Shown: in pieces, positions 1-64,000 of the stretch
How positions within the stretch are numbered: the stretch's first letter is position 1
Layout: each line of letters begins with the position of its first letter
Source of the DNA: an uncultured virus (IMG/VR IMGVR_UViG_2660238585_000005)
Lineage: Duplodnaviria > Heunggongvirae > Uroviricota > Caudoviricetes
Reading direction: 5' to 3' (one strand)
Virus record (IMG/VR): IMGVR_UViG_2660238585_000005
DNA length: 64,000 nt
The notes under the pieces: model-generated
Seen by the model: the letters and a program-made list of their open reading frames with translations, nothing else
What the model was told of the DNA's origin: nothing
The model's database searches: none
Translations under genes and position numbers: made by a program

Positions 1-1434
1 ATGGATATAACATCAATAATAAATGGTCTATTTCCATGGATTATAGTGGCACTAATCTTCTTTGTAATATCTATCTTTGCATATTTAATTTGTCAAAGAA
101 GAAAAGGGCCTTTACAACATCAAAAAATATCTTCAACTTTCATTTTACTATTATTATTTTGTTGGTTAATAATAGTATTTGGGATAACAACATTAAGTCG
201 AGCTGCTAATTATAAGAGTATGATAAATATTCATATGTTTAGTGGATATATTAATGCTTGGAATAAATGGTCATTATCAGAATTTCAACTTATTATTTTT
301 AATATAATAATGTTTATTCCTTTAGGTTTATTGCTACCTTTATATAATGATAAATTTAAAAGATTTATACCAACATTCTTAGTTTCACTAGGAATTACAT
401 TAGGAATTGAATGTATTCAACTAGTAACTAATATGGGTATATTTGAATTAGATGATATTTTTCATAATACCTTGGGTGGAGTTATTGGATTCTTTTTAAT
501 TAGTGGTATTTTAGATTGTATTGAGCATAAAAAGTTCATTTTAAAATCTATACTTAAATCTATAGCAATTCCTATGACTATATGTATTATATTTTTAATA
601 GCATTAACAATCTATTCTACTAAAGAGCTTGGTAATATGCCAATCTTACCTGCAGAAAAACAAAATATGAAGGATATAACGGTTAATTTAGAAACAAACT
701 TATCTGAAAAAACATCAAGTGCTGCTTTATATAAAAATAAGTCTGCTAATAATATAGAAAATGGAAAAAGAATAGCTGATATATTAATTAATGAATATCA
801 GTTAACTCAAGAAGGGAAAATATATATCGATGGTATTAATCGTCTATTTGAGTTTAAAGATTCAACTGGTCAAAAATATATGTTAACTTACGTTTTACCA
901 GATGGAACATGGACATTTACAAACTTATCCAACCCAGAAGAAAGAAAAGTTTCATCGAGTGATGAAAAATATCAAAAGCAATCACTTGAAAAATGGATGA
1001 AAAAAAATAATATATTACCTAATAATGTTAAATATTCTCTACAAGAAAAAAAATATCTTAGATGGGATGTTAAAACACCTAATTCTATAAAAACTTATAG
1101 TAAAAACTTTGGAGAAGGTCTTATTATGGTAACACCATCTGAAAAAAATATTCCGAGTTCAATTTTTTATTCAATCATTGAAAATACTTACATTAAAAAT
1201 ATAGACATTATTTCTCCTAAACAAGCATATGAAAAAATAAAAAATGGAGATTTTGACGTTTATCCAGGTTTTAATAAAGGTGATACTTTAAATATAAAAA
1301 GTGTTGATATTTCATATGTTTATGATACAAAAGGTTATTATCAGCCAGTATATCAATTTAAGGTTCAAGTAAATCAAGTAAATAAAGAAGATTACATTAT
1401 TGATATAAAAATACCAGCAATGAAAAATTTATAA
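1..1434 (+). CDS. VanZ-family membrane protein with long C-terminal soluble domain
   Basis: Motifs NIIMFIPLG, IECIQ and GIFELDDIFHNTLGG within several TM helices. Confidence 0.85.
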   Translation: MDITSIINGLFPWIIVALIFFVISIFAYLICQRRKGPLQHQKISSTFILLLLFCWLIIVFGITTLSRAANYKSMINIHMFSGYINAWNKWSLSEFQLIIFNIIMFIPLGLLLPLYNDKFKRFIPTFLVSLGITLGIECIQLVTNMGIFELDDIFHNTLGGVIGFFLISGILDCIEHKKFILKSILKSIAIPMTICIIFLIALTIYSTKELGNMPILPAEKQNMKDITVNLETNLSEKTSSAALYKNKSANNIENGKRIADILINEYQLTQEGKIYIDGINRLFEFKDSTGQKYMLTYVLPDGTWTFTNLSNPEERKVSSSDEKYQKQSLEKWMKKNNILPNNVKYSLQEKKYLRWDVKTPNSIKTYSKNFGEGLIMVTPSEKNIPSSIFYSIIENTYIKNIDIISPKQAYEKIKNGDFDVYPGFNKGDTLNIKSVDISYVYDTKGYYQPVYQFKVQVNQVNKEDYIIDIKIPAMKNL

Positions 1435-1604
1435 AGATTAAACTATTAATAGTCTATTGTAAATTTTAATACTATACTTTAAATACAAATTGAAAAGTAA
1501 TTAATTCAAGTGTATATAATAACATAAAAGTCTATGAATTTTTTCTTCATAAAATTTATATATAAATTGAATATCAAAAGATTAAAATATATATTTGAAA
1601 TACT

Positions 1605-1654
1605 AAAAAAGGCTAACTGAAATACTAGTTAATAGATTACAGTTAGCCTTTTTT
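1605..1654. terminator. Bidirectional intrinsic terminator
   Basis: A6-GGCTAACTG...CAGTTAGCC-T6. Confidence 0.75.
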
Positions 1655-1850
1655 ATTACTTTTGGTATACAAAAATTTCAAAAACATTTAATAATAGTAG
1701 GATTAATATAATTATACCAAAATCTAAATAAATTAATAATTTTACTTTTAAATAGTTATTATTAGTTATTTCTATAGGAAAGTAAAATTCCTATTATTAA
1801 GTTTTAAAAATTCTAACCTTTACAAAACAATATTTGATGAATTTCATAAA

Positions 1851-1894
1851 AAATAAAAAGAGCACCTCTAATCATGAGATACTCTTTTTATTTT
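1851..1894. terminator. Bidirectional terminator-like hairpin
   Basis: AAATAAAAAGAG...CTCTTTTTATTT. Confidence 0.65.
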
Positions 1895-2194
1895 TGACGT
1901 TGTAGAAGTACTATTTAACTCTAAAGTTCTAACCTCATACCAATTCTTTTTGATATGCTATTTATAGTTATGGCTTACAACTATATGTAATATATGTGAA
2001 ACTATCTAAATTGGTTACTGGTTAAATAAAACTAAGTATATTAAAACCAAAACCATATCTTTATTATACTCTATTTAGTAATCTTTTCCATAGTTTATAT
2101 CCATTTTTTTTGATATATAGAATTTTTTTATAGTTCATCTGTTTCCTATAGATTTAATTTATGATTAAATTTATATTCTATCTTATTTTAAAAG

Positions 2195-2225
2195 AAAAAA
2201 GTACCTCTATTGAGAGGTACTTTTG
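2195..2225. terminator. Bidirectional terminator
   Basis: A6-GTACCTCT-ATTG-AGAGGTAC-T5. Confidence 0.75.
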
Positions 2226-2485
2226 CAAAAAAATAATGTTAGGTTTATCTTAATATTAGTTACAATTATAACTAATTCGAGTTTAGCTATGTAATTTGAG
2301 GTTTAAAGAGCACTAAATACTAGTACTCTTTAAAATTGATACTTAATACATTAATCATTTGAATCATGAACGAGTATAACGATATAATTTATTATATCTA
2401 TATATATAATATAATTTTAAGCTTCTTAATACAAGTATTATATATCAATTTTATTTGATATATAATATAAAGTTTACGTAAAAAT

Positions 2486-2513
2486 AAAAAGCACTCATCT
2501 ATTTGAGTGCTTT
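2486..2513 (-). terminator. Terminator downstream of 32-aa peptide gene
   Basis: GCACTCA...TGAGTGC stem with T-tract on the minus strand. Confidence 0.65.
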
Positions 2514-2529
2514 ATCTATATAAAATTAA

Positions 2530-2628
2530 TTACTGTTCATTTGCTTCCTTTAGTTCTTCATTTAATACCCCTGCACAAGTAGCTAATATAAAAGGTACTA
2601 TCAATAATGTTCCTAATACGATTGTCAT
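2530..2628 (-). CDS. 32-aa hydrophobic peptide MTIVLGTLLIVPFILATCAGVLNEELKEANEQ
   Basis: Translated by hand; RBS GGGAGGG, upstream TATAAT, downstream terminator. Confidence 0.65.
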   Translation of the reverse strand: MTIVLGTLLIVPFILATCAGVLNEELKEANEQ

Positions 2629-2860
2629 ATATAACCCTCCCCTAGATTTATTTTACTTGATGAGTTTATTATACATGCTCAATCTTAAAAAAGCCTTTCA
2701 CCAACCTTAAACATTCCTTACATTTTTGATAGATATATCGAATAATTTATACATTATATTTTTTACCAAAATTTAACTATATATTAACATGCTCTTAACT
2801 CAATTTTTCCCAGTTTAGTTATAATAAGTGTAGACATTATACATAAAATGGAGGATACTT

Positions 2861-3382
2861 ATGAATTTTAAAAAACTTAAAAGCGGTATTGCATTATCAT
2901 TAATTATAGCTACAGTTTCAATACCTTTTTCAAACTCAATTTTCGCATTAGAAATTGCTAATTCTACTACACCAACTGAGTTTGTAGAAAATAAAAATAT
3001 AGGTATAGATGAAGTTTCTGAGTTCTTTGGGTTAACAAATAATGAAAAAAATGAATTTAGAAAATCAATTGATGAGTATAAAAAAGAAGAACAATTACGT
3101 CAAGAACATGAGTATAAAATCTATGGTAATCAATTTGGCAAATTAAGTTTATCAACGAAAGCGATGCGCAAAATATGGAGAAAGCTACCTTTTAAAGTAA
3201 GAAAAACAATAGTTCAACATACAGGTCTTACTGGTGCTGCAGCAATACAAAGTATTGTTTCAACAGTAGATCATTTTACAGGATCAGTAGAAGATGGTGT
3301 TTATAAAGCTTGTAAAAAACTAGGCATGAACAATCACTATTCTTGGTGGGTTACAAAAACAATAACCCTATTTTTATTATAA
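2861..3382 (+). CDS. Secreted protein with cationic, amphipathic C-terminal domain (bacteriocin-like?)
   Basis: GGAGG RBS, signal peptide, acidic spacer, basic helical C-terminus; function is inference. Confidence 0.6.
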   Translation: MNFKKLKSGIALSLIIATVSIPFSNSIFALEIANSTTPTEFVENKNIGIDEVSEFFGLTNNEKNEFRKSIDEYKKEEQLRQEHEYKIYGNQFGKLSLSTKAMRKIWRKLPFKVRKTIVQHTGLTGAAAIQSIVSTVDHFTGSVEDGVYKACKKLGMNNHYSWWVTKTITLFLL

Positions 3383-3540
3383 AATATATTATGATATTAT
3401 CTATACTTTTAATTATATTTTCATTGATCCAAATTTTTAGACCATGCAAAAACAAAAATATTATGTTTTATATAATATACATATTAATCATGGTTATAAA
3501 TATTATATCTATAATAGTTCATATATTACAATTTCTATAA
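3343..3540 (+). CDS. Small 2-TM membrane protein (possible immunity protein); start uncertain
   Basis: Two hydrophobic stretches, directly downstream of 2861-3382. Confidence 0.45.
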   Translation: MVGYKNNNPIFIIKYIMILSILLIIFSLIQIFRPCKNKNIMFYIIYILIMVINIISIIVHILQFL

Positions 3541-3749
3541 AAAAAGAAAACTAAATAAATCAAATCTAGATTTTGAAATGGCAATAGTTAATTAAGTGAG
3601 AGTGTTGATGCAAATGACGCTCAAACTTTTAATAGAGTATTTTTATCTCCTTAGGGAGCTATGTTTTAATCTTAGAGTTGATTTGTTTAGTTTTCTATAA
3701 TATATTTATACCTTATTTTTCATCTTGTAAACATTTTCTTGAAAATTTC

Positions 3750-3792
3750 AAGATAAAAAGAGTATCATTAAACTATATACTCTTTTTATCTT
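3750..3792. terminator. Terminator after endolysin
   Basis: AGATAAAAAGAGTAT...ATACTCTTTTTATCT. Confidence 0.7.
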
Positions 3793-3852
3793 AAAATTAA
3801 ACTGTATTTATTCTAAAGTATTACATGCAACAATGGTACCTATATCAACATA

Positions 3853-4635
3853 TTAAATTAATTTTAAATATTTAGAATTTACATATCCAAGACCTTTATT
3901 ACCTTTAAATCCTTCTATACTTACCCATCTATTTAGACAATATTGTAAATTCACTATATCTCCATATTTAACTTGTCCTATAATCTCATATTCTGTCCCT
4001 CTATCCCATCTAACATTTAATACATCTGCAATTACTTTAGCTTTTCTTCCAGAATAATCACCATTTGTAAATCCTTCAGTATTAGTTTCAGTGTCAGTGT
4101 CCTTCCATTCAACTGAATTAAATTTGCATATTCCTTTTGCTATAGCTTTAGCAAACTTATCTTTATTGTTCATTATTAAATTATAGTCTTCCTCATTAGT
4201 TATAAATCCTAACTCAACTAAACATGCATCCATATTAGTTTCTCTTATAACATGTAAGTTACCCTCTTTGACACCTCTATTTTTAGTGTATAGTCCTTCT
4301 TTAATAATTTCAGAATGTATAGCATCAGCCAAAGCTCTATATTTGAATTTATAACAATAAGTTTCTAAACCTTGAGCATTAGGATTGTCTACACTATTAC
4401 AATGTATAGATACAAATGAATTTACACCTAGGCTATTAGCTTTACTACTTCTTTCGCTTAGAGTTAAAAATATATCAGTATTTCTAGTATTTATATTTTT
4501 TATATCTTGTGTTTTTAAATAATCGCTTACTTTATTTGCAACTTCTAAAACTATATCTTTCTCTAAGCATCCAGCTACTCCTATAGCTCCTGAATCATGT
4601 CCTCCATGTCCTGCGTCTGTCATATTTGTTCTCAT
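3853..4635 (-). CDS. Endolysin: Amidase_3 N-acetylmuramoyl-L-alanine amidase + SH3b domain
   Basis: DAGHGGHD, EKD, SIHCN, LVELGFITN; C-terminal LNVR..G motif. Confidence 0.95.
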   Translation of the reverse strand: MRTNMTDAGHGGHDSGAIGVAGCLEKDIVLEVANKVSDYLKTQDIKNINTRNTDIFLTLSERSSKANSLGVNSFVSIHCNSVDNPNAQGLETYCYKFKYRALADAIHSEIIKEGLYTKNRGVKEGNLHVIRETNMDACLVELGFITNEEDYNLIMNNKDKFAKAIAKGICKFNSVEWKDTDTETNTEGFTNGDYSGRKAKVIADVLNVRWDRGTEYEIIGQVKYGDIVNLQYCLNRWVSIEGFKGNKGLGYVNSKYLKLI

Positions 4636-4849
4636 AATAAAATCCTCCTAAAGTTTATTTTCTTAATATGAAAGTAAAGAAAAAAATAAATTGTTACTAA
4701 TTTTTTACTTTTTTATTAATTATTTATTTTAAAAGACAATAAAAAAAGACTTCAAAGAGTCTAATTCACTGTATTTTATTTAACTTAATTTTAAATTACT
4801 TTTAATTTTCGAATAATTTTTTTAACATTGTTTTTAAATTTTATATAAA

Positions 4850-5068
4850 TTATTTATTATCTTTTAATCCTTTTGTAGATGGATCTACAACTACACCTAT
4901 AACTGCAGCTGCAACAGCAACAACTGCAACTGGATTAGCTAATATATCTAATAAGGCATTACCTAAAAGATTCCAACTTGTTAAAGTCTTAAAATCTACT
5001 CCAGCGGCACTAAATATAACACCACCCAATCCTAGCCAAAAATATGGATTTTTTATTCTATTTTTCAT
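4850..5068 (-). CDS. Holin (phi LC3-like)
   Basis: RIKNPYFW...GVVVDPSTKGLKD; upstream of the lysin. Confidence 0.85.
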   Translation of the reverse strand: MKNRIKNPYFWLGLGGVIFSAAGVDFKTLTSWNLLGNALLDILANPVAVVAVAAAVIGVVVDPSTKGLKDNK

Positions 5069-5354
5069 TTAAACCATCTCCTTTTATTTTTAATGAATCT
5101 AACCTATGGTGTGCTGATTTTGTACTCTCCTCTACCTTTATAAGTCTTTCTACAACAGTGTTTATTTTTGTATCTTGAGCTTTTATATCAAGCCTTATGT
5201 CATCAACTCCTTTACTTATATAATCTAACTTTGTAGCAACTACAGTTTTTTGAGATGCATCATTTTCTATGTCTTTTTCATTTTTCTTTTTATAGCTCAT
5301 ATAGCCTAACATGGCACCAGCTATAGTACAGAGTAAAGTAATCTCTATATTCAT
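5058..5354 (-). CDS. Lysis-module protein with N-terminal TM and coiled coil (XhlA/holin-associated)
   Basis: TM + VEESTKSAHHRLD; homolog at 40408-40704. Confidence 0.7.
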   Translation of the reverse strand: MNIEITLLCTIAGAMLGYMSYKKKNEKDIENDASQKTVVATKLDYISKGVDDIRLDIKAQDTKINTVVERLIKVEESTKSAHHRLDSLKIKGDGLNEK

Positions 5355-5387
5355 ATATCCTCCTAAATTTTATATAAAAAGTTAAAA

Positions 5388-8300
5388 TTAACTAGCTTTT
5401 AATTGTTGTATTTTTAATTTTAATTTTTCTATTTCATAAATAGCTTTTTGTAATGCTACTCCTAAAACTCCTACATAACTTTTTTCGTTGTATTGATACA
5501 TATTTGCTTTGTCCTTAAAAATAAATTCTTTACCTACTGGATGTTTTGCTATATCTTGCGCTATAAATCCAACATTGTGAAGTGATCTGTTTGAGTCATC
5601 AGCAGATATATAATCATAAGTATAGAAAGGCATTTCTTTTACAAAGTTATAATAATCAATTTTGGTAAGTACTTCACTTGGTGGTAACTGAACAAGCACA
5701 GGAAAATTATAAGGAACTATATTCACATCTTGTATAGGCTTTATATTTTTCTTCAATCGTGCATCTGAAGTATTTATAATTCCATTAGAAGCATATATAG
5801 TTCTAAATCGGCTTTCTGGAGTATCATATCCAAGGTCCATGGGGTTTATAGTCATCTTCCTAAGCATATATTCATCTTTACCCCAATATTGTTCTATACC
5901 AAATCCTTGTTTTAAGTCTTTTGTGTAAATTTGTCCATTCGTTAGGATATTTTTATTCAGAACTAAATTCCCGTCTATCTTAGCATCTGAAAAAGATTGA
6001 AAACCATTTTTGAATACTAAACCGGATTTACTTGCTTGAATCCATGTATTTTTATCAGCTATAAGCGAAAACTCTCCCATGCTTTTTATTCTAGTTCTAC
6101 CATCTTCATAAAAATTTAATTGAGTTTCATCCGCACGAGTTCTTGAACGATAATAAATACTATGGTAAGGTTTAGTCTTTTCTGGATTCTTATCATTGCC
6201 AAAAGTACTCATTCCAAAGTATGTTCCAGAGTATGGAGCTCCTTGTTGTTCAGAGTAAATAAAACCATCATGCCCCATTAAAAACTCGGGAACTCCCGTA
6301 TATCCTTGCCAAGTTCTGTAACCTAAGTGTATACAAGCTGTGTTTCCATTCTTAACTCTAAATGTTTCATTTTGGATTTCTACATATCTACCATTTACGG
6401 CATTACCTATTGTGGTAGCTCCAGCTATATCTATCTTAGATGCTTTTATTTTAATTGATTCTGAAGTTTGATTTATACTAGATATAACACCATCCACATC
6501 AATTTTTAAACTTATTTTATTATCTAATTGAGTGATTTGAGATTTACTAGCATACTTTGAATCAGTTTCTCCTTTTTTATAAAATTGAGAACTTACAGTA
6601 CTTATTATATAAGCATCTGTTATCTTTTGCTCTGCAACATTCATTCTTGTACTTAAATTAGACACTTGTCCATTTATATTAGCATTAGTTGTTTCCACAG
6701 AACTGACTCTACTGGTTATGCTAGATAAATTAGTTTCTATACTTGCTAACTTATTATTAGTAGTAGTTATTTCATTTTGATAATCTTCAGGAGCTGGATT
6801 CCAGTTATTTGATGTTTTATTACCACTAACTAATTTGATCCAATCTATAGATGAAGGAGCAGTAATATTTGAGCTAATTGCATATATCAATAAACCTAAA
6901 TTGGTTTTTTCTATATTACCAAACTTAGTTAACCATTTAAATGTTTTAATATATAGTCCATCTGAATTTCTATCTTTATGGGTTATTAAAGTTACATAGT
7001 TGCTATTACTATCAGTATTAAAAATACCAAAAGCTTCTTTTTTAGAATTAAGCTCACCTTTAATTACTAGGGTTACCACTTCATCATGTTTAGGTTTTTC
7101 ATATCCAAAGTCATATGCAGCCATATAATAGCTCGATGTATTTATTTTTATAGCTGAGTTTAATAATAAGTTTCTATCTCCTATTTGTATGTTGTTAACT
7201 TTATCATTTAATGAAGTTATACTAATTTCTGTATTACTAACTTTTTGAGTTATACCATTTAAATCTCTTTCAACTATATTCACTTTAGTTTCAACATTAT
7301 TAATTTTTCCAGTTTGTTCATTAATTTTAGTTGTATGACTTCCTATAGTAAATTTAAGAGAATCTATCGTCTCTATAGTTCGGTTATAATCATCTTTAAG
7401 TAAGACTGTTTTACCATCTTTAATTATTTTAGTATTATTTATAGCAGTATTAATTTGACCTTGCATAACACCTATAGTTGTACTGTGATTTTCTGTTAAA
7501 GTCGTATTATCATCAGATTGTTTTTTTAAGGAGTTAAAAGCTATATCTAAAGTTTGATTTTGATTGTTCAATTTTATCTTTGTAGCATTTAATGTATGTA
7601 TATTTGTATCTTTATTAAATCCTTCTGAGAAACTAGAATAATCTATTTGTTTTTCTCCTACTGAATTACTAGCAATCATATTAGACTTTATTAAATCATT
7701 AGCTATAGCTTTTTCTTTTACTCCAGTATGATCTATTAATACACTTTGTCCATCTTCACCTCTAATAATAAAATTAAAATTATCTTTAGTGTCTTTTCCC
7801 ATTTGGATTCTAACTTTATTACTTTTATCCTTAAATTGTAAAGTAGTTCCTATAATTTCAATTCCACCATCATCAGATTTAATTTTTACTTTGTTAGTGC
7901 TTATTTCTCCTGCATTAATTTTAGATGCATTTATACTAACTATATTTGCATCATCAACAAATATAGTTTTCATATTTAACCTATCCCCAGTAATACCGCT
8001 TACCTGTATATTTTCACTAGATAAATTTCCATTTACAAGAGTTCGTATATTACCGACATTAGCTTCTAATACTTGTATAGTTGCATTTGTTGCATTTAAA
8101 TCTGTTATACTGGCTTTATTTGCATTTAAATTAGTTATAGACGCATCATGTTTTACAACTAATTTATCTATAGTAGCAACATTAGTTGTAAGGCTTCCTA
8201 TTTGAGCGTTAACCGCAGTTAATTGGCCAGATATAGTAACATCTTGAGCTTCTAAATTAATTATTTTTGCATTTATAGCTTTAATGTTTGTAGCTTCTAT

Positions 8301-9392
8301 AACTTCTTTGTAGAAATCTTTTATTTGACTTGTCTCTATACCATCTATAGTAGAACCCTTTACAGTTCCATTATCAGTAGTTATATTTTCTACTGTGTCA
8401 GCTGCTTCTTGAAACTGTGTTTGAATATCTTCAAAGCATAAGGTAGTATTAGCAAGTTCTACACTATCTTTATCATGTTTATCTGGAAACTCTATTATTT
8501 TAACTATTCTTTGTTTATCTTTAAATTTATCTTCTTTAGATATAAGAGTTATTGTATCTCCTAACTTATAATCCAAAATATTTTTATATTTATCATTAAG
8601 TTTTGCTAAACTTAAAATTGCAGCAGAATAAGATCTAAAGGGTTTTGATATTTCATTTAATTTGGCTAGAGCATCATCTTTAAGATGCTCTTTAACGGTA
8701 TACCTATCATCTATCCAATATGCAGTTTTAATTTTATTAGAATACTGATAGTTTTCTACGTATTCTTTTTTATCATTTATATCAGTAATCTTTAAATCAT
8801 CTTTTCCGATAGGAATTAATCTTGTAAAGTAACCATAAGAACTACCTTGAATAGATAAAGATTTTAGATTTAAAGAATCTATAAAGTAAGTTCCTTTGTC
8901 TTCTCCTAGGTGTTCATATACATCTATGGTTTTAGATAGAGTGTTAAAAACTATATCACATCTATATATTTTTTTAATTTCTTGTACGATTTCCAAACTA
9001 GAGCAGTTAGTCATTCTAACAGTTCTCTTTTTCTTTAAATCGCACTTACCTACAACCCAACCAGTACCAGCTAAAGCAAGAGCTAAGGCTTTATTAATTG
9101 TTTGTTCTTTACTTTCAAACTTTGAAAAAGGCTTACCTTCTATATCCTCTAAATTTAAAATACATTTAAATTCAGTATATTCACTTTGGACAATTCTTTC
9201 TTTAACTATATATTCATTTTCTTTGGTCCTTATATAGCACTCTTCTACTATATCAAAATAGTAATTTGCTTTTTTAGGATAATAAAAACAGAGTGTCTTT
9301 TCCCCACTCTGCAACTCACTTTCTATAAATAAATCTTTATAATCTATTAAACCAGCTATTTTTTTCTTGTTTTTATCATGTAAATGTATCAA
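5388..9392 (-). CDS. Tail spike/Tal-type minor structural protein with C-terminal intramolecular chaperone (peptidase S74-like)
   Basis: N-terminal tail endopeptidase-like region (TRLIPIGKD); C-terminal TSDARLKKNI...GFIAQD. Confidence 0.85.
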   Translation of the reverse strand: MIHLHDKNKKKIAGLIDYKDLFIESELQSGEKTLCFYYPKKANYYFDIVEECYIRTKENEYIVKERIVQSEYTEFKCILNLEDIEGKPFSKFESKEQTINKALALALAGTGWVVGKCDLKKKRTVRMTNCSSLEIVQEIKKIYRCDIVFNTLSKTIDVYEHLGEDKGTYFIDSLNLKSLSIQGSSYGYFTRLIPIGKDDLKITDINDKKEYVENYQYSNKIKTAYWIDDRYTVKEHLKDDALAKLNEISKPFRSYSAAILSLAKLNDKYKNILDYKLGDTITLISKEDKFKDKQRIVKIIEFPDKHDKDSVELANTTLCFEDIQTQFQEAADTVENITTDNGTVKGSTIDGIETSQIKDFYKEVIEATNIKAINAKIINLEAQDVTISGQLTAVNAQIGSLTTNVATIDKLVVKHDASITNLNANKASITDLNATNATIQVLEANVGNIRTLVNGNLSSENIQVSGITGDRLNMKTIFVDDANIVSINASKINAGEISTNKVKIKSDDGGIEIIGTTLQFKDKSNKVRIQMGKDTKDNFNFIIRGEDGQSVLIDHTGVKEKAIANDLIKSNMIASNSVGEKQIDYSSFSEGFNKDTNIHTLNATKIKLNNQNQTLDIAFNSLKKQSDDNTTLTENHSTTIGVMQGQINTAINNTKIIKDGKTVLLKDDYNRTIETIDSLKFTIGSHTTKINEQTGKINNVETKVNIVERDLNGITQKVSNTEISITSLNDKVNNIQIGDRNLLLNSAIKINTSSYYMAAYDFGYEKPKHDEVVTLVIKGELNSKKEAFGIFNTDSNSNYVTLITHKDRNSDGLYIKTFKWLTKFGNIEKTNLGLLIYAISSNITAPSSIDWIKLVSGNKTSNNWNPAPEDYQNEITTTNNKLASIETNLSSITSRVSSVETTNANINGQVSNLSTRMNVAEQKITDAYIISTVSSQFYKKGETDSKYASKSQITQLDNKISLKIDVDGVISSINQTSESIKIKASKIDIAGATTIGNAVNGRYVEIQNETFRVKNGNTACIHLGYRTWQGYTGVPEFLMGHDGFIYSEQQGAPYSGTYFGMSTFGNDKNPEKTKPYHSIYYRSRTRADETQLNFYEDGRTRIKSMGEFSLIADKNTWIQASKSGLVFKNGFQSFSDAKIDGNLVLNKNILTNGQIYTKDLKQGFGIEQYWGKDEYMLRKMTINPMDLGYDTPESRFRTIYASNGIINTSDARLKKNIKPIQDVNIVPYNFPVLVQLPPSEVLTKIDYYNFVKEMPFYTYDYISADDSNRSLHNVGFIAQDIAKHPVGKEFIFKDKANMYQYNEKSYVGVLGVALQKAIYEIEKLKLKIQQLKAS

Positions 9393-9432
9393 AAGAGGCT
9401 CCCCTCCTTTCTTACTAAATCCAACTAATCAA

Positions 9433-9828
9433 TTACTCTTCTTCATCTATCATATAGTCTATAACCATTAATTCTGCTGGAGACATATCGCAATTACTGT
9501 TATATAAATCATTTATATTAAATTTATGAATATCTATATCAACTTCTATATCTAAAAGTGAATTTATTTCTTTATTGCATACATCTATAAATTCTTCTTT
9601 AATGTCATATGTATTATCTTTATTTAATTTCAATTTTCCATCTTCATCTTTAACACAGTATTTTTCTATTATTTTTTCTCTTTCAGAGTTATATATTTGT
9701 AACTCACTTTCTATCTTCTTTATATTTTTAGCTAGAGCATAAGATAATTTACAAGGTAAACCTTGTTTATATGCTATATTACTTAATTGTTGTGATCCAT
9801 TTACTAATTTTCTTAATGGTAATTTCAT
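9433..9828 (-). CDS. Phage tail-region hypothetical protein (DUF1617-like)
   Basis: KLSYALAKNIKKIESEL...EREKIIEKY; position in tail operon. Confidence 0.6.
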   Translation of the reverse strand: MKLPLRKLVNGSQQLSNIAYKQGLPCKLSYALAKNIKKIESELQIYNSEREKIIEKYCVKDEDGKLKLNKDNTYDIKEEFIDVCNKEINSLLDIEVDIDIHKFNINDLYNSNCDMSPAELMVIDYMIDEEE

Positions 9829-9857
9829 AATACTTCTCTCCCTTTTAAAATATATTT

Positions 9858-10097
9858 TTACTTAGCTTCTAACTTGTCTTGTTCTGCATATACTAAATCT
9901 TCAAAGTCTCTCATATCTTTTCTTATAGCTTCTTTATTTTTATTGTAGGCTTCTTGATTTTGTACAGTTTTGCTTAAGTTTTCTTGAGTAGTTCCATCTG
10001 TACTTAAACTAGCACTCATATATACAACTACTTGTCCATCTATTGATGATGTTCCAGATATATTTATTGTTTTATTTGTATTTAACATTTGTATCAT
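9858..10097 (-). CDS. Phage tail-region hypothetical protein
   Basis: Tightly packed in the tail operon. Confidence 0.65.
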   Translation of the reverse strand: MIQMLNTNKTINISGTSSIDGQVVVYMSASLSTDGTTQENLSKTVQNQEAYNKNKEAIRKDMRDFEDLVYAEQDKLEAK

Positions 10098-10102
10098 CCT
10101 TT

Positions 10103-10807
10103 CTATATAAATCTTGGATTGTATTTAATTTTTATATTGCAAGTGTTCTTACTTAATGTGATCAAATTATCTCCCGGAACTAAAAAAGGAAACTCCCACA
10201 TATCAGTATCATCAAATTTATTGATACCATCTTGTGTAACAGTTCCCTCTATTCCATTTATAACTATAGTTTTATTGCCCTTTAAGTTCTTTACAATAAA
10301 AGGATCTTCGCTTAATCCAGTTATTTTTAAATCAACCATATCTATAGTAGGAGTTATTTCTAAAATTACAGGTACTTTTGTATTACCTTGACCGTTTATA
10401 TTTTTACTTGAAACTCCATTTGTAATAGTTTCAGTTACTTCATTTTCTATATTATAACCTATAAAACTTAATTGTAATCTTCCTCTAATTTGCCTCAAAC
10501 TGGGTTGATCTGAGTTTCCATTTAAAATACATTTAAATCTTAAGTTTCTATCTTTAAAATAAACTTCAAATGGTTTTACCATATTACTTAATAAGTTACT
10601 TTTGTCTAAATAATACTGTCTTTTATCTAAAGAGTTTACTAAAAGAGTAACAGTAATTAAATTTAACTCTACTTTAGAATCAAAGAAAAGAGGTAACAAT
10701 GTGTTTTTTCCTTCAAAGTCTTTTAAATTATTAATGCTAGAGTTTTGAATATTAACTTCTAAAACTCTAGCATTAAACTTTTCTATATTTATATTGTTTA
10801 TAAGCAT
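10103..10807 (-). CDS. Distal tail protein (Dit)
   Basis: Follows tape measure; C-terminal WEFPFLVPGDN. Confidence 0.85.
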   Translation of the reverse strand: MLINNINIEKFNARVLEVNIQNSSINNLKDFEGKNTLLPLFFDSKVELNLITVTLLVNSLDKRQYYLDKSNLLSNMVKPFEVYFKDRNLRFKCILNGNSDQPSLRQIRGRLQLSFIGYNIENEVTETITNGVSSKNINGQGNTKVPVILEITPTIDMVDLKITGLSEDPFIVKNLKGNKTIVINGIEGTVTQDGINKFDDTDMWEFPFLVPGDNLITLSKNTCNIKIKYNPRFI

Positions 10808-10810
10808 TTG

Positions 10811-13800
10811 TTACCTCCTTCTTCTCATTGTATTTAAAGCAAGTCTATTTGAAACTCTTGGAACTACAACTCTATCTATTTCTTCTCCTTCAATACTAAT
10901 AGGTATTATAATATCTCCACTAGAATCACCTTTATTTTTCATCATAGAGTTTATAACCCCTTGAGCAGTTTGTCTTGCAGTTTCTAAAACCATTTGCTCA
11001 CTTGATTCATGATTATATACCTTCGTTCCACTTGGTAAATCATATAACTCATATCCTCTTTCATGAAGATATGTTAAACCACCTTCAAAGTGTGATGTAC
11101 CTGTCCAGTGTTCTCCAGGCTTTTTACCATGACTTTGGAAGAATGTATTTACAAAGAAGTTTTTAACTAGACTTCCCCATCCACTATTCCATGCATCTTT
11201 TAATTTATCCCATTTACTTTTAACTTTACCAGTTGTAGTATCTACATCTTTTGTAATATCTGAGTTCATAGAAGTTATTTCCTTAACTGCTTTATCTCTT
11301 GTTTCTTTAGCTGCACTTATAGTATCATCTCTTTGTTTCTTTGCATCTTCTATACATCTTTCAGCTTGTTCTTTAGTTAATGAATGGCTTTCATCTCGTT
11401 GTCTTATTAACTCAGCTATTCTGTCATCACATTCTTTATTAGCTGCCTCAATAGCTTTATCTCTAGAGTTATTTAATTCCTTTATATGCTTAGAAGCCAT
11501 ATCGGCAGTTATATTTTTATCATTATCTTTCATTCTTTCAAGAATTACCTTAGCTTCAACTTCATTATCAGATAAAGTTTTTATAGCAGTAGTTTTCATA
11601 TCTTCTTTAATTTGCTTAATATCTTGTAACTCTTGATTACTAACTTGTCTATGCTCTTCAGCTGCTTTAGCATAAATAGCATTAATTTTATTTTGAGCTT
11701 CATCAACTTGTTGCTTTTCTTTAGTCCAATAACTTTTTGTTTTTTCTAGTGCAACTTTCTTTTCTTCATCTGTAAGGGCATTAGTTTTAGCAAAGAAATC
11801 TTTTTGACTTTTTAAATCTGCATCTCTTTTTTTGTCCATACCATCTTTAATTTTATTAGCCATATCCGTATAAACTTTTTGCATTTCTTGAGATTGTTGT
11901 TTTGATAACCCTACACTTTTAGTTAATGTATCTTTAAAATCTTGTATAGTTTGATCCTTTTGTCTTTGAGTTAATCCTTTAGTCCCATTAACCATTGCAG
12001 TATATTGTTTTATTATCTCATTTTTATTTTTACTAGTTAAAACTCCAGTATCAGAAACTAATTTTTTAAAGTCTACAGTCATTCTTTCTCTTTGATCCTT
12101 AGATAAACTACTCGATTTTTTACTCATTTCTGTAAAGTTTTTAACTACAGTATCTTTTGCTTCTTTTGAGAATTTATTTGAGTTCATTCTTAAATTCATC
12201 ATTGACTCACTAGCTTTTTTATCTAAATCTAAGTAAGCTTGTACATTATCTTTTGTTGCTTTAGATATTTTAATTACATCTTTTTCTGTAGCTTGTGCAT
12301 AGTTTCCAAACTTATCTCTTGAAACTTCAACTTTATCTGCAAATAAATCTACCGCAGGTGTTGCACTTGAATTTAAGTGTTCTGCAACTTTATATCCTGC
12401 ATATCCAACGGCAGCTACTGCAGCTACACCTAATGCAATTGGTCCTAGTGAGGCTATAACTGTTGCACCAAATCCAGCCCCAGCAACTTCTGCTCCTGCT
12501 AATCCAGCTCCCGCAGCTTCTGCAGCTGGACCAAGTCCTAATAGTATTTTAGAAAAGTCTTTAAATGTAGCAGCGGCTTTTAATGCTTTAAACTTTCCAA
12601 CAGTTCCAATTAATCCACCTATACCACTAGATACATGACCTAAACCACTTGTTAAAGGCCCTATAGCAATAGCAGCTAATCCTGCCTTAACTATAAATTC
12701 TTGAGTATGTGGACTTAAATTGCTAAAGCTAGTTGCTAATTTAGTGATATCTTTAGCAACACTTGTTATAGCTGGAGCTAATGCTTGGAAAGTTTTTATT
12801 GCTGCACCTTCTAGAGCACTTTTCATTTCTGCTAAACTACCCTTTGCATTTTCACTCATAGTTTTAGCCATTTTAGCAGTAGCACCTTCACTGTTGTCTA
12901 TAGCATTTGCTAATTTATCAAAATCTCCTTCACTAGCATTTATAATTGAAAGCCATCCAGACATTGCTTCTTTACCAAAGATAGTTGCAACTGCACTAGC
13001 TTGAGTAGCTTCATCTAAACCACCCATTTTTTCTCTAAGGTCAGACATTACTGCTCTAAAGCTTTTCATCTTACCGTCACTATTTTCTACAGATATTCCA
13101 TACTTCTCCATCATATCAGCCATACTATCCGTAGGCTTTACTAAGTTAGTTAATCCTGCTCTTAAAGCAGTACCAGCTTGGCTTGCTTTAATACCACTAT
13201 TAGCCATTAATCCTATAGCTAAAGAAGTATCTTGAACACTATATCCTAAAGCACCGGCTACAGGAGCTGCATATTTAAAAGTTTCTCCCATCATACCAAC
13301 ATTAGTATTGGCATTAGATGAAGCAGCAGCTAAAACGTCACTAAACATACCAGCATCTTTAGCTTTTAATCCAAATCCTGTTAATGCATCTGTAACAATA
13401 TCAGAAGTTGACCCTAATTCTTCTCCAGAAGCAATTGCTAAATTTAGTATAGGTTCTATACCTTCGAGCATATCACCAGTTTTCCAACCAGCCATTGCCA
13501 TATACTCCATACCTTCTCCTGCTTCTGCAGCACTAAATTTAGTTTTAGCTCCCATTTCTTGAGCCTTATTTTCTAATTGTTTAAGGTCATCACCAGTAGC
13601 ACCAGAAATAGCTGCTACTTTATCCATTTGAGCCTCATATTCCATACCTACATGAGCGGCGGCTACCCCTATTCCTGTTAAAGGTAACGAAACATGAGTA
13701 GTAAGTTTTCCACCTATCTCTTGAGCTTTACTACCTACTTTTTTAAAGTTATTTCCTAAATCTTCAAGCTTTTTAGATGCATTACCTACACCATGAGTAT

Positions 13801-14335
13801 TTTCTACTTCTCTATTGAATTTATTTACCGCAGATTGAGCTTTATTTACTTCTTCCTCTGCTTTATTCATTTGAGTTTCATAGTTTTGTAAGGTTTTAGC
13901 ATTATTTTCTACTGTTCTATCTAGCTTATCATGTTCTTTTTGTAATTCTTCTAAAGCTTTTTCAGTTTCTTTAGCTTCTTTACTTTCTTTACCATAGTTT
14001 TTTATAGCATTTTCATGTGCTTTTTCAGCTTTAGAAAGAGAACTTGCTAATTTATCTCTTTCACTTATATTTTTTTGTAGTGTTTCAGTAGCATCGTGAA
14101 CACTTTTTTTATAAGTTTCTAATTTCTTATTTTGTAAATCTAATTGTTTTTGTAATGAGCTTTGAACCCTATTTACACCTTCTGTAGATTTACCAAATGC
14201 CTCTAAACCACTTTGAGCTGCTTTTAATTCATTTTTATTATTTTTAATTTCTGAATTTATACCTTTTAATGTACTGGAATATCCAGAATCATCAAGAATC
14301 ATTTTTGCGGTTATTCGTTTTTCTATATCACCCAT
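10811..14335 (-). CDS. Tail tape measure protein (TP901 family core)
   Basis: TKFSAAEAGEGMEYMAMAGW core; long helical protein. Confidence 0.95.
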   Translation of the reverse strand: MGDIEKRITAKMILDDSGYSSTLKGINSEIKNNKNELKAAQSGLEAFGKSTEGVNRVQSSLQKQLDLQNKKLETYKKSVHDATETLQKNISERDKLASSLSKAEKAHENAIKNYGKESKEAKETEKALEELQKEHDKLDRTVENNAKTLQNYETQMNKAEEEVNKAQSAVNKFNREVENTHGVGNASKKLEDLGNNFKKVGSKAQEIGGKLTTHVSLPLTGIGVAAAHVGMEYEAQMDKVAAISGATGDDLKQLENKAQEMGAKTKFSAAEAGEGMEYMAMAGWKTGDMLEGIEPILNLAIASGEELGSTSDIVTDALTGFGLKAKDAGMFSDVLAAASSNANTNVGMMGETFKYAAPVAGALGYSVQDTSLAIGLMANSGIKASQAGTALRAGLTNLVKPTDSMADMMEKYGISVENSDGKMKSFRAVMSDLREKMGGLDEATQASAVATIFGKEAMSGWLSIINASEGDFDKLANAIDNSEGATAKMAKTMSENAKGSLAEMKSALEGAAIKTFQALAPAITSVAKDITKLATSFSNLSPHTQEFIVKAGLAAIAIGPLTSGLGHVSSGIGGLIGTVGKFKALKAAATFKDFSKILLGLGPAAEAAGAGLAGAEVAGAGFGATVIASLGPIALGVAAVAAVGYAGYKVAEHLNSSATPAVDLFADKVEVSRDKFGNYAQATEKDVIKISKATKDNVQAYLDLDKKASESMMNLRMNSNKFSKEAKDTVVKNFTEMSKKSSSLSKDQRERMTVDFKKLVSDTGVLTSKNKNEIIKQYTAMVNGTKGLTQRQKDQTIQDFKDTLTKSVGLSKQQSQEMQKVYTDMANKIKDGMDKKRDADLKSQKDFFAKTNALTDEEKKVALEKTKSYWTKEKQQVDEAQNKINAIYAKAAEEHRQVSNQELQDIKQIKEDMKTTAIKTLSDNEVEAKVILERMKDNDKNITADMASKHIKELNNSRDKAIEAANKECDDRIAELIRQRDESHSLTKEQAERCIEDAKKQRDDTISAAKETRDKAVKEITSMNSDITKDVDTTTGKVKSKWDKLKDAWNSGWGSLVKNFFVNTFFQSHGKKPGEHWTGTSHFEGGLTYLHERGYELYDLPSGTKVYNHESSEQMVLETARQTAQGVINSMMKNKGDSSGDIIIPISIEGEEIDRVVVPRVSNRLALNTMRRRR

Positions 14336-14353
14336 TTACCCTCCTTTCTCTTT

Positions 14354-14572
14354 CTATAAGAAAGGTATTTCATCTATGCTAACAACTTTTTCAACATATC
14401 CATCATCTGAAACTTGTTGAGATTGCTCTTCATATGTTTTATTGAGTTCTCCGATTAACATAACAATTTCTTTGAATGTACTATCGAAGAACTCTTGTCT
14501 TGTGAAATTTAGTTGTGTTTTTGCAATAAAAAAAAGCCTATTTATATCGAATGGCTTTTCATTTAAATCTAT
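14354..14572 (-). CDS. Tail assembly chaperone -1 frameshift extension (gpGT-like)
   Basis: A9 run just before the TAG of 14569-14928; -1 frame open (IDLNEKPFDINRLFFIAKTQL...IPFL) up to the tape measure RBS. Confidence 0.8.
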   Translation of the reverse strand: MDLNEKPFDINRLFFIAKTQLNFTRQEFFDSTFKEIVMLIGELNKTYEEQSQQVSDDGYVEKVVSIDEIPFL

Positions 14573-14928
14573 TTTTTTTTATTATTTTCTGATTTATTTT
14601 CATCAGTGGTATCAGATGTTTTAACTCCTCTATAATCAAAATATAAATCTGTTGCAAAAGCTACTATTTCATTTACAACTTGATCTGGAGTTAATTTTTC
14701 TTTTAATTCATCTATAGTTAATGGGGTTTCATTTTGTTCTTTATCAAGTCTTTTTGATATACAAGAACATACCATAACTTTTAAAGCATTGTTATATAAG
14801 TTTTTACCATACATAACCCCGTTTATGACATCTCCAAAGTTATCAAATCTTTCATCTATATCAAATATAGTCTTATTTGTCATTTCAAAAGCTAAGTTTT
14901 CATTACCTACTTTAAATTTTCTTTTCAT
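14569..14928 (-). CDS. Tail assembly chaperone (gpG-like)
   Basis: Between major tail and tape measure; ends in slippery KKK codons. Confidence 0.85.
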   Translation of the reverse strand: MKRKFKVGNENLAFEMTNKTIFDIDERFDNFGDVINGVMYGKNLYNNALKVMVCSCISKRLDKEQNETPLTIDELKEKLTPDQVVNEIVAFATDLYFDYRGVKTSDTTDENKSENNKKK

Positions 14929-14953
14929 TTAACTTCACTCCCTATTATTTATA

Positions 14954-15562
14954 TTAATGTTCAGAACTAACTTCATCTGTTTTTTCTTCAGGTATAGTAA
15001 CTTTTTCAAAGAATTTACTTAAAAACTCTTTAGTTACATTAGGAGAATCACTACATACATTGTATTGCCATAATCCATTTATTAAAGGTCTAAAGCTTGC
15101 TTCTATTTTCTTGGCTTGGAAGTTTGCTTTACCTTCTTTAGCTTTTAAATCTTCATCTGATAATCCAAATGTTCCAGCATATAATATCCCATATTTATCT
15201 ATTCCTTGAGCCTTCTCTGCTTTATATAAAATAGCAAGTGTTGGAGCTATATCATTATCGTTTTTTATTACTCCGCCTGTTTTAGCTAACTTGTGCCCCA
15301 TAACGTAACAATCATCTTCATCTTGTAAATCTGTTACATTTAAAGTTACCTTTACATCTTGTAAAGTTTGTTCCTCTAAAACTTTTCTTCCTTCATGATA
15401 GTATGGATCACTATTTTGTTTTGGTTTTATTCCTATTTGTTTAACCCCTTCTAAGTATCTAGGAGTATCAAAAGTTATGTTCCCATCAGTTTCAGTTTTT
15501 AAATGAGCTACATATAACTTACTTACATTTACAACTGGTAATATTTTTTGTGGTGCTGACAT
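14954..15562 (-). CDS. Major tail protein (phi13-like)
   Basis: Size, position and NVSKLYVA motif. Confidence 0.85.
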   Translation of the reverse strand: MSAPQKILPVVNVSKLYVAHLKTETDGNITFDTPRYLEGVKQIGIKPKQNSDPYYHEGRKVLEEQTLQDVKVTLNVTDLQDEDDCYVMGHKLAKTGGVIKNDNDIAPTLAILYKAEKAQGIDKYGILYAGTFGLSDEDLKAKEGKANFQAKKIEASFRPLINGLWQYNVCSDSPNVTKEFLSKFFEKVTIPEEKTDEVSSEH

Positions 15563-15605
15563 TCTGCATCATTCCTTTCTTTTATAAATAAAAAACTAGC
15601 TTAGA

Positions 15606-15989
15606 TTAGCTAGTTGGTAAATCAATATTAAACCTCAAAGGTTTATGTTTTAATCCTGTTTTTTCTTCAAATAAATCTGGACTCCCTGCATTATATTCAA
15701 ATCCAGCTTTAATAAATTTATTAACTATAATTGTTTCTAGGTTTGTATAGTCTCCTAAACTAAAAATATCAATTTGGACTAAGTGATTTAAATAATCTAT
15801 ATTACCCTCACTATATTCACTTCCTCTAGATCTAATAACTTGATACTCTATATATGGAGGTTTAGGATTATTAGCATGAATAAAATATACTTTTTTATCA
15901 CTTGTTAAATCTAATATATCTTTATCATTTAAAACTTCTTTTAATTTCTTTTTTATAATCGAGGTATCTATTTTTATATTACGCTCCAA
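15606..15989 (-). CDS. Tail completion/terminator protein
   Basis: PYIEY...VQIDIFS...HKPLRF. Confidence 0.75.
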   Translation of the reverse strand: MERNIKIDTSIIKKKLKEVLNDKDILDLTSDKKVYFIHANNPKPPYIEYQVIRSRGSEYSEGNIDYLNHLVQIDIFSLGDYTNLETIIVNKFIKAGFEYNAGSPDLFEEKTGLKHKPLRFNIDLPTS

Positions 15990-15993
15990 AATA

Positions 15994-16368
15994 TCACCCC
16001 ATCTTTCTAAATATCGTTTGAGCTACTTTTGAAATAGCTTCCTCAGTATTTTCTTCAACACTTCTTTCAAAGTATCCTACATGAGTCTTTTGTTCACTTG
16101 TACCATACTCTTGAAATATGTCATAGAAGGCTTTACTTTTTGCAGTTCCTTCTGTTGCTAAAGCATTTTCGTTAACAGATACTTTAATCTCAGCAAGCTC
16201 TCCTGTTGGTCCTTTTGGAGTATCATTTTCTAATCCTTTTCCAATTACTTTTATACCTGACCTTATAGCTTGCCTTTTTATAACTGTATCTAAAGCCATA
16301 TTTTTTACATATTCCTCAAACTCTTCATATCCTTCAAGTTCTATAGTACTTGACATATACACCTCCAA
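15994..16368 (-). CDS. HK97 gp10-family tail component
   Basis: TPKGPTGEL, FQEYGTS. Confidence 0.8.
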   Translation of the reverse strand: MEVYMSSTIELEGYEEFEEYVKNMALDTVIKRQAIRSGIKVIGKGLENDTPKGPTGELAEIKVSVNENALATEGTAKSKAFYDIFQEYGTSEQKTHVGYFERSVEENTEEAISKVAQTIFRKMG

Positions 16369-16408
16369 ATAAAAAAAGAAAGCTATATAGCTTCCTTTTT
16401 ATCTTTTA

Positions 16409-17218
16409 TTATTTTATTAAATTACCACTTATTCTAGGCATTCCAGAATCATTTCTATCCATTACCTTCCCATACACCGTTATCGTTTTACCTTCTTCAA
16501 TATATTTTAACATTCCCTTATCTACTAATGAAATTTCATATACTTCATATCCATCGTCTTCTGGTACTTTTAAAGTAAATGTAGGGAAAACTGCATCTGG
16601 AATTATATTTGAAACTTCTCCAGTAGCAAAAACAGATTTACCATACATTTGATTATCATTGATTTTAATAAAATCAGCTTTAACTGCTTCTTTCGCAATT
16701 TTTTTATTTAATTCATCTTGAGAAATTGAATCTTCTTTAATTGGAATTTCAAATTCTACTTTTTGCCCATATTGATCACTCTCAAATAGTATTTTAACTT
16801 CATCACTTTTATTTTTTAATCCATAATAAGCATTTACTGTGCAATTTGCCCCCTTAGTTAGATCTTTTGGTTTTCCTTTTGAGAACATAGAGCTTGCATC
16901 AGCTACTGAATTTTTTGAATCTAATACAGTTAAGTCTTGTGAATGTATATACAAATTTTTATCTTTTTTATTTAAATTATCATATGTATATGTAACTTCA
17001 ATAATTTCTTGTGGATTATTAAAATCTTCTTTGTATTTAAAATCATTAACTTTTTTTACTGAATTAATAGTTAATGAATACATATCCGTACCATTTTTAT
17101 TCTTAACTATTGCCTTTTCTCCTTGCTTATATACTTTAAGTTCTTCTTTCTTATTTGAGCATCCTACTAAAGTTATAATTGATATAATTATTAACGCTGA
17201 AATAAATATTTTTTTCAT
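16409..17218 (-). CDS. Lipoprotein moron (Ig-like DUF4352/DUF5067-type domain plus second domain)
   Basis: Lipobox LVGC; own TATAAT and GGAGG; terminator-like hairpin at ~16371-16399. Confidence 0.75.
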   Translation of the reverse strand: MKKIFISALIIISIITLVGCSNKKEELKVYKQGEKAIVKNKNGTDMYSLTINSVKKVNDFKYKEDFNNPQEIIEVTYTYDNLNKKDKNLYIHSQDLTVLDSKNSVADASSMFSKGKPKDLTKGANCTVNAYYGLKNKSDEVKILFESDQYGQKVEFEIPIKEDSISQDELNKKIAKEAVKADFIKINDNQMYGKSVFATGEVSNIIPDAVFPTFTLKVPEDDGYEVYEISLVDKGMLKYIEEGKTITVYGKVMDRNDSGMPRISGNLIK

Positions 17219-17269
17219 GTCATAACACCTCCAAGCTATATTATAACCTAAAAGGTAATAATTGGAAAT

Positions 17270-17617
17270 TTAACAATTTATTTTAGCTTTAATATCTACA
17301 AATTCATGTCTATTTTCAAAGTCTAAAACATCTAAAATATCATAATAAAAACCTTTATATTCTATTCTAAATATTTTACTTGCTCCTGGCTCTAGTAACT
17401 CTTTTATCTTATTACAGTATCTAACCGTAAATGTAACTATATTTTCACTATTATTTGCTTTAGCGGCTATATATTCTTTTCCAGATACTCTTTTATAGCC
17501 ACTCCAACATTTATAATATTCTTTCCAAACTTCTTCATCAAATCCATTTTCATTAGTTTCATTTGAATCTGATAATTTTTCTATTTTTATTCTTTCTGTT
17601 AATCTACATTCAGCCAT
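17270..17617 (-). CDS. Head closure / head-tail adaptor protein
   Basis: RIKIEK...W...CW...FTVRY pattern. Confidence 0.85.
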   Translation of the reverse strand: MAECRLTERIKIEKLSDSNETNENGFDEEVWKEYYKCWSGYKRVSGKEYIAAKANNSENIVTFTVRYCNKIKELLEPGASKIFRIEYKGFYYDILDVLDFENRHEFVDIKAKINC

Positions 17618-17893
17618 TTAATCACCATACTTTAACTGAGTTATAATAGTTTGTAGTGAAAATCTCACTCTTTTTTTCCTTTTTTCTTCTTCCATTAGTC
17701 CTTTATCTTTGTACCATTCATTGACTAATATTTTACAATATCTTTTAGCTCTTTTATTTTCGCTAGTAAATTCTTTTCCAGTAGCATCTTTTAGATATTC
17801 CTCAGCTGCATCTATACAGTCTTGAATTTCTTCATCATCATCGTCAAAATCTACTTTTAAGAACTTTTTAGCCTCTTCTAAATTTAGAATCAT
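17618..17893 (-). CDS. Head-tail connector (gp6-like)
   Basis: LEEAKKFLKVDFDDDDEEI. Confidence 0.9.
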   Translation of the reverse strand: MILNLEEAKKFLKVDFDDDDEEIQDCIDAAEEYLKDATGKEFTSENKRAKRYCKILVNEWYKDKGLMEEEKRKKRVRFSLQTIITQLKYGD

Positions 17894-18036
17894 TTAATCC
17901 CTCATTTCTTAAAAAATAGCTAAAAAAACGACCTTTTTAAATCGATTCTAAGGTGTTTCAAAAACTTTAATAGACTAATAATACCTTGTAATTTCAACGT
18001 ATTATAGTCTAAAATATTTTTTACTTTAATTTTTTA

Positions 18037-19191
18037 TTAATGCTCTGAACTTACTACAGTTGTATCTATATATCCATTAACAATTGCAGCTTTATCTTTT
18101 ATTGTTACATCTTCTCTTTCTATAGCTCTAAATAAAGTTAAATCTTCTTCAAATGCATTTAATTCTCCTATAGCTGCTGTATCAGACATTTTTATATTCA
18201 TTAAAGCTCTATCCCAGAAAACTATACCTTCTTTTAAATCTCCTATTATAAAAGGTATTTTATTTCCTGTAGTAGATAAATCACTATTTGGACAAACTTC
18301 AACTGGTATAGTTAATGATCCAGCACATAATTTAAGTGCCATAGGTTCTTTTGGATCTGGTTGTAAAATATATTTTCCATCTGAATCTTTTAGTGTATCT
18401 AAATATTGTAATCCATCATCATTTGTAATTATTTTACTAGTTGGCTTAAAAGTAGCCCCTAAAGTAACATTTAAAGCCTTCTTAATATCATCTAATCCAT
18501 TTAATTTTGTCTCATCTATTGTTTTTATTTGTTCTAATATTAATTTATTTTGAGTTACTCTTGATTCATCACCTATCCATTCTATTAAAGTATTAACTAT
18601 ATTTTGGTCTGAATCTGCAAGTAATTCATTCGTTACAGTAAAATATCCTGCATATTTTTCAATTTCATATTTTAATCTCTCAAATTGAGGTGTATTTTTT
18701 TCACCTATTTTACCTCCTTCACCTACTTTAACAAATCCAGTTTGTTGAGATCTCTTTTTGAAAGTTCTTTGTCCTTTATCAGTAGTAACTTTTTCAACTG
18801 TTACTAAATCCTTTAAAGACTTTTTAGATTCTTTATATGTATTTATTTTAGTTAATATATCTTCTGGAACAGTATATCCACCCTCTGCTGGAGTTCCAAC
18901 TGACATTTTATTATCTATTTTAAATCCATTTCTTGCAGCATTAGCAAATTCAACAATTGAATCTTTGTTTTCTGGAGTAACTTTTATCCCTTCTCCATCT
19001 TTAATTTTATTTTTTGCTTCTTCATTTTCTCCAGCTTCTAAATCATAAAGAAGGTCAAATTTATCACTTAAATTTTTCAATTCTTCTTTAGCCGCTTTCG
19101 CTTCCTCTAGTTTATTTTCATTAGCTAAATTCTTTACTAATTCTTTTTGAGCTTTTATCTTATTCATTAATTCTAATAATTCTTTTGACAT
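18037..19191 (-). CDS. Major capsid protein, HK97 family
   Basis: Delta-domain coiled coil, GGYTVPE, LKDSDGKYILQ. Confidence 0.95.
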   Translation of the reverse strand: MSKELLELMNKIKAQKELVKNLANENKLEEAKAAKEELKNLSDKFDLLYDLEAGENEEAKNKIKDGEGIKVTPENKDSIVEFANAARNGFKIDNKMSVGTPAEGGYTVPEDILTKINTYKESKKSLKDLVTVEKVTTDKGQRTFKKRSQQTGFVKVGEGGKIGEKNTPQFERLKYEIEKYAGYFTVTNELLADSDQNIVNTLIEWIGDESRVTQNKLILEQIKTIDETKLNGLDDIKKALNVTLGATFKPTSKIITNDDGLQYLDTLKDSDGKYILQPDPKEPMALKLCAGSLTIPVEVCPNSDLSTTGNKIPFIIGDLKEGIVFWDRALMNIKMSDTAAIGELNAFEEDLTLFRAIEREDVTIKDKAAIVNGYIDTTVVSSEH

Positions 19192-19243
19192 TTTTATTCC
19201 TCACTTTTTTATATATTTTTGGATTTTGGCAATAAAAAAAGAT

Positions 19244-20089
19244 TTAGTATAAATCTAAATCATTTAATAAATCTTCCTTTTCTTTTTCAATTGTATTTTC
19301 TACTTTTTTATCATCTTCTTTTTGATTCTGTAGATGTAAAAGTACTTTATTTGCAATTTCTTCTATATCTAGGCTTTGATTTTCATCACTTTTTTTATTT
19401 TCTTTAAATAAGTTTTTAGGAGTATTTTTATATTTATCTAAAAACTCTGATGAACAAGCTACTAATTCAAATTCATCCTCAACTTTTATATTAAATAGTT
19501 CCGCTGCACTTTCTCCAGTAAACCACTTTTCTTCATCCATTAAGGCCGACAATTTTTCTTTAGTAACTCCTTCTTTTGCATTTTCCATATAAATATTTAG
19601 TATGCTTTCTTTGCAACTATCCAATGTACTAGCAATTTTCCTTAGGTCTGATGCATTATATGAGTTCCATAGCATACATAAAGGATTATGAATCATAAAG
19701 CTAGCATATTTAGGGACTATAACTTCATCTCCTGCAAGTGCTATTACACTAGCTATACTTGCTGCTAATCCATCAACATGAACAGTCTTTTTACCTTTAT
19801 GTCTCTTTAGCATACTATAAATTGCTATTCCCCCAAATACAGATCCACCGCCAGAATTGATATATATATCTACATTTTGTGAATTCTCTAATTCTTTTAG
19901 GAAGTCACTTACATCTTGAGGGCATTTATCTTCGTCTGCCCACCAGCTACTCCAACTGTCTGAAACTATATCTCCATAGAAATAAAGCTCTGCTTTTTCT
20001 TCTGTTTGATTTTTTATTTCTATCTTACCAACATTTTTTAATTCTCCAGTTTTAGTATCTTTATTTTGTAAATTTAATATTTTATTCAC
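19244..20089 (-). CDS. ClpP-like prohead protease
   Basis: INSGGGSVFGG, DGLAASIASVI, MIHNP. Confidence 0.95.
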   Translation of the reverse strand: MNKILNLQNKDTKTGELKNVGKIEIKNQTEEKAELYFYGDIVSDSWSSWWADEDKCPQDVSDFLKELENSQNVDIYINSGGGSVFGGIAIYSMLKRHKGKKTVHVDGLAASIASVIALAGDEVIVPKYASFMIHNPLCMLWNSYNASDLRKIASTLDSCKESILNIYMENAKEGVTKEKLSALMDEEKWFTGESAAELFNIKVEDEFELVACSSEFLDKYKNTPKNLFKENKKSDENQSLDIEEIANKVLLHLQNQKEDDKKVENTIEKEKEDLLNDLDLY

Positions 20090-21344
20090 TGTTTTCGCCT
20101 CCTTTCGAATATTGCTTTCCTACATCTGTGATAGGTATATAGTTACCATTACAAATTAATACGTCTCCACCTTCTATTGCTGGCATATCTAAAATATCTC
20201 TAGCATTATTTGGAGTGTATATAGCATTATTTACAAATGATGTTAAGCACTCTGCTTGTGTTTTTGCATCTGTTCGTAAAATAGCTTTTTCATTGAATTT
20301 ATAATACTTATTTTCATTTTTCTCTTCATTACTTAATAATTTATAGCAGATTTCCTCTTCATATTGTTTTAATATAAATTGTTCTGTATCTACATAAAAG
20401 CTAAGTTGTTGCATTTCTCCACTTGAATAACTAGATTTTTCATAGTTATTTATTTGATTTGGCTTTATTCCAAATGCTCCTGCTATTTGAAGTGATGAAA
20501 ATTTCTTTAATTCATAAAATTGGCTATCTGTTAGCTTTATATTTAAAGGTGTTATTTTCATACCTAATGGTATAGGAATTATTTTACCTGCATTATCTGA
20601 ACCATTAGCAAACCTCGAAATACCTTCTATTAATTTATCTTCTTTTGACTTATCTAAATCACCTGTATATTCTAGTGTAGCCTTTGCAGTAAGTCCTGTT
20701 TTATAAAGGTTATTAATAAAGTTTTGACTTTCAACTCCACCCTCAAGTGTATATTTTAAAATTTTACTAACTGGCTCACCTAGTATCCCATCAAAGGTAA
20801 ATGAAGTTTTAAAGTGTAGCACTTCTTCATTTTTAAATACAAATTGTTCGCCTGTGTATCTATCAGTATAGATATACCAAAGTGCATCTTTAATTCCAAA
20901 TATACCTTTATTGTCCATAATAACTTGTACATCATTACTTGGCATAATCCACAAATCTTTTATTTCATATGTAGCCCCATATTTTTCACGTTTAAACTCT
21001 TTTCTTATATAGACATAGGAATTTCCAAAGTGATTTCTATTGTTTTCTACAGTTGCCCAAAATATCGATGGTGTCATATAAGGGTTAGGTCTAACCTTTA
21101 ATAAATCATATACTTTATTGGGGGCTGCTCTTATTACCCCCTTTTCAGTTTCTTGATACATTTTAATAGGCATTTTACCTAATGTCTCAGATAACATTTT
21201 TAAGCAAGTAAAATAAGTAACTTCACTTAAGATATTTTTATTTCTAGTTGTTATCCCTAGCCACTCTAATAACTTTTCACTTCTCATATCAACAGTTTGT
21301 GGTTTAGGCATTATTAGATTTTTTAAACTTTTTATAAGGTTCAT
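20082..21344 (-). CDS. Portal protein, HK97 family
   Basis: RPNPYMT, EVLHFK, IAGAFGI. Confidence 0.95.
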   Translation of the reverse strand: MNLIKSLKNLIMPKPQTVDMRSEKLLEWLGITTRNKNILSEVTYFTCLKMLSETLGKMPIKMYQETEKGVIRAAPNKVYDLLKVRPNPYMTPSIFWATVENNRNHFGNSYVYIRKEFKREKYGATYEIKDLWIMPSNDVQVIMDNKGIFGIKDALWYIYTDRYTGEQFVFKNEEVLHFKTSFTFDGILGEPVSKILKYTLEGGVESQNFINNLYKTGLTAKATLEYTGDLDKSKEDKLIEGISRFANGSDNAGKIIPIPLGMKITPLNIKLTDSQFYELKKFSSLQIAGAFGIKPNQINNYEKSSYSSGEMQQLSFYVDTEQFILKQYEEEICYKLLSNEEKNENKYYKFNEKAILRTDAKTQAECLTSFVNNAIYTPNNARDILDMPAIEGGDVLICNGNYIPITDVGKQYSKGGENSE

Positions 21345-21359
21345 TTTTACACCTCCCTT

Positions 21360-23081
21360 CTAATTCCATCCCATCATATCTAGATACTTATCAACTGATT
21401 CATTTACATTTACTAATCTTTCTTCTTTAAATGCTAACTTATATGCATCTATAATAGCATCTATTGGGTCTATTCTTTTATTTCTTCTATCTTTATCTAT
21501 CTTAATTTCTCCATTTGGATTAGATACAATTTTTGCATTTAAGGCTGACCATGAAAGTAACTCATTTTCTTTGTTATACTCAATATTTTTCGCTCTAACC
21601 TCAAGTTCAAAGTCCTCAGTAGGATCATTAAGCCATTTGTGAGTTTGATAAATTTCTATACAATCGAATCCTAACTCTGATAAATCACTTAAAAAAGCAT
21701 CTGCATTATGTGGATCATAGCCTAACTGTTCAATTTTAAGGTCGTATTTTTCAATAAGATCATTTAAATATTTAATTATATATTTATAGTCAGTTTTAAT
21801 ACCTCCTAAAGTTTCTGTAACTGTCAATAATTCATCTTTAATCCATAAATTATATGGTGCATCGTCACTTTTGATATGTTCCTCTACTTTCATTTTTGGT
21901 ATAAAACTATGAGAATGAATATAATACTTCTTAACCCCATCAACATAATATACAAACACCAATGCTATTGAAGTTAAGTCTCCTCCGGAACTTAAGTCTA
22001 ATCCTGCATAACATTTTTGCCCCCTAAAATCTTCTAGAGTTCTTTCACTTTCACATTCCTTCCAAAACTTAGGCTTTATATATTGATCATCTGTAAATTG
22101 AATCCATATATTTAACGCCTTTGTTAGAAAATCTCTTAAATCATCTCCACCCATATCTCTTGCAGAATCTCCTACTCCTTTTAAATTTTCAAGATCTTCT
22201 GCATCTTTACATACTAGTGGATTAGCTTTTATCCAATTTTTAGAGTTCCAAATATCATCTTCTTCATCCATTTCAGCTATATACACAAATTGAGCATCAT
22301 TAGTAAATACATTTTCTAAAATGTTTTTACAGTATTCATACAGCTTAAAACAAGGACAGTTTAATTCAAATCCAGCAGTAGTTATTACTGAAATTAAACA
22401 CTGTTTCATTTTTCTTGTACCACCCTCAAGCAACTTATACATTTGATTGTTCTTATGGGCGTGATATTCATCGACTATACCAAGCAACGGTCTAAAACCA
22501 TCTATTGATTTTGTATCTCTTCCTAATGCTCTTATTATAGAATTAGTATTTAAAGCTATTATTGTATTATCATGTTCCTTAACCTTAAAAAACTCTGATA
22601 GATCTTCATCAGAGTTAATAAACTTAATCATTTCATTTAATACTATTTTAGCTTGATCTGATTTAGTAGCCGTACAATATAGTTGTCCATATTTATAACC
22701 ACTAAAAGCCCCATAATATGTACCTAAAATACCATTTAAAAATGATTTTCCATTTTGTCTACCAAGCTGAACATACGATGTTCTAAATCTCCTATAGCCA
22801 GTATCTTTTGTAACCCATCCATTTAGGCATCCTAATATGAATACTTGAAATCCTTCTAAATTTACAGGGATTTCTTCCTCACCCTCTGCTATTGTAAGTG
22901 TTTCTGCAAAATCTAAAATATCATTTGCCTTTTCTATATCAAACTCATACTTATATGCATTTAATTTAGACTTCTCTAAGTCATCTAAATGTCTTTTACA
23001 TGCTAGGATTGCAGGTCTTCCAGCTATAATTTTCCCTTCTACTACATCTACCGCATATTGAGTAACCCTATCTAAATTCAC
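21360..23081 (-). CDS. Terminase large subunit (cos-type)
   Basis: GRQNGKS Walker A, DEYH, GLDLS, RIDPIDA. Confidence 0.95.
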   Translation of the reverse strand: MNLDRVTQYAVDVVEGKIIAGRPAILACKRHLDDLEKSKLNAYKYEFDIEKANDILDFAETLTIAEGEEEIPVNLEGFQVFILGCLNGWVTKDTGYRRFRTSYVQLGRQNGKSFLNGILGTYYGAFSGYKYGQLYCTATKSDQAKIVLNEMIKFINSDEDLSEFFKVKEHDNTIIALNTNSIIRALGRDTKSIDGFRPLLGIVDEYHAHKNNQMYKLLEGGTRKMKQCLISVITTAGFELNCPCFKLYEYCKNILENVFTNDAQFVYIAEMDEEDDIWNSKNWIKANPLVCKDAEDLENLKGVGDSARDMGGDDLRDFLTKALNIWIQFTDDQYIKPKFWKECESERTLEDFRGQKCYAGLDLSSGGDLTSIALVFVYYVDGVKKYYIHSHSFIPKMKVEEHIKSDDAPYNLWIKDELLTVTETLGGIKTDYKYIIKYLNDLIEKYDLKIEQLGYDPHNADAFLSDLSELGFDCIEIYQTHKWLNDPTEDFELEVRAKNIEYNKENELLSWSALNAKIVSNPNGEIKIDKDRRNKRIDPIDAIIDAYKLAFKEERLVNVNESVDKYLDMMGWN

Positions 23082-23094
23082 ATAAAATCACCCC

Positions 23095-23583
23095 CTATTT
23101 TGCAAACTTAGAAAACTTGTTTTTCTTTTCATCTGTACTTGGTTTAGGTATAACCAATCTGCATCTGCTAGATATAGTTAACCCCATATCTGAAGCAAAG
23201 CTTCTGCATTGTTTAATATGTCTATCTTCAATTATTGATAGTTTATTATATTCTTCAAAATCTTCCTGTGGATCTAATGAGTCTAATTTAAGAGCTACCT
23301 TTACATATCTACTATAAGCTTTTATATATGTAGCTAATGAGTTGCAATCTGGATTGCCCATTATACCTATATCTATTAGCTCTTTTGATATCTTTTTAAA
23401 CTGTTTTTTCTCTTCTTTTGTTAAGTGAGTAGGAGGTTTTATATTATCTGAATTTGCTTTTACTTCTGTACTTTTTCTTTGTTCAATCTCAGCTTTTGTA
23501 AGGTGTTTCTTACCATTTGCCACTACTAATTCAATTGGTTGTTTTTTGCCTGCCACCTTATTTTCCCTCCTATCCCTGTTCAA
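23095..23583 (-). CDS. Terminase small subunit, P27 family (true start probably GTG ~23556)
   Basis: NGKKHLTKAEI, MGLTISSRCRL. Confidence 0.9.
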   Translation of the reverse strand: MNRDRRENKVAGKKQPIELVVANGKKHLTKAEIEQRKSTEVKANSDNIKPPTHLTKEEKKQFKKISKELIDIGIMGNPDCNSLATYIKAYSRYVKVALKLDSLDPQEDFEEYNKLSIIEDRHIKQCRSFASDMGLTISSRCRLVIPKPSTDEKKNKFSKFAK

Positions 23584-23584
23584 A

Positions 23585-23670
23585 TTTTTCAGTGGGGAGT
23601 TTCCGCGGAAAAAAACTGCAACCGTGGACTTACGTCAAAAGCCAAAAACTTTTTGACTCCCCCCCTATCC
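23585..23670 (-). other. Probable cos packaging-site region
   Basis: GC-rich island between HNH and terS with G7 run, TCAAAAAGTTTTT and TTTTTTCCGCGGAAACTCCCC; exact overhang not determinable. Confidence 0.65.
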
Positions 23671-23671
23671 T

Positions 23672-24094
23672 TTAATAATTTTCTTTTATCAATTCTTTTA
23701 GTTCATTTTGCATCTTAATTTTAGATACTTCTCCTTTATCGTACATTCTATGTACCTTCTTATGACACCTATCTCATAAACATATAAGGTTATTCATATT
23801 TAATCTCTTGCTCCAGCAATCTTTTAAAGTCTCTATATGATGTACTACATCACTTAAGTTATCATCACATAACTTACATATACCATCATCTCTTTGCCTT
23901 ACAGAATCTCTAGTAAACTTCCATTCTTTACTACAATAAAATTTCTGTTCTTTAAAATCTACTCTTCGCTTTCTATAATCCTTATATACTTTCTGTTGTC
24001 TATTATTAAATTTAGCTTCACATTCAGAACACATAAAAATTTCTTGGGGAATAATTTTCCCACATCTACAAAACTTCTTTAACAAATTTATCAT
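23672..24094 (-). pseudogene. Packaging HNH endonuclease interrupted by in-frame TGA at 23774-23776
   Basis: CKLC..VHHI..NLICL*DRCHKKVH...ENY; the frame stays open for 33 sense codons after the TGA. Confidence 0.8.
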
Positions 24095-24237
24095 CTCTTT
24101 TAATTAAGTTTTCAGTTTAATGAATATATATTTCATGTTACTACCCAACTTATTCCTAGTTTTAAAAATAAAAAAGAACCCTATTTCTAGAGTTCATCTA
24201 AATACTTTATATTTTAGTTTCTTTTTACACTTTTTAT

Positions 24238-24651
24238 TTACATATCTTCATATAGATGGTGATTATATTGAATAGGTCCTTTTACATACTTATCTTCTTT
24301 ACTATCATATTCATATGTTACTAAAACAGTATTGTCATTTACACCTGGCTTATCAATTGCATGCAATAAAAATGCCATTGCGTTATTTTCGAAAATAACC
24401 ATTGCAGATTTATTTGCTTCTAAATAGTCATTTTCATCTAAAGTATCAATAGTTTTTAAAGCTTCCTTTTTTGATCTAATGTAGAATTTTTCAAAATCTT
24501 TGTCTGTCATTGAAATAGACCCCTTGTTATCTATTTCATATTTACTTTTTGGTGGGTTTTTATTATCGTTTTTGGCTTCGTGCTTATATCCACATCCAAC
24601 TAGTAAAACAATCATAACAACAATCAAAAGTAAACCTGATATTTTCTTCAT
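24238..24651 (-). CDS. Lipoprotein moron, unknown function
   Basis: Lipobox LVGC; own TATTAT and GGAGG; flanked by terminator-like hairpins. Confidence 0.75.
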   Translation of the reverse strand: MKKISGLLLIVVMIVLLVGCGYKHEAKNDNKNPPKSKYEIDNKGSISMTDKDFEKFYIRSKKEALKTIDTLDENDYLEANKSAMVIFENNAMAFLLHAIDKPGVNDNTVLVTYEYDSKEDKYVKGPIQYNHHLYEDM

Positions 24652-24760
24652 TTTAATACACCTCCAAAGTATATAATACGGTTACCTTAAGTTTTAATCT
24701 ACCTATTTTTACCAATTCGTAATATTTAGTGAATTAAATAAGTATTATAAATCTTTAGCT

Positions 24761-24798
24761 AAATAAAAAAGAACCCTTTTAAAGAGTTCTTTTTTATT
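24761..24798. terminator. Terminator after Mn-catalase
   Basis: AAATAAAAAAGAAC...GTTCTTTTTTATTT. Confidence 0.75.
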
Positions 24799-24800
24799 TA

Positions 24801-25484
24801 CTATTTTTTTATTGGTTCATTGAAAGAAGGCGGATTAATATCTATCTTTGTATTATGATTGTTAGGTCCCGGACTAGATAAGTCAAAGTATAGTTTAGAG
24901 TCTTCAGTAACTCCAAAGTCTCTATTTGAACCTGTATCTTTAATCTTATTTAATGCATCTCTAAATAAAGCATTATGAGCTTCTTCTCTGTTAAGTAAGA
25001 AGTCTATTGTTTCTCTTACATATTTATCGTCAATTTGTCTATATAAATATTCATATACAACTTTTGCTCTTTGCTCTGATGCTATATTTGATAATAGATC
25101 TGCAACTAAGTCTCCTGTTACAGTAACATAATCAGCAGTCCAAGGTGCTCCTGAAGAGTTTATTAAAAATGGTGATAATCCACTTAATACATGAGTTTCT
25201 ATTTCTCCAGAATCAACTGCTTTATAATCAACATCATGTCCATTTAATAAATTTATTGTTTGAGCAACCATTTCCATATGGCTAAGTTCTTCCGCTGCTA
25301 TATCTAGAAATAAATCTTTTATCTCTTTATCTTTTATTCTAAAGCTTTGAGATAAATATTGCATTGCTGCTTTTAACTCTCCATTTCCTCCTCCTAATTG
25401 CTCTTGCATTAAAACTGCATATTGAGGATTTGGTCTTTCTACTTTTACTTCTCTTAACAATTTTTTATCATGTTTAAACATCAA
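24801..25484 (-). CDS. Manganese catalase family protein
   Basis: EQLGGGNGELKAAMQY, EELSHMEM, REEAH metal ligands. Confidence 0.92.
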   Translation of the reverse strand: MMFKHDKKLLREVKVERPNPQYAVLMQEQLGGGNGELKAAMQYLSQSFRIKDKEIKDLFLDIAAEELSHMEMVAQTINLLNGHDVDYKAVDSGEIETHVLSGLSPFLINSSGAPWTADYVTVTGDLVADLLSNIASEQRAKVVYEYLYRQIDDKYVRETIDFLLNREEAHNALFRDALNKIKDTGSNRDFGVTEDSKLYFDLSSPGPNNHNTKIDINPPSFNEPIKK

Positions 25485-25512
25485 CTATACCTCCAAAATC
25501 ATAATTAGTAAT

Positions 25513-25542
25513 TATAATTTCCCTTAAGCTTTAGTAATATAC
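25513..25542 (-). promoter_or_regulatory. sigmaF-like forespore promoter for the Mn-catalase
   Basis: GTATA-N15-GGAAATTATA versus B. subtilis sigmaF consensus GYWTA-N15-GGnnAnAnTW. Confidence 0.55.
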
Positions 25543-25748
25543 AAATTTTTCTATAATTTATTAGATGTTTAAATTGATTATAAATGCCTTATGAACGTAA
25601 CATATCTAATAGTGTGTTATATTCATTTTATCAACTTATATACCCACTGTAGGCTTAGTATTTACAATGATTTCAACCTTTATTTTTTCTATGTAAAATA
25701 AACCAATATAACATTCTCTTTTTATGTTATATTCTAGATAAAATTAAA

Positions 25749-26297
25749 TTAAAAATATCTAAAGCTAGTATAAGCTTTATTCATTCTGTCTTGGTCTATA
25801 CCTATATAATGTAAGGTTACAGCTGGAGATGAATGATTAAATATCTTCTGAAGTAATGCTATATCTTTGGTTTGCTTATAGTAATGATATCCCCATGTTT
25901 TTCTCATACTATGAGTTCCTAAACAAGGAACATCGAATAATTCTCCCAACTCTTTTAAAATTACATATGCCCTTTCTCTAGAGATAGGCCTATTATAGTT
26001 TTTACGTGATTTAATTAAAAAATCATCAGGATCCTTGTCCTCTACATAATCTTTAATTGCTCTTTTCAGTATTGGGTTTATCTCTATGAATTTTTGTTTC
26101 CCTGTTTTCTTTTCTCTTAAGACTATTTGCCTTTTATCTTTTACATCATATATCCTAAGCTTCAATATATCTGATACTCTAAGACCTGTATATATACCCA
26201 TCATAAATAGAAGGTAGTCTCTTTCATTTGTCTTTTTTAAATATGAACACATATTTTCTAATGTATCTAAATTTCTAATAGGTTCTACATAGTTCAT
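25749..26297 (-). CDS. Small tyrosine recombinase (catalytic domain only)
   Basis: TGLRVSD, HSMRKT, FNHSS, LHYIG. Confidence 0.92.
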   Translation of the reverse strand: MNYVEPIRNLDTLENMCSYLKKTNERDYLLFMMGIYTGLRVSDILKLRIYDVKDKRQIVLREKKTGKQKFIEINPILKRAIKDYVEDKDPDDFLIKSRKNYNRPISRERAYVILKELGELFDVPCLGTHSMRKTWGYHYYKQTKDIALLQKIFNHSSPAVTLHYIGIDQDRMNKAYTSFRYF

Positions 26298-26344
26298 ATC
26301 TCACCACCCTAGATTTTATTTACCCAAAATACTATAAATAAAAT

Positions 26345-26377
26345 AAAAAAGCCAGGTGAGAAAGTCCTGGCTTTTTT
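26345..26377. terminator. Intrinsic terminator in late leader of prophage 1
   Basis: A6-GCCAGG...CCTGGC-T6. Confidence 0.8.
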
Positions 26378-26419
26378 GAACGTAATAAGTTGTTGCTAAT
26401 AAATCTAATAAATGTAACT

Positions 26420-26546
26420 AGTTTATACTCCATACCGCTACAGAGTGCTCTTAAGAGCCGTAAAGTTATATTGGTGAGGGTTAAAGGGAATCGAACCTCT
26501 TATCTTCTAAATAAATAGCTATTTTGCCATTAAACTATATCCTCAC
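26420..26546 (-). ncRNA. Conserved late-leader RNA: tRNA-like cloverleaf + boxA-like motif + GCGG hairpin (copy 1)
   Basis: GAGGATA-TA-GTTTAATGG...GGTTCGATTCC...CCTCACCA then CGGCTCTT and ACTCTGTA-GCGG-TATGGAGT; homolog at 57050-57180. Confidence 0.65.
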
Positions 26547-26681
26547 GTTGCTAGGGTAAATTTATACCCTAGCCATTATATAAAGATGGGGGTTATTAGG
26601 AAATAAGCAATTGAGTTATTTTAAATTTCCTATACTACTATATTACCACCTCTGAATGTATAAAAAATCTTTACTTTGTCG

Positions 26682-27185
26682 CTAAAATGTAGCCAAAGTG
26701 TTGGCTTTGCTATTATTTTCATTAAATAATGGTAGTTCTTCATAGTTTGGATACAACATACCCATAATTTTATAAACTAATCGCTCTCTTACTGTGTAGC
26801 AATGACTGCGATCCATGTGTAGCTTAAGGCTTATATATTTCATATTATTTTTATTTTTGCTATTATAAAATAATTCAAAGAAATTAGTTTCATTAACATC
26901 TAAGCAACTTAATGAGTTTTCTATTTTCGCTTTCTCTATTTCTTTTTCTAGTTTACTTTGCATCAATTTATCTATTTTCTTCTCTTTATCTATAACCTCT
27001 TTTTCAACAATTCTAGAAATATTATAAGTTTCACTTGTTCTTTCATCATAATTTATAGCTCCACAACCTCTATATCTCATTTTCTCTTTCTTTATATCTA
27101 ATTCTATATTATTTATTTGAGCTTCTAGAAACTTATAATTATGCAATCTTACTTCTACTCTTTTAAATAATTCTTTTTTCTCCAT
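26682..27185 (-). CDS. ArpU/RinA-family late transcriptional activator
   Basis: VEVRLHNY N-terminus, coiled coil, C-terminal sigma4-like HTH; upstream of packaging genes. Confidence 0.8.
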   Translation of the reverse strand: MEKKELFKRVEVRLHNYKFLEAQINNIELDIKKEKMRYRGCGAINYDERTSETYNISRIVEKEVIDKEKKIDKLMQSKLEKEIEKAKIENSLSCLDVNETNFFELFYNSKNKNNMKYISLKLHMDRSHCYTVRERLVYKIMGMLYPNYEELPLFNENNSKANTLATF

Positions 27186-27209
27186 AGGCAGTCACTTCCC
27201 GTTTTTCTT

Positions 27210-27467
27210 TTAATCAATAATATCTTTCATTTCCTCTAGACATTTTTCACATATAAAAATGTTTTTGATGTTTTTTAAATTCTCTTTTGATCCACATAAA
27301 ATACACGAATTATTATGTTTTTTAAGCTTAATAGTTCCATTTTCACATAATATTTCAACTGGATCATTTTCATTTATATTTAACATTCTTCTAAATTCCT
27401 TTGGTATTACGATTCTTCCTAGTGAATCGATATTTCTTACAATGCCTTTATTATTTTTGCCATTCAT
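27210..27467 (-). CDS. abrB: AbrB-family transition-state regulator
   Basis: GIVRNIDSLGRIVIPKEFRRML plus clostridial C-terminal CxxC...CxxC. Confidence 0.9.
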   Translation of the reverse strand: MNGKNNKGIVRNIDSLGRIVIPKEFRRMLNINENDPVEILCENGTIKLKKHNNSCILCGSKENLKNIKNIFICEKCLEEMKDIID

Positions 27468-27798
27468 ACTATCACTCCTAACATATTTCTAACAATTTCT
27501 ATCAATAAAACTACCTATATAAATATATTTATCATCTAAGGTAACCCTTGTATATCTATATGATTAATTATTATATACCCTTATTCTTAATTTTTACTTA
27601 ATTAAAATAAAATTTATATAAACTTTCATAATAAATTTAAATTTTATATTTAAATTTACTGAGTTTTTGAATATTTTTCAATAAATAGACAAATAATAAA
27701 ATTGACATTTGAAGATATCAATATATTTTACCCTTTAACAGTTTAAATGCAGTTTATTTAGACTATTTTCAAATTTTAACTCTCAATATCCAATTCCC

Positions 27799-27827
27799 AA
27801 AAGGACTAGTTAACGCTAGTCCTTTTT
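27799..27827. terminator. Bidirectional terminator
   Basis: AAAAGGACTAG...CTAGTCCTTTTT. Confidence 0.8.
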
Positions 27828-27848
27828 AACTCTAAATAAAAAATATTC

Positions 27849-27947
27849 TCAACTTATACCTATACTAGCAAATAGCTTAAAACAAATTAAAATTATAATA
27901 GCTATAACTATAGCAATTAATATAAACAATTTGTCTCGATTTTTCAT
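27849..27947 (-). CDS. 32-aa single-TM peptide MKNRDKLFILIAIVIAIIILICFKLFASIGIS
   Basis: Translated by hand; RBS AGGTGG. Confidence 0.55.
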   Translation of the reverse strand: MKNRDKLFILIAIVIAIIILICFKLFASIGIS

Positions 27948-27990
27948 ATTTTCCACCACCTATAACTCATCTTTCTTTTAATCTATAAAT

Positions 27991-28221
27991 TTATTCATCC
28001 CTATTTCCACCTCTGATCCCCCAAGCACTCATTATTTTATCTGCACTTTCTGGAAACCTTAGTTTTCCATTAATCTCTTTACCACATATACATTGTGCTA
28101 GCGCCATATAATTTGGATATGTTTTATAGTCACTTGCTTTAAAGAATGTTTCTTTTACACTGGGTATACTAAGTCCTATTTCAACATACTTTAACTCTGT
28201 TGATTTACTCATTTTTATCAC
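27991..28221 (-). CDS. Conserved phage hypothetical protein (homolog of 58275-58508)
   Basis: TFFK.SD.KTYPNYMALAQCICGKEINGK shared by both prophages. Confidence 0.8.
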   Translation of the reverse strand: MIKMSKSTELKYVEIGLSIPSVKETFFKASDYKTYPNYMALAQCICGKEINGKLRFPESADKIMSAWGIRGGNRDE

Positions 28222-28750
28222 CCCTTATTTTATACTCAAGTTTATATCTCTTTCTAAAAAGTCTTTTAGCTTCTATTGCTTGATTTAAATTACCTCTGCT
28301 AGCATTTAAATAATCACATGCTTTATTAACACTCTCAAACTCTATAGTCTCATTTTTTAATTTGTCTATAACTATCAACGGCTTTCTTTCAACTTCTCTT
28401 ATAGTTTCTAAAGCTTGTATCCTAAACCTCTTTCTAAACAATCTATTGTGCTTTATATAAGTTGTTATATCTGCCCTTCTCATATCTAGAAATTTACAAC
28501 AATCATCTAATCCATCAAACTCCATTTCTTTCTCTTCTACTTCATCTACTACCTTAACTTTATAATTATAATTCTGTTTAGGTTTAATCTTTCTATAATG
28601 TCCTCCTTTATCATCTTTAGGATCATCAAGTACTATATGTTTAATAGCTTTTCCTATACTTAAACTTGGATTTAATATGCAAGCTAATAAAGCAAGATAG
28701 TTATCTGTAAAATCAAAATCACAAGAATTAGAATATTTCACTCTAATCAC
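28205..28750 (-). CDS. Putative DNA-binding protein with two NUMOD1-like HTH repeats (homolog of 58613-59152)
   Basis: EFDGLDDCCKFL and EFESVNKACDYL repeats. Confidence 0.7.
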   Translation of the reverse strand: MIRVKYSNSCDFDFTDNYLALLACILNPSLSIGKAIKHIVLDDPKDDKGGHYRKIKPKQNYNYKVKVVDEVEEKEMEFDGLDDCCKFLDMRRADITTYIKHNRLFRKRFRIQALETIREVERKPLIVIDKLKNETIEFESVNKACDYLNASRGNLNQAIEAKRLFRKRYKLEYKIRGDKNE

Positions 28751-28878
28751 CCCTATTTAATTTTTTGTTTTATATTTAAACCTATAAATAATAATCTAAT
28801 TTCTTTCTTATTATTTAAAATATGACATATTCTTAGTAATCCATTTTTTATTTTAGATAAATTTTTATTACATATCCT

Positions 28879-28908
28879 GAATTTATAATTTTTCCTCTAC
28901 ACATAATA
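28879..28908 (+). promoter_or_regulatory. sigmaG-like forespore promoter
   Basis: GAATT-N18-CATAATA versus GHATR-N17/18-CATAHTA. Confidence 0.45.
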
Positions 28909-28930
28909 GTTGTATAAAGGAGGTGAATAT

Positions 28931-29386
28931 ATGTTTATAAAAAAATTAAGCATTGTATTTTCAATTGTATTAATTCTATTTGCAATAAATATAAATACAA
29001 CCTATGCATTTAATTCTCTAACTCCTCCACCCATTAGCAACGAATATATTAAAGAGTTAGAAATAATAGATAATTATATGTATTTATTAGTAAAATCTGT
29101 TGCTACAAAAAGCATTGATCCAGATAAAGTCAATAAAGACATTAGATTTATAGAAACATTAATCAATAATTTAACTATTCATACTTCAAAGCTTTCTAAA
29201 GAAGATAATGATATTATTCTAGCTATGCAGTCCATATTAAACTATTACAAAATTTCTATAATAAATATAAGAGTTTATATAGAGAAGAATGATTCAGATA
29301 GATTAATAGATTCTATTGCTTCTTTTTCTTTAGGTTATAACTCTTCATCAACTTTAAGAAACATTATAGGAAAAGCGAAACAATAA
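28931..29386 (+). CDS. Secreted helical protein (moron, opposite strand)
   Basis: AAGGAGGTG RBS before ATG 28931; signal peptide ending TYA. Confidence 0.75.
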   Translation: MFIKKLSIVFSIVLILFAININTTYAFNSLTPPPISNEYIKELEIIDNYMYLLVKSVATKSIDPDKVNKDIRFIETLINNLTIHTSKLSKEDNDIILAMQSILNYYKISIINIRVYIEKNDSDRLIDSIASFSLGYNSSSTLRNIIGKAKQ

Positions 29387-29459
29387 GTTCTCGCTTTTCT
29401 TATATAAATTACAACCTTATCTCTACTAGGCATTTTTTATCTTAATCTTAGATGTAAAC

Positions 29460-29591
29460 TTACCAAACTCTATATTCTCTTTTGAATACCTCTAAAGCTT
29501 CTAACCATGCTTCTTGTTCTGTTATACCTCTATCTTTGGCAATCTGCTTTGCTATGTCTCTAAGAATCTTGGCTGCTTCTATTATTCCCAT
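29460..29591 (-). CDS. 43-aa phage protein MGIIEAAKILRDIAKQIAKDRGITEQEAWLEALEVFKREYRVW
   Basis: Translated by hand; AGGAGTG RBS directly after the initiator gene. Confidence 0.7.
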   Translation of the reverse strand: MGIIEAAKILRDIAKQIAKDRGITEQEAWLEALEVFKREYRVW

Positions 29592-29605
29592 AGTTTATAT
29601 CACTC

Positions 29606-30289
29606 CTAATTTCCTTTTTTTGAACTTAACTTGTCTTTGCATATTTTATGTATATACTTCCAATATCCCTCGCTGCCTTTTGGTGATTTAATTGTTCCAT
29701 CTTCAACAGATATATCTACTGCTAAAACTATACTTTTTAGTTCACTATCAGATAATTTATACATACCTTTTATACTATTCAAATCTGTGGATAAATTTAC
29801 ACTAGTTACTCTATCAATAGATATAGTATTAGGATATGGTAATAGGGTATTTTGTTCGGGATTTAAATCCGTACCGTAAGGATTTATATCCGTACCCTCG
29901 GGATTTATTTCCGATAGCTTCGGATTTAAATCCGATGTCCTATAGTTAGTATCTATTAATAATTTATAGTTTCTACCTAGAGCATAATAAGAATACGTCC
30001 CTACTATTTTTACTGTTTTATGTTTTAATATTCCTATTTTGCACATCTTCTTTAGTCTTCTATAGACTGTATCTTTTTTCATCTTCGTAATAGGTATATC
30101 CTCTGTTACACCATCATACTTAATCCAATAGTACTTATCATCTGAAATAATCTTTGATATCATTCTTTCACTATCTTTAAATTTTACAAACCATTTTAGT
30201 ATCAATAGATCTCTATCATCTAATTCAAGTTCTATTGCTTTTTCTTGGCTAAATCCATGTATGCTATACTCCAAGAAACTCACCCCCAC
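29606..30289 (-). CDS. Replication initiator (winged HTH) with internal iterons
   Basis: N-terminal wHTH (KDTVYRRLKKM); 21-bp-period repeats mid-gene. Confidence 0.8.
   Translation of the reverse strand: MGVSFLEYSIHGFSQEKAIELELDDRDLLILKWFVKFKDSERMISKIISDDKYYWIKYDGVTEDIPITKMKKDTVYRRLKKMCKIGILKHKTVKIVGTYSYYALGRNYKLLIDTNYRTSDLNPKLSEINPEGTDINPYGTDLNPEQNTLLPYPNTISIDRVTSVNLSTDLNSIKGMYKLSDSELKSIVLAVDISVEDGTIKSPKGSEGYWKYIHKICKDKLSSKKGN
29859..29933. repeat. Four palindromic iterons GGATTTAWWTCC at 21-bp period (probable origin)
   Basis: Copies start at 29859, 29880, 29901 and 29922. Confidence 0.85.
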
Positions 30290-30427
30290 TTTATTTAAAT
30301 CTATTAATTTATAAGTTTTACTTGTAGTTATATCTATCTACGTATATAATTAAATTGGAATTTTTTATTGGGTCCTTCTGGACTCTTTTTTTTATTTTCA
30401 TTAAATTAATGTTTTGAAATATTGTAT

Positions 30428-30550
30428 TTAACAATGTTGCTTGTCCTCTTTTTGCTTATTATAAGCTTTTAATTCATCAAATTTATTATCTAGTTCTTGT
30501 CCTAAATAGCTATATTTTTTCATAAAACTTTGAAGTATTTTTATACTCAT
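30428..30550 (-). CDS. 40-aa hypothetical protein MSIKILQSFMKKYSYLGQELDNKFDELKAYNKQKEDKQHC
   Basis: Translated by hand; AGGAGTG RBS. Confidence 0.55.
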   Translation of the reverse strand: MSIKILQSFMKKYSYLGQELDNKFDELKAYNKQKEDKQHC

Positions 30551-30589
30551 TTAACTCACTCCTTGTACAAATTTTCATTGCCAAAGAGC

Positions 30590-30856
30590 CTAAGCTCCTT
30601 GTTTATCGTTATATTCTTTAATCGCTATTTCTTTAGCTTCTTCATAACTCAAACCAGTTTCTTCTAACTCCTTTGTTCTAATCCATATTGGGTAAGCTAT
30701 ACTCAATGCTTCATCCCCATATTTTTCTCTTTGTCTATCAAGTATCCATTTAGCTTTTCTTCTTTCTATTTCCTCAATCCAATATGGATCTTCTGGGTAA
30801 ACTACCTCAACTTTTATTTCTCTGCTTTTTCTTGGTGCCATTGCAACCACCCCCAC
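30590..30856 (-). CDS. Small early protein, candidate recombination directionality factor (likely start ATG 30841)
   Basis: Beta strand-Pro-helix pattern, position after cro/antirepressor, sporulation-type promoter; function is inference. Confidence 0.55.
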   Translation of the reverse strand: MGVVAMAPRKSREIKVEVVYPEDPYWIEEIERRKAKWILDRQREKYGDEALSIAYPIWIRTKELEETGLSYEEAKEIAIKEYNDKQGA

Positions 30857-30859
30857 TAA

Positions 30860-30889
30860 ATTTTATGTTTATTAAAAATTGTCCTATGC
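30860..30889 (-). promoter_or_regulatory. sigmaE-like promoter with embedded SpoIIID-consensus site
   Basis: GCATA-N17-CATAAAAT; TAGGACAATT fits WWRRACARnY; same motif at 62886-62915. Confidence 0.65.
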
Positions 30890-30892
30890 AAT

Positions 30893-31453
30893 TTATCTTG
30901 ATTTACTAACTTCCAAATCTACTTTTACAGTAACTTTTGATTTTTCAAGCTCTTCTCTTTGTTCTGCTATTACAATTGTTTTAATATAATTTCTCAATCT
31001 TAAAACCTCTAATTCTTCTTCTTTTTGCTTTAAAAGAATCTCTTTGCTTTCTAGCGTTTTATTTAATATGTTTACAGCTTTTTCTAAGATTACTTTTTCA
31101 TCGTCTTCGGTGGATATTGGAATATATCCACCAGTAAGTCGTATCTGTTTTAATATTTTCTTAATTTCCTTTTTTAGCTTCTTAGCTATAGGTTTTCTAC
31201 TTTGCATTAAAACTTCATAAAGTCCATCTTCTGTTAAAAACCACATTTCTCTGACCTGACCACTATAATGTATCGGTGAGGTTTGTTTTTCATCTTGGTC
31301 AACTGACTTTAACAGTTGACCAACTTTATCACTAGAGTATCCTATCCATTCAGCTACATCCTTTGCTAAAAATAATGGATTTTCTAAAGTTCCAAATGTC
31401 GTTATTTCTTTTCCAAGAATTTTTCTACTGTCCAATATCTCAAAGTTATTCAT
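30893..31453 (-). CDS. BRO-N domain antirepressor-like protein
   Basis: PLFLAKDVAEWIGY, LTEDGLYEVLMQSRKPIAK, IRLTGGY. Confidence 0.9.
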   Translation of the reverse strand: MNNFEILDSRKILGKEITTFGTLENPLFLAKDVAEWIGYSSDKVGQLLKSVDQDEKQTSPIHYSGQVREMWFLTEDGLYEVLMQSRKPIAKKLKKEIKKILKQIRLTGGYIPISTEDDEKVILEKAVNILNKTLESKEILLKQKEEELEVLRLRNYIKTIVIAEQREELEKSKVTVKVDLEVSKSR

Positions 31454-31475
31454 TTCAATCCTCCTTTATATTTTA

Positions 31476-31853
31476 AGAACATTTTGTTCTTTTAGTTTTC
31501 AAAAAAAATTTCATCAATTGTAGAATTTAATACTAAAGCTATTCTTTTTGCTAAAAATATACCTGGATTTTTTTTACCTCTTTCTATCATAGATATATAG
31601 TCCTTTGTAACTCCTACTTGTTCTGCTAACTCTGATTGAGTTAAATTTTTATTTTTTCTATAGAACTTTAAATTACTTTTATACATATCTCACCTCTTTT
31701 AAGAACTTTTTGTTCTCTTTATATTATATATGTTATAGAACTTTTTGTTCTTAGTCAAGTATTTTTAGAATTTTTTGTTCCTTTCGTTTGTATTTGTTTT
31801 TATATCTGTAACAATGTGCTATATTTAACTTATAAAATAGAACAATTTGTTTG
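31476..31853. promoter_or_regulatory. Five operator palindromes AGAAC-N5-GTTCT around cro/repressor
   Basis: Exact copies at 31476, 31702 and 31737; degenerate copies at 31767 and 31839. Confidence 0.8.
31492..31686 (-). CDS. Cro-like XRE regulator
   Basis: LTQSELAEQVGVTKDYISMIERG. Confidence 0.92.
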   Translation of the reverse strand: MYKSNLKFYRKNKNLTQSELAEQVGVTKDYISMIERGKKNPGIFLAKRIALVLNSTIDEIFFEN

Positions 31854-31875
31854 TTTTTTATGGAGGTAGAATAAT

Positions 31876-32283
31876 ATGTTCGGAGAAAGATTAAAAGCAT
31901 TACGAAAATCACTAAATCTTACACAAAAAGAACTTGGAGAAAAATTAAACGTATCTGGAAGGGTTGTTGGCTACTATGAATCAAATGATCGTTTCCCCGA
32001 TAAAGATACTTTAACAAAAATAGCAGATTTTTTTGAAGTCTCTTTAGACTATTTACTTGGAAGAACAAATATTAAAAATAGCACTAATATAGATTCATTA
32101 AAGATAGATGAAAATGAAAAGGATGTGGAAGAATTATTAGAAGAAACTATGTCTCAAATATTAGATCAAAAAGGTCTTATGCTTAACGGACAAATAGTTG
32201 ATGATAATGACCTTGTTCTTTTAAGAAATGCAATTAGAAATGGAATTGAATTAGCTAAAACAATGCAAAAGTCTAAGAAATAA
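31876..32283 (+). CDS. ImmR/CI-like XRE repressor
   Basis: FGERLKALRK..LTQKELG..SLDYLLGRT; divergent from cro. Confidence 0.92.
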   Translation: MFGERLKALRKSLNLTQKELGEKLNVSGRVVGYYESNDRFPDKDTLTKIADFFEVSLDYLLGRTNIKNSTNIDSLKIDENEKDVEELLEETMSQILDQKGLMLNGQIVDDNDLVLLRNAIRNGIELAKTMQKSKK

Positions 32284-32295
32284 GGGGGGTTAAAT

Positions 32296-32745
32296 TTGAG
32301 TAGTATTAAAAATACAGTAAATAATTTAGTAACTAAGTTTAAAACAAGAAATCCATTTGAATTATGTGACTACTTAAACATCCCTATTCTTCATGAACCT
32401 TTAGGAAATATTAAAGGCTTCTTTCAAAATACACTTAATACTCCTATAATTCATTTAAATTCTAATTTAGATGAACATGAGATTAAGTGTGTTATTTCTC
32501 ATGAGCTTGGTCATGCAATTTTACATAAAAATCTTAATGTTTGCTTTTTAAAGCACTATACATTTTCAGTTACAGATAGATATGAAAATGAAGCAAATAA
32601 ATTCACAGCGGAGTTATTGATAGATGATAATATGCTTATCGATATTATGGAGGTAAATAATCTAATTACAATTGATGAATTAAGTAAATACTTTTCTGTT
32701 CCCACAGAGTTTATTTCTTATAAGTTTACAAATCTTAAGTTTTGA
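32296..32745 (+). CDS. ImmA/IrrE-family metallopeptidase
   Basis: HELGHAILH...ENEANKFTAELL. Confidence 0.92.
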   Translation: MSSIKNTVNNLVTKFKTRNPFELCDYLNIPILHEPLGNIKGFFQNTLNTPIIHLNSNLDEHEIKCVISHELGHAILHKNLNVCFLKHYTFSVTDRYENEANKFTAELLIDDNMLIDIMEVNNLITIDELSKYFSVPTEFISYKFTNLKF

Positions 32746-32950
32746 ATAAGTAATGTTTAATAATTTAAGAATTATAGATATAATAAAAAAATCTATAAAA
32801 TTTATATTTTACTTTGATAAATGGCATTCTTATGGTATATAATTAGATTGTTGTTATTTTAAGGAATTCTTTACAATATATAGTTTTACTTATTGTTAGT
32901 TATTAAATGACAATTTTAATATACACTATAATTATGAAGGGAGATAGAAA

Positions 32951-33637
32951 ATGTATCCTTATTACATTTTAAATACAAATAATTTTCATAGCTTAATAGA
33001 TGGCTATACTCTTCCTGTGCAATGCACTTTAGATCAAGTTATTCAAAAAGATCCCTCTGTATCGTTTTTTAAAAAAGATATTCAAAATATAACTAATCAC
33101 ATAAAGTACGACTTAATATGTGAATCAAAGAAAGTTCAAAAAGGACGTGCTTATAACTCAGATGAAATATTTGATTATTTTATATCTATAGATGAGAAAA
33201 ATGCTTATTTCAATACTATCAATAATACATTTATAATAGTTTCATCTAGAAATATATTTAATTATTTTTATAGAAGTTTCGCTAAAACAAGTAGCAATAT
33301 TAATAATATATTTAATAAAATTGATGTAAATTTTGTTAAAATTATAGATAATCAAAATCATCTAGGTCTACAAGGAGTTTGGCTTGGTGATTATGGTGAT
33401 AATAATATTGATGCTCTTTATTTAATAGGTAACAAAATAGAAGACTCTTCCCAATACCAACAACTCATAGCAAAAGGGGCTACAATATCCAATGTAACTA
33501 TAGCCTATAATTACATGAACACTTTATATAAAATTATGTTAACAAGAGATGGTGGAGTTATTTTATATAGTAAACTAGAGCCAAGTGATGCCTTACCATT
33601 AATACAAGATATTTACAATAAAATTTTATCCATATAA
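32951..33637 (+). CDS. Hypothetical soluble protein (accessory)
   Basis: GAAGGGAG RBS; no family recognised. Confidence 0.8.
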   Translation: MYPYYILNTNNFHSLIDGYTLPVQCTLDQVIQKDPSVSFFKKDIQNITNHIKYDLICESKKVQKGRAYNSDEIFDYFISIDEKNAYFNTINNTFIIVSSRNIFNYFYRSFAKTSSNINNIFNKIDVNFVKIIDNQNHLGLQGVWLGDYGDNNIDALYLIGNKIEDSSQYQQLIAKGATISNVTIAYNYMNTLYKIMLTRDGGVILYSKLEPSDALPLIQDIYNKILSI

Positions 33638-33640
33638 ATA

Positions 33641-33672
33641 AAAAAGTAACCTATTATATAGGCTACTTTTTT
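33641..33672. terminator. Shared bidirectional terminator of convergent accessory genes
   Basis: AAAAAGTAACCTAT...ATAGGCTACTTTTT. Confidence 0.7.
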
Positions 33673-34393
33673 ATTTATATACTTTAAACTCTTTATTTAA
33701 ATCCTCTTTTAATGAATCTATAGATTTATTACTAAACTCTATGCTATCATTCGTTATTTCTATTTGTGTATCCCTTTCAGTTTTATAAACAAAATTTAAC
33801 ATACAACTTTTTCCAAAATTCCCAAAAAATTTTTCTACAAATGGATTTTTTATTAATTTTTCACTATCAAATAAAATCTTTAAATTGATTTGACTTTTCT
33901 CAAATTCTACTTGATTAAAAGATTGGCTTAAGCAATCATTTATTCTACTTATTCTTTTTATTAAATTTTTATAATTCAATTCATCTTCTATCTCAATATA
34001 AAGTTTTGACATTAAGTTATTATATTCTATCTCCACAGGGGTAGTGTTAAGTGTTATTATCTTCTTATAAATGCCATCACCTTCTAATGTATTCATTTCT
34101 TTTATATATTTTTCACCATATTCTTTACACATACAAGTGTATATCCTGTAAAATCCACCATCTTCTATATTGCACCCTCTATATGCTATGGAATATTTGT
34201 AATGAATATTTAAATTTTTAAACCTTAATAGTTTAAAATAGTTTTTTGGGATATTATAAAACATCGCTATTGCTGGAGCTGCTATCGGAGATAGGACAAT
34301 TATTGCATTTAATATAGTGTTATCAATTTTAAAAATATATCCTGCTAAAGTCGCTACTATAATTACAATTAGTGCAATTGTAGCGTCTCTCAT
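33671..34393 (-). CDS. Hypothetical protein with two N-terminal TM helices (accessory)
   Basis: AAAGGAG RBS; two hydrophobic segments followed by a soluble domain. Confidence 0.8.
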   Translation of the reverse strand: MRDATIALIVIIVATLAGYIFKIDNTILNAIIVLSPIAAPAIAMFYNIPKNYFKLLRFKNLNIHYKYSIAYRGCNIEDGGFYRIYTCMCKEYGEKYIKEMNTLEGDGIYKKIITLNTTPVEIEYNNLMSKLYIEIEDELNYKNLIKRISRINDCLSQSFNQVEFEKSQINLKILFDSEKLIKNPFVEKFFGNFGKSCMLNFVYKTERDTQIEITNDSIEFSNKSIDSLKEDLNKEFKVYK

Positions 34394-34899
34394 AAAACCA
34401 ACTCCTTTACTATTAAGTAAATTTTATATTTTATATTATAACACAAACATAAGTTCTTAAAAATATTATTTTAATTATTGACATATGTTTTTATTGTTAA
34501 ACTTATATCTATAAATAAAGCATAGGTATTTTGCATTTATAGATATACTTTATTTATACTATTAAGTATATAATTTTATTACATTATTTTGAGTAATATT
34601 TTGTATATAATGTAATATATTTGAAATTTATACATATAAATAAGATCTTATAAGTTTCTTAACTGGAATTTTTACCCTATATACAAACTGCTATTCCTTT
34701 AGTTATATTTCCTTAAGAATGATAAATACCGTTTTGGCATCTAAACAAATCACGATATCTATATCATCAATCGGCCTTAGTTTATTTTTTTAGCAAAAGA
34801 TCTAAACTATACACAATATTACCTTACTATATAATTATGCCAAACTTTTCTTTTGATCTTATATTTTGATATAATTATTTTATAAGGAGGTTTTATTTT

Positions 34900-36492
34900 A
34901 TGGTTGCTGCTATATACTCAAGAAAATCAAAGTTCACAGGAAAGGGTGAATCTATAGAAAACCAAATACAGCTTTGCATGGACTATGCTAAGAACATAGG
35001 AATTAATGAATTTTTAGTATATGAAGATGAAGGTTTCTCTGGTAAATCTATGGATAGACCAAAGTTTAAAGAAATGCTTAAAGATGCTAAAGATAAAAAA
35101 TTTGATTATTTAATATGTTATAGATTAGATAGAATATCCCGTAATGTTTCTGACTTCTCTACTCTTATAGAAGATCTAAATAAGCTTAATATATCTTTCG
35201 TATCAATTAAAGAACAATTTGATACTAGTACTCCTATGGGACGTGCTATGATGTATATATCATCTGTATTTGCTCAGTTAGAACGAGAAACTATAGCTGA
35301 GCGTGTTAGAGATAACATGTATGAGTTAGCTAGAACAGGAAGATGGCTAGGAGGTATGCCTCCATATGGTTTTATTAGTACTCAAATTAACTACTATGAT
35401 GAAAATATGAACCAAAGAAAAATGTATAAACTTAAAGTTGATGAAGATACAATAGAAATTGTTAAATTGATATTTGATAAATATTTAGAGCTTAGATCAC
35501 TTTCAAAACTTTATAAATATATGTATGAGAATGGAATTAAAGGAACTCGTGGAGGTAACCTTGATCCTAGTGCCTTATCTTTAATCCTAAAAAATCCAGC
35601 ATATGTTAAAGCTGATAAAAGTGTAGTTGATTATCTAAGAAAGTCTAATATAGATGTTATGGGAGATATAGACAATATACATGGTATCCTAACTTATGCT
35701 AAAAATACAGATAGTCCTATAGCTGCTGTTGCTAAACATAAAGGTGTTATAGATTCTGATAAATGGATTGAAGCACAAAGGCTACTTAATGCAAATAAGG
35801 CTAAAGCTCCTAGAGCTGGAACTGGAAGTAAGGCATTATTATCAGGTCTTTTAAAATGTTCTAAGTGTAGCTCTAATATGAGAATTACTTATAAAAACTC
35901 TAAAAGCGGCACTATCTATTATTACATATGTGGAACAAAGAAATCTTTAGGAGTATCAGCTTGTGATTGTAAAAATATCAGATCTGATAAGGCTGAGTCT
36001 AAAGTTATAGATGAATTAAAAAATAAAAGTATTAAATCTATAATGTCAAGTTATAAAGATAGCAAGTTAGAAAACTCTAAGAATATTAAAAATATAAAAA
36101 CTGAGATAAACTCAATAAATAATCAAATTAAAGAAAAAGAAACATACATTGATAATTTAGTTATGCAATTAGCCAAGGTTACCGAAAGCTCTGCATCTAC
36201 TTTTATAATCAATAAGTTAGAATCTTTAAATAATGACTTATCTAATTTAAAATCACAATTAGAATCTTTAAATACTATGTCTATGGAAAATAAGCAAGTT
36301 GATATTAATATAAATATGCTTATAGATAATTTAAATAAATTTAATAAAGAAATTGATACCTCTGATATTAATAAGAAGAGACTGTTACTATCTACAGTAG
36401 TAGATTACATGACATGGGACTCTGATACAGACACAATAAAAGTAAACCTAATAGGTATCAATCCAAGCAATACTATAGCTTCAGATAAATAG
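34900..36492 (+). CDS. Large serine recombinase (integrase of prophage 1)
   Basis: YSRKS catalytic Ser, RLDRISRN, PPYGF, Zn ribbon CSKC..YYIC..C, coiled coil. Confidence 0.96.
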   Translation: MVAAIYSRKSKFTGKGESIENQIQLCMDYAKNIGINEFLVYEDEGFSGKSMDRPKFKEMLKDAKDKKFDYLICYRLDRISRNVSDFSTLIEDLNKLNISFVSIKEQFDTSTPMGRAMMYISSVFAQLERETIAERVRDNMYELARTGRWLGGMPPYGFISTQINYYDENMNQRKMYKLKVDEDTIEIVKLIFDKYLELRSLSKLYKYMYENGIKGTRGGNLDPSALSLILKNPAYVKADKSVVDYLRKSNIDVMGDIDNIHGILTYAKNTDSPIAAVAKHKGVIDSDKWIEAQRLLNANKAKAPRAGTGSKALLSGLLKCSKCSSNMRITYKNSKSGTIYYYICGTKKSLGVSACDCKNIRSDKAESKVIDELKNKSIKSIMSSYKDSKLENSKNIKNIKTEINSINNQIKEKETYIDNLVMQLAKVTESSASTFIINKLESLNNDLSNLKSQLESLNTMSMENKQVDININMLIDNLNKFNKEIDTSDINKKRLLLSTVVDYMTWDSDTDTIKVNLIGINPSNTIASDK

Positions 36493-36535
36493 GAACTTTA
36501 ATACATTTATCTGAAGCTATTTCTATGTCAGATAA
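36475..36535. other. Prophage 1 right junction (att) region
   Basis: Perfect 16-bp inverted repeat 36475-36490/36505-36520, third TCAGATAA at 36528; host ATPase frame resumes at ~36507. Confidence 0.75.
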
Positions 36536-36698
36536 GGTCGCAGTTTTATCCAAACGTCCTGCATCTATAAAAAGTATCTATACTATAGATTTAAAAATAT
36601 CAGAAACTAGAACTCCTATAATATCAAGAAGTGCTGAAAATTTTAAAGACTATTTTAATATCTTGTGGAAGGAGATTGATTCTAGTGAAACAAAATAA
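36507..36698 (+). pseudogene. 3' fragment of NitT/TauT-family ABC ATPase (YtlC-like), split by prophage 1
   Basis: Hand translation LSEAISMSDKVAVLSKRPASIKSIYTIDL...YFNILWKEIDSSETK*, the segment that follows the THD H-loop. Confidence 0.88.
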
Positions 36699-37488
36699 TG
36701 TATCACAAGGTCATAAACAATATTTAAAATCGCTAAAAAAAGAAAAGAATCTAATCTTTTTTTATCAAATATTTATATTGGTTGGATTTATAGCTCTTTG
36801 GGAATTACTTGCTAGACTTAATATAATAGATGTATTTCTATTTAGCAAACCTAGTGATATTTACAATCTTTTTATAAAATATATTCAAAATGGAGAATTA
36901 TTTAAGCATATATTAATATCTAGCTATGAGACAATAGTTGGATTAGCAGTTGGTACAATTCTTGGAATATTAGTAGCTATAATGCTTTGGTGGTCAGAAA
37001 GATTATCTAAAATACTTGATCCATTTTTGGTTGTACTAAATGCACTTCCTAAAACAGCATTAGCACCAATTTTAATAGTTTGGGCTGGAGCTGGTGTAAA
37101 TGGAATAATAGTTATAGCTATTACTATATCTGTTGTTGTTACTATATTATCCGCCTATAATTATTTTATAAGTGTTGATGAGGAAAAAGTCAAAATGCTT
37201 AAAAGTTTTGGAGCATCAAAACTTCAAATTCTTACAAAATTAATATTTCCTTCTAACATAGGAAATTTAATAAATTTAACTAAAATTAATATAGGTATGG
37301 CTTGGGTTGGCGTAATAGTAGGTGAATTCTTAGTATCTAGATATGGACTTGGGTACTTAATAGTTTATGGTGGCCAAGTTTTCAAATTAGATTTAGTAAT
37401 GATGGGAGTAATAGTATTAGCCCTTTGTGCTTTAATTATGTATCAAGTTTTAAATATAGCAGAAAAAATTTATAAAAGTAAAAGATAA
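36685..37488 (+). CDS. NitT/TauT-family ABC permease (YtlD-like); GTG start after GGAG
   Basis: LNALPKTALAPILIVW, AWVGVIVGEFL, GLGYLI. Confidence 0.92.
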   Translation: MKQNNVSQGHKQYLKSLKKEKNLIFFYQIFILVGFIALWELLARLNIIDVFLFSKPSDIYNLFIKYIQNGELFKHILISSYETIVGLAVGTILGILVAIMLWWSERLSKILDPFLVVLNALPKTALAPILIVWAGAGVNGIIVIAITISVVVTILSAYNYFISVDEEKVKMLKSFGASKLQILTKLIFPSNIGNLINLTKINIGMAWVGVIVGEFLVSRYGLGYLIVYGGQVFKLDLVMMGVIVLALCALIMYQVLNIAEKIYKSKR

Positions 37489-37505
37489 AATTTAATATAA
37501 AAACA

Positions 37506-37557
37506 AAATAACTGAGTTCAAGTTTATTATAAACAGGCTTGAGCTCAGTTATTTTTT
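37506..37557. terminator. Bidirectional terminator between permease and nitroreductase
   Basis: AAATAACTGAGTTCAAG...CTTGAGCTCAGTTATTT. Confidence 0.8.
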
Positions 37558-38368
37558 ATATATTACAATATCCTATTATTTCATAATCTGTTGGTACGTC
37601 ATAATTTCTATTACCGTTTTCTAAAGTCCATTTTAAATCAAACATAGTTGTATCAATTATTAATGAAAAGTATAGCATAACTATCCCTACATCAACTTTA
37701 CCTTCATACTCACTTGCAAATTCATCTTTTCTTACTGCAAGAATCACTTTGCCTCCATCAATTATAAATCTCCAAGGTTGTCTATTTAATGTAGATGGTG
37801 CCATTCTAGCAAAACTAAATGCATCTAATAATCCTCTTTCTTCTAATAATTCTATGGTTGCATTTTCTCCCCATTTATCTATATAAACTATCTTTTCTAC
37901 ACCTAATCTAGATGAATCACCAGTAGCTGATTTAGTTTTTACAGTATCTCCATAACCTAGTGCAATAATTGCTGTAACTTCCTTATCTGATAAAATTTCA
38001 AGCTTTTCTTTTATAAGCGAACTCTCTTTAAAGGTAACCCAACATGAGTCGATTCCTAAGTCCATGGCCTTTAGAGTTAAGTTTTCTCCTATATATCCTG
38101 AATTTTCTATGTATCCTTTATCTGTATCAGATAAAATGATTACATAGTTTGGTGCTTCTATCATATGTCCATTATATCCTGCTATTTTATCAAGTTTTGG
38201 ATACAATTTATCTTTATTAAAAACTTTAATTTCAGTCCTTATTTCTGGTACAAGTTTTTTAGACATATTTATATATTCTTCTATTATTCTGAAATCTGAT
38301 TTTTTTATTTCTTGATTTTTAAATTTCCTTACTGACCTTTTATTGGATATAAGATATTTGTAATTCAT
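37556..38368 (-). CDS. Nitroreductase-family protein (host)
   Basis: KRSVRKF, GIDSCWV, APSTLNRQPWRF. Confidence 0.9.
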   Translation of the reverse strand: MNYKYLISNKRSVRKFKNQEIKKSDFRIIEEYINMSKKLVPEIRTEIKVFNKDKLYPKLDKIAGYNGHMIEAPNYVIILSDTDKGYIENSGYIGENLTLKAMDLGIDSCWVTFKESSLIKEKLEILSDKEVTAIIALGYGDTVKTKSATGDSSRLGVEKIVYIDKWGENATIELLEERGLLDAFSFARMAPSTLNRQPWRFIIDGGKVILAVRKDEFASEYEGKVDVGIVMLYFSLIIDTTMFDLKWTLENGNRNYDVPTDYEIIGYCNI

Positions 38369-38489
38369 AATTTCCCCTCCCTAAAGTTATATTAAATTTT
38401 ATTTTATATTTTTTATACCCAAAATCAACACAAAGCAAACATTTTCCTGATAACTATAGTATTTTTACAAATATCTAAAATGGTTTTAT

Positions 38490-38518
38490 CACCAATCAAT
38501 TTATTTTTTAATAATATA
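38490..38518 (+). promoter_or_regulatory. sigmaK-like mother-cell promoter of the substrate-binding gene
   Basis: CACC-N16-AATAATATA versus CACM-N16-CATAnnnTA. Confidence 0.5.
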
Positions 38519-38539
38519 CATTATCTTTAATTTTAAGGG

Positions 38540-39097
38540 GTGATTTTTTTGCTAAAAAAATTAATAATATTAATAACTTTAATTACTAGCCTATCTTTGC
38601 TTCTCATTGGATGTACTCCTAAATCTCAAAGTATTAAATCTAAAAATTTAAATAAGCTAACTGTTGCAGAGGTAACCCATTCAGTATTTTATGCTCCACA
38701 ATATGCAGCTATAACTCAAGGTTTTTTTGAGGAAGAGGGCATTGAGTTAGACCTTATAAATACTCAGGGAGCAGATAAAACAATGGCTGCACTTCTTTCT
38801 GGAGAAGCAGATATAGGCCTTATGGGACCAGAAGCATCTATTTATGTATATAATAAAGGGAATTCAAATTATGCAGTAAATTTTGCGCAATTAACTCAAA
38901 AAGATGGAAGCTTTTTAGTTGCTCGTGAAAATACTGATAGTTTTTCTTTTGAGGATTTAAAAGGTAAAGAGGTTTTAGGTGGTAGAAAAGGTGGGGTTCC
39001 TGAAATGACATTAGAGTATGTTATGAAAAAAAATGGTCTAACTATAGGAACTGGTACTCAAAACGGTAAAGTAAATGTTAGAACCGATATTCAATAA
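38540..39097 (+). pseudogene. 5' part of NMT1/SsuA-type ABC substrate-binding lipoprotein (YtlA-like), truncated by prophage 2
   Basis: Lipobox LIGC, EVTHSVFYAPQY, GGRKGGVPEM; stops at 185 aa, about half the family length, where phage DNA begins. Confidence 0.88.
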
Positions 39098-39117
39098 TCA
39101 GTTTTATTATAACAGTT
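39073..39117. other. Prophage 2 attL with serine-integrase geometry
   Basis: AACCGAT/ATCAGTT around central CA (39092-39093); outer AAATGTTA/TAACAGTT lie 11 and 16 bp from the centre. Confidence 0.7.
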
Positions 39118-39178
39118 AATTTTTAGAATAGTATTTTAGAAATATTAAGATAAAATTTTCATTAATACTATAAAAAAA

Positions 39179-39217
39179 ACAGAAATAAGATAGAGTTTTA
39201 GGATATCTTATTTCTGT
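39179..39217. terminator. Terminator after endolysin of prophage 2
   Basis: ACAGAAATAAGATA...TATCTTATTTCTGT. Confidence 0.7.
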
Positions 39218-39290
39218 CTTTATCATGAAACTTAGTATCTAATCAAAATTTAATTTAAAACAATATTTTATAGTAAAATTTTTACTAAGT

Positions 39291-40067
39291 TTATACTAAT
39301 TCAAGATACTTAGAGCTAACATATCCTAAACCCTTATTACCATCAAACCCTTCTATACTTATCCATCCATTTAAACAATACTGTAAATTCACTATATCTC
39401 CATATTTAACTTGTCCTATTACCTCATATTCTGTACCTCTATCCCATCTAACATTTAACACATCTGCAATTACCCTAGCTTTTCTTCCTGAGTAATCTCC
39501 ATTTGTAAATCCTTCGTCTACAATTCCAGTTTCCTTCCATTCAACTGAATTAAATTTACAAATTCCTTTTGCTATAGCTTTAGCAAATTTATCTTTATTG
39601 TTCATTATTAAATTATAGTCTTCCTCATTGGTTATGAATCCTAACTCAACTAAACAAGCATCCATCTTAGTCTCTCTAACTACGTGTAGGTTACCTTCCT
39701 TTACACCTCTATTTTTAGTGTAAAGACCTTCTTGTATTAACTCTGAGTGTATAGTGTCTGCTAAAGCTCTATATGCAAATTTATAGCAATAAGTTTCTAC
39801 CCCTTGAGCACTTGGATTGTCAGAGCTGTTACAGTGTATTGATACAAATGAGTTTACCCCTAATTTATTAGCTTCATTAGTTCTATCATTTAACGTCACA
39901 AATACATCTGTAGTTCTAGTATTTAAATTTTCTATATTTTGATTTTTTAAGTACTTAGCTACTCTATTAGATACATCTAATACTATATCCTTTTCTAAGC
40001 ATCCATGTACTCCTGGTGCTCCCGAATCATATCCTCCATGTCCTGGATCTGTCATATTTTTTCTCAT
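39291..40067 (-). CDS. Endolysin: Amidase_3 + SH3b (close paralog of 3853-4635)
   Basis: DPGHGGYD, SIHCN, LVELGFITN. Confidence 0.95.
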   Translation of the reverse strand: MRKNMTDPGHGGYDSGAPGVHGCLEKDIVLDVSNRVAKYLKNQNIENLNTRTTDVFVTLNDRTNEANKLGVNSFVSIHCNSSDNPSAQGVETYCYKFAYRALADTIHSELIQEGLYTKNRGVKEGNLHVVRETKMDACLVELGFITNEEDYNLIMNNKDKFAKAIAKGICKFNSVEWKETGIVDEGFTNGDYSGRKARVIADVLNVRWDRGTEYEVIGQVKYGDIVNLQYCLNGWISIEGFDGNKGLGYVSSKYLELV

Positions 40068-40172
40068 AATTAATTCCTCCTAATTATTTTTTATTGTATA
40101 TATTTTAAAAGATAACAAAAAAAGAACTGTCACCAGTCCTATTTATTACCTTTTCAATAAGCATTTAATTTA

Positions 40173-40433
40173 TTATTTATTTACCGTTTGTTTTACAAGT
40201 TGATTTGTAGCGATAGCTCCAAAACTACATATTATGCCTTGTAAAATACTTGTAGCATTAAATCCCATTATAGGTATACTAAAACTAATACCTAGAACTA
40301 GTAAAATCCACGGTATACTCCAATCTTTTATCTTAGGTGTTCTCTTTAGAAATATGCCTATAACATAAAGGGCAGCTACTAATATTAATAACTGTTCCGG
40401 TACAAAATTAATTATTGTTTCCAATCTTTTCAA
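40173..40433 (-). CDS. Holin (3-TM, clostridial type)
   Basis: LYVIGIFLK..IKDWSIPWILL..LQGII..NQLVKQ. Confidence 0.85.
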   Translation of the reverse strand: MKRLETIINFVPEQLLILVAALYVIGIFLKRTPKIKDWSIPWILLVLGISFSIPIMGFNATSILQGIICSFGAIATNQLVKQTVNK

Positions 40434-40704
40434 CTCCTTGTATATTATCTATTCTGTGATGAGCAGACTTTGTACTCTCCTCAACTTTTATAAGCCTCTC
40501 AATGGCATTGTTTAACTTAACATCCTGAGATTTTATATCAAGTCTTATGTCGTCTACACCCTTACTTATATAATCAAGTTTGGTTGATAGTAAAGTTCTT
40601 TGAGATGCATCATCTTTTATATCTTTTTGATTTTTCTTTTGGTAACTCATGTATCCAATTATAGCCCCTACAACCGTACATACAACCGTCACTTCTATGT
40701 TCAT
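40408..40704 (-). CDS. XhlA/holin-associated lysis protein
   Basis: Homolog of 5058-5354. Confidence 0.7.
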   Translation of the reverse strand: MNIEVTVVCTVVGAIIGYMSYQKKNQKDIKDDASQRTLLSTKLDYISKGVDDIRLDIKSQDVKLNNAIERLIKVEESTKSAHHRIDNIQGVEKIGNNN

Positions 40705-40716
40705 AACTCCTCCATA

Positions 40717-42462
40717 TTATGCTATTACTATTAAGGCTCCAGCTATCGGTTTATGCCTAATATCTCCAGTAGAATAATTTTTATCTGTTCTATACCCTCT
40801 AATTGGAACTCTTGCATTGGCATAATCAATATTTTCATCTTCAACTAAAACAACCATTCTCTGAATTACCCAGCACTTATCTATTTGCCAAGATTCGTCC
40901 GAAGAATCAGTAATAACTGCCATTGTTTTAAATTGTTTATTTTTATATCTCTCAGGAAGTTGAACCCAATGTAAACTATTCGGATCTCCTTTTGTATTAA
41001 ACCCTTTAACATCTACCATACTTCGATATGGATAGGTTTTACCATTTTCTTGATATCCAAATCCATTCCTATCAATCATACATTTTGTTCCATCTTCAAA
41101 CTCCATATCAAGCCTATCTTTTTGGATACTCAACGGAGTTGTTTTCCCTATTGTAAAATTAAATCTATCCATTTTTTGTTCAAATATCGTAGCAACATCT
41201 TTACTTCCGACTTTTTGGCTAATTTCATATGCAGTTTGATTTTTATATGTTTCAAATTCACCATTACTAACTCTCTCTTTAATTGATTTATCAGTTTGTT
41301 CTCTATAACTCATAAATTCTGAACTTGAAACTTTTTGTATTAGCCTACCATTTACTTGAAGTATTTCGAGTTTATTATTATTTGTTTCTTGAATTATATT
41401 ATTACTTGTACCAACTTGACTTGGCTCTGGGTTATTTAAAACAAAACTTGATGCATATGGTTTTTGTAAATCTAAATCAATTTTAACAATTCTATGTTTT
41501 TTTTCATATTCAAGGGGCTCACATACCACATTAATATTTTGAGATAACCTTAATCTTTCTAAATTATTATCTAAATAACTCAAATCTAATGCATTAATTG
41601 ACACAATGGAGTTACTTTCATTTATGAGCTTTAACTTTTCTTTAACTTTAGTATCTAAATTTTCCTGTATGGTTACATCTGACCATTCATAAACCTGTTC
41701 TATAATTCCATATTGTTTTATAAGTTCTAAATCTTCTGCAACAGAAGTTATCTTGCCTTCAGACCCCACACCAATTAACCTTGTGCAAATTGATTTCAAG
41801 CTATCTTCAACTTGAATGTCTTTAAGATTTACTCCTATTTCTACAGTACTTTCGTCTTTAACTGGGTTTTCTTTTAAATAATCTAAATAATATTTCCCAT
41901 CAACTTCTCTTAAATTAAGAAAACCTCCTTTGTTATTTACAAGCTTATCATAAATAACATTTAAGGAGGTTTCTCTATTAGTAATACAATATACACTATC
42001 AATCAAAGTTACATTTCCCAGATAAATTTTCTTTTTATCATCTACTTTAGAATTATGATTATCTAAAATTTTCTTTAAAAATTTTCTTGTGTCATAATTA
42101 GCTTCTGCATAAGCAGGACTATCTTTAGGAACTTCTGCAGGATGTAATTCCCATAACCCAACGGTACTATCAATTAAATAGTTTAGTAACCCTTCACAAA
42201 TAACGTCATTATAAAACATCCCGTCACTAGTCATTTCTTTTTTTACATCCAGTACTCTTCCATCAAATATTTTTTCATCATCTGCTTTATCATTTATTTT
42301 ATATATTTCTATTAGATCTATAAATTTTTTTAATTTATTAAAAAAGTTACTGTTTGGTAATAACTTAAAATTAACTATAGGAGCTTTATTTTCCTCATAA
42401 TTAATTTTACATTGTACTCCATCTATGATTTCATCGGAATTTTTCAATCTAATTTCAAACAA
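40717..42462 (-). CDS. Tal-like tail endopeptidase-domain protein
   Basis: IFDGRVL, CEGLLNYL, TRLIGVG. Confidence 0.8.
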   Translation of the reverse strand: MFEIRLKNSDEIIDGVQCKINYEENKAPIVNFKLLPNSNFFNKLKKFIDLIEIYKINDKADDEKIFDGRVLDVKKEMTSDGMFYNDVICEGLLNYLIDSTVGLWELHPAEVPKDSPAYAEANYDTRKFLKKILDNHNSKVDDKKKIYLGNVTLIDSVYCITNRETSLNVIYDKLVNNKGGFLNLREVDGKYYLDYLKENPVKDESTVEIGVNLKDIQVEDSLKSICTRLIGVGSEGKITSVAEDLELIKQYGIIEQVYEWSDVTIQENLDTKVKEKLKLINESNSIVSINALDLSYLDNNLERLRLSQNINVVCEPLEYEKKHRIVKIDLDLQKPYASSFVLNNPEPSQVGTSNNIIQETNNNKLEILQVNGRLIQKVSSSEFMSYREQTDKSIKERVSNGEFETYKNQTAYEISQKVGSKDVATIFEQKMDRFNFTIGKTTPLSIQKDRLDMEFEDGTKCMIDRNGFGYQENGKTYPYRSMVDVKGFNTKGDPNSLHWVQLPERYKNKQFKTMAVITDSSDESWQIDKCWVIQRMVVLVEDENIDYANARVPIRGYRTDKNYSTGDIRHKPIAGALIVIA

Positions 42463-42463
42463 A

Positions 42464-42661
42464 TTATATCACCTGATTGTTTTCAGTATTATTTTCAAGT
42501 ATAGATCCAATATCAAATGGTTCATTTGTTATTTCCTTAAACTGCTCTTTTGTAATTGCTCCCAGTTCAACAAACTTAGAAACTTTCTCTTTTGAGTACA
42601 TTCTTGTCCCATCTAATTTAATATAATTATAATACCTTTTAACTATTGGGTAGTAATCCAT
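42464..42661 (-). CDS. XkdX-family protein
   Basis: VKRYY...FVELGAITKEQFKEIT. Confidence 0.85.
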   Translation of the reverse strand: MDYYPIVKRYYNYIKLDGTRMYSKEKVSKFVELGAITKEQFKEITNEPFDIGSILENNTENNQVI

Positions 42662-42663
42662 AA

Positions 42664-43071
42664 TTATTTACCTCCTTGTAATTGTGCGACAGTTATCACT
42701 AAATCACTAACTGTTTGATTTAATTGTTCTATTTGGGAATCCTTTATAGCCATACTTAATGTTAAATTTGCATTTTGTTCTTCTAAAGCATCAACCTTTG
42801 TTAATTTATGCTTTTTCGACTTTATAGGTATAATTTCAAACAAAGTAAAATCTGAAATTGTATAAATTTCTTTTTTAATAAAATCTTTCTTAAGTTTAAT
42901 ATCACCTGTGACTTTTTGTAATGTCTCCCATAATTCTTTATCAATTAAAATATTAGGTTTTGGAATTTTATCAGAAAAGTCATCAAGGTAAAAACCATTA
43001 AATTCAAAGCTTTCTTCTTTGTAGTGTAAATATATTTTCACTTTCAGCACCTCCTTATTTTCCAATAGCAA
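42664..43071 (-). CDS. Tail fibre assembly/XkdW-like protein
   Basis: Between fibre and XkdX; C-terminal coiled coil. Confidence 0.6.
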   Translation of the reverse strand: MLLENKEVLKVKIYLHYKEESFEFNGFYLDDFSDKIPKPNILIDKELWETLQKVTGDIKLKKDFIKKEIYTISDFTLFEIIPIKSKKHKLTKVDALEEQNANLTLSMAIKDSQIEQLNQTVSDLVITVAQLQGGK

Positions 43072-45796
43072 TCCATTGGAATCTTACATTGTGTCCTTGT
43101 TTATTACCATTTCCCACATCTAATGCTTCTGCATAAGCACGTGATAATGTGTCCCCTACAACAGTTCCAGAAGTTTCACAGAACCCACCATAGTCATTAG
43201 ACGCTACATTTCCACAACAATGTACATATTCTTTAAAGGCTATAGGATAGTATAAATAACCATGTGCTCTATAACCGTCAAAAGGTATTACAGTACTTCC
43301 CCATTGTATAATTGTTCCGTTAGGGAATTTTTGATATCCTCCAGATTGTCCATTCTTGCATTCAAAATCTTCAACTGTAGGAGTTTTGACCCAATTAAAC
43401 CATTTGTGTTCAACGTTATAAATTCTAGTGTATACAGAACCTGGTCCACTAACTGTAAACTTTTGTATTATTTCTTTTTCATTTGACATGATAACATCTA
43501 AGTAGCCCCATATCCCACCACTATAAGGTGAATTAGGTATAGTATTGTAAGAATTTACAGTATATCTTCCTGGTTTTGTACATAAATTAAAATCTGTAGC
43601 CTGTCCTCTAGACGGTAAAAATGGTTTTGTTTCATAATCTACCCAGTTACTCCATTTTGAAGCACTACTATGATAATACCTAGAATATACTTCCCCTATT
43701 GGCGTGGTAAATCTCTGCATACAATCTCCTGGAACTGTAGCTTTTAGTACTTCAAGAGATCCCCATATACCTCCAGTAAACGGCGCGTTTGGTATAGATG
43801 TTCCACTCTCTACAAACCAAACCCCATAAGAGTCCTTACAATTATTGAAATCTGTAACCTTCCCTAGATAGTTTTGAGCATATCTGTCATCAGATTCAGA
43901 TTTAGTAATATAGGTACCATAGTGATCATGTTCTTTATTAGCTTTATTTGCAACATCTATAAGTAATTTAATAATACTTTCATCTACCCCTTCAAGTTTA
44001 TCTGAAATTCCCTTTAACGATGAAAGTATAGAATGAGGCATATAACACTCTATATCTGGTTTTATTGGCCCAGATTTAATATCTAGAATTGTATTCCCAT
44101 CATAAGTTCTAAGTAATGCACTTACACAGTTGAAATAATACTCTACTCCCATCTGATATAGAATCTCAAAACTAGAGGTCTTCATCCATTGAATAAATCC
44201 ATTTAGATCTGGAGTAGGTAATTTTGACTTAAGCACTTGAACATCTATACCATTAGATACTGATATTCCTTCTTCACTAGACTTTAAAGTTTTACTATAA
44301 TTAAGTAAATTGCATTGAGCTTTAGTATTAAAAGCTACAGTTCTATTCTTAGGCTTAAACCATACCCTTAAAATGGATTTATCTACAGATGTCCCACTAA
44401 TAGATAATTCAAATAATTCAGAATAATTCTTACTATTTAAAATATCACATTTTTGATTAAATATAGTTTTATCCTTTGTTCCAAATATAATATCCTTTGC
44501 TCCACCTGTTATCCCCCTAAGAATAACAGGTGACCATTCACCTGTAGGATAAAGGTATAATAGTTCTTTATTATTTTTTAGAGTAAAGTTATCTATGCTT
44601 ATTATTTGATTTAATCTAATTTTATTATTTTTAATAATCCATCCATTAGAAGGGTATATGGTGATAGTTCTAGCACTTAATCCATTTTCGACAGTGTAAG
44701 ATTCTCCTGGTTCTATGCTTATATCTTTTACCCATTTAGATTCGTTAGTATTATGTAGTACTAAATATATAACTTTGTCACTTATATTTTTGATAGATCT
44801 ATTCTCTTCTAATCTGTTTTTTAAAACATAATTGAATCTAGTTGATTCAATATTTGTTTCAGTACGATATTCATAATCCTTATTATAGCTTGAAAATACT
44901 ATATTTTGAGGTCTATCCCCCACAGACTTCATCCCTTCAAAATATTCGTTTAGATCATGTTCTCCTTCTACCAATAGAATTTTTACATCTTTAACCTCTT
45001 CTAAAGTGAATTTTTGACCTTCCTTAGGATATAAGTGTAAATATGATCGTCCGATATTCGAAATAGATGTAAAAGTTCCCTTTTTATCCTTTGTTGTAAG
45101 AGGCTCTAATAAATGAAACCAATGCGAGTCATACTTATCAGGTAAATTAAATAGTTTATAACTATACTTAGTATTAGGTTTAACGGGAAGAGAGTCTAGT
45201 CGAATATAGTTAAATGCATTAAGCCCATCTCCGTTAATTTTCCAGTCACTAGAATTCATTGGCATTATATTTATTAAAGTTTTACCTTTAAGTACCACAT
45301 CCGTAATAAAACCATTTGAACTAGGATGTACTCCTAATGAATTCACTTTATAACTAACTCCAGGTTGACCTTGAATATCTTTTACATTAGTAATTTCTTT
45401 AGCATATTCTTTTTCTAAATTATCATATTTTGATTTAAAACTTTTATTTAAATCAGTTAAACTACTATTATTAGTATTATATAAATTAGATAATTTCTTA
45501 TCCCACGTACTATTTTCATCAACTATTTTTTTAAATTCTTCTTTTCTAGTTTCTTCATTTATAACTCTAATTTTTTCATCTGAAATTCTTTTGTTTTCGG
45601 CTGAGACCCTTTGACTTTCAGCTAAATTTATATCATTTTTAAATTTTTCAATATCTTTTACTGTTTTATCAACATGAGTTGTATTTTTTTCTACTTCTGT
45701 ATTAATAACTTCTATACCGGTTGCAAGACTTTCTCTTACTTCTTTTCCATATATAGCCTTCCTAATATTATCTGTATATTGTTTTATATTTGCCAC
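43055..45796 (-). CDS. Tail fibre / receptor-binding protein with knob repeats
   Basis: AIYGKEVRESLA N-terminus, two TDFN..G..PN.P..GGIWG repeats, C-terminal GYQKFPNGTIIQWG...WIAIGK. Confidence 0.85.
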   Translation of the reverse strand: MANIKQYTDNIRKAIYGKEVRESLATGIEVINTEVEKNTTHVDKTVKDIEKFKNDINLAESQRVSAENKRISDEKIRVINEETRKEEFKKIVDENSTWDKKLSNLYNTNNSSLTDLNKSFKSKYDNLEKEYAKEITNVKDIQGQPGVSYKVNSLGVHPSSNGFITDVVLKGKTLINIMPMNSSDWKINGDGLNAFNYIRLDSLPVKPNTKYSYKLFNLPDKYDSHWFHLLEPLTTKDKKGTFTSISNIGRSYLHLYPKEGQKFTLEEVKDVKILLVEGEHDLNEYFEGMKSVGDRPQNIVFSSYNKDYEYRTETNIESTRFNYVLKNRLEENRSIKNISDKVIYLVLHNTNESKWVKDISIEPGESYTVENGLSARTITIYPSNGWIIKNNKIRLNQIISIDNFTLKNNKELLYLYPTGEWSPVILRGITGGAKDIIFGTKDKTIFNQKCDILNSKNYSELFELSISGTSVDKSILRVWFKPKNRTVAFNTKAQCNLLNYSKTLKSSEEGISVSNGIDVQVLKSKLPTPDLNGFIQWMKTSSFEILYQMGVEYYFNCVSALLRTYDGNTILDIKSGPIKPDIECYMPHSILSSLKGISDKLEGVDESIIKLLIDVANKANKEHDHYGTYITKSESDDRYAQNYLGKVTDFNNCKDSYGVWFVESGTSIPNAPFTGGIWGSLEVLKATVPGDCMQRFTTPIGEVYSRYYHSSASKWSNWVDYETKPFLPSRGQATDFNLCTKPGRYTVNSYNTIPNSPYSGGIWGYLDVIMSNEKEIIQKFTVSGPGSVYTRIYNVEHKWFNWVKTPTVEDFECKNGQSGGYQKFPNGTIIQWGSTVIPFDGYRAHGYLYYPIAFKEYVHCCGNVASNDYGGFCETSGTVVGDTLSRAYAEALDVGNGNKQGHNVRFQWIAIGK

Positions 45797-46476
45797 TATA
45801 GCAACTCCTTCCTATATATGAATTCTATTGATCCATTTCCAGTTACATAAATTTGATTAGTTCCATTTTTAAACCTTAATCTTCTTATTTTATTTACACC
45901 TTTTTTAAGATAAAACTTTTTATTATTTATATTTATTTCCATATCTGAATCAACGTTTATAATCGGTGAAATAGATACCCCTACATTTGTTAGCTTAAAA
46001 CTAAGTGAGTTTTCAACTTTATAATTTTTTATTTCAGTTACATCAAATTCAAAATTAAAATTATCCCATATATCATCACCAAACATATCATCTGAATATC
46101 TAAACGGCTTGGCATTTATTTTTATATTAAATTTCCCTAAATAATTTATTTCTTCGAAATCACTAAAATTGGTAACTTCACCTATCCAAAATCCTCTAAT
46201 ATCTTCAAATTTAACTCTCACTGTCGAATTTTCTAAAAATAAAGTCTGTAGATAATTATAAATATTGTTTACATAGGCTAACTTTTCATCCATAACTGTG
46301 TACTGTAAGTCTATAATTCTATCATCATAATTATAGGTTCCTGATATTTTACTGAAATCAAAAGACCCATTCATAAAAGGAATTGATTCTTTTATAATAA
46401 TAGGTTTTGCAGAACCAATATTTCTACTATTTAGAATCAATCCCTGTTTCTCTAATTCTTCAATTATATTTATCAT
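45796..46476 (-). CDS. Distal tail protein (Dit)
   Basis: Follows tape measure; SIPFMNGSFDFS, DIWDNFNFE. Confidence 0.8.
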   Translation of the reverse strand: MINIIEELEKQGLILNSRNIGSAKPIIIKESIPFMNGSFDFSKISGTYNYDDRIIDLQYTVMDEKLAYVNNIYNYLQTLFLENSTVRVKFEDIRGFWIGEVTNFSDFEEINYLGKFNIKINAKPFRYSDDMFGDDIWDNFNFEFDVTEIKNYKVENSLSFKLTNVGVSISPIINVDSDMEININNKKFYLKKGVNKIRRLRFKNGTNQIYVTGNGSIEFIYRKELL

Positions 46477-49400
46477 CTACCTACTAACCTCTTTTCTAAT
46501 GCTAAATTCTTTCCTTGTATTTTATCTACAACTTTAGCAATTACCCTATCTTCGAGGATTACAGGTATATTTATGTTTATATCTTGTGTTACAGTAGAGC
46601 CTGTCCTAACTTCTGAATATTTTCCATTTTCTTCTGCTGTTAAGACTCTTTCTCCTTTATGCAATCTCGCAATATATCCATCATAAGGTACATAATCTAA
46701 CCCATTATAATGAAATCCAGTTTTTGATGGACTTGGTTCTCTTGTTATCATATCGAACACTTTTTTTACAGGATGCCAATTTTCCCACCAATCTTTCATT
46801 TTATCCCAAGTACTCTTAACTTCTCCAGTTGTTGTATCAACATCCTTTTTTATGTTAGAATTCATAGATGTTATTTGTTCTACTGCTTGATTTCTAGTAT
46901 CTTTAGCAGCTTTAACCGTATCATCTCTTTGCTTCTTAGCATCTTCTATAAGCTTTTTAGCTTGATCTGCACTAATGACTTTACTCTCATCTCTCATTCT
47001 AATTATTTCAGAAATTCTTTGATCACACTCACTATTAGCAGCTTCAATGGATTTATCTCGAGATTTATTTAATTCTTTAATATGCTTAGAAGCCATTTCG
47101 GCAGTTATATTCTTATCATAATCTTTCATTCTTTCAAGAATAACTTTACTCTCAACTTCATTTGCAGACAATGTTTTAACTGCATTTTCTTTCATTTTTT
47201 TTTGAATTTCATCAATAGTTGAAGATTCTTTATCACTTATCTGTCTATGTTCTTCAGATGCTTTTTGAATTATATCATTTATTTTTTTCTGGTATCCATC
47301 TATTTTCACTTTTTTTTCATTCCAATGTTTTTCAGTATCACTTAAAATTTGAGCTTCTTCTTTAGTTGAAAGGGCATTAGACTTATCAAAAAAACCTTTT
47401 TGACTTTTTAGTTCAATATCTCTTTTTTTATCTAAACCATCCTTAATCTTAGTACTCATATCTGTATAAATTTTTTGTAAATCTTGAGATTGTTTTTTAG
47501 TTAATCCTGTACTTTGATTTAATGTATCTCTAAAATCTTTTATAGTCTGATCTTTTTGCTTTTTAGTCAATCCTTTAGTTCCATTAACCATTGAAGCATA
47601 TTGCCTTATTATTTCATCTTTATTTTTTTTAGTTAGATGTCCAGTATCTGTTACTAACTTTTTAAATTCTACAGTCATTTTCTCTTTTTGATCCTTAGAT
47701 AAATTACTAGACTTTTTACTCATTTCTGTAAAATTATTTATAACACTATCTTTAGTTGCTTTAGTAAATTTATTTGAATTTATTTTTAAACTCATCATTG
47801 ATTCACTTGCTTTTTTGTCTAAATCTAAATAAGATTTAACACTATCTTTAGTTGCTTTAGATATTTTAATCACATCTTTTTTAGTAGCTTGTGCATAATT
47901 CCCAAATTTGTCTTTACTAAATTCAACTTTATCTGCAAATAAATCTACAGCTGGCGTTGCGCTGGAATTTAAGTATTCAGCAGTTTTGTACCCTGCATAA
48001 CCTATAGCTGCTACACCAGCTGCTACACCAGCAACAGTTCCAACTAATGGTAGTGAAATTCCTCCTAATAATCCTAATCCAATAGAAGTCTTTGATATTA
48101 ATTCAATTCCTGTTCCTAATCCAGTTAAAACAGGTCCTGCTGCTACTGCAAATAGACCTAGTTTTAAGATTAAATTCCTAGTACCTTCATCCATAGAAGC
48201 AAAGCTCTTAACAATCTCTGTAGCCTTTTGAATCATTGGAGTTAACGTAGGAAGTAATCCAGTTCCAATTTCAGAACTAAGTTCTTTTGTTGCTTCAGAA
48301 AATATTTTTAATGAATTAGATGCTCCATCATTTCCACTTGCAAAATCATTTTGCATGTCCTTGGTTTTTGACATAACATAATTGTATCTAAGTTGCACTA
48401 ATTCAGCTTGTGTCATATTATTTATTTTCTTTTTTATGCCTTCATTAGATGCAAATTGCTGTAAATTAGCATCTGTCATAGTTATTCCTAGTTCTTTAAG
48501 CGCTTTTGTTTCTCCAGTGTATATACCTGTTAGTGCTTCGTTTGCTCTTTCTATAGTTATATTTTTATAAGAAGACATATCTGCCGCTAACTGTGCCAGA
48601 TTTATAGCATAATCTGTTGTATCTTTAGATGTTAGCTTCATACTTAACCCCATATCTCCAAATTTATTAGCTAACTCTAATGCACTTGACTGGCACATTC
48701 CCATAGATTCTAATGAATTGTTTGACCAATCCTTTACAGTTTCACTATTTTCTCTAAATATACTATCTGTTTTACCTAAGTTATCATCTAAATCCATAGC
48801 AGCTGTAAAACTAGCTTTTCCTACTTTTAATATTGGTAGAGTTACTTTAGATGTTAACGTTGATCCTAAATCCTTTAATTTTCCAGAAACCTTTTCTATC
48901 TTTTCATTTATATTAGAAAGCCTAGTTTTTTTAATCTCTTCATTTGTTTCATTTAAAGCATTTTGTGTTTCTAATAATTCCGTTTGCGTTTCATTTAGCT
49001 TAATATTATAATTATTCAAATTATTTTTAGCTTTGTCTACAGCTTCCTTATTTCTATCATACTCAACGTTTAATTTATTTATTTCTCTTTGTAAACTTTT
49101 AGCCTGTCGACTATTTTTTCCAAAACTATTTTCAACTCTTTCATGCTCTCTTGTTAAATCATTTAATTTTTCTTTTAGTCTTGTACTCTTATCAGTATAT
49201 GATGTTAAGCTTCTCTGCGCTTGATCATATCCATGCTTAGCTAAAGTAATGGCCCTTGATTGCAATTTAATTTTATCTGATAGCTCATTTTGTTTTGACG
49301 CTAAAATCCCAATTTTATCTCCCAATAAAGCTGCACTAGCTCCTGCTAACTTAAATCCCGATTCAGCTAATCTTGAATCATTGTTAAGTTGTTTAAACTG

Positions 49401-49511
49401 TTCTTCTAATCGAGAACTCCCTTGAGTTGCCTCATCTATACCTCTATTGAAATCATCTAAGTTTGCTCTTATTTCACAAACTAATGGTGCTAATTCTATT
49501 CCACTAGCCAT
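46473..49511 (-). CDS. Tail tape measure protein
   Basis: Long helical protein; C-terminal half closely similar to the prophage 1 TMP. Confidence 0.92.
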   Translation of the reverse strand: MASGIELAPLVCEIRANLDDFNRGIDEATQGSSRLEEQFKQLNNDSRLAESGFKLAGASAALLGDKIGILASKQNELSDKIKLQSRAITLAKHGYDQAQRSLTSYTDKSTRLKEKLNDLTREHERVENSFGKNSRQAKSLQREINKLNVEYDRNKEAVDKAKNNLNNYNIKLNETQTELLETQNALNETNEEIKKTRLSNINEKIEKVSGKLKDLGSTLTSKVTLPILKVGKASFTAAMDLDDNLGKTDSIFRENSETVKDWSNNSLESMGMCQSSALELANKFGDMGLSMKLTSKDTTDYAINLAQLAADMSSYKNITIERANEALTGIYTGETKALKELGITMTDANLQQFASNEGIKKKINNMTQAELVQLRYNYVMSKTKDMQNDFASGNDGASNSLKIFSEATKELSSEIGTGLLPTLTPMIQKATEIVKSFASMDEGTRNLILKLGLFAVAAGPVLTGLGTGIELISKTSIGLGLLGGISLPLVGTVAGVAAGVAAIGYAGYKTAEYLNSSATPAVDLFADKVEFSKDKFGNYAQATKKDVIKISKATKDSVKSYLDLDKKASESMMSLKINSNKFTKATKDSVINNFTEMSKKSSNLSKDQKEKMTVEFKKLVTDTGHLTKKNKDEIIRQYASMVNGTKGLTKKQKDQTIKDFRDTLNQSTGLTKKQSQDLQKIYTDMSTKIKDGLDKKRDIELKSQKGFFDKSNALSTKEEAQILSDTEKHWNEKKVKIDGYQKKINDIIQKASEEHRQISDKESSTIDEIQKKMKENAVKTLSANEVESKVILERMKDYDKNITAEMASKHIKELNKSRDKSIEAANSECDQRISEIIRMRDESKVISADQAKKLIEDAKKQRDDTVKAAKDTRNQAVEQITSMNSNIKKDVDTTTGEVKSTWDKMKDWWENWHPVKKVFDMITREPSPSKTGFHYNGLDYVPYDGYIARLHKGERVLTAEENGKYSEVRTGSTVTQDININIPVILEDRVIAKVVDKIQGKNLALEKRLVGR

Positions 49512-49832
49512 CTATTCGCCTCCTCTCTCACTAAAATTTTGTATCTTTTTATAATCAGCTTTAGTCTGAGTAAGTCCCCATAGTGTAGCTAGGAATTCTC
49601 TTCCCTTTTCAGATTGTTTTAGTCCATATATCCAAGCTTCTTTTCGATATAATAAAAAAAGCGAGTATGGAAGATTATAAATTTCATTAAAATTTAATCC
49701 AGTATACTCACTTATACTTTTTATATCTGCTGTTAAATTTATATAATCTTTCTCCCATTCTTCAGAAGGAAAATATTTATCTACTATAGCTTCTCCTATA
49801 GGTCCTTCAGGAATGGGATTTTTTAGTTTGGG
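49512..49832 (-). CDS. Tail assembly chaperone -1 frameshift extension
   Basis: Slippery C CCA AAC (49826-49832) before TAA; -1 frame open (LKNPIPEGPIGEAIVDKYFPSEEWE...ERGGE*) up to the TMP start. Confidence 0.82.
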   Translation of the reverse strand, partial: PKLKNPIPEGPIGEAIVDKYFPSEEWEKDYINLTADIKSISEYTGLNFNEIYNLPYSLFLLYRKEAWIYGLKQSEKGREFLATLWGLTQTKADYKKIQNFSERGGE

Positions 49833-50131
49833 TTTGTTTCGGCTCCCACTATTGCTTTTATTAATTCATTATATAAGGCCTTAATTGCACTAAAGGTTAA
49901 GCTTTCAATAAAGTCTTCCTTAAATACTTTCTTATCTAAATTATTGTTTAAAAATTCTAAAAGTATATTTGATTGATTTTTATATATTTCATCTTCATTC
50001 ATTTTTATAAAATCTCTTTCATATGCTCTAACTTTTTTTGCTAAAGCAAATGAAGGTTGATTAACCTTTATAATATTCTTATCTATTTTCATTTCTATAG
50101 CTTTTCCATTTATCAAATCTAAATCTAACAT
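49823..50131 (-). CDS. Tail assembly chaperone
   Basis: Position; ends NPN at the slippery site. Confidence 0.8.
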   Translation of the reverse strand: MLDLDLINGKAIEMKIDKNIIKVNQPSFALAKKVRAYERDFIKMNEDEIYKNQSNILLEFLNNNLDKKVFKEDFIESLTFSAIKALYNELIKAIVGAETNPN

Positions 50132-50140
50132 AATTTCCTC

Positions 50141-50668
50141 CTATAATTCTTGTTCAAACTCTGCTAAGAAGTTCTTTATTTTTTCTATTCCTTGTAATTC
50201 TGCATTTATTGAAGTTTCTTTATCTCCAAAATCTAATCCAAATCCATTTCCACCTTGTCCAATCATAGTAAATCTTAATTTTTTTCCATTTTCTTCATGT
50301 ACAAATCTTAATAAAACAGTTTTTAGTGATCCACCACCACCAAATGTAAGTTTCTTAGTTTTCTTTTCTTCATTATTTGTTATTTTAGCAGTAGATAAAA
50401 GCGCTAACTTATTTAAATCCCAAGTTATTATTCCAGTCTTAGCACTTATTTTTTCATCTGTTATAAAGCTTTTTACAACTCTACCATATTGATTTTTCAC
50501 ATCATATTTTTTAGGTTTATAATCTATTTTAAACCCACTATTACAATAACCTACGTTATTATCATCAGTTTCTATAGCATCATGTTCAGGTAAAGTATCT
50601 CCTTCAAATTCCATCATATATACTTCTCCAGAACCTAACATTATCTCATTTTTTTCCATTTTTATCAT
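50141..50668 (-). CDS. Major tail protein
   Basis: IMLGSGEVY, VGYCNSGFKIDYKP. Confidence 0.8.
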   Translation of the reverse strand: MIKMEKNEIMLGSGEVYMMEFEGDTLPEHDAIETDDNNVGYCNSGFKIDYKPKKYDVKNQYGRVVKSFITDEKISAKTGIITWDLNKLALLSTAKITNNEEKKTKKLTFGGGGSLKTVLLRFVHEENGKKLRFTMIGQGGNGFGLDFGDKETSINAELQGIEKIKNFLAEFEQEL

Positions 50669-51042
50669 CCCTTCTTGTATTTAATTATAAAAAAGACACT
50701 ATTTTCGAACATTTGTAAATCTTCGTTATATAGTATCCCTCCACCACTTTTAATAGCTTTAAAGTATAAATTTTTATAACTCTTAAATCTTTTATCACTT
50801 ATATTATTACTAAGTAATTTTTCTAAGCAATTCTCAATTTTTTTTACTTCATCATAATCATTCCAAATTATTTTTACTTCTAACTGAACTTGACTTATAT
50901 AGTCAGTTATAATAGGAGTATAATTATAAACTAATGATGGATTATTAATATCTGTTGTAAATATAGGAAATAATCTATTTTCTCCAATTAACTTTACTAA
51001 TTCTTCACTACTATTTATATAGTCTATAATTATATTTTCTAT
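50665..51042 (-). CDS. Tail completion protein with non-canonical ATA start (absent from ORF track)
   Basis: 125-codon open frame IENIIIDYINSSEELVKLIGENRLFPIFTTD...KYKKG* after GGGGAGGGG RBS; fills the gap exactly. Confidence 0.7.
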   Translation of the reverse strand: MENIIIDYINSSEELVKLIGENRLFPIFTTDINNPSLVYNYTPIITDYISQVQLEVKIIWNDYDEVKKIENCLEKLLSNNISDKRFKSYKNLYFKAIKSGGGILYNEDLQMFENSVFFIIKYKKG

Positions 51043-51443
51043 TTTAACCCCTCCCCTAATATGCCTGGAATTTGAGTTATAGTTGAAATTTTAGCATTTT
51101 CTAAAAATGGTTGTTTTTTATTATATCCATAACCCATCTCACTAAAATTTTTTTGGTTATTATATGATTTTATGATTTTATTCTCATCAGTTTTGCATAT
51201 TCCAGTTCCTTGATGAACTTTAACTGCTTTCTCACTTTTATTTCCAATTACTCCAACTATATAATTATCTTTAATAAATACATCGCAAAACATCTCGTCA
51301 ATTATATTCGATTCTATTGGTGATAACTCTTGCTTAGCTCTTTCCTCAACTAATTTACATACTTTACTCATATTTTGTAAAATTATTTCTTCTGTATCTT
51401 GCTTTATACAATCAAAGCTATCTCCAAATTTAATATTAGACAT
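51039..51443 (-). CDS. HK97 gp10-like neck/tail protein (diverged)
   Basis: VHQGTGI, QPFLENA. Confidence 0.7.
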   Translation of the reverse strand: MSNIKFGDSFDCIKQDTEEIILQNMSKVCKLVEERAKQELSPIESNIIDEMFCDVFIKDNYIVGVIGNKSEKAVKVHQGTGICKTDENKIIKSYNNQKNFSEMGYGYNKKQPFLENAKISTITQIPGILGEGLK

Positions 51444-51744
51444 TTTTTATCTCCTTTAAAAAAACCTGACTTATTCGTCCTTGTGAGATTACTCCATTTA
51501 TATTGTAAATTTTGTCTTTATCTTTTAATCTATTTCCTACCATTATTATTTTATTAAAAGTCAATCCGATATGAGAACTTTCATTGTATCTAATACTAGA
51601 TGTGTTTACTCTGCTATCAGTCTCATATATAGCTATAAAAACTTCACCTTTGTCACTCCATTTATTTTTTCTATATCCACTAGGAGTTATAATTTCTTTA
51701 TTTTCCTGTAAAATTAGCTTTTTCATACTACTATTAATACTCAT
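51436..51744 (-). CDS. Head closure protein
   Basis: Position and size. Confidence 0.7.
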   Translation of the reverse strand: MSINSSMKKLILQENKEIITPSGYRKNKWSDKGEVFIAIYETDSRVNTSSIRYNESSHIGLTFNKIIMVGNRLKDKDKIYNINGVISQGRISQVFLKEIKNV

Positions 51745-51752
51745 AAATTCTC

Positions 51753-52058
51753 CTATCTTGGAAGTTTCCTATATCTATTCAACTTTTTGGTAATATTTTT
51801 TGAAAATCCATCTATATAAGTAGTTGAAATTCCACTAAAACTTTCACTTTTTATTCCTTCTGATCCTAGCTTATTACATTTAGCAATAACTATCTCAATT
51901 AAAGAGCCTTCCAATCCAATTGGAATTTCTAATAAATTAGTATATTGAAGAATCTCATTTTGAGTTTCTTCAATTAGGTCATTTAAAAGTTCACAGTCTA
52001 TGTTATTTGCTGAATTACTTCTTCGCTTTATTTTTTCTACTAATAAATTATAATTCAT
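51753..52058 (-). CDS. Head-tail connector protein
   Basis: NKLGSEGIKSESFSGISTTY. Confidence 0.85.
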   Translation of the reverse strand: MNYNLLVEKIKRRSNSANNIDCELLNDLIEETQNEILQYTNLLEIPIGLEGSLIEIVIAKCNKLGSEGIKSESFSGISTTYIDGFSKNITKKLNRYRKLPR

Positions 52059-52084
52059 ATCAATACCCTACATAGCAACTGTGA

Positions 52085-52900
52085 TTATGCTTGTACATTA
52101 GATACAGTTACATTAGGATTTAATGTATATGGTTGAATTATAATAGCTTCATCTCTTAAAATAACACTATCATACACACATAATCCTCTAATTCCATCAG
52201 CAAATGATCCCTGTAATCTCATAGCTTCTGTTTCTGATAGTTGCTTGGCTGCTCCTATAGCACTTTTATGATGAGCTATTATAGTATTAGCAGGAAGTTC
52301 TTCGCTCGCCATTACCTGCATACCATTTATTTTTTGTCCTTCTACAAAGCCATTAGATAATACATTTGGATTTCTAGTAAATCTAGCGTCTTTAGACAAT
52401 AATCCTAGTATTTCTGCATCTACAGTTACAAATCTATCTGTTTTTGGTACTTTATTCTTGCTTAATTTAGTTCCCATATCTACTATTACATCATATACAT
52501 TTAATGGAGTTAATTCTTTACTAGTTAATGAGTTCTTTTTATTATTTGCAAGCTTAGCTAATACATATTTATCATATGTCTCTGCTAATACGGCCGCATG
52601 TTCAGCAGTTGTTGCTTTCATAATATCACCTTTTAATTGAACCTTATCTGCATCATCAAGACAAAAAGCAAAATATTTCTTCTGTTCAAAAGTCATCTCT
52701 ACAGGAGTTGTATTTATATCATCCCAAGATATTGATCCTTTATAATCTTTTATTGTACCTGCACCTATTCTATTAAATGTTACTTTATTACCTTTTACAT
52801 CTGTTGGTTTAGTTGTTATTGCATCTGCTATACTTATGTTGTGGAAATTAGCAAGTAATGCTCCTTCCCAAAGTTGTGGTTTAAAACTTTCTACTGACAT
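52085..52900 (-). CDS. Major capsid protein (P22-coat-like type)
   Basis: FKPQLWEGALL, FADGIRGLCVY. Confidence 0.88.
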   Translation of the reverse strand: MSVESFKPQLWEGALLANFHNISIADAITTKPTDVKGNKVTFNRIGAGTIKDYKGSISWDDINTTPVEMTFEQKKYFAFCLDDADKVQLKGDIMKATTAEHAAVLAETYDKYVLAKLANNKKNSLTSKELTPLNVYDVIVDMGTKLSKNKVPKTDRFVTVDAEILGLLSKDARFTRNPNVLSNGFVEGQKINGMQVMASEELPANTIIAHHKSAIGAAKQLSETEAMRLQGSFADGIRGLCVYDSVILRDEAIIIQPYTLNPNVTVSNVQA

Positions 52901-52916
52901 TAATCATCATCCTTCC

Positions 52917-53537
52917 TTATTTTATATTGTTATATGCATCTGCTATTTGTTCAGCAGTCATACTATCAGCATTACTCACAAGATCTTTCCAAGAATTTCC
53001 TATTATTATCTTGTTGTCTGGATTTTTTGGTGTTCCTCCAGATAAAGAAACTTCAAACATATCTTTATATGTTTTCTTTAAATCATTGAGTTGCTCATCT
53101 AGTCCTATTACATTTCCTTGATCATCTATTTCAATTTTTTCTCTATCAAACTTAGTAGCTAGTAAATCTGAATGTTTTGCTTTTGATTTAGTTAATAAAT
53201 TATTGATTGCACTGTCTATAGTTAAACTTCTTATTTTTTTCTGACTATCTTCCTTTAAAGTTTTTATAGTATCTTCATGCTTTTTTATAATTCGTTGTAA
53301 TTGTTCATCGTCAACATTATTTTTCTTGAGATTTTTAATAGTATTACTAGATGCCTTAATTTGATTTTCTAAATCATCTCTTTGACTTTTAAGCTTTTTA
53401 TATCTTTCATCTATATTTTCATGTGTTGTAATAAAAATTTTCTCTTTGCTCATAGCTTTAACAATTGATTTAATTTTGTTTTCATCTAGTTCATATTTTT
53501 TTAGTAGTTCTTCAAATTTCATTTTTATTACCTCCAT
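52917..53537 (-). CDS. Scaffolding protein (GP20-like)
   Basis: Coiled coil, GLDEQLNDLKK..MF; upstream of capsid. Confidence 0.85.
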   Translation of the reverse strand: MEVIKMKFEELLKKYELDENKIKSIVKAMSKEKIFITTHENIDERYKKLKSQRDDLENQIKASSNTIKNLKKNNVDDEQLQRIIKKHEDTIKTLKEDSQKKIRSLTIDSAINNLLTKSKAKHSDLLATKFDREKIEIDDQGNVIGLDEQLNDLKKTYKDMFEVSLSGGTPKNPDNKIIIGNSWKDLVSNADSMTAEQIADAYNNIK

Positions 53538-53634
53538 ATACGCTTTTTACAAGTGTTGCTCTTGTAATGTGGTTTTGCTAACTCTCTTTTACGTCTATAG
53601 ATAGCAATTGAAGACAATATAAAAAGCCTTAATA

Positions 53635-55020
53635 TTAAGGCTTTTTAATTTCTTTATTCAATTGTTCTTGTTCTTCTCTTAAATTTTTAACCCATGGGTG
53701 ATTTGCAATTATAGTTTTATCGCTTACTATTCCTTTAGATTTAATACAATTTTCTATAGTTTCAGCTTCATTTATTTTTATATTTTTATTAAAAATTAGT
53801 TCTATATCTTCATCTTGATATATCCCTTGGTTAGTTTCCCTAAGATATGTGTTTACAAAATATATTAGTTCCTCAAAAGCTCTAGTAAATAAAACTTCTA
53901 ATGAATTACACTTTAAGTCTATACCACTATATAAAAACTTTAGTGCTATACCACTGGGAGAACTTCCGAACTTATCTAAATCTTTATTTATACCTTGTCC
54001 ACACTCATTTATATCACGTTTTAATTGTTCATAATGTATTTTTATAGCATCTATATCCATATTAGGACTTAATGTTTCTACACTACCTTCAGATGCATCA
54101 TCTATAGCTATGGCTCTATAGAAATTTAATTTATCCATAAAATCCCCTAAATTTTCTCCTCCATAACCTTTTAAAACGAATATTAAATTTTTTACTTCAT
54201 CTATAAAATTTGCAACATCACTTCTGCTTAAATCATAATTGTCTATTAAGCTTTTCACAAATTTTATATCGGACTTTTCAATTCGATTATTTTTAAAAGG
54301 TATAAATGGTATTTTACCCCATACCTCCCAAAATCCATCTTTTATATAATGGCCTTTTTCACCTTCAATGTTAAGATACTCTTCACTATCTAACATTATC
54401 TTATCTCCATCTTTTATATAGTGTTCTAGTTTATCTTTAAACCATAGCTCTATTTTAGTTATAGTTTTCTTCTTTGTACCTTCATAAGTTATTACATCAT
54501 AGAATCTTATTAATCTATCTATCTCATTATGTTTTCTACTTTTCCAAATAGGAATTATTTGTTCACTAGGGATAACCATTGTATCAAATTTACCTTTTTC
54601 ATTTATATATATATGTAGCCATCCGATTCCTTTATTACTAGCTTCATACCCTAACTCATTAAAAGTGTCTTGAAAATATTTACCTAAAGTATCTTTTACT
54701 TTATCTATATAATCTTCATTTTTTGATTTTAAAGTGTATGGTTTAGTTAATAAATATCCAACTTTTTCATCCACTAAGTTTTTATAAAAACCATGTGCTA
54801 ATTTATTATTAGATTTATATTTTAATTCTTCTTCTCCTCCACTTTTTAACGGTCTAGTTATTTTTCTACTTAATATATCATTCTCTACTCCATAGTATCT
54901 TTCTCCTGTAAGCATGAGTTTTCTATTACTAGAATTTATAAATTCTTGAATTTCTTCCTCTAACCATTGTATAGTAGTCATTGATCCATCTGATTCTTCT
55001 GTCTTTCCAAACCAAAGCAT
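53635..55020 (-). CDS. Portal protein, SPP1 family
   Basis: LVDEKVGYLL, IPFIPFKNN, SGIALKFLY. Confidence 0.95.
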   Translation of the reverse strand: MLWFGKTEESDGSMTTIQWLEEEIQEFINSSNRKLMLTGERYYGVENDILSRKITRPLKSGGEEELKYKSNNKLAHGFYKNLVDEKVGYLLTKPYTLKSKNEDYIDKVKDTLGKYFQDTFNELGYEASNKGIGWLHIYINEKGKFDTMVIPSEQIIPIWKSRKHNEIDRLIRFYDVITYEGTKKKTITKIELWFKDKLEHYIKDGDKIMLDSEEYLNIEGEKGHYIKDGFWEVWGKIPFIPFKNNRIEKSDIKFVKSLIDNYDLSRSDVANFIDEVKNLIFVLKGYGGENLGDFMDKLNFYRAIAIDDASEGSVETLSPNMDIDAIKIHYEQLKRDINECGQGINKDLDKFGSSPSGIALKFLYSGIDLKCNSLEVLFTRAFEELIYFVNTYLRETNQGIYQDEDIELIFNKNIKINEAETIENCIKSKGIVSDKTIIANHPWVKNLREEQEQLNKEIKKP

Positions 55021-55034
55021 ATACTACCTCCTCA

Positions 55035-56249
55035 CTAAATCATTAACCTTAATCCACTACCTTTGCTCTCTGTATAAATTGCATATCTAAGTGCATCCAA
55101 TACATCATCCCACAGCTTAATAGGTTCTCCCGTTGTTTTATTCCAAGCATACATAAAAATTTCTTTTTTAAATAAATCAGTATGTTCCTTTACTACCTTT
55201 AATTTATTAGTCTTAAATCCTTTTGCTACTACTTCAATTCCACTTAATACTGATTTATCAGCATTTTTAGCTCTTAGACCTTCCTTTTTAAATCTTGCTA
55301 CATGTTCAGGTCTTGCACTATCACAATAAAAAATTATATTTCCATATTTACTTTTTATTGTTTTAGCTACATCTACCCAATAATCAATTTCTTCATATTG
55401 TCTTGCATACTCTCTTAATAAATATAAATTTTCATTATCATCTTTTCCTATAACAACTATAGAACCATGATGTTCATATCCCCAGTCAACACCTGCAAAA
55501 AATTTTACAAAATTTATATTTTTTAAATTACTTTCACTTATGTAATGAATATCTTTTCTAAAGTCTCTATAAACAATTCCTTCTGCAGATACCCATAATC
55601 CCTTTATATCTCTATCATAAAACATTCCAGATGGAGTTGATGCTTTAATATTGTTTCTATATCTCTCACTTAAAAATGTATTCTCATCTAACTCATAGTG
55701 ATAAGCTTGTATTATTTTTCCATCTGCTTTATCTATAAAATTTGATTTTAGCCAGTGTTCTGGTTGATCTGGATTTGTATCTATTAATATTCGTGCTCCT
55801 TCACCAGAACATCTTGCTTTAATTTCATTAAAAACTTCTTCATTTGCCATAGTTCCTTCGTTTATATATGCTCCAAATGAAGTCATCCCTCTTATTCTTC
55901 CTAAATCATTTTTTTTTGAATGTCCAAAACAGCATACTTGAACTCCAAATAAAATAAATCTATTGTGTTTGTCAAACTTAAACTCAATATCATATTTATT
56001 GGTAAGTTCATTTAAAACATTTCTTTGAACTGATCCTAAATCAGCACCTGCTAAAATATATTGAGGTAATGTAATATTTAATTCATCAGCTATCTTTCTA
56101 ACTCTTCTTAATTCATATATAAATAGATCATTATCTAAAATAGTTTTTCCTGTTCTTTTAGCACCATGATTAATTAACATAAAAAAATCGTTGGTCATTG
56201 CAAAGTTCATTACTTCTAATTGTTTTTTATGATATAAATCATTTAACAT
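55035..56249 (-). CDS. Terminase large subunit, PBSX family
   Basis: GAKRTGKT, DTNPDQPEHW, GVDWGY, DALRYA. Confidence 0.95.
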   Translation of the reverse strand: MLNDLYHKKQLEVMNFAMTNDFFMLINHGAKRTGKTILDNDLFIYELRRVRKIADELNITLPQYILAGADLGSVQRNVLNELTNKYDIEFKFDKHNRFILFGVQVCCFGHSKKNDLGRIRGMTSFGAYINEGTMANEEVFNEIKARCSGEGARILIDTNPDQPEHWLKSNFIDKADGKIIQAYHYELDENTFLSERYRNNIKASTPSGMFYDRDIKGLWVSAEGIVYRDFRKDIHYISESNLKNINFVKFFAGVDWGYEHHGSIVVIGKDDNENLYLLREYARQYEEIDYWVDVAKTIKSKYGNIIFYCDSARPEHVARFKKEGLRAKNADKSVLSGIEVVAKGFKTNKLKVVKEHTDLFKKEIFMYAWNKTTGEPIKLWDDVLDALRYAIYTESKGSGLRLMI

Positions 56250-56934
56250 TTATATGTTCCTCTAATTTCGTAAAATATTGATCTATTTTTTCTTCTCTAT
56301 TTTTTTCATTATTAACTATTCTAGACTTTAAGACTTCTATTCTAGCTTTTTGTTCTTCAGTAGCTAAATTAAAATTAGAATTAATCATATTGTCATATTG
56401 CTTAATTAAACTCCTTAATTCGCTCATTGCTCTACTTTGAGCATTAAGAAAAGAAGCTTGTCTATCCCATGCAAATTGAAGTTCATACTCTATCTTTTGA
56501 GATAACTCACTTTGTTCCTCTTTTTTTACTTCTCTTATTATTTCATCTTTTTCAGCAACATACATAATTTTTTGAGCTCTTATTATAGCCGCATACTGTA
56601 TTACAATTTGTTCCCAAAGTATATCTATCTGTTTTTTTTCAACTATAGAATCCATTAACTCTAAAGTTTCATCTGGTAAGTATTTAGAAAAAAAGCCAAA
56701 CTTTTCAGCATTTTTATTTCCTTTTGGGGCTCCATGTCCAACTGCATTTTTATTATTAAGAGGAGCTCCTCCAGTATTCTTAGGTATTCCCTTTCGCCGT
56801 TTTTCTTCAGCCCATTTATATCTACTTATCCATGATTTCAGTGTATTTATATTAATTCCATGATTTTTACATATTTGTTTTTGTTTTATTCCATTTAGAT
56901 AATCTATTTTAGCTAAATCCTTTAAATCTGCCAC
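56239..56934 (-). CDS. Terminase small subunit (YqaS-like)
   Basis: HTH with TLKSWISRYKW; GAP.GNKNA repeats. Confidence 0.9.
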   Translation of the reverse strand: MADLKDLAKIDYLNGIKQKQICKNHGININTLKSWISRYKWAEEKRRKGIPKNTGGAPLNNKNAVGHGAPKGNKNAEKFGFFSKYLPDETLELMDSIVEKKQIDILWEQIVIQYAAIIRAQKIMYVAEKDEIIREVKKEEQSELSQKIEYELQFAWDRQASFLNAQSRAMSELRSLIKQYDNMINSNFNLATEEQKARIEVLKSRIVNNEKNREEKIDQYFTKLEEHINVK

Positions 56935-56959
56935 ATCACCACCTCAATTCTTTGTTAAA

Positions 56960-57000
56960 TAAAAAAGCCACTAATCTTTTTAAGATTTAGTGACTTTTTT
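56960..57000. terminator. Intrinsic terminator in late leader of prophage 2
   Basis: A6-GCCACTAA...TTAGTGAC-T6. Confidence 0.75.
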
Positions 57001-57049
57001 ATTACTATGCATTTAAACATATGAAAACTTGTTGCAAAATAACAGTTTT

Positions 57050-57180
57050 AGTTTATACTCCATACCGCTATAGAGTTCTCAAAGAGCCGTAAAGTTATAA
57101 TATTTGATGAGAATATATGGTTTCGAACCATATTCTACTAATAAATTTAGCTGTTTTCCCATATTAAACTATATCCTCAT
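57050..57180 (-). ncRNA. Conserved late-leader RNA: tRNA-like cloverleaf + boxA-like motif + GCGG hairpin (copy 2)
   Basis: Acceptor GAGGATA/TATTCTC, D arm GTTT/AAAC, T arm TATGG-TTCGAAA-CCATA, 5-nt anticodon loop; then CGGCTCTTTG and ACTCTATA-GCGG-TATGGAGT. Confidence 0.65.
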
Positions 57181-57358
57181 ATATAGATTAAATACAAATC
57201 TATCTTAATTATTTTATATAAAATAATGTAATCGATAGTAAGTAGTTAATATTGTATAATTTCTTTATACTAATATAATATCATACTTACTATCAATTTA
57301 ATTCTTCACTTTTTCCGAAGTTTTTCTAAAAATATATACTCATTCAAGATTAAAATTT

Positions 57359-57844
57359 TTATCTACTATGATTTTCAAAATTATAAAGTGGAAAAATTAT
57401 AGGTATAGATTTTTTTATCATATTTTCTCTTATGGAGTAATACGTATCTTTTCCTACATTCATTTTTAATCCATATACTTGCCAATTTTTTATATTTTGT
57501 ATGTATCTAATATTAAACATTTCATTTTCTTCTTTATTAAAGTTATCTATAGCTCTCTCAACTCGTTTTATACTTACCTCTTTTTCATACTTTAATTGTT
57601 CTAATAACTGTAACTTCTTCTGTTTTTGAATAATTTCTATTTCAACAGGTGAATTTATATTATCACTTTTTTGAACTTTTTCTAAATACTCAGTTGACCT
57701 AAAACCATTGTAATCAAACTTTATAAATTCTATCTCTTCTTCTATACATATAACTTCTCTTTTTAAATCTTTAAATTGATAAAATAGACTTTCAACTTTA
57801 TTAAATAAGTTATGTTTTTTTGATACTTTTACTGTAGTACTCAT
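57359..57844 (-). CDS. ArpU/RinA-family late activator
   Basis: Same architecture and position as 26682-27185. Confidence 0.78.
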   Translation of the reverse strand: MSTTVKVSKKHNLFNKVESLFYQFKDLKREVICIEEEIEFIKFDYNGFRSTEYLEKVQKSDNINSPVEIEIIQKQKKLQLLEQLKYEKEVSIKRVERAIDNFNKEENEMFNIRYIQNIKNWQVYGLKMNVGKDTYYSIRENMIKKSIPIIFPLYNFENHSR

Positions 57845-57860
57845 AATATCACCTCTATTA

Positions 57861-58265
57861 TTATTCTAATTCTTCGATTATAACTTCAACTCTAGGATTA
57901 TTATCAAAGTATTTATTTGCAATTAATTCAACAATTTGTGTATCATCATTATAAGCAACTTTATTTAAAGCATCACATATTATTTTTACAACATTATCTA
58001 TGTCTGGCTTAATATTAAAAGGTCTTACTTTACCACTTAATTTTGATTCTTTTAGCTTTTTATTATCACTTTTAGCTATTTTATAATAGCAATTTATAGT
58101 TAGTTTTATAGCTTCAGAAAAATAAGGTTTATTTTCTGCTCTATATAATAGTTTTATATAATTTTCATAAATAATAGTTTCTTCTGGTGTTCTTATTTTT
58201 CCATAACTTAACCTTGGTCTATCCTTTCCTTTTGGTTTTCCATTTATAATAAATTTAGCTTTCAT
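57861..58265 (-). CDS. rusA: RusA Holliday junction resolvase
   Basis: PKGKDRPR, KPDIDNVVKIICDAL..AYNDDTQIV. Confidence 0.93.
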   Translation of the reverse strand: MKAKFIINGKPKGKDRPRLSYGKIRTPEETIIYENYIKLLYRAENKPYFSEAIKLTINCYYKIAKSDNKKLKESKLSGKVRPFNIKPDIDNVVKIICDALNKVAYNDDTQIVELIANKYFDNNPRVEVIIEELE

Positions 58266-58274
58266 ACTAATCTC

Positions 58275-58508
58275 CTAATAATTTTTCGAATTAAAATCAT
58301 CTTCATTTGATTCTCCACCTTTAATGCCCCATACACTCATTACCTTATCAGCACTTTGTGGATAATTTATTTTCCCATTTATCTCTTTACCACATATACA
58401 CTGAGCTAAAGCCATATAATTTGGATATGTTTTTGAGTCACTAGGCTTAAAAAATGTTTTTTGTACACTGGGTATGTACGCTTCTTTTTTCATAAATCTG
58501 CCCTCCAT
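58275..58508 (-). CDS. Conserved phage hypothetical protein (homolog of 27991-28221)
   Basis: YPNYMALAQCICGKEINGK. Confidence 0.8.
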   Translation of the reverse strand: MEGRFMKKEAYIPSVQKTFFKPSDSKTYPNYMALAQCICGKEINGKINYPQSADKVMSVWGIKGGESNEDDFNSKNY

Positions 58509-58612
58509 AAATTTTTAAATTAACACTTTATTTTAATTTATAAACTTGTTGTTTGTTTTTTATAAATATTTAATTTAATAATATTGTTTTTTCATATTTA
58601 TAAGTTATAATT

Positions 58613-59152
58613 TTAACAATTAAATTTCTTATTATCTTTAATTTCTATTTTATATCTTTGCCTAAATAACCTTTTAGCTTCTATAGCTTGTTTTAAATTT
58701 CCTCGGCTAGCATTTAAGTACTCACATGCTTTATTAATGCTTTTTATCTCAATAATTTCATTTTTCAAAGTATCTGTAATTCTAACTTCCTTACATTTTA
58801 TCCTTTCAATATTCTCTGGTACTTCAATCATATATCGTTTTTTGAATTTAATTTTATGTTTTATATATATAGTTATATCTGATCTTCTAATGTTTAAAAA
58901 TTTACAACAATCATTTAATGTATTAAACTCATAAACCTTATTTTCAACCTCATCTGTAACCCTCGCTCTATGATTATAACTTTTTTTAGGGCTTTTAATA
59001 TTCCTATATGCTCCACCCTCTCCATATCTAGCATCCTCTAAAATTATATGTTTAATTGCTTTTCCAATACTTAATTTAGGGTTTAGTATACAAGCTAGTA
59101 ATGCCATATAGTTTTCTGTAAAGTCAAAATCATATGTATTGCTATATTTCAT
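58613..59152 (-). CDS. Putative DNA-binding protein with NUMOD1-like repeats (homolog of 28205-28750)
   Basis: DFDFTENYMALLACILNP, NKACEYLNASRGNL. Confidence 0.72.
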   Translation of the reverse strand: MKYSNTYDFDFTENYMALLACILNPKLSIGKAIKHIILEDARYGEGGAYRNIKSPKKSYNHRARVTDEVENKVYEFNTLNDCCKFLNIRRSDITIYIKHKIKFKKRYMIEVPENIERIKCKEVRITDTLKNEIIEIKSINKACEYLNASRGNLKQAIEAKRLFRQRYKIEIKDNKKFNC

Positions 59153-59185
59153 ATCTGATAGCTTCTCCTTTTCTGCTTTTCACCT

Positions 59186-59989
59186 TTACTTAGCTTCATA
59201 AATTCTATAATTTAATTTTTTACCTTTCATTATAACTGTATAATTTTTGCATTTTTCATATAACCTAGACCCTATAGCTTCATCAATTTCTAATAAGTTA
59301 CTCAATGATTTTTCAGTAGTAATTATCATGGGAAGGTTTTTGAAGTATCTATAATCAATTATTTCATACATTATGTTTATATCAGATTCAGTAATTCTTC
59401 CCTTAAATAAATCATCTATAAATAAAATCTGAGCTTCCTTATATTTGATTATTTCTCTTTGATAATTTTCTTCATCAGTTATACACTGCTTAATTTTAGT
59501 TATGATGTTTCTATAAGGCATATATATAACGCCTTTACCATCATCTAATAGTATATTTGATATAGCCATAGCTAAATGTGTTTTACCACTTCCAACTTGT
59601 CCCATTAGCATTATTGAATTTTGCTTCTTATTAATAATAGATTTAAATTCTTTAGAGTAAGTCTTTGATGTTACATACGCTTCCATTGCCTCAATACTAC
59701 TTTCATACTTAAAATTTTCAAATCTCATTTTTCTAAATTCTTCACTTATCCCTGATAGTTTTAACTTATTCTCTGCTATTCTTAAGTTTCTACATTTACA
59801 TGGTGCAAAACTTCCATCATCTAGCTCTATAAAGAGCATATCTCTACATTTAGAACACTTATATTCATTTTTTGCTAAGCTCTTTGCACTTTTCAAGCAA
59901 TCTAATTTTTCTTGATTCTTCACTTTCTCTACTATCATTTGTACTCTTTTTTGTAGATTTATCTTTTCTTGTTCTAACATATAGATCAT
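59186..59989 (-). CDS. DnaC/IstB-like helicase loader ATPase
   Basis: CSKC..CKC Zn site, GQVGSGKTHL, LFIDDL. Confidence 0.92.
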   Translation of the reverse strand: MIYMLEQEKINLQKRVQMIVEKVKNQEKLDCLKSAKSLAKNEYKCSKCRDMLFIELDDGSFAPCKCRNLRIAENKLKLSGISEEFRKMRFENFKYESSIEAMEAYVTSKTYSKEFKSIINKKQNSIMLMGQVGSGKTHLAMAISNILLDDGKGVIYMPYRNIITKIKQCITDEENYQREIIKYKEAQILFIDDLFKGRITESDINIMYEIIDYRYFKNLPMIITTEKSLSNLLEIDEAIGSRLYEKCKNYTVIMKGKKLNYRIYEAK

Positions 59990-60758
59990 CTCCTTTATAC
60001 AATTTGGCTTCTATATTTTTTTCTATATTTGATCTGTATAGTTTTAATTTATCCACCGTAGTAATTCCAGCTTCTAACCACTTATTTATAATACCTTCTA
60101 TGTAGTATATAGATTTTATATTTGATTTTATAGATATTCTCATTGCTTCTATAAATAACTCATTTTGTATTTTTTTTGATAATTTAACTATCCTATCTTG
60201 TTCAATTGAATTTAATATATAATTACTAGCTATTTCTCTTTTATAAAAGTTTATTATATCTTCTATAGTAGTCTCTTTTGTTTTATCCAAATTATTTAAA
60301 CTTATATTTTTAATATTGTTATTATTAAAGCTTTTATTATTAGGGGGGTTAATTTGATTACTATCAAGTTGACTACTATCAAATTGACCATTGTCAATTT
60401 GACTAGTATCATATTCTTCTCTTGCAACTTTTATTTCTCTAGTATCCATTATTAATTCATATAAGTTGCTGTCATTTCTATTACCTTTTCGTCTCTTATA
60501 AACACGTATATATCCATGTTCTTTTAATTGTTTTATATTTTTATTAAATCTTCTCTCCGTTGTTGCTAGTTCAGCAAGCATTAATTCTTTTCCCGGAAAA
60601 CAACTACCATTACTTCCTGCAAAACTAGCTAAATATGCATATATAGCTTTTGCTTCTAAGCTTAACAATTTATCTCTAGTTATCTTTTTAGGAATTAAAC
60701 CATATCCTTCATTTAAAATACTGGTACTTTGAAAATATGGTTTATCTTTCACTTCCAC
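59865..60758 (-). CDS. Replication initiator (HTH + DnaD-like domain) with iterons
   Basis: AKAIYAYL..CFPG HTH; YIEGIINKW DnaD motif. Confidence 0.88.
   Translation of the reverse strand: MEVKDKPYFQSTSILNEGYGLIPKKITRDKLLSLEAKAIYAYLASFAGSNGSCFPGKELMLAELATTERRFNKNIKQLKEHGYIRVYKRRKGNRNDSNLYELIMDTREIKVAREEYDTSQIDNGQFDSSQLDSNQINPPNNKSFNNNNIKNISLNNLDKTKETTIEDIINFYKREIASNYILNSIEQDRIVKLSKKIQNELFIEAMRISIKSNIKSIYYIEGIINKWLEAGITTVDKLKLYRSNIEKNIEAKLYKGDDLYVRTRKDKSTKKSTNDSRESEESRKIRLLEKCKELSKK
60349..60402. repeat. Four palindromic iterons TCAANTTGA at 15-bp period (probable origin)
   Basis: Copies at 60349 (degenerate), 60364, 60379 and 60394. Confidence 0.8.
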
Positions 60759-60796
60759 TATATTTCACCTTCTTTTGTATTAAATAGCCATTATCA

Positions 60797-61621
60797 TTAT
60801 TGAGTAATATTTATTTCTTCACTTTCATCTTTTAATTCAAATCCAACCTCAATAGGTTCTATTTCATCTTCGATTAAACTCATATCTTCATCTATTTTAG
60901 ATTTAACAGTTTCATCTGAGTTAACTGCCTTTTGAATTTCTATACTTAGTGGAGCGTATTTTAAAAGTTGTTTTATAACAGTTTTCTTTGCCATTGCATT
61001 AAAATCAGTTTGCCAAGGTCCATTTTTAAAAGTCTTACTTTTACTTCTAGCATGATTTAACACTTCTTCTTTGGTCATGAATATAAAACTATATCCACCT
61101 GAAGTTAAATGGTAAACTGAGTAATAACCTATAACTTCTCCTCTTTCCCCAGTTATTACAGGCTCATGTATAATATCTTGATTTAGTCCATACTTTACTT
61201 CAAACTTATCATTTTCTCTAACCTCATGTGCATATAAACTCTTTATTTGTCCACTTCTTAATGCCAACTCCAGTAATCCCTTATATCCAATTTGAAATTG
61301 AACTTTATTACCATATGGAATTAGATAGGCTTGTCCTAGTGGTGTATTTGGTTCTAAACCTAGTTGAGCTGAATCCATCATAGCTGCTAAAAAACTCATA
61401 GGATCACAACTTAAAAATTTAGAATTACTTCCAAATGCTGTTAAAACTAGTCTTTGAAATCTCTCGCTTGATATATGTTCTGGTAAGGCTTTCTTTATTT
61501 GTCCTGACATTTGTCTCATTAATTGCTCCATAGCTTTATTTGGGCTAGATTTTTTGACATTTATTGTTTCTGATGCTTTATTTGCTAGTTTATTTTTTAA
61601 ATCTGTCATTTTATATACCAT
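60797..61621 (-). CDS. recT: RecT-family recombinase
   Basis: AQLGLEPNTPLGQAYLIPY, IGYKGLLELALRSG, AMAKKTVIK. Confidence 0.95.
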   Translation of the reverse strand: MVYKMTDLKNKLANKASETINVKKSSPNKAMEQLMRQMSGQIKKALPEHISSERFQRLVLTAFGSNSKFLSCDPMSFLAAMMDSAQLGLEPNTPLGQAYLIPYGNKVQFQIGYKGLLELALRSGQIKSLYAHEVRENDKFEVKYGLNQDIIHEPVITGERGEVIGYYSVYHLTSGGYSFIFMTKEEVLNHARSKSKTFKNGPWQTDFNAMAKKTVIKQLLKYAPLSIEIQKAVNSDETVKSKIDEDMSLIEDEIEPIEVGFELKDESEEINITQ

Positions 61622-61627
61622 CCTTCT

Positions 61628-62614
61628 TTATTTTTCTTTTCCAATCTTAAAAATTCTTGAAGTGCTAATTTTCATAAATTGTTCTGCTATATCTGGCATC
61701 TCAGCTTTTAATCTTTTACTATCTAAAGTTTTTCTAGAAGAATTTTTCCATGTTATTTTTCTAGTTCCTATTCTAGCTACTTCAAATTCTTTCATATGAG
61801 CTTGTATTTCTTGTTCTATTAATTTTTTCTCCTTCTCTAATTGTTTTATATCTGATAATATGTCATCATATCTTAAAAGCTTTTCTTTCCCATTTTCTAA
61901 AAAATGCAATTCTATTTCTTCATTATTAGAAAATTTATATTTCTCTTTTAAATACTCACTGTATGCATCTGATCCATCTGGTAAAGGTACAATATCTTTT
62001 AATATGTTTTCTTCCCAAAACCTTTTTTCTATTTGCATAAGATAGTTTATCGACTCTTCATCCCTAACTAATTTATGAAATAAGAATTCACTGTTCCCAA
62101 TTAACACAGCTATATAGCAATGTGTAGCACCTGTTATAGCCATATAATGTAAGCATTGAATTTCATAATGTATTGGAATCCCTTCTTGCCATTCTTTTAG
62201 TGAATATGAACCCGTTGTTTTACACTCTAAAAAAGCTTTTTCTCCTAAAATAGCTCTATCTATATTTCCTAGTGCAAAAGGATATTTATCATTTTTAAGT
62301 ATGCCATTAACATTTCTTACCTTTAATCCAGTTTTTTCTGTAAATAATTCAGCAACCAAGCCCTCTAATCTATTTCCTAATTCAAGTCTAAAAGATTTAA
62401 CTTCTTTTGGACTATCTGCTTTTTTTTCCATATAAAGTTGTATTGAACTCTTCCATGGATTAACTCCTATAACTGCAGATGCATCACTACCTCCTATTCC
62501 CGATTGTCTGTACTTTAGCCATTTATCCTTTTTTATATCTTTTGTATCAACTACTATGTATGAATCTAAATATTTTCTTTGCCTTTCACATTTATTTCTA
62601 TTCATAAAATCCAC
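61628..62614 (-). CDS. YqaJ-like viral exonuclease
   Basis: GIGGSDAS, LECKT, QCLHYMAITG. Confidence 0.95.
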   Translation of the reverse strand: MDFMNRNKCERQRKYLDSYIVVDTKDIKKDKWLKYRQSGIGGSDASAVIGVNPWKSSIQLYMEKKADSPKEVKSFRLELGNRLEGLVAELFTEKTGLKVRNVNGILKNDKYPFALGNIDRAILGEKAFLECKTTGSYSLKEWQEGIPIHYEIQCLHYMAITGATHCYIAVLIGNSEFLFHKLVRDEESINYLMQIEKRFWEENILKDIVPLPDGSDAYSEYLKEKYKFSNNEEIELHFLENGKEKLLRYDDILSDIKQLEKEKKLIEQEIQAHMKEFEVARIGTRKITWKNSSRKTLDSKRLKAEMPDIAEQFMKISTSRIFKIGKEK

Positions 62615-62684
62615 CCTTCTATTGGACTATTATATTTAATAATTTATTTAAAATTAAGCTTGTCCTAATTTGTATGTATAGCTA

Positions 62685-62864
62685 CTATTTTTTAGTAGCT
62701 AACTTACCTTCTTGGTATAACCTTTTTGCTATTCTATAATTAATCTTTGCTATTCTGTCAAGGATTGCCTGAATTTCTTCATCTGTTTGCTTTCTTCCAA
62801 GCCTCACTTCTGGAGAAATTATTTCTATTATCGCATTTTCAGTTTCTACCTTATAAATATCCAT
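62685..62864 (-). CDS. 59-aa protein MDIYKVETENAIIEIISPEVRLGRKQTDEEIQAILDRIAKINYRIAKRLYQEGKLATKK, candidate RDF
   Basis: Translated by hand; AAGGGGGG RBS; follows sigmaE/SpoIIID-like promoter. Confidence 0.65.
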   Translation of the reverse strand: MDIYKVETENAIIEIISPEVRLGRKQTDEEIQAILDRIAKINYRIAKRLYQEGKLATKK

Positions 62865-62885
62865 AATGTAATCCCCCCTTTATAA

Positions 62886-62915
62886 TTTATATGAATTATA
62901 AAAATTGTCCTATTC
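62886..62915 (-). promoter_or_regulatory. sigmaE-like promoter with embedded SpoIIID-consensus site
   Basis: GAATA-N17-CATATAAA with TAGGACAATT; matches 30860-30889. Confidence 0.62.
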
Positions 62916-62954
62916 AACACTATTTCTATGTAAATATGAAAAATATTGATATGT

Positions 62955-63155
62955 CTATATAGTTTTTTTAAATAGCATTTTTAAATCACACTCTGGAAAA
63001 AATTGTTCTTGTATTTTAAGAGCTTCATCATAAGTAAATGAATACTTACCTGATAGTTTTAAATTTAAAGTATTGTAAGTTTTGCCTATGTATTTGGCTA
63101 TAGATGCTTTTTTTATTTTTTTCCTAGCTATCTCAGCCTCTAAATTAAGATACAT
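62955..63155 (-). CDS. Cro-like regulator
   Basis: NLEAEIARKKI..LNLKLSGK..FTYDEA. Confidence 0.88.
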   Translation of the reverse strand: MYLNLEAEIARKKIKKASIAKYIGKTYNTLNLKLSGKYSFTYDEALKIQEQFFPECDLKMLFKKTI

Positions 63156-63173
63156 TTGATGCTTCCTCCTTTG

Positions 63174-63298
63174 AACGTTATTTCGTTTGTAATTTTATGT
63201 TATACTAAATTTCGTTTAAAATCAACATTTTTTTTATTTTTTTATAAAATTTAAATATTTTTAAATGAAATTTCGTTTATTATGATTGAATTTACGTT
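63174..63298. promoter_or_regulatory. Four operator-like sites, consensus AACGAAATTTCGTT
   Basis: Variants at 63174, 63203, 63264 and 63285 between cro and repressor. Confidence 0.72.
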
Positions 63299-63339
63299 TA
63301 TAAAATGCTAATATATACAATAGAAAGGAGGTTTTTATA

Positions 63340-63822
63340 TTGAATAAAACTAATAAATTAAAACAACTAATTTTAAATAAATATGGTAGTATAAGAGAAT
63401 TTTCTAGAATTGTACAAATACCTAGCACCACATTAACCAGTGCACTAGATAAAGGTATTGGCGGAATGGCTGTAGACCGAGTTATTAAAATTTGCGATAT
63501 ATTAAATATAGATATAAAAACATTTGATCCTCTAGATCAAGATAATGAAATTTTTTCTAAAAAAGATGATTTAGATAAAAATAAAGTTAATAGTTTTAAA
63601 TCTGTTAAGGAACAAAATTTATTAAGCAATTTCTATAAACTTAACGATTTAGGAAAAGATGAAGCAATTAAAAGGGTTTATGAATTAACTCAACTAAAAA
63701 ACTATACTGAAAAAAACACTAGCTTAAATATAAAAACTATAGCTGCCCACAATGACCATTTAACCGAGTATGGTGAAATGGATAGAATATTAGAAGATAT
63801 AAAAGATATGAATAATTGGTAA
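63340..63822 (+). CDS. ImmR/CI-like repressor
   Basis: KYGSIREFS..IPSTTL HTH; C-terminal TIAAH motif; divergent from cro. Confidence 0.85.
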   Translation: MNKTNKLKQLILNKYGSIREFSRIVQIPSTTLTSALDKGIGGMAVDRVIKICDILNIDIKTFDPLDQDNEIFSKKDDLDKNKVNSFKSVKEQNLLSNFYKLNDLGKDEAIKRVYELTQLKNYTEKNTSLNIKTIAAHNDHLTEYGEMDRILEDIKDMNNW

Positions 63823-63838
63823 AGTTTAGGTGATTTAT

Positions 63839-64000
63839 ATGAATATATATGAGGAATTACAACAAGAAGCACATGAAAATAATATAATAGTAAAAGAAGT
63901 TTCACTTAAGTCAAGCTCTGATGGTCTATATTATGATGGAAAAATTGCTATAAATAAAACTAGATTGACTACTAATAAAGAAAAGGCATGCGTTTTAGCA
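63839..64000 (+). CDS. ImmA/IrrE-family peptidase, 5' part (cut by window edge)
   Basis: MNIYEEL...DGLYYDGKIAINK...EKACVLA, the segment preceding the xELGH motif. Confidence 0.78.
   Translation, partial: MNIYEELQQEAHENNIIVKEVSLKSSSDGLYYDGKIAINKTRLTTNKEKACVLA

What the first reader, a model, noticed from the sequence alone, without database searches (positions are those of the whole stretch)
26345..26680. Late-leader RNA module: tRNA-like cloverleaf, boxA-like motif, GCGG hairpin, then terminator (prophage 1)
Seen on the minus strand after arpU/rinA: a TG/-10 type promoter, a 73-nt tRNA-like fold ending CCA with a collapsed anticodon arm, a 50-nt block TATAACTTTACGGCTCTTAAGAGCACTCTGTAGCGGTATGGAGTATAAACT, then a strong terminator; more terminators lie before terS. 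Known: lambda nut is boxA (CGCTCTTA) plus a hairpin. Inference: an RNA-based antitermination or processing element gating late genes, possibly undescribed in clostridial phages.
Basis: partly seen in the sequence, partly recalled or inferred. Interest (0 to 1): 0.82.

Follow-up and report, generated by a model that had tools for sequence, protein, structure and literature searches.

The report
Phage late-gene leader with tRNA relic
Between a prophage's late-gene regulator and its packaging genes lies a conserved transcribed leader that holds a worn-down tRNA, a small conserved RNA hairpin and a terminator the polymerase must pass, so it probably gates late gene expression in a family of clostridial phages.

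Summary
On the minus strand, after a sigma-region-4-like late regulator gene (phrog_36), come a conserved TG-extended -10 promoter, a 73-nt tRNA-like element ending ACCA (Rfam tRNA 29.7 bits, cut-off 29; not called by ARAGORN), the 50-nt block and a strong intrinsic terminator (T1). A second copy sits in the window's other prophage, directly before terS. I retrieved 72 distinct versions from Paraclostridium-type prophages. The tRNA-like part descends from a phage tRNA gene: some relatives keep a canonical cloverleaf, others a collapsed anticodon arm (this window), a 58-83-nt insertion, only an acceptor/T-arm minihelix, or nothing. The cloverleaf covaries strongly. The "boxA-like" string is one strand of a variable hairpin, not a boxA. 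The constant parts are one 20-nt hairpin followed by AUAAAC, and T1 (72 of 72). Late-side genes without room for a promoter start 20-47 nt behind T1, so T1 must be read through. No alternative fold competes with it. Best reading: a late-operon leader resembling lambda PR'-6S-tR', with a tRNA-derived processing element as passenger and antitermination set up at the promoter or hairpin. How read-through happens is not shown. It is a new variant of a known kind and of moderate interest.

The parts
26682..27185 (-). late regulator gene (167 aa), sigma-region-4-like C-terminal domain, RinA/ArpU/Ltr-like
   Evidence: It matches phrog_36 at E 7.6e-24. The profile hits sigma region 4 of FliA/SigA at E 0.018-0.8. 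In the AF2 model (pLDDT 79.5) the best Foldseek rows are sigma-28 and SigA region 4, all with E >= 0.26. RinA TIGR01636 is below its cut-off.
26640..26648 (-). P1: TG-extended -10 (TGGTAATAT), the likely regulator-dependent late promoter
   Evidence: A TGn(T/G)AnnnT element occurs after the regulator stop in 48 of 52 distinct leaders from Paraclostridium, C. difficile, C. tetani and Terrisporobacter phages. The start site has not been mapped.
26598..26631 (-). promoter-proximal hairpin AGGAAAU...AUUUCCU
   Evidence: It appears in the MFE fold. Relatives have equivalent hairpins of other sequence, such as CUUAGG/CCUAAG and GGAAAU/AUUUCC.
26575..26580 (-). P2: consensus -10 TATAAT, 2 nt before the next hairpin
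   Evidence: A -10-like element sits 2-6 nt before the hairpin in the other lineages read. Its function is inferred.
26551..26572 (-). hairpin CUAGGGUA...UACCCUAG, just 5' of the tRNA-like element
   Evidence: The stem sequence differs between lineages while the hairpin is kept (CCAGGG/CCCUGG, GGCUAGAU/AUCUAGCC, GCCAGG/CCUGGC).
26472..26544 (-). tRNA-like element with encoded A-CCA: a decayed phage tRNA
   Evidence: Rfam scores it 29.7 bits and ARAGORN does not call it. Across 32 distinct relatives the cloverleaf pairs in 92.8% of cells, against 83.9% in shuffles (0 of 500 shuffles as high), and 8 of 21 pairs change on both sides. In this copy the acceptor pairs at 5 of 7 positions.
26447..26458 (-). 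hp1, GCUC-UUAA-GAGC (the 'boxA-like' string)
   Evidence: It is variable, compensated or absent in relatives.
26419..26446 (-). core hairpin ACUCUGUA-GCGG-UAUGGAGU plus tail AUAAACUA
   Evidence: It is present in all 72 distinct modules, but the retrieval pattern fixed most of its positions. Pair 6 is G.U in 38, A-U in 19, G-C in 12 and unpaired in 2, and is never A.C. In L237/L238 the stem is diverged, with C-G changed to G-C at pair 2, while the tail is the same. In the scan anchored on the tRNA 5' end, 48 of 70 distinct stretches also carried the block.
26378..26418 (-). A/U-rich spacer with GCAACAAC and UUACGUUC motifs
   Evidence: RNA-library contigs of two studies end in an adapter at 26391. 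This is a weak hint of an RNA end, and the strand is unknown.
26340..26377 (-). T1, an intrinsic terminator (A-run, GCCAGG...CCUGGC stem, U-run)
   Evidence: A terminator follows the core by 20-68 nt in 72 of 72 modules. The median stem pair probability is 0.97.
24762..24791 (-). T2, terminator after the Mn-catalase-like cargo gene
24168..24195 (-). T3, terminator after the lipoprotein-like cargo gene, 74 nt before HNH
57359..57844 (-). second copy: regulator (161 aa, 30% identical to the first)
57105..57178 (-). second copy: tRNA-like element. ARAGORN calls it 'tRNA-Lys UUU'; it is below the Rfam cut-off and lacks CCA.
57049..57076 (-). second copy: core hairpin and tail
56959..56995 (-). second copy: T1, whose U-run ends 26 nt before the terS start codon (terS 56239..56934)

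Best explanation
The stretch is the transcribed leader of the prophage's late (packaging, virion, lysis) operon. It is a module shared by Paraclostridium (P. sordellii-type) prophages and, in altered form, by C. difficile phiC2-like phages. Its order is as follows. First comes the sigma-4-like late regulator gene, then a short regulator-type-specific region and a conserved TG-extended -10 promoter (P1). A promoter-proximal hairpin follows, then a second -10 (P2) with a hairpin, then a tRNA-derived element, then two small hairpins (hp1 and the near-constant core hairpin with its AUAAAC tail). Last is the intrinsic terminator T1, directly in front of the first late-side gene. Shown here: the parts, their order, their conservation, RNA-strand covariation, and the absence of room for a promoter behind T1. 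Inferred: (1) The tRNA part is a phage tRNA gene of Glu/Lys type that sits in the leader, much as tRNA genes lie near stx, downstream of Q, in Stx phages. It no longer decodes in this window. What survives across lineages is the acceptor/T-arm top half, a U at -1, a G at +1 and mostly NCCA. That is the set RNase P and the 3' tRNA-processing enzymes read, so I take it to persist as a self-excising processing signal that leaves a structured end on the downstream RNA. (2) T1 is a gate. Polymerase that starts at the late promoter must be made terminator-resistant. This could come from the regulator acting like lambda Q, from the core hairpin acting like a put, conAn2 or canT RNA, or from both together as in the bipartite conAn system. 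The same resistance would carry transcription over the terminators of cargo genes inserted between T1 and terS.
For: A second copy in the same window is followed by terS 26 nt after T1. All 72 distinct modules have T1 20-68 nt after the core. The first ORF with an RBS starts 20-47 nt after the U-run in 22 of 34 distinct downstream types. These include terS (phrog_509) and HNH (phrog_144), as identified. T1 forms with median probability 0.97 and no competing fold was found. Prophage 1 has two more terminators before HNH/terS, and both prophages have terminator-like hairpins inside the late operon (16397..16369, 15615..15587, 53643..53617). The tRNA cloverleaf covaries: covariation score 0.298 against 0.147 in shuffles (0 of 500 as high) and at most 0.078 when the partners are slid. 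The minihelix acceptor runs G-C, then G.U, then A-U between C. difficile and Paraclostridium phages. Every tRNA-like form parsed (GAGGATA-type start) and every minihelix variant begins with G. The nucleotide before it is U in all 16 minihelix variants (fixed by the search pattern) and in the tRNA-like sequences read. L161, L285 and L190 keep the core and T1 without any tRNA-like part. The core is constant although the regulators differ: phrog_36 members are 23-83% identical to the window's regulator, and some loci carry phrog_1558. P1 is conserved. The regulator's C-terminus is sigma-4-like. One RNA-library contig of the second-copy type starts 2 nt before the tRNA-like 5' end and runs through T1 for 1139 nt into terS and terL. 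Adapter-joined ends lie at 26391 in two studies. Passages read in papers: Ltr/RinA proteins are the only phage factor needed for terS expression, and a terminator lies between ltr and terS (PMC3152322, PMC3753634). RNA antiterminators exist in Gram-positive mobile elements (PMC8191782; PMC11658703).
Against: No transcript ends, cleavage or read-through were measured. The RNA data are assembled contigs, which cannot show strand, level or true ends and may contain DNA. In staphylococcal phages the published order is terminator and then the RinA-dependent promoter, with the regulator acting as an activator, so antitermination is not needed there. T1 could simply be a leaky attenuator. The core hairpin is far smaller than known RNA antiterminators. 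Its covariation is thin: it consists of one-sided changes plus one diverged lineage, 3 of 72 versions break a pair, and the retrieval pattern fixed most positions. Phages with the same regulator family (Terrisporobacter TPDSL_ph2, C. tetani phiCT19406A, C. difficile phiC2 and phiCD27) lack the core. Most modules come from one host genus and are closely related, so conservation is partly due to recent common descent. The window's own tRNA-like copy has 2 unpaired acceptor positions, which may make it a poor RNase P substrate.
Confidence: 0.45

Rival explanations
1. RNA-only processive antiterminator. hp1 and the core hairpin fold in the nascent leader, bind RNA polymerase as HK022 put does, and make it ignore T1 and the terminators downstream. 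The regulator only switches the promoter on.
For: The core is the only element between P1 and T1 shared by all 72 modules, including the three without a tRNA-like part. It is constant across different regulator families, which fits a host target. The two-hairpin layout lies near the promoter in L161. Several terminators lie downstream. put, EAR, conAn2 and canT are precedents (passages).
Against: If it acted constitutively in cis, every transcript reaching T1 would already carry it, and a conserved strong T1 20-68 nt behind it would have no job. It is very small. It is absent from related phages with the same promoter-terminator-gene layout, one of which has only about 25 nt between promoter and terminator. 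No Rfam family matches.
Confidence: 0.2
2. Stand-alone small RNA or tRNA gene. Under this reading P2 to T1 is a self-contained unit expressed in the lysogen. Its product, a tRNA or tRNA-like RNA with a hairpin trailer, would act in trans. It might supplement the tRNA pool, act as a decoy for tRNA-targeting host defences, or serve as an sRNA. T1 would simply be its terminator.
For: P2 has a consensus TATAAT, and T1 closes the unit. Some relatives carry canonical cloverleaves with anticodons UUC, UUU, UGA and UGG on nearly the same body. RNA-library contigs cover the module in 4 of 4 runs laid. The analogy is the short 6S transcript from lambda PR' to tR' (recalled).
Against: Late-side genes sit behind T1 without a promoter, so the unit cannot be fully insulated. 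The decoding parts are the ones that decay, and three lineages drop the tRNA part altogether yet keep the core and T1. Anticodon changes on one body do not fit changed aminoacylation identity. A serine anticodon appears without the long variable arm expected of tRNA-Ser, a feature I recall rather than tested.
Confidence: 0.2
3. Relic without function. A tRNA gene that decayed in place, with neighbouring sequence conserved only because these prophages diverged recently and recombine often.
For: Most modules come from closely related proviruses. Many differ by only a few bases. The window's copy is among the most degenerate.
Against: The flanks downstream of T1 are mosaic and unrelated between loci, while the module stays intact up to the U-run. 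The two copies in the window sit next to regulators only 30% identical and different terminases, yet share the block almost base for base. Stems change with compensation. The minihelix is shared with C. difficile phages.
Confidence: 0.1
4. DNA-level site: a pac or cos packaging site, an attachment site, or a protein operator.
For: The place, just upstream of terS, is where pac and cos sites often lie. A small tyrosine-recombinase-like gene follows in prophage 1.
Against: Two prophages with unrelated terminases share the module: Terminase_4 with a 573-aa TerL and an HNH gene, against an HTH-type TerS with a 404-aa TerL. The stems tolerate G.U on the minus strand only, which would be A.C mismatches in the opposite strand. 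A full-length degenerate tRNA does not look like an attP core. The recombinase-like gene is cargo found in only some loci.
Confidence: 0.03

Closest known systems
Lambda late switch: Q gene, PR', 6S leader, tR', with tRNA genes near stx in Stx phages
   Same: A regulator gene lies directly upstream. A promoter is followed by a leader of about 200-300 nt that ends in a strong terminator. The late genes and terminator-flanked cargo ('morons') lie behind it. tRNA genes are found in that region of Stx2 phages (passages in PMC6266700, PMC7946995, PMC8022706).
   Different: The regulator here is a RinA/ArpU-like sigma-4-type protein, not a known Q. The only Q-like signal is phrog_79 at E 6e-4 with no stretch passing, and that is for one relative's regulator. 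The host is Gram-positive. The tRNA has decayed to a top-half minihelix. A conserved hairpin lies before the terminator. Antitermination itself is not shown.
RinA/ArpU/Ltr late activators of Gram-positive phages
   Same: The gene sits directly upstream of the packaging genes. The sequence just after the gene is regulator-specific and is followed by a region conserved between phages. A terminator lies in the ltr-terS interval (passages).
   Different: There the order is described as terminator and then the terS promoter. Here the conserved promoter comes first and the terminator abuts the first gene. No tRNA-like element or leader hairpin is mentioned in the passages read. The supplementary figures with those sequences could not be seen.
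RNA antiterminators: HK022 put, EAR, conAn2 (with ConAn1), Tn916 canT
   Same: These are cis-acting structured RNAs near the promoter of a long mobile-element operon that contains internal terminators. conAn also places a small protein gene just upstream of the RNA.
   Different: The candidate here is a 20-nt hairpin with a 7-nt tail and a small neighbouring hairpin, which is much smaller. A terminator follows within 20-68 nt. No homology was tested, since no sequences of those elements were fetched.
Lambda nut (boxA plus boxB)
   Same: A short sequence motif followed by a hairpin in a leader.
   Different: The boxA-like string is not conserved and is itself part of a hairpin. No N-like protein is evident. 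The position is the late leader, not the early one.
tRNA-like processing signals and RNase P substrates outside tRNA. Examples are the phage P1/P7 C4 and P4 CI RNAs, plant mitochondrial t-elements and mascRNA (all recalled, none from a call).
   Same: An acceptor/T-arm mimic is embedded in a longer transcript, where recognition by tRNA-processing enzymes rather than decoding would be the selected property.
   Different: Cleavage has not been tested here. The element descends visibly from a true tRNA gene and is still a canonical tRNA in some phages.

Membership tests
tRNA (Rfam RF00005) | covariance-model score at or above the gathering cut-off | tested here: met
   29.7 bits against 29 for 26544..26476. 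The P. sordellii plasmid copy scores 34.5 bits. The second window copy is not listed at the gathering threshold.
tRNA (functional decoder) | 7-bp acceptor stem, and a 5-bp anticodon stem with a 7-nt loop | tested here: not met
   In the window copy, acceptor pairs 5 and 7 are unpaired and the anticodon arm is about 3 bp with a 6-nt loop. ARAGORN gives no call. Relatives L028, L036, L040 and L002 are called Ser-UGA, Pro-UGG, Glu-UUC and Lys-UUU.
tRNA (descent) | cloverleaf supported by covariation among homologues | tested here: met
   32 distinct sequences: 92.8% of cells paired, 8 of 21 pairs changed on both sides, 0 of 500 shuffles reached the score, and slid controls paired in 41-57% of cells.
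lambda-type nut site | conserved boxA sequence upstream of the hairpin | tested here: not met
   The string varies (GCTCTTAA, GCTCTTTG, GCTCTCAA, GTTCTGAT...). It pairs as hairpin hp1 and is absent in L128-, L139- and L161-type leaders.
lambda-type nut site | cognate N-like RNA-binding antiterminator protein | not tested
   No candidate was looked for beyond the regulator gene.
intrinsic terminator | G+C-containing hairpin followed by a U-run | tested here: met
   26377..26340, stem energy -10.5 kcal/mol by my script. Found in 72 of 72 modules. Stem sequences differ between lineages while the hairpin is kept.
processive antitermination system (Q, put, conAn or canT type) | read-through of terminators that depends on the element | not testable with these tools
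   Only the layout is shown: genes without a promoter behind T1 and further terminators downstream.
RinA/ArpU family (upstream gene) | curated family model above its cut-off | tested here: not met
   TIGR01636 scores 17.4 bits against a cut-off of 31.9, and there is no Pfam family at E <= 0.01. The gene matches phrog_36 'transcriptional regulator' at E 7.6e-24, and similarity to sigma region 4 is weak.
RNase P substrate | coaxial acceptor/T-stem stack, U at -1, G at +1, 3' RCCA (features recalled from the RNase P literature) | tested here: inconclusive
   The sequence features are present in most lineages. The window copy has a weakened acceptor stem. Cleavage was not tested.

The most novel reading that the evidence does not exclude
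Clostridial temperate phages gate their late operon with a terminator placed right behind the late promoter, and escape it by an undescribed antitermination device. In this reading the RinA/ArpU-type 'activators' work as Q-like antiterminators together with a tiny conserved leader hairpin. tRNA-derived minihelices are kept in the leader as RNase P-dependent punctuation that gives the late mRNA a protected, tRNA-shaped 5' end.
Probability: 0.2. Interest if true: 0.8.

Novelty: new variant of a known kind. Interest (0 to 1): 0.55.

Why it matters
Late-gene control in phages of Gram-positive bacteria is known mainly from staphylococcal RinA, which is described as a plain activator. Here the conserved terminator sits between the conserved promoter and the first late gene, and related C. 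difficile, C. tetani and Terrisporobacter phages show the same layout. If read-through is regulated, the regulator family may need to be re-read as antiterminators, or a new small RNA antiterminator exists. The series from cloverleaf to minihelix to nothing is also a clear natural case of a tRNA gene being whittled down to the part that processing enzymes read. In addition, the site behind T1 is a cargo hot spot. In phiSemix9P1 the record annotates a binary-toxin gene there. How transcription crosses T1 would therefore bear on when such cargo is expressed.

Tried and rejected
- **DNA and assembly searches.** blastn of the 421-nt region against the phage collection found nothing. The window's own assembly is not held.
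- **Rfam.** At E <= 10, only tRNA is credible. The other 17 rows are far below their cut-offs and mostly lie on the terminator. The phiC2 leader has no family either.
- **boxA.** Rejected, for the reasons given in the membership test.
- **Leader peptide.** The AUG inside the core (GGUAUGGAG) is AUA or ACG in other lineages, so no conserved ORF exists.
- **Built-in antiterminator fold.** None was found; the T1 pair probability has a median of 0.97 over 50 distinct leader 3' parts.
- **Pairing of the AUAAACUA tail with the D-arm UAGUUUA.** Seven complementary bases were noticed, but the tail is kept in leaders that lack the tRNA part. I treat this as chance.
- **Similarity of the spacer UCUCRU to the acceptor 5' strand.** Noted but not pursued.
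- **RNA contigs.** Depth figures (for example 403 against 80 in X15) cannot rank parts. In X17 no contig of the first-copy type was laid below 26391, which proves nothing. Strand and true ends are unknown.
- **Regulator fold search.** No PDB match reached E <= 0.001.
- **Family-wide pattern scan.** 9 of 112 genomes matched with at most 1 mismatch. Reading the loci, 6 genomes (7 loci) are true modules and 3 are chance matches in coding sequence. The reversed-pattern control gave 11 hits.
- **Retrieval patterns.** The genome contigs pattern gave 6 loci, of which 2 are true (Paraclostridium tenue and P. dentum) and 4 lie in unrelated phyla and look like chance matches (only L042 and L046 were read). 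One of the 38 loci with the exact 18-mer (L024) is a coding-sequence chance match.
- **Earlier notes of this scan.** Nothing was returned.
- **Literature.** Full-text searches found no description of a tRNA-like element or conserved hairpin in the late leader of clostridial phages. The search for 'difficile + prophage + tRNA-like + sRNA' found 0 papers. This covers only the held library.
- **Decoy idea.** The notion that the tRNA-like RNA is a decoy against anticodon nucleases could not be tested.
- **Not used.** Complex prediction, the protein-atlas search and the large homology searches were not run.
Full report
**What is there.**
All features below are read on the minus strand. The ORF 26682..27185 encodes a 167-aa protein that matches phrog_36 'transcriptional regulator' (E 7.6e-24). 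It has no Pfam family, and RinA TIGR01636 scores below its cut-off (17.4 against 31.9 bits).

A profile of ten such regulators hits sigma region 4 of FliA and SigA weakly (E 0.018-0.8). An AlphaFold model (pLDDT 79.5) shows a long helical hairpin followed by a small helical domain. Its best Foldseek rows are sigma-28 and SigA region 4, all at E 0.26 or worse. 'arpU/rinA-like' is therefore a fair but unproven label.

Downstream of the gene, in order:
- a TG-extended -10, TGGTAATAT (26648..26640)
- a hairpin (26631..26598)
- a consensus TATAAT (26580..26575)
- a second hairpin (26572..26551)
- the tRNA-like element (26544..26472)
- a small hairpin, hp1 (26458..26447)
- the 20-nt 'core' hairpin ACUCUGUA-GCGG-UAUGGAGU with tail AUAAACUA (26446..26419)
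- an A/U-rich spacer
- the terminator T1 (26377..26340)

The 351-nt stretch folds better than shuffles (z -3.73).

**The tRNA-like element.**
Rfam's tRNA model matches at 29.7 bits, just above its cut-off of 29. ARAGORN does not call it. The rest of the 601-nt region matches no Rfam family credibly.

**A second copy and the family.**
The window's other prophage carries the same module at 57283..56959. It lies after a regulator only 30% identical to the first and directly before terS. The two prophages use different terminases, yet the block is almost identical between them.

Three scans of public collections recovered relatives:
- An exact 18-mer of the block found 38 viral loci, one of them a chance coding match.
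- A scan anchored on the tRNA 5' end, which is independent of the block, gave 70 distinct stretches. Of these, 48 carried the block and the other 22 looked like chance 16-mers.
- A degenerate pattern for the core found 63 viral and 9 metagenome loci.

Together these gave 72 distinct module sequences. Most positions of the core were fixed by that last pattern, so its apparent constancy is partly built in.

The host is Paraclostridium-like. The regulator is 96% identical to genes on P. sordellii plasmid or phage-plasmid records. True genome hits are in P. tenue and P. dentum. By my reading of the loci, 6 of 112 family genomes hold the module. Regulators 58% identical occur in C. difficile phages phiC2, phiCD119, CDMH1 and others.

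**The tRNA-like part is a decaying tRNA gene.**
Among 35 distinct tRNA-like versions there are several grades:
- Canonical cloverleaves that ARAGORN calls Glu-UUC, Ser-UGA, Pro-UGG or Lys-UUU, on nearly the same body.
- Versions with a 3-nt anticodon loop.
- The window's type, with about 3 bp and a 6-nt loop, two unpaired acceptor positions and an A.C or bulge in the T stem.
- Versions with 58-83 extra bases in the anticodon arm.

Four further lineages keep only an acceptor stem plus a T-arm-like hairpin, a minihelix (L139, L141, L164, L168). Three have no tRNA-like part at all (L161, L190, L285).

On an alignment of 32 distinct sequences, the cloverleaf pairs in 92.8% of cells. Column shuffles give 83.9% (0 of 500 as high), and sliding the partners gives 41-57%. 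Eight of 21 pairs change on both sides, four of them in the T stem.

[quoted passage not shown] Its acceptor runs CAGGU/ACCUG, then CAGGU/ACUUG, then CAAGU/ACUUG, and its T stems change as CUAAG/CUUAG, CUAGG/CCUAG, GUUGG/CCAAC and GCAGG/CCUGC across 16 variants. G.U pairs are tolerated on this strand only, so the conserved object is an RNA read from the minus strand.

What persists is the acceptor/T-arm stack, U at -1, G at +1 and usually NCCA. From what I recall of the RNase P literature, this is what RNase P reads. I therefore infer that selection holds the element as a processing signal rather than as a decoder. Cleavage was not tested.

**The block.**
Its sequence varies with compensation (GGCUCU/AGAGC, GGUUCU/AGAGCC, GGUUCU/AGAACC), and it is replaced or missing in several lineages. 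It is not a boxA.

The core hairpin is the persistent piece. Among the 72 versions, pair 6 is G.U in 38, A-U in 19, G-C in 12 and unpaired in 2, and is never A.C. Pair 5 is U.G or U-A, with one U.U. A metagenome lineage whose regulator is 68% identical (L237/L238) has a diverged stem, AGUCUGU...GCAGACU. It carries a C-G to G-C swap at pair 2 and the same AUAAACUA tail. This supports a hairpin plus a single-stranded tail, but the support is modest.

In L161 the core follows the TG-type promoter by about 15-20 nt. The junction reads AACTC|TGTAG. In the window the tRNA-bearing segment lies between AACTC and CACTC|TGTAG. The tRNA cassette therefore looks like an insert, or L161 like a deletion, between short repeats. 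That is an inference.

**The terminator is a gate.**
Every one of the 72 modules has a hairpin plus U-run 20-68 nt after the core (median 45). The stems differ between lineages.

The first ORF with an RBS begins 20-47 nt after the U-run in 22 of 34 distinct downstream types. Examples:
- terS in the window's second copy, 26 nt after the U-run
- terS in L144, 36 nt (phrog_509)
- the HNH gene in L133, 30 nt (phrog_144)
- a small conserved ORF (MKKWKDADEV...) in many lineages

There is no room for a promoter with a usable leader in these gaps, so these genes must be transcribed through T1.

In the thermodynamic ensemble, T1 forms with median pair probability 0.97 over 50 distinct leader 3' parts. 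No alternative fold in cis competes with it.

In prophage 1 the space between T1 and HNH/terS holds cargo: a small tyrosine-recombinase-like gene, an Mn-catalase-like gene and a lipoprotein-like gene. Two more terminators lie there, at 24791..24762 and 24195..24168. In relatives the DNA behind T1 is mosaic from the U-run onward. Terminator-like hairpins also lie inside both late operons. This is the layout of a 'moron' hot spot in an operon read by terminator-resistant polymerase, as in lambdoid phages (passages in PMC8022706 and PMC6266700).

**Where transcription starts.**
A TGn(T/G)AnnnT element lies within 140 nt after the regulator stop in 48 of 52 distinct leaders. Three of the four misses are loci with a broken regulator frame. 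The element is followed by TATAG and a hairpin, and preceded by short repeats that differ with regulator type. Examples are GAGACT repeated four times in phiCD27, TTCCCC-type in phiC2 and TTCCGTA-type in the Terrisporobacter phage.

The same pattern, a specific region and then a conserved region, is described for staphylococcal Ltr/RinA phages (passages). There, however, the terminator is said to precede the terS promoter.

In Terrisporobacter phage TPDSL_ph2 the promoter-like element is followed after about 25 nt by a terminator, and then at once by an RBS and ATG. C. tetani phiCT19406A has two hairpins, a terminator and then the gene. The promoter-terminator-gene layout is thus general for this regulator family, while the tRNA-like part and the core are not. 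This favours a protein-dependent (Q-like) or mixed route to read-through over a purely RNA-based one.

The only direct hint of Q-likeness is a weak phrog_79 match (E 6e-4, no stretch passing) for one relative's regulator. That lambda Q has a sigma-4-like fold is something I recall, not something from a call.

**RNA evidence.**
Four RNA-library runs hold the stretch as assembled contigs. Contigs cover the module in all four.
- In two different studies (X15, X17) a contig ends at 26391 joined to library adapter. That position is in the spacer, 14 nt before the T1 stem.
- In X17, a 1271-nt contig whose loose ends match the second-copy flanks starts 81 nt upstream of the block, which is 2 nt before G+1 of that tRNA-like element. 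It continues 1139 nt downstream, across T1 into terS and terL.
- A contig in X15 also bridges T1.

These fit processing near the tRNA 5' end and read-through of T1. They are weak, however: contigs show neither strand, level nor true ends, and DNA may be present in the libraries.

**Reading and rivals.**
I read the stretch as the leader of the late operon. It is a Gram-positive counterpart of lambda's PR'-6S-tR' region that has taken in a tRNA gene, now kept mainly as a processing signal. T1 acts as a gate that polymerase starting at the late promoter must be enabled to pass.

The enabling factor may be the regulator, the core hairpin, or both as in the bipartite conAn system (passages). Tn916 canT shows that RNA antiterminators occur in such elements. 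I give this reading 0.45.

Rivals:
- RNA-only put-like antiterminator: 0.2
- self-contained tRNA or sRNA unit acting in trans: 0.2
- functionless relic: 0.1
- DNA site: 0.03

No search of the held literature found this module described. The supplementary figures of the RinA and Ltr papers, which show their intergenic sequences, could not be seen.

**Verdict.**
It is a new variant of a known kind of late-gene control, with one element (the core hairpin) that has no known counterpart. Interest 0.55.

Noticed in passing
window 23774..26340 and loci L123-L185 downstream of T1: The DNA between T1 and HNH/terS is a cargo hot spot that is mosaic from the T1 U-run onward. In the window it holds a 182-aa tyrosine-recombinase-like gene, an Mn-catalase-like gene and a lipoprotein-like gene, two of them followed by their own terminator (T2, T3). 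Relatives carry unrelated ORFs of up to 674 aa there.
   Followed up: partly
L200 (phiSemix9P1, KX905163.1) 1929..3426: In this C. difficile phage record, a gene annotated as the binary-toxin subunit cdtB lies on the opposite strand, about 320 nt beyond the homologous regulator ('putative sigma factor'). That is the same cargo position.
   Followed up: no
L123:3122-3265 and many other loci; also L237, L239, L285: A small conserved ORF (46-68 aa, MKKWKDADEVIKMIHELP...) is the first gene behind T1 in many lineages. It matches no PHROG family.
   Followed up: partly
L196 (phiC2) 4095..4420: The leader of C. difficile phiC2-type phages is a strongly structured RNA of about 300 nt (z -4.78). It has a 5' hairpin, two tRNA-like acceptor/T-arm elements and a terminator. 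No Rfam family matches it, and the record has no annotation there.
   Followed up: partly
L046, L172, L192 (tRNA-like elements): These loci have 58-83 extra bases inside the anticodon arm of an otherwise intact tRNA-like element. The insert is too short for a group I intron. Its nature is unknown.
   Followed up: no
window 26391: RNA-library contigs from two different studies end at this exact base joined to adapter sequence. It could be an RNA 3' end on the minus strand or a 5' end on the plus strand.
   Followed up: partly
window 27210..27467 (-): An 85-aa gene with an AbrB/MazE-type domain and a zinc-ribbon-like tail lies directly upstream of the regulator gene. The same gene precedes the regulator on the P. 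sordellii plasmid record.
   Followed up: no
window about 3800..31500 and about 39000..62600: The window holds two complete-looking prophage gene sets on the same strand, each with its own regulator, terS and terL. The nearest public provirus record (63,206 bp, rated 100% complete) spans both, so that record is probably two prophages in tandem.
   Followed up: no
window 16397..16369, 15615..15587, 53643..53617 (-): Terminator-like hairpins with U-runs lie in intergenic gaps inside both late operons. One follows the 269-aa ORF 16409..17218 and one follows the 461-aa ORF 53635..55020.
   Followed up: no
L133/L153/L172 versus their T1: In these lineages the hairpin 5' of the tRNA-like element and the T1 hairpin share about 12 identical bases (GGCTAGATTAAT). 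Elsewhere the two hairpins draw on the same few stem sequences. The meaning is unclear; it may be duplication or long-range pairing.
   Followed up: no

Follow-up and report, generated by a model that had tools for sequence, protein, structure and literature searches.

The excision logic considered here is already known from the C. difficile skin element and from SPbeta of B. subtilis. In the available sections of PMC5025042, skin carries the large serine integrase CD1231 and the recombination directionality factor (RDF) CD1234. The locus described here resembles skin in several respects: a small acidic-helical ORF is divergent from a large serine integrase, its predicted sigmaE promoter has a short leader (13–14 nt for CD1234) and the layout ATA-RGACAA-N11-CATA, and the target is a mother-cell gene. 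The elements differ in that skin splits sigK and prophage 1 of the present DNA splits ytlC; in addition, homology between the small proteins is not detectable, and prophage 1 looks intact. SPbeta lies in spsM and uses SprA and SprB. As far as the accessible text of PMC4191935 goes, the likeness consists in an active-looking prophage, a sigmaK target gene and an RDF gene that closes an inducible transcript and also has its own mother-cell promoter. However, SPbeta is another phage type, the candidate RDF gene of prophage 1 (ORF83) belongs to the cro-ant early operon and is separated from the integrase gene by 4 kb, the target here encodes an ABC ATPase, and no sequence link to prophage 1 tested positive.

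Two further cases are related. The clostridial yin element in yabG of C. botulinum likewise interrupts a late sporulation gene and has a predicted small RDF and a mother-cell promoter; according to the excerpted text of PMC10747680 it differs in its target, has a sigmaK-type promoter and is unique to a strain, whereas the ytlC element is common to several genera. The mapped sigmaE promoter of CD1884 (PMC3789822) is almost identical to the ORF83 promoter, but CD1884 is listed as a conserved hypothetical protein and groups with ORF59 of prophage 2, not with ORF83. Its promoter and position suggest that CD1884 is the 93-aa ORF of an element that splits a binding-protein gene. A literature search, in which subscription journals were little covered, yielded no paper on ytlC or binding-protein elements or on their excision; excerpts of PMC7438776, PMC2784873, PMC3416734, PMC10294663 and PMC6957869 were also used. 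As far as the literature was searched, the ORF83 family, the target ytlC, the promoter signature common to unrelated RDF candidates and, in C. difficile, a roughly 24-kb element surrounding the eut cluster are new.

The window, i.e. the whole 64,000-nt stretch of DNA that was analyzed, contains two prophages side by side. Proteins that cluster with the flanking nitroreductase and with the integrase carry the name Paeniclostridium (Paraclostridium) sordellii. On the minus strand of prophage 1, the genes for lysis, tail, head, late regulators, rep, ORF40, ORF83, the anti-repressor and cro follow one another, and the plus strand carries cI, an ImmA-like protease gene, two cargo genes and the gene for a 530-aa large serine integrase with resolvase, recombinase and zinc ribbon domains (34900..36492, +). 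The gene content resembles that of a complete siphovirus. The upstream part (30893-31686) of the early operon cro-ant-ORF83-ORF40-rep consists of cro (31492-31686, -) and the gene for a Bro-N anti-repressor (ant; 30893-31453, -), and the divergent cI-like repressor and ImmA/IrrE-like protease genes occupy 31876..32745 (+). Several other genes were observed. To the left of the lysis genes lie a 477-aa VanZ-like-domain gene (1-1434, +) and a 173-aa secreted-looking gene (2861-3382, +), which are probably cargo because attL must be further left. The late region includes a 182-aa tyrosine-recombinase-domain gene (25749-26297, -) that is also found in the Romboutsia provirus L021. A manganese catalase-family gene (24801-25484, -), kept in 20 of 20 proviruses, and the gene for an AbrB/SpoVT-like regulator (27210-27467) may tie prophage 1 to sporulation.

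The reading frame that follows the integrase stop codon comprises the final 61 codons of an ABC ATPase gene. It represents the 3′ part (36513..36698, +; from codon 190 of 250) of a split ytlC-like gene that is cut just after the H-loop, and it is followed by the gene for the permease of the same transporter (ytlD/CD1904-like; 36676..37488, +). The 5′ part and attL fall outside the window, and attL of prophage 1 was not found in the virus records. An intact ytlC-like gene of 250 aa is present in genome G052, and the 5′ part was seen in G015, G017, G011 and G031. All of four attL and six attR sites share a GA at a glutamate codon four residues past the H-loop histidine, and the crossover in attR (36485..36542, +) was placed at this GA (36513-36514); an alternative AT crossover conflicts with attR and was discarded. 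The split gene, the integrase and the crossover core are thus evident at the level of the sequence. SigmaK promoters have been mapped for CD1927 and CD1891 (PMC3789822), and the promoter of the ytlC 5′ part in G011 is identical to that of CD1927 ytlC. The permease gene CD1904 is sigmaK-dependent and has no listed promoter in the available parts of PMC3789822 and PMC3738446, which would be expected if excision places CD1904 under the ytlC promoter. As in a gene-intervening element, the integrase gene is located beside one half of a split gene, an intact allele exists elsewhere, and the C. difficile ortholog is sigmaK-controlled.

Two public runs that are labelled as RNA and given as contigs also touch the attachment site; they possibly represent DNA or mixed strains, and therefore nothing about expression is derived from them. 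The contigs of run X15 branch exactly at 36513. One contig of run X18 departs from the window at 36520, 6 nt beyond the core; its next 22 letters are a mirror match to the left arm (14/22, shuffle p 0.004, versus 8/22 for the host arm), and 12–14 of the 22 letters agree with the attL arms of four other genomes (p 0.001–0.007). This junction looks attP-like, as expected for the excised form, although it is a single contig and lytic induction could produce one as well.

ORF83 (30590..30841, -) encodes 83 amino acids. The preliminary description had proposed a directionality factor of 83–88 aa; the shorter form was retained, and the 88-aa form starting at GTG 30856 was rejected, because the homologs begin at the same methionine (ATG 30841) and the GTG lies upstream of the predicted transcription start. 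The homologs are 56–94 aa long, with identities from 87% down to 27%. ORF83 had no match in Pfam, PHROGs or NCBIfam; annotated phages yielded no DNA or protein match, and the ESM Atlas no usable one. Its predicted structure (mean pLDDT 82.9) consists of an extended N-terminus and three helices, the third of which is absent from short homologs. A Foldseek search of the PDB gave no match at E 0.001, the VIA fold search gave generic helices and nothing specific (best Z 6.0), and a helix-turn-helix match was not obtained. Homology to the 72-aa CD1234-like proteins, which were recognized by promoter and length, was not detected (hhalign probability 0.1%, 7 columns). The ORF83 stop codon lies in the loop of an 8-bp hairpin (30582..30601, -; z -2.4) that has no U-tract and was not called as a terminator. 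Such a hairpin with z <= -2 (simple shuffles) is found in 5 of 7 phage-type loci versus 0 of 11 minimal loci, and it is a possible attenuator. About 20 nt further on (around 30560-30570, -), a GTACAAG string is kept in four distant phage-type loci, namely that of the window, L021, L064 and L105.

The association of ORF83 with the integrase was analyzed within the species and across the family. In all 20 proviruses compared, ORF83 is 99–100% identical and occurs with the same integrase and the same split gene; in these proviruses cI is 53–100% and cro 30–100% identical, and ant varies or is lost. Through decay, L001, L018, L019 and L020 lack cI and cro as well as ant, which is gone wholly or for the most part, and L005, L006, L013 and L018 lack the whole head and tail module. 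All of the decayed P. sordellii proviruses retain the integrase, attR and ORF83 with its promoter, but since ORF40, rep, AbrB and others are also retained in these remnants, retention there does not single out ORF83. The Romboutsia provirus L021 has kept ORF83 with the same integrase and target, whereas its replication and downstream genes are different. ORF40, ORF43, AbrB and ORF76 were discarded as RDF candidates, as they do not accompany the integrase in L021 or in two minimal elements that were inspected.

Among 112 genomes of the family, an ORF83 homolog was found in 14 and an integrase match at E 1e-60 in 29. The 14 genomes are G031 and the 13 with the best integrase matches, and no homolog occurs in the 83 genomes without an integrase match; the loci are related, so that these counts overstate independence. 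For G114 and G104, which have close integrases, the queries used revealed no homolog, and more distant homologs in G100, G099 and G054 were reached through the promoter motif (profile probability 90.7%). The homolog and the integrase gene are arranged head-to-head at a distance of about 130–380 nt in 9 genomes and in 2 metagenome contigs, and in these 11 loci neither the repressor nor early genes are located between them. In G116 the pair is located elsewhere and ytlC is intact. ORF83 is thus a small protein whose gene shares an element with the integrase gene and is co-inherited with it. The proposal of the preliminary description that ORF83 is the RDF accordingly drew support from gene context and co-occurrence and none from homology to CD1234 or from fold matches. 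The data strongly suggest that ORF83 serves as the RDF of the integrase, and it probably represents a new, sigmaE-driven RDF family.

The ORF83 promoter motif spans 30860-30889 on the minus strand and begins 4 nt past the anti-repressor stop codon, exactly where a sigmaE-type motif with a 17-nt spacer inside the early operon had been described. It consists of a -35 element GCATA (30885..30889; the sigmaE -35 is ATA), a conserved RGACAA box immediately 3′ of it (30877..30886) and a -10 element CATAAAAT of the mother-cell type (30860..30867), with 17 nt between GCATA and CATAAAAT, and it is followed by a putative ribosome-binding site (RBS; 30847..30854). A -35 ATA, a spacer of 16–18 nt and a -10 CATAnnnT, followed by an RBS and a start codon, as in sigmaE promoters, are therefore all present. 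Both halves of the motif are common in the window, and thus neither is meaningful alone: ATA-N17-CATAnnnT has 14 matches versus 11.4 expected (reached by 28 of 100 shuffles), and the SpoIIID consensus given in the preliminary description has 96 exact matches and 1295 with one mismatch. The composite ATARGACAA-N11-CATAnnnT occurs once exactly and three times with at most one mismatch, compared to 0.28 expected (1 of 100 shuffles); the pattern was chosen after the site had been seen, and outside evidence is therefore needed. Among 22 P. sordellii loci, 21 carry the motif without a mismatch, and three proviruses without cI, cro and ant still contain about 87 nt upstream of the ORF83 ATG. A third one-mismatch motif (34291-34318, +) lies in a variable cargo gene, is present in only 1 of 20 loci and was rejected. 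The near matches to the SpoIIID consensus at 30439 and 30495, which had been linked to the promoter, turned out to be 9/10 matches at chance level within the coding sequence of a 40-codon ORF without a family (ORF40; 30428..30550, -); they are conserved in 19/20 and 15/20 loci, respectively.

Outside evidence came from 47 mapped sigmaE promoters of C. difficile (Table S7 of PMC3789822). By our reading of this table, only two of them, CD1884 and CD1234, have RGACAA directly after ATA together with a 17-nt spacer, and from ATA through the end of the -10 element the CD1884 promoter agrees with the window at 25 of 28 positions. In the accessible parts of PMC3789822 and PMC3738446, expression of CD1884 is 0.11-fold in a sigE mutant in one study, and in a second study it changes by log2 -6.3 in the sigE mutant and is sigG-independent (log2 -0.7). 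CD1234 is reduced 25-fold by qRT-PCR without sigE (PMC5025042, excerpt); an RNA-seq study scored it as Spo0A-dependent only and not sigE-dependent (log2 -0.1; PMC3738446, excerpt). The mapped start of CD1884 is 15 nt before the start codon (PMC3789822), and the leader geometries of CD1234 and CD1884 would place the start of ORF83 at about 30854, with a 13-nt leader, which favors the 83-aa form. The ORF83 homolog of C. difficile (60 aa) is not listed in the table of strain 630 start sites that was searched, and the CD1234 promoter was not found in the virus records.

The spacing was also compared in 18 loci of the ORF83 family (the window, 14 genomes and 3 metagenome contigs, about 7 lineages). 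An RGACAA box with 5 or 6 of 6 matches is located 17 nt before the -10 element in 14 of the 18 loci; none of the other offsets between 12 and 24 has it in more than 4. The -35 element varies between the loci, a point against the sigmaE reading: P. sordellii, G087 and G031 have ATA, G083 and eight Clostridioides-like genomes have ATCA or GTCA, and the Romboutsia loci L021, L064, L065 and L066 and G020 have a sigmaK-like element (GTAACA). The near identity to the mapped CD1884 promoter and the fixed spacing, conserved across genera, strongly suggest that ORF83 is driven by a sigmaE promoter, as had been claimed.

The contribution of SpoIIID is less clear. SpoIIID binds the consensus WWRRACARnY, and TAGGACAATT (30886-30877), which overlaps the -35 element and the spacer of the ORF83 promoter, matches it at 10 of 10 positions. 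In B. subtilis, a SpoIIID box that overlaps the polymerase site generally indicates repression, not activation (PMC517825, available sections). CD1234 falls 40-fold in a spoIIID mutant, and the box proposed for it is 46 nt upstream (PMC5025042, excerpt). By eye, this upstream box is matched at 7 of 9 positions in the same register of the window, which carries little weight because AT-rich DNA easily yields such a match. For CD1884, the C. difficile expression table searched gives no SpoIIID value. The RGACAA box does form a conserved part of such promoters, and SpoIIID is one of its candidate binders. The chances that SpoIIID binds the box may be about even. Activation by SpoIIID, as the preliminary description had assumed, was not borne out by the repression-like position of the box and the missing CD1884 value, and seems doubtful.

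We consider it probable, and far more so than any other reading, that ORF83 is the RDF of the 530-aa integrase and has two inputs, the cro promoter for the lytic cycle and the internal sigmaE promoter for sporulation. Upon lytic induction, ORF83 would be read from the cro promoter within the early operon, as its position suggests. During sporulation, the internal promoter would be used in the mother cell only, as predicted from its near identity to a mapped promoter. Integrase and ORF83 would then bring about recombination between attL and attR at the GA in codon 190 and thereby restore the ytlC-like ATPase gene. SigmaK would subsequently transcribe this gene together with the permease gene, and the spore would retain the prophage. 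Dual expression would parallel that of sprB. The sprB analogy and the stop-codon hairpin, which may limit read-through into rep, hint faintly at a quiet excision without lytic induction.

Alternatively, the mother-cell promoter could be real and ORF83 the RDF, but read-through into rep might induce the whole prophage, leading to phage replication or particle formation while the mother cell dies. The minus strand lacks an intrinsic terminator between ORF83 and rep, the sole terminator-like site (30370-30385) faces the opposite way, and prophage 1 looks like a complete siphovirus. The bias of the stop-codon hairpin towards phage-type loci argues against induction, as do the monocistronic transcription of sprB in sporulation (PMC4191935, accessible text) and the minimal elements, which contain nothing to induce; we regard this alternative as unlikely. 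Only slightly less probable is that ORF83 is not the stoichiometric RDF but an accessory partner, which acts on integrase expression as a regulator or anti-repressor or serves as a second factor. ORF83 is unlike proven RDFs, its divergent placement would suit a regulator too, and the CD1905 start site is about 100 nt from the promoter of the ORF83 homolog. RDFs as a class share no motif according to the excerpted text of PMC12286644, however, and the ORF83 model lacks a helix-turn-helix match. Moreover, the 72-aa CD1234-like proteins have the same promoter and placement, CD1234 and the integrase suffice for excision in the available part of PMC5025042, and near the integrase gene of several minimal elements, of which two were inspected, there is no further small ORF that they share.

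Finally, ORF83 could be the RDF while the motif is read by another system, either sigmaF/G of the forespore or a regulator of phage or host origin that has no link to sporulation. GCATA also suits forespore -35 elements, RGACAA has no proven binder, and CD1234 was scored as only Spo0A-dependent in the one study. Because the near-identical CD1884 promoter depends on sigE and not on sigG, the -10 element has the mother-cell form and the motif persists in elements without a repressor, we consider this reading very improbable.

RDFs are hard to find because they have no common sequence motif or fixed position (PMC12286644, excerpt). The pattern WHARGACAA-N11-CATAnnWT was searched in 112 Peptostreptococcaceae genomes, and 74 had a hit. 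The 60 ATA-type matches, without the already known G087, were fetched together with 40 non-ATA controls, from which nine known ORF83-locus matches, all but one of the G057/G060/G061 repeat copies and some others had been excluded. A large serine recombinase gene within 9 kb upstream, always divergent, was found for 37 of the 60 ATA-type matches, many of which are orthologs, versus 0 of 40 controls; for matches with at least 6 kb of upstream DNA the fraction was 36 of 53. An ORF of 52–93 aa with an RBS 14–33 nt after the -10 element followed 40 of the 60 ATA-type matches and 1 of the 40 controls. Sorted by hand, the small proteins include CD1234-like (5), CD1884/ORF59-like and ORF83-like proteins and at least two other groups, and profile links join only some of the groups. 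ATA-type matches without an integrase include six before larger genes and five copies of one Clostridioides site (L194, L197, L199, L206, L209). This site has the full motif but lacks both an integrase gene in the 9 kb upstream and a following ORF with a clear RBS, and it could represent a small RNA or a missed short gene. A non-ATA motif recurs as an identical string 14 times in G057, once in G060 and nine times in G061, and is probably part of a repeated mobile element.

We hypothesize, with even chances of being right, that unrelated RDF families of the Peptostreptococcaceae share the signature ATA-RGACAA-N11-CATAnnWT, either by convergence or as an inherited swappable module, and that it couples excision to the mother cell. 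The signature would then find RDFs without homology and predict that up to three C. difficile elements are excised in sporulation, namely skin, the binding-protein element, for which CD1884 would be the RDF, and the ytlC element with eut. A promoter pattern that picks RDF genes would yield dozens of testable integrase-RDF pairs, and it suggests functions for CD1884 and for the unannotated ORF beside CD1905. The third excision, by CD1905 and the unannotated 60-aa ORF83 homolog, would remove the whole ethanolamine-utilization cluster from the mother-cell chromosome. By implication, the annotated C. difficile pseudogenes CD1927 and CD1891 would be rebuilt in sporulation and the eut cluster would be cargo.

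Prophage 2 offers a second example within the window. It splits a substrate-binding protein gene of the same transporter (ytlA/CD1891-like), of which the 5′ part (38549..39097, +) is cut at about 39095; the gene is intact (348 aa) in L063, and the cut position is identical in the window and in the 15 other P. sordellii loci that reach it. A second copy of the promoter layout (62886..62913, -) follows cro and precedes a 59-aa ORF (ORF59; 62685..62864, -) of the CD1884-like family, which is a relative of the 93-aa ORF that follows the CD1884 promoter and is a candidate RDF of prophage 2. The stop codon of ORF59 is associated with a strong hairpin (z -5.3), and the integrase gene of prophage 2 (509 aa) lies beyond the window and was seen in L150 and L151. 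In the C. difficile-like genome G011 (L127:9971-20000, L141:1-13184), the ytlC-splitting element is about 24 kb long and contains the whole eut cluster, with gene names read from translations and the start-site table, flanked by the 5′ part of ytlC on one side and by the ORF83 homolog with its integrase on the other. In G017 and G015 (L120:7131-12209, L121:7183-12309), the same ytlC element is only about 4.3 kb long, and its cargo is a release-factor-3-like GTPase gene.

Follow-up and report, generated by a model that had tools for sequence, protein, structure and literature searches.

In the heterocyst elements of Anabaena (nifD, fdxN, hupL), the genes of one process are known to be rebuilt by multiple programmed deletions within a single terminal cell type; these elements are cyanobacterial, non-phage, partly served by tyrosine recombinases and experimentally proven. 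Closer to the locus described here are the Bacillus subtilis prophages SPbeta and phi3T (SprA/SprB), inserted in spsM and kamA respectively. As PMC4191935 and PMC6957869 describe them, each is an intact temperate phage in a mother-cell gene with a large serine recombinase (LSR) at the prophage end, a small directionality factor (RDF) has its own sigmaE/K promoter besides lytic control, and the spsM and kamA sites lie a few genes apart; sprB of SPbeta is driven from two promoters, one responding to stress and one to sigmaE/K (PMC6957869). The temperate phage in a putative mother-cell gene, the LSR and the closeness of the two sites recur at our locus, where the small genes are candidate RDFs with putative sigmaE-type promoters. 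In skinCd of Clostridioides difficile (CD1231 LSR, CD1234 RDF), PMC5025042 likewise describes an LSR together with a small sigmaE-controlled gene, the counterpart here being a candidate, and the RGACAA-N11-CATA shape of the CD1234 promoter is common to both of our candidates, a likeness of promoter. However, the skinCd target is the master regulator sigK rather than a transporter, and skin is a defective element (PMC5025042). A prophage with an LSR in a clostridial sigmaK-regulon gene, and with a putative RDF under a sporulation promoter, is also found in yin, inserted in yabG of Clostridium botulinum V73; in PMC10747680 yin is a single strain and a single site, excised at all time points, whereas the sites described below recur family-wide. 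Compared with SPbeta and phi3T, as those sources present them, Paraclostridium sordellii has two sites in two subunits of one complex, both occupied in one genome; the target genes, recombinases and host family are other ones, and excision is here something we infer.

The window, that is the whole 64-kb stretch analysed (64,000 nt of the uncultured virus record IMGVR_UViG_2660238585_000005), holds the following features.

3853..36514, strand not assigned: prophage 1, a complete-looking siphovirus with an HK97-type head module and lysis, tail, capsid, portal, terminase, repressor and LSR genes
30590..30841, minus strand: candidate RDF 1 (83 aa), in the prophage 1 early operon, 3′ of the antirepressor
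30856..30889, minus strand: putative sigmaE-type internal promoter of candidate RDF 1, 29/34 to the CD1884-type promoter read from genome G004
34900..36492, plus strand: LSR of prophage 1 (530 aa), with Pfam resolvase, recombinase and Zn-ribbon domains
36490..36514, plus strand: attR1, phage arm 36490-36512 and GA crossover core 36513-36514, junction set against genome G013
36513..36698, plus strand: 3′ part of ytlC (ATPase), from the GA core, 185/186 nt the same as the intact allele of the prophage-free, same-species G013
36685..37488, plus strand: ytlD permease, intact, 267 aa, Pfam BPD_transp_1, its start overlapping the ytlC end
37556..38368, minus strand: nitroreductase-family host gene between ytlD and ytlA, at this place in only some Paraclostridium species
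38486..38523, plus strand: putative sigmaK-type promoter of ytlA, 26/38 to the CD1891-type promoter, at the orthologous position and with the same spacing
38540..39097, plus strand: 5′ half of ytlA, an NMT1/SsuA-like binding lipoprotein, with its stop codon supplied by the prophage arm
39092..39116, plus strand: attL2, CA crossover core 39092-39093 (a Gln codon) and phage arm, the core being the same in 11 relatives
39092..64000, strand not assigned: prophage 2, a complete-looking siphovirus with an SPP1-type portal, continuing past the window end
62685..62864, minus strand: candidate RDF 2 (59 aa), in prophage 2 directly after cro, a CD1884 homologue
62882..62915, minus strand: putative sigmaE-type internal promoter of candidate RDF 2, 27/34 to the CD1884-type promoter

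A sequence-only reading of this DNA had proposed that two different prophages split two genes of one transporter, and this is borne out. Prophage 1 splits ytlC and prophage 2 splits ytlA; they are unrelated siphoprophages, each with its own LSR, as their portals are of HK97 and SPP1 type respectively and the two LSRs are only 24% identical. Genome G013, of the same species (98% nt) and without the prophages, provided the comparison with a prophage-free strain that the same reading had called for, and carries both genes whole. The window does not include the left end of prophage 1 (attL1), the ytlC 5′ half, attR2 or the prophage 2 LSR. Near-identical records (G001 and G018, 99.5% identical to the window end) contain an IrrE-like gene and a second LSR, which starts 476 nt past the window end. 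Each element thus has an LSR at its end and symmetric att sites, with the first LSR in the window and the second in those records. The prophage 1 LSR is an orthologue of the C. difficile CD1905-type LSR (57–61%), and XisF is among the best NCBIfam matches of both recombinases, below the cut-off. An Rfam scan returned a weak tRNA match only.

The ATPase does survive only as a 3′ fragment (36507-36698) just after the prophage 1 LSR, as had been noted, and this fragment corresponds to residues 188-250 of the intact 250-aa protein; no ytlC 5′ half was found in the window. The GA core falls in the Glu codon just after the H-loop, and an identical core with symmetric arms is present in 13 relatives. 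Similarly, the binding-protein gene stops at 185 aa (182 from TTG) where prophage 2 starts, against 344–349 aa in intact alleles, with 178/182 residues the same as in G013 up to the break. An AA core was considered for the ytlA site and rejected, its arm symmetry being 4–7/23 compared with 16–21/23 for the CA core in the 10 relatives with both arms readable. The ytlA break is at the identical nucleotide in 14/14 same-species provirus loci that reach the gene (20 loci in total, 6 of which end before ytlA, a set biased by provirus boundaries). Family-wide, the same two codons are split and both sites are hot spots, and chance does not account for the breaks.

The search for the missing gene halves succeeded in part, both existing as P. 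sordellii proteins and neither being in the window. No same-species DNA for them was found in viral contigs or at the ends of four same-species provirus records, nor for the ytlC 5′ half in metagenomes among the matches listed, and they are known only as separate proteins of a protein collection. In one ATPase cluster (49 members, 40 read), 13 of the 15 members listed are 196-aa 5′ halves, whose read-through tail matches an inverted copy of the window attR1 arm at 5/7 residues; a 159-aa ytlA 3′ part is recorded as a separate protein. The window has just one half of each gene and in-silico excision was carried out on relatives. It restored the full frame in 13/13 relatives tested at ytlC (250–253 aa) and 11/11 at ytlA (346–352 aa), with symmetric attP arms at both sites. 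The structural claim that a whole YtlACD in this strain requires two independent precise excisions is upheld by these two splits with separate LSRs.

The genes ytlA/C/D are listed as sigmaK genes of B. subtilis (PMC3416734), and the presumed orthology to them follows from the name ytlC that PMC3789822 gives to CD1927. In C. difficile, non-viral elements occupy both sites, the ytlC element carrying the eut (ethanolamine-use) cluster. CD1927, CD1904 and CD1891 drop to 0.08, 0.13 and 0.08 in a sigK mutant in published tables (CD1904: log2 -3.9 in a second study), and promoter identity links CD1927 and CD1891 to the split genes. CD1904 itself is without a listed promoter, and the mapped promoter sits across the element. 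In Clostridioides genome G019, the sequence upstream of ytlA is letter for letter the mapped sigmaK promoter of CD1891, and 38486-38523 is the top match to it in the window, so that the sigmaK-like promoter earlier placed at 38490-38518 does coincide with the best match, albeit by a narrow lead (26/38; next 25). A separate sigmaK promoter for ytlD was not found, a loose pattern having no match in the 420 nt upstream in the window or in 8 Clostridioides genomes. By their C. difficile orthologues and the promoter kept in the window, the split genes would belong to the mother-cell (sigmaE or sigmaK) set. The importer appears related to the SsuABC/TauABC sulfonate importers in fold only, the SsuA, SsuB, SsuC and Tau models all scoring under their curated cut-offs (e.g. 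SsuA_fam, 76.8 vs 163.5 bits). From the family, its substrate may be guessed to be a small solute of sulfonate/pyrimidine type, and its physiological weight is limited at present.

Active lysogeny of the skin/SPbeta type is known; what is new here is a small candidate RDF behind a sigmaE-type promoter in each prophage. CD1884, inside the C. difficile ytlA element, is sigmaE-dependent in two studies (0.11 and log2 -6.3), and its promoter, mapped as sigmaE (PMC3789822 Table S7), resembles that of the proven skin RDF CD1234. The best and second-best matches to this promoter in the window (30856-30889 and 62882-62915; next best 23/34) each precede one RDF candidate. Candidate RDF 1 is homologous (38% over 45 aa, pairwise E 6e-10) to a 56–58-aa ORF adjoining the LSR in the ytlC elements of 8/8 Clostridioides genomes, and the promoter is kept in front of its homologues. 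Candidate RDF 2 matches CD1884 at a pairwise E of 6e-6 over 22 aa, bridged by proteins of G097 and G050, and the same promoter with a small ORF occurs in the ytlA elements of G002, G010, G097, G050 and G107 and in phage TPELB_ph1. The element of G081 has the RDF homologue with no match at its promoter, and no promoter pattern precedes the small early ORFs of phages HM T and CP51 (LSR 46% and 40%). A short promoter pattern, designed after site 1 was seen, has 2 matches in the window vs 0.29 expected, with 4/100 shuffles reaching 2; across five whole genomes it has 14 matches vs 10 for the reversed control. AGGACAA alone is frequent on the phage coding strand (13 vs 1). PHROGs holds no family for either candidate, and candidate RDF 1, with a predicted fold of two helices, had no match at E 0.001 in a PDB search. 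The ytlC-element candidate was not found in sporulation tables under the tags searched. In a literature search, no account of excision at either ytlC or ytlA came up, nor of CD1884 as an RDF; PMC5903667 reports inversions only, and PMC10538166 describes C. beijerinckii tailocin prophages inserted in an ABC transporter gene that is unnamed there. We suggest that the small ORFs may act as RDFs and that the promoters of both would be active in P. sordellii.

Taken together, we regard this locus as a probable case of double active lysogeny, with both excisions driven by one developmental signal; excision, RDF function, promoter activity and the absence of lysis are predicted parts of it. Each prophage would integrate via its own LSR at a fixed codon, after the H-loop in ytlC and mid-gene in ytlA, and vegetative cells would consequently produce nothing but truncated subunits that do not work. 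During sporulation, sigmaE in the mother cell would fire the internal promoter of each prophage, driving only the small RDF gene without lytic induction, and each LSR-RDF pair would cut out its own element precisely. Transcription of both restored loci, the ytlC-ytlD operon and ytlA, by sigmaK would follow and yield a functional importer of SsuA/NMT1 type late in sporulation, and the forespore would retain both prophages. We strongly infer regulated excision in the mother cell from the sigmaK-target orthologues, purifying selection, intact att arms and candidate RDFs with sigmaE-type promoters. The small gene of each prophage probably makes that prophage excise during spore formation.

Phages might simply target a dispensable conserved transporter, lysogens living without it and excision occurring only upon lytic induction. 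This would suit ytlACD being without an assigned function, the coexistence of strains with zero, one and two elements, and the lack of an excised junction in the runs examined, among the matches listed. However, the ytlC element is present in 8/8 Clostridioides genomes (dS about 0.2) and the split halves are still at a dN/dS of 0.031–0.042 (permease 0.059), with no stops in the 8 and 6 genomes and from pooled pairs that are not independent; judged by these ratios, the halves are under purifying selection. Moreover, in non-phage elements of 4.3 kb the LSR is retained together with the small ORF and the promoter of that ORF, the att arms being near-perfect, and G097 and L018 carry a stranded ytlC 5′ half together with a second, whole ytlC, so that ordinary disruption seems quite improbable. 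Alternatively, the halves may be expressed separately and complement each other, no DNA excision being needed. The ATPase 5′ half does retain every catalytic motif as far as the H-loop, an in-frame ATG is present in both 3′ parts, which are annotated as proteins, sequencing run X1 covers the ytlA 3′ part deeper than the 5′ part (the permease is barely covered), and the ytlC islands of G101 and G103 have neither an internal LSR nor an RDF candidate, LSR homologues lying elsewhere in both genomes. Against this, the ytlA 3′ part is without signal peptide or lipobox, the codons from each core to the first ATG are conserved in frame, and separate proteins would have no need to keep att arms, LSRs and small ORFs; we consider complementing halves highly improbable.

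Two further readings concern the control of excision. Whole genes could be supplied by a subpopulation in which excision takes place at a low level, spontaneously or in stationary phase, the small ORFs not being sigmaE-gated RDFs in P. sordellii. The published heterogeneous excision of yin at all time points speaks for this, the sigmaE-type promoters in P. sordellii are predicted from sequence, and AGGACAA, a part of them, occurs frequently in these phages. Yet CD1884 is strictly sigmaE-dependent in both studies, the full 34-nt promoter match occurs in the window only before the two small ORFs, and vegetative-looking runs have integrated ends. A search for RNA datasets with the locus gave none among the matches listed; four RNA-labelled runs (X1, X3, X7, X10), which look non-sporulating, were compared with a Clostridioides locus. 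Among the matches listed, the ytlA site had integrated-form ends only, in three of the four runs (attR in X1, X3 and X7; attL in X3), and the ytlC site had no excised-type ends; X10 had no reads on the locus, and the depth of X3 was flat and DNA-like. Ungated excision is in our view improbable. The sequence-only reading had also described the locus as a two-key form of active lysogeny. In a true coincidence switch, the excisions would answer different inputs or go in order as an extra host timing control that was selected for. Both elements do occur together in 6/8 Clostridioides genomes and in 14/14 of the (biased) same-species provirus loci reaching ytlA. However, the promoters of the two RDF candidates are of one type, so that a single signal would release both elements, and each element has an LSR, a core and arms independent of the other's. 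Some genomes have neither element (G013) or just one (G019, G024, G002), and the double state therefore resembles two separate insertion events at two hot spots more than a coincidence detector that evolved as such. The two-key logic is thus the weaker part of the earlier proposal, two locks under one sigmaE signal describing the locus better, and a true coincidence switch is unlikely.

If double active lysogeny under one signal is true, two sporulation genes would be added to the short list rebuilt by phage excision, and each of two subunits belonging to one complex would depend on a separate excision. At a single site the elements range from an intact phage down to a 4-kb remnant, and the promoter signature is offered as a means of locating RDFs, a group without a sequence family. 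For the Peptostreptococcaceae, we think it reasonably likely that mother-cell rearrangement is multi-site. Besides skin, C. difficile would excise both the CD1905-type ytlC element, with the whole eut cluster, and the CD1882-type ytlA element, with CD1884 as RDF, both unrecognised and under a shared sigmaE promoter type. P. sordellii, with intact phages at both sites, would represent the ancestral state. The prediction is that two more skin-like rearrangements exist in C. difficile behind 'fragment' annotations, with CD1884 and the ORF beside CD1905 named as candidate directionality factors. The eut cluster would then lie inside an excisable element, the eut island being a domesticated prophage site that may be lost from the chromosome of the mother cell every time spores are formed.

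The window (27.5% GC) holds a 2.6-kb host segment flanked by two back-to-back prophages, most of each lying inside it. Judged by sequence, the host is Paraclostridium sordellii, because the proteins of G013, a prophage-free genome, sit in clusters named for that species; G013 DNA is 98% identical to the window across the transporter region. In G013 the ATPase gene (ytlC, 250 aa) and the binding protein gene (ytlA) are both whole and no prophage occupies the locus, confirming the sequence-only reading that two different prophages split two genes of one transporter. The ytlC 3′ fragment of the window starts to match G013 at GA 36513-36514 (185/186 nt) and the ytlA 5′ half stops matching at CAA 39092-39094 (178/182 residues).

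Features of the window discussed here
Prophage 1: right end formed by LSR1; HK97-type portal
30590-30841, minus strand: candidate recombination directionality factor (RDF) 1, prophage 1
30856-30889: sigmaE-type promoter of RDF candidate 1
34900-36492: LSR1, a 530-aa large serine recombinase (LSR), terminal gene of prophage 1
38486-38523: sigmaK-type promoter of ytlA
Prophage 2: continues beyond the right window end; SPP1-type portal
62685-62864, minus strand: RDF candidate 2, prophage 2
62882-62915: sigmaE-type promoter of RDF candidate 2

A second recombinase, LSR2, begins 476 nt past the window end in G001 and G018, two records 99.5% identical to the right end of the window, and shares 24% identity with LSR1. 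Among 20 same-species provirus loci carrying LSR1, a set biased towards double lysogens, ytlA is reached in 14 and broken at the identical nucleotide in all 14, a conserved arm being followed by differing phage DNA. The ATPase 5′ half is not present in the window. The missing halves do exist as P. sordellii proteins: 13 of the 15 listed ATPase-cluster proteins (49 in all, 40 of them read) are 196-aa 5′ halves, whose read-through tail agrees at 5/7 residues with that predicted from the inverted attR arm of the window, and the ytlA 3′ part is recorded as a separate 159-aa protein. DNA of these halves from the species turned up neither in viral contigs nor at provirus ends, nor, for ytlC, among the metagenome matches listed.

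Though unrelated, the prophages carry amidase-SH3 endolysins that are ~80% identical (3853-4635 and 39291-40067) and have related neighbours, which points to module exchange. Left of the prophage 1 lysis module lies a 477-aa VanZ-family membrane protein (1-1434) that scores under the vanZ resistance model cut-offs; it is missing at that position in the provirus ends compared and is probably prophage cargo. Prophage 1 also encodes a CotJC-like manganese catalase ahead of its packaging module (24801-25484), possibly a spore-coat cargo gene, a short tyrosine recombinase domain protein in addition to the LSR (182 aa, 25749-26297) and a weak tRNA-like remnant (26476-26544). Prophage 2 carries a tRNA-Lys(TTT) (57106-57179).

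Both genes are hit repeatedly across the family. The binding protein was matched in 79 of 112 genomes, 13 of which carry two halves cut at the codon used in the window. The ATPase was matched in 77. In 16 of these nothing but a 5′ half remains, which ends at residues 191-201; the gene is split in G040 too. In Clostridioides an element splits ytlC in 8/8 genomes and ytlA as well in 6/8. We found genomes with neither element (G013), with the ytlC element only (G019, G024) or with the ytlA element only (G002, G009, G010). The ytlC elements range from 4.3 to 39.5 kb (11 measured) and the ytlA elements from 7.1 to 53.8 kb (8 measured). The ytlC elements of G004 (EutA, B, C and H above cut-off) and G019 (EutB above cut-off) contain a eut cluster. 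This ethanolamine utilisation cluster lies entire and on the opposite strand within the LSR element (L114, G004:C1:2003500-2023499; L293, G019). In G022 and G023 the ytlC element is a 4.3-kb remnant with a prfC-type gene in place of eut (prfC confirmed in G022).

Excision in silico restored the frames in relatives, as the sequence-only reading required. Joining at the GA core of ytlC yields an ATPase of 250-253 aa in 13/13 genomes tested (of 17 split), and joining at the CA core of ytlA a binding protein of 346-352 aa in 11/11 (of 13 split). The ytlC sites have outer inverted repeats matching at 7-10/10 positions; in G097 a second, stranded ytlA 3′ copy has a stop at the core. The halves are under purifying selection, with dN/dS of 0.031-0.042 against 0.059 for the permease start (pooled, non-independent pairs).

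The split genes are under sporulation control in C. difficile. In the available tables of PMC3789822, expression in a sigK mutant falls to 0.08 for CD1927 ('ytlC, fragment'), 0.13 for the CD1904 permease and 0.08 for CD1891 ('fragment, part 1'); CD1904 is also sigmaK-dependent in the available part of PMC3738446 (log2 -3.9), which labels CD630_19050 a putative SpoIVCA homologue. The sigmaK promoter mapped for CD1927 in those PMC3789822 tables matches exactly the sequence ahead of the split ATPase in 6/8 Clostridioides genomes, and that mapped for CD1891 is identical to the sequence ahead of ytlA in G019. The sigmaK-like promoter claimed for the split ytlA of the window stands as the orthologue of the latter (38486-38523, 26/38). 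CD1904 has no promoter listed in the same tables, a sigmaK-like pattern is lacking in the 420 nt ahead of it, and the gene begins inside the end of the ATPase gene. The simplest reading is that excision would bring CD1904 under the CD1927 promoter.

An ORF of 56-58 aa adjoins the LSR in 8/8 Clostridioides ytlC elements, the 4.3-kb ones included; RDF candidate 1, which belongs to the prophage 1 early operon, is its homologue. A conserved block upstream of this candidate and its homologues resembles the mapped sigmaE promoters of CD1884 and of the experimentally established RDF of skin, CD1234 (PMC5025042, in part). CD1884 is sigmaE-dependent in the accessible data of two studies (0.11, PMC3789822; log2 -6.3, PMC3738446), and its promoter precedes a 93-aa ORF that both G004 and G020 carry within their ytlA elements. 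A short promoter pattern matches the window twice (0.29 expected); the second match, which played no part in building the pattern, precedes a 59-aa CD1884 homologue after cro of prophage 2. The 34-nt promoter from G004 scores 29 and 27 at the two candidate sites and 23 at the next best. Across five genomes the short pattern is not enriched (14 matches vs 10 in the control); seven of the 14 lie at RDF candidates and two resemble the CD1234 promoter. Promoter and small ORF recur in five ytlA elements (G002, G010, G097, G050, G107). Phage TPELB_ph1, with an LSR sharing 48% identity with LSR1, has the pair too; in G081 the ORF is present and the promoter match absent. This layout matches that of sprB of SPbeta as described in the available part of PMC6957869. 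From their position, conservation and promoter we infer that the small ORFs are candidate RDFs. The ytlC-element ORF was not found, under the tags searched, in the accessible parts of published C. difficile sporulation tables.

In one G050 element region (L356) promoter and small ORF occur twice (4443 and 13414), with a third related ORF near. CD1234 skin-like promoter sites in G004 (L325, G004:C1:1259452, adjoined by an LSR) and G022 (L327, G022:C1:3348730) bear the motif common to both RDF candidates. The phage coding strand of the window carries 13 copies of AGGACAA (62666, 30503 and 30447, minus strand, among them) and the other strand one, an abundance that weighs against the promoter pattern. 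Three AGGACAAG copies sit directly past the two RDF candidates; the motif may serve in antitermination or regulation.

Against regulated excision, none of the matches listed for four sequencing runs mapped to G019 is an excised junction, but the runs look non-sporulating. Three of the four contain integrated-form ends at the ytlA site; at the ytlC site, ends of excised type are missing from the matches listed. In run X1 the ytlA 3′ part has ~9x the depth of the 5′ part (L292, 1014-1674), with reads entering from the element side; this is read-through out of the LSR gene, in cells that look vegetative. In G101 and G103, 10-12-kb islands (L203, L205) interrupt ytlC at the shared core, between symmetric arms, and contain neither LSR nor RDF candidate. 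Excision in trans is possible, because LSR homologues lie elsewhere in both genomes. In other loci a stranded ytlC 5′ half is followed by cargo and a second, whole ytlC (L209 of G097, 546-1157 and 11535-12302, where no LSR was seen; L018, 2637-3248 and 9253-10008; L006, 6709-7052), the halves in G097 and L018 ending in an attL-like tail. This arrangement looks like repair by duplication once the element had lost its recombinase.

The mechanism class is already known from skin, SPbeta, phi3T and yin (PMC4191935, PMC6957869, PMC5025042 and PMC10747680, each in part). CD1884 is entered as unknown in the available portion of PMC12772354, and CD1905 was tested only for cwpV inversion in that of PMC2784873. 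In the open-access literature we found neither ytlC nor ytlA described as an attachment site, no account of an excisable eut element and none that makes CD1884 an RDF. The ytlC/ytlA sites may already be listed by Abe et al. 2013 or in LSR catalogues with large supplements. Every transporter family model scores below its cut-off, and the sole solved relative is 3qsl.

Taken together, these data show that the split is real and make regulated excision probable. The proposal that the locus is a two-key switch holds in that a double lysogen needs both excisions. However, the candidate RDFs share a promoter type, and genomes exist with no element or only one. Nor are the two sites related in recombinase, core or arms. 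We read the locus as two locks that a single sigmaE signal would open, arising by independent insertions and not as a selected coincidence switch.

Follow-up and report, generated by a model that had tools for sequence, protein, structure and literature searches.

The late leader of phage lambda consists of PR', 6S RNA and tR', and Stx phages carry tRNA genes behind PR'. The StxS small RNA is a possible parallel for a small RNA derived from such a leader (PMC7547250). In staphylococcal phages of the RinA, ArpU and LtrA-C types, the regulator gene lies upstream of terS and is followed by regulator-specific repeats and then by a shared stretch containing a terminator, according to the main text of PMC3753634. 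Cis-acting antiterminator RNAs of mobile elements form another group of leader elements and include HK022 put, EAR, pLS20 conAn2 and Tn916 canT (some of them treated in PMC11658703). A tRNA-like shape that serves RNA processing is known from plant mitochondria, where a graded set of tRNAs, t-elements with tRNA-like folds, and acceptor-like stem-loops places the cuts of RNase P and RNase Z at mRNA ends (PMC1920247, main text). Full-text searches of openly accessible main texts found no description of a tRNA-like element or conserved RNA block in the late leader of a Gram-positive phage.

The leader described here was found in a 64,000-nucleotide stretch of DNA of an uncultured Caudoviricetes virus (IMG/VR record IMGVR_UViG_2660238585_000005; the window), which contains two prophages. 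On the minus strand of prophage 2, the parts follow one another 5' to 3' as late regulator gene, 5' hairpin, cloverleaf, conserved block, intrinsic terminator and terS (Table 1), and all genes around the leader lie on this strand. In this leader, called copy 2, the cloverleaf is joined to the block by a 9-nt linker, a 48-nt spacer separates the block from the terminator, and 26 nt lie between the terminator and the GTG of terS. The leader of prophage 1 (copy 1) shows the identical order of parts. The first-pass annotation had claimed a shared order despite a diverged activator and another packaging type, and this was confirmed: the two regulators are 30% identical, and the packaging genes belong to Terminase_4/TerL_ATPase in prophage 1 and to phrog_509 terS/Terminase_6N in prophage 2. 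The prophage-2 regulator matches phrog_36 clearly and Pfam DUF1492 weakly (E=0.013, below cutoff). RinA profile TIGR01636 gave E=0.0037 (below cutoff) for the prophage-1 regulator and no match for that of prophage 2, one source names the copy-1 regulator cluster 'putative sigma factor', and the regulator profile found nothing below E=0.03 among solved structures. From these weak matches, the regulators may be of a RinA/ArpU/sigma-region-4-like kind.

Table 1. Parts of the two late-operon leaders and their flanking genes, with positions in the window.
Feature	Position	Strand	Basis
Late regulator gene, prophage 2 (putatively Ltr-type, 161 aa)	57359-57844	-	phrog_36 E=1.4e-17 'transcriptional regulator'; also phrog_248 'transcriptional activator'
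Promoter-like region	57267-57296	-	tool candidate TTGATA-18-TAGTAT; TGATATTAT also by eye
5' hairpin, 4-5 nt upstream of the cloverleaf	57184-57203	-	fold, -4.4 kcal/mol
tRNA-derived cloverleaf	57105-57179	-	ARAGORN tRNA-Lys(ttt) 57106-57179; minimum-free-energy fold; parsed stems
Conserved block, 47 nt, with ACUUUACGG	57049-57095	-	alignments A1, A3, A4
Block: weak hairpin 1	57078-57086	-	
Block: hairpin 2	57057-57076	-	
Block: single-stranded tail AUAAACUA	57049-57056	-	
Intrinsic terminator (A-tract, 13-bp hairpin, U6)	56961-57000	-	fold; own scan at 56963
terS, first late gene, GTG at 56934	56239-56934	-	phrog_509 small terminase E=6.9e-89
Regulator gene, prophage 1	26682-27185	-	
Leader copy 1	26345-26573	-	
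Copy 1: 5' hairpin	26550-26573	-	
Copy 1: eroded cloverleaf	26473-26546	-	
Copy 1: block	26419-26466	-	
Copy 1: terminator	26345-26377	-	

The cloverleaf of copy 2 is the minimum-free-energy fold of its sequence (-13.3 kcal/mol) and contains no mismatch, with 7 of 7 pairs in the acceptor stem (one of them G-U), 4 of 4 in the D stem, 5 bp in the anticodon stem and 5 of 5 pairs in the T stem. Its T loop, UUCGAAA, lies within GGTTCGAAACC at 57119-57129, and its D loop, which has the GG in AAUAUGGGA, is 2 nt longer than the D loops of relatives. The four stems of 7/4/5/5 and the UUCRANY T loop combined with the D-loop GG are thus those of a canonical tRNA. What sets copy 2 apart is the anticodon loop, AUUUA, which has 5 nt and lacks U33 where a canonical tRNA has a 7-nt loop with U33 and purine 37, and the failure to reach the Rfam gathering score of 29 bits: neither copy 2 nor its twin in a relative (L076) was matched by RF00005 at E<=10. 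At the 3' end, the discriminator A at 57108 is followed by UCA at 57107-57105, and CCA is not encoded. The first-pass picture of a cloverleaf with acceptor, D and T arms, a 5-nt anticodon loop and a TCA end was therefore accurate, and the anticodon stem proved to be intact as well. The accompanying expectation that ARAGORN would return a pseudo or undetermined tRNA was mistaken, as the program calls tRNA-Lys(ttt), reading UUU by forcing a 7-nt loop with A32 and A33. With a 5-nt loop and no U33, copy 2 is predicted to be unable to decode normally, and annotators are warned that a 'tRNA-Lys' call at this place probably marks no working tRNA. The element can be described as a non-canonical tRNA-like fold with acceptor stem and T arm retained, as expected of a t-element-like processing signal. 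Its fold energy alone is ordinary (z = -1.73; 12 of 200 shuffles fold as well), and the case for a selected shape therefore rests on comparison rather than energy.

For this comparison, an exact 20-mer of the block was located in 37 stretches of viral contigs, and further relatives (designated L plus a number) were added by scans of lower stringency, by two scans based on the regulators, by searches with a pattern and with a covariance model, and by one metagenome scan; two 14-mer scans gave mostly chance matches, which were filtered by script. A gapped block pattern, with 0.00 matches expected in shuffles of the window, matched copy 1 only, its first gap being too narrow for copy 2. A block pattern was found in 4 of 112 genomes from the family around a Romboutsia match, where block model R1 detected the block in 6 genomes at 7 places; a pattern scan of genome contigs gave 0 matches. 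In the isolated-phage collection, none carries the block and copy 2 is unmatched, and the only match of copy 1 covers 62 nt of tRNA sequence in a single Bacillus phage that has two records. The source names of the neighbouring recombinase and of the copy-1 regulator cluster are Paraclostridium (Paeniclostridium) sordellii. The leader occurs widely among prophages of the family to which P. sordellii belongs.

Block-bearing leaders were grouped by eye into 11 classes, and of 23 representative leaders, 9 yielded a tRNA with ARAGORN. Three classes contain tRNAs with 7-nt anticodon loops that both ARAGORN and Rfam accept, namely Lys (UUU) and Glu (UUC), plus Ser (UGA) and Pro (UGG), with one shared tRNA body bearing the Glu, Ser and Pro anticodons. 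The ordinary tRNAs (L176, L228, L241, L024, L036, L032 and L268) score 56.7-61.9 bits, and CCA is encoded in the tRNAs of sister leaders; the tRNA-Glu of L300 reaches only 34.5 bits. The copy-2 type has the 5-nt anticodon loop, type B a 3-nt loop (42-48 bits), type A, to which window copy 1 belongs, a 6- or 2-nt loop (30-34 bits), and type D about 60 extra nt in the anticodon/variable region (42-44 bits). Two classes have only a minihelix, an acceptor-like stem around the T arm (L267/L269/L296/L297, and L278), and two are without any tRNA remnant (L290 and L305). Across this series the Rfam score declines from 62 bits until no match is detected, and CCA is replaced in the shape-only forms by UCA, CAA, AAA or AUA. 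Copy 2 descends from the ordinary phage tRNAs of sister leaders, with which it shares its first 13 nt exactly.

Some relatives depart further from this arrangement. The Romboutsia prophage leader L266 has a minihelix and no recognisable block, an unrelated tRNA-Ser(GCU) occupies the same leader slot in L285 and L288, and three leaders with the same regulator family (L286, L289 and L277) have the promoter motif, the terminator and the late gene and neither tRNA nor block. Neither part is thus needed for late expression in general, and the series of tRNA, other tRNA or none indicates that RNA cargo, of which the tRNA is one example, can be taken up between the late promoter region and the terminator of the leader. 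Copy 1 and copy 2 themselves differ mainly in the middle of the module, which has diverged, while both ends are near-identical. The copy-1 cloverleaf has mismatches in the acceptor stem and in the T stem, scores 29.7 bits against the gathering score of 29, and is not called by ARAGORN.

Is the shape of the cloverleaf under selection? Among 25 distinct sequences containing tRNA and block, 94.2% of cells pair, compared with 36-54% in slid controls. Two-sided changes affect 8 of 33 pairs, against 5.1 +/- 1.2 in shuffles (8 is reached by 6 of 500), and covariation amounts to 0.181 against 0.100 (reached by 0 of 500), although these controls overstate significance because the 25 sequences are related. 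By stem, two-sided changes occur in 4 of 5 T pairs and 3 of 5 anticodon pairs, and acceptor pair 4:69 runs through G-C, G-U and A-U. Seven class representatives agree completely over the first 13 nt, their T stem is 50-60% identical yet paired, and the anticodon loop is 56% identical between classes, less conserved than any other part of the cloverleaf save one T-stem strand. The minihelix-only state occurs in three diverged lineages with compensatory changes between them, in acceptor stems (GCAAGU/ACUUGC vs GCACAU/AUGUGC) as well as in T stems (UGUUGG/CCAACA, GCAGG/CCUGC and GCAAG/CUUGC). In L301, which has the type-B anticodon arm with its 3-nt loop, T-stem pair 50:64 has changed from A-U into U-A. 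The compensations may be older than the loss of decoding.

Erosion is also evident. In copy-1-type leaders, acceptor mismatches (A-C, A-A) are present at pair 5:71 in 10 of the 25 sequences and at pair 7:69 in 18, and an extra base lies at the T/acceptor junction, to which window copy 1 adds its T-stem mismatch; in L308 the acceptor end is broken. The covarying stems argue for selection of the shape, yet some copies are eroding, including window copy 1. In our reading, the shape, above all its acceptor/T-arm half, is probably selected in most lineages including that of copy 2, and is not indispensable. The first-pass statement that the element is selected for shape and not for decoding accordingly survives for copy 2, which has four stems and a non-decoding loop, for the paired cells overall and for the minihelices, and does not extend to the eroding copies or to the tRNA-less L290 and L305. 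That annotation had also named what would speak against it, ordinary intact tRNAs decaying at random; half of this was found, in that intact tRNAs exist at 57-62 bits and some lineages have eroded further.

The conserved block is nearly invariant. From TATAAC to AAACTA, 47 of 51 columns are identical between copy 1 and copy 2 (alignment A1), in agreement with the near-identity of about 50 nt noted earlier, and the figure becomes 47 of 57 once the variable linker is counted. Hairpin 2 reads ACTCU(G/A)UA-GCGG-UAUGGAGU, and the exchange of a G-U pair in copy 1 for an A-U pair in copy 2, likewise noted on first inspection, was located at positions 6 and 15. Its pairing is kept in 99-100% of cells, and the exchanges (U-G/U-A, G-U/A-U/G-C and C-G/G-C, the change from C-G to G-C being in L278) are all compatible with RNA of the sense strand, the sole exception being a G-G in L269. 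The tail is 100% identical among the seven class representatives. The block thus appears to behave as sense-strand RNA, and the constant core of the leader across the classes is hairpin 2 plus AUAAAC, present also without any tRNA; the view of the cloverleaf as the centre of the element was not borne out. None of the families of Rfam 15, the described antiterminator RNAs included, matched the block. The regulators upstream of it are of two phrog_36 types (1 and 2), of a RinA-like type with 145 aa, or sigma-region-4-like, and since the block stays constant while the regulator family changes, it is not a regulator-specific site.

Several other readings of the block were tried. Hairpin 1, with the sequence GCUCUUUGAGAAC, resembles boxA sequences; a boxA or nut-like role was dropped, as the 5' arm is absent in minihelix leaders, L300 and L305, and a search of one related genome for 16S rRNA, sought for comparison with the host rrn leader, found none. 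The tail UAAACUA could form 7 bp with the D-arm sequence UAGUUUA; this pairing was dropped as well, the tail being equally invariant in minihelix and tRNA-less leaders that have no partner for it. Targets complementary to the tail numbered 16 (<=2 mismatches) against 19.6 expected. A cos or pac site was rejected because the block is common to prophages with different terminase types.

The promoter-like region lies in AT-rich sequence. Counterparts of its motif recur at the equivalent place in relatives with or without a tRNA, and transcription may start there; in a promoter consensus scan, promoter-like sites were no commoner than in shuffles. All 22 leaders examined for it have a hairpin a few bases upstream of the tRNA, tRNA-like element or minihelix, its sequence differing widely among them, whereas it is missing from the tRNA-less L290. 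The terminator region is strongly folded (56950-57048; -23.5 kcal/mol, z = -4.53), and none of 200 shuffles folded equally well. A script located a terminator 3' of the block for 19 of 23 leaders, and the remaining 4 have a hairpin plus U5 by eye; a terminator consensus scan missed the leader terminators because their loops or GC content fall outside the rules of the tool. In our own scan, hairpins resembling terminators were also detected in the spaces separating late genes, among them those at 50693 and 40121 and, in prophage 1, at 24767, 24174 and 23615. Classical attenuation was set aside, as the 5' arm of the terminator has, by eye, no upstream complement.

RNA coverage was taken from 4 of 14 listed runs, all of them assembled contigs, from which RNA ends are unreadable. 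In run X1, one contig spans 56200-57110 (terS, terminator and block) and the next ones span 57288-57531 and 57522-57860, leaving 57111-57287 uncovered; these contig edges do not show RNA ends, and the coverage comes from a single study with possible DNA carry-over. The edge at 57110 lies 2 nt before the discriminator and, being a contig edge, was given no interpretation. Runs X5, X6 and X7 have contigs only elsewhere in the window.

RNase P, RNase Z and the CCA-adding enzyme recognise a tRNA by its acceptor/T-arm half, and RNase Z of B. subtilis acts on CCA-less precursors. On the precedent of t-elements, the loss of CCA and the spacing in tRNA-less leaders, a self-excising tRNA-derived cassette is proposed: the cloverleaf may be a t-element-like RNase P/RNase Z processing cassette inside the terminated leader of the late operon, a tentative reading to which we give slightly less than an even chance. 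The region is a modular leader RNA of a prophage late operon, present here in its second copy; in it a Lys/Glu-type tRNA gene, always with a hairpin on its 5' side, lies between a putatively regulator-dependent promoter region and the block. RNase P would cut at the 5' end of the cloverleaf and RNase Z at its CCA-less 3' end. Excision would remove the inserted cargo and leave an upstream RNA ending in the 5' hairpin and a downstream product beginning a few bases before the block. The excised leader would resemble the tRNA-less leaders, in which hairpin 2 follows some 25-60 nt behind the promoter-like motif. The block, with hairpin 2 and AUAAAC, would be the working part and act as RNA before the terminator. 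The RNase P/Z signal suggested at first pass fits the minihelix series, and the series is also compatible with plain decay.

Decay without selection would mean that a dying phage tRNA gene happens to lie in the late leader, that only the block and the terminator matter and that the shape persists for want of time to lose it. The intact tRNAs of sister prophages and the graded fall of the Rfam score are what this predicts, as are the stem mismatches and indels in type A, L219, L048, L308 and window copy 1, the tRNA-less leaders L290 and L305, and the tRNA-Ser(GCU) of L285 and L288, by which the slot is seen to accept tRNA cargo. It accounts poorly for the position of the damage, which falls in the anticodon arm or loop in 3-4 separate degenerate lineages (copy 2, A/B and the insertion type) with the other stems paired, for the perfect new acceptor stems of the minihelices and the T stems compensated in three lineages, for the T-stem pair switched in L301 within the loop-less B lineage, and for copy 2, which is without any stem mismatch. 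We regard neutral decay as unlikely, though it is to be taken seriously. A role for the anticodon region is most improbable, be it as an odd decoder or, as first proposed, as a decoy or substitute for tRNAs under anticodon-nuclease attack. Lys(UUU) and Glu(UUC) tRNAs are classical targets of anticodon nucleases; the intact relatives have these identities, ARAGORN reads UUU in copy 2, and C-type tRNAs evolve faster in the loop than in the body, with L024 and L036 differing at 3 of 7 positions in the loop and at 2 of 68 outside it (Fisher p = 0.005). A decoy, however, must keep the part that the nuclease reads, and the anticodon loop is among the least conserved parts of the cloverleaf, has 5 nt without U33 in copy 2 and 3, 6 or 2 nt in types B and A, is split in type D and is gone in the minihelices, so that a decoy is disfavoured. 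Glu, Ser and Pro anticodons on one body, with a 'Ser' form lacking the long variable arm, further argue against faithful charging under the tRNA identity rules.

It is also highly unlikely that the pieces act as DNA, with the block as a palindrome bound by the regulator and joined to a -10 box (TATAAA), or as a recombination joint of phage modules, and the cloverleaf as irrelevant. A -10-like hexamer is indeed present in GAGTATAAAC, hairpin 2 is near-palindromic, and the module is common to prophages that differ in their late genes and have regulators of at least three types; the main text of PMC3753634 describes a staphylococcal ltr-terS intergenic region that is near-identical across different regulators. 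The imperfect positions of hairpin 2, however, are G-U wobbles on the sense strand only and C-A on the other, and a block unchanged across regulator families is not their specific site. In addition, the terminator separates the block from the gene and leaves about 25 nt for a promoter in copy 2, and the diverged middle of the module between near-identical ends argues against recent exchange of the whole piece. For the processing cassette, the likeness to t-elements is that both sets grade from canonical tRNA through a cloverleaf that keeps the T arm to a bare stem-loop, in the plant case within longer transcripts and beside mRNA ends (PMC1920247, main text), whereas the present set is found in bacterial prophages in one late-leader slot with a 5' hairpin, block and terminator, and its cleavage is only predicted. 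Compared with ordinary phage tRNAs (RF00005), of which the sister leaders contain true members at 57-62 bits, copy 2 differs by its 5-nt loop, the missing U33, UCA for CCA and the absent Rfam match. If the cloverleaf does serve as a handle for processing, phages would have a counterpart of the 'tRNA punctuation' or t-element principle of organelles, and the series would show a tRNA gene turning stepwise into a pure processing signal, from full tRNA through loop-less cloverleaf to minihelix.

The block may be a cis antiterminator, a 5' stabiliser or a terminator-ended small RNA, all three about equally likely. It is a sense-strand structured RNA between the putative promoter and the terminator at the head of a long operon, as in antiterminator RNAs, and since it precedes a terminator abutting the first late gene, with more terminator-like hairpins downstream, a put/canT-like role is possible. 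Like put, EAR, conAn2 and canT, it is a sense stem-loop RNA heading a long mobile-element operon; unlike them, it has only about 47 nt and, in Rfam searches, no sequence or model similarity to them, and block-free relatives still keep the terminator. The leader as a whole resembles the lambda-type leader in the promoter beside the late regulator, the short leader whose terminator has to be overcome for late transcription, the tRNA cargo and a possible leader-derived small RNA, and differs in that the regulator may be RinA/ArpU/sigma-region-4-like rather than Q and in that antitermination is here hypothetical. With the staphylococcal ltr-terS region it shares the regulator directly upstream of terS and a stretch common to phages with different regulators. 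There, the terminator precedes the terS promoter, whereas here it abuts the ribosome-binding site, and the word 'tRNA' occurs 0 times in the main text of PMC3753634.

A more speculative and rather improbable extension is a new two-part RNA device in the prophages of this clostridial family, in which a self-excising tRNA-derived cassette (a minihelix in some lineages) would be combined with a hairpin-AUAAAC RNA that lets RNA polymerase read through leader and later terminators by way of host machinery, without a specific phage protein. Such a device, if real, would account for a constant block beside changing regulator families. The hairpin-plus-AUAAAC block is in any case a compact, highly conserved RNA that lacks annotation although it lies where late transcription is switched, and a candidate for studying terminator passage in late operons of Gram-positive temperate phages. 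In three leaders (L022, L291 and L293), the unit of hairpin plus AUAAA is duplicated.

At the 5′ end of the cloverleaf, its first 13 nt (GAGGAUAUAGUUU) are 100% identical between leader classes, both in the prophage 2 copy (window 57166-57178) and in all 25 homologues. The acceptor strand opposite this 5′ end shows 75% identity between classes. The identity of the first 13 nt is greater than tRNA shape would require.

Variation was observed elsewhere in the leader tRNAs. One tRNA body occurs in different homologous leaders (L024, L032, L036 and L268) with UUC (Glu), UGA (Ser) or UGG (Pro) as its anticodon, and a second body carries either UUU (Lys) or UUC (Glu) (L176 vs L228). Between L024 and L036, changes were found at 3 of 7 anticodon-loop positions, a higher rate than in the rest of the tRNA body (2 of 68; Fisher, p = 0.005). 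This loop-biased change on shared bodies could reflect either anticodon switching or relaxed constraint. Leaders L022, L027, L291 and L307 contain about 60 extra nucleotides inside the cloverleaf, in the anticodon/variable region, and these insertion-bearing cloverleaves still score 42-44 bits as Rfam tRNA. By eye, a sigma-A-like motif, TTGAYG-17-TATYWA, lies in the insertion immediately 5′ of the T arm. The block shows a variation of its own in L022, L291 and L293, where the unit "short hairpin + AUAAA" is tandemly duplicated, with the extra unit, ACUC(A/G)UGUUGAGU-AUAAA, placed 5′ of the normal hairpin 2.

The same leader slot can hold other cargo or none. An unrelated type-II tRNA-Ser(GCU) fills it in L285 and L288, behind a related regulator, with a hairpin on its 5′ side and a terminator on its 3′ side. 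In L286, L289, L277 and most other leaders, the first late gene is preceded by a promoter-like motif, with a consensus near TGRTAATATAGTAGTATAGRAA, and then a terminator; this pair recurs behind phrog_36-type regulators even without a tRNA or block. Getting past this terminator may be a step common to late expression in these phages generally.

Neighbouring genes of the prophage 1 leader and repeats of the prophage 2 leader (copy 2)
Feature	Window position	Placement
Integrase-family ORF, short (182 aa)	25749-26297	First gene after prophage 1 leader
Mn-catalase-like moron	24801-25484	Next after integrase-family ORF in prophage 1
MazE-like antitoxin gene	27210-27467	Just upstream of prophage 1 regulator
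11-bp inverted repeat, GATAGTAAGTA / TACTTACTATC	57234-57244 and 57284-57294	Flanks copy-2 promoter-like motif on both sides

The 11-bp inverted repeat may be an operator or regulator site. In L228, L241 and L300, at least five GTACGATTYGT direct repeats lie just 3′ of the regulator gene, upstream of the leader; they look similar to the regulator-binding repeats described in staphylococcal phages (PMC3753634).
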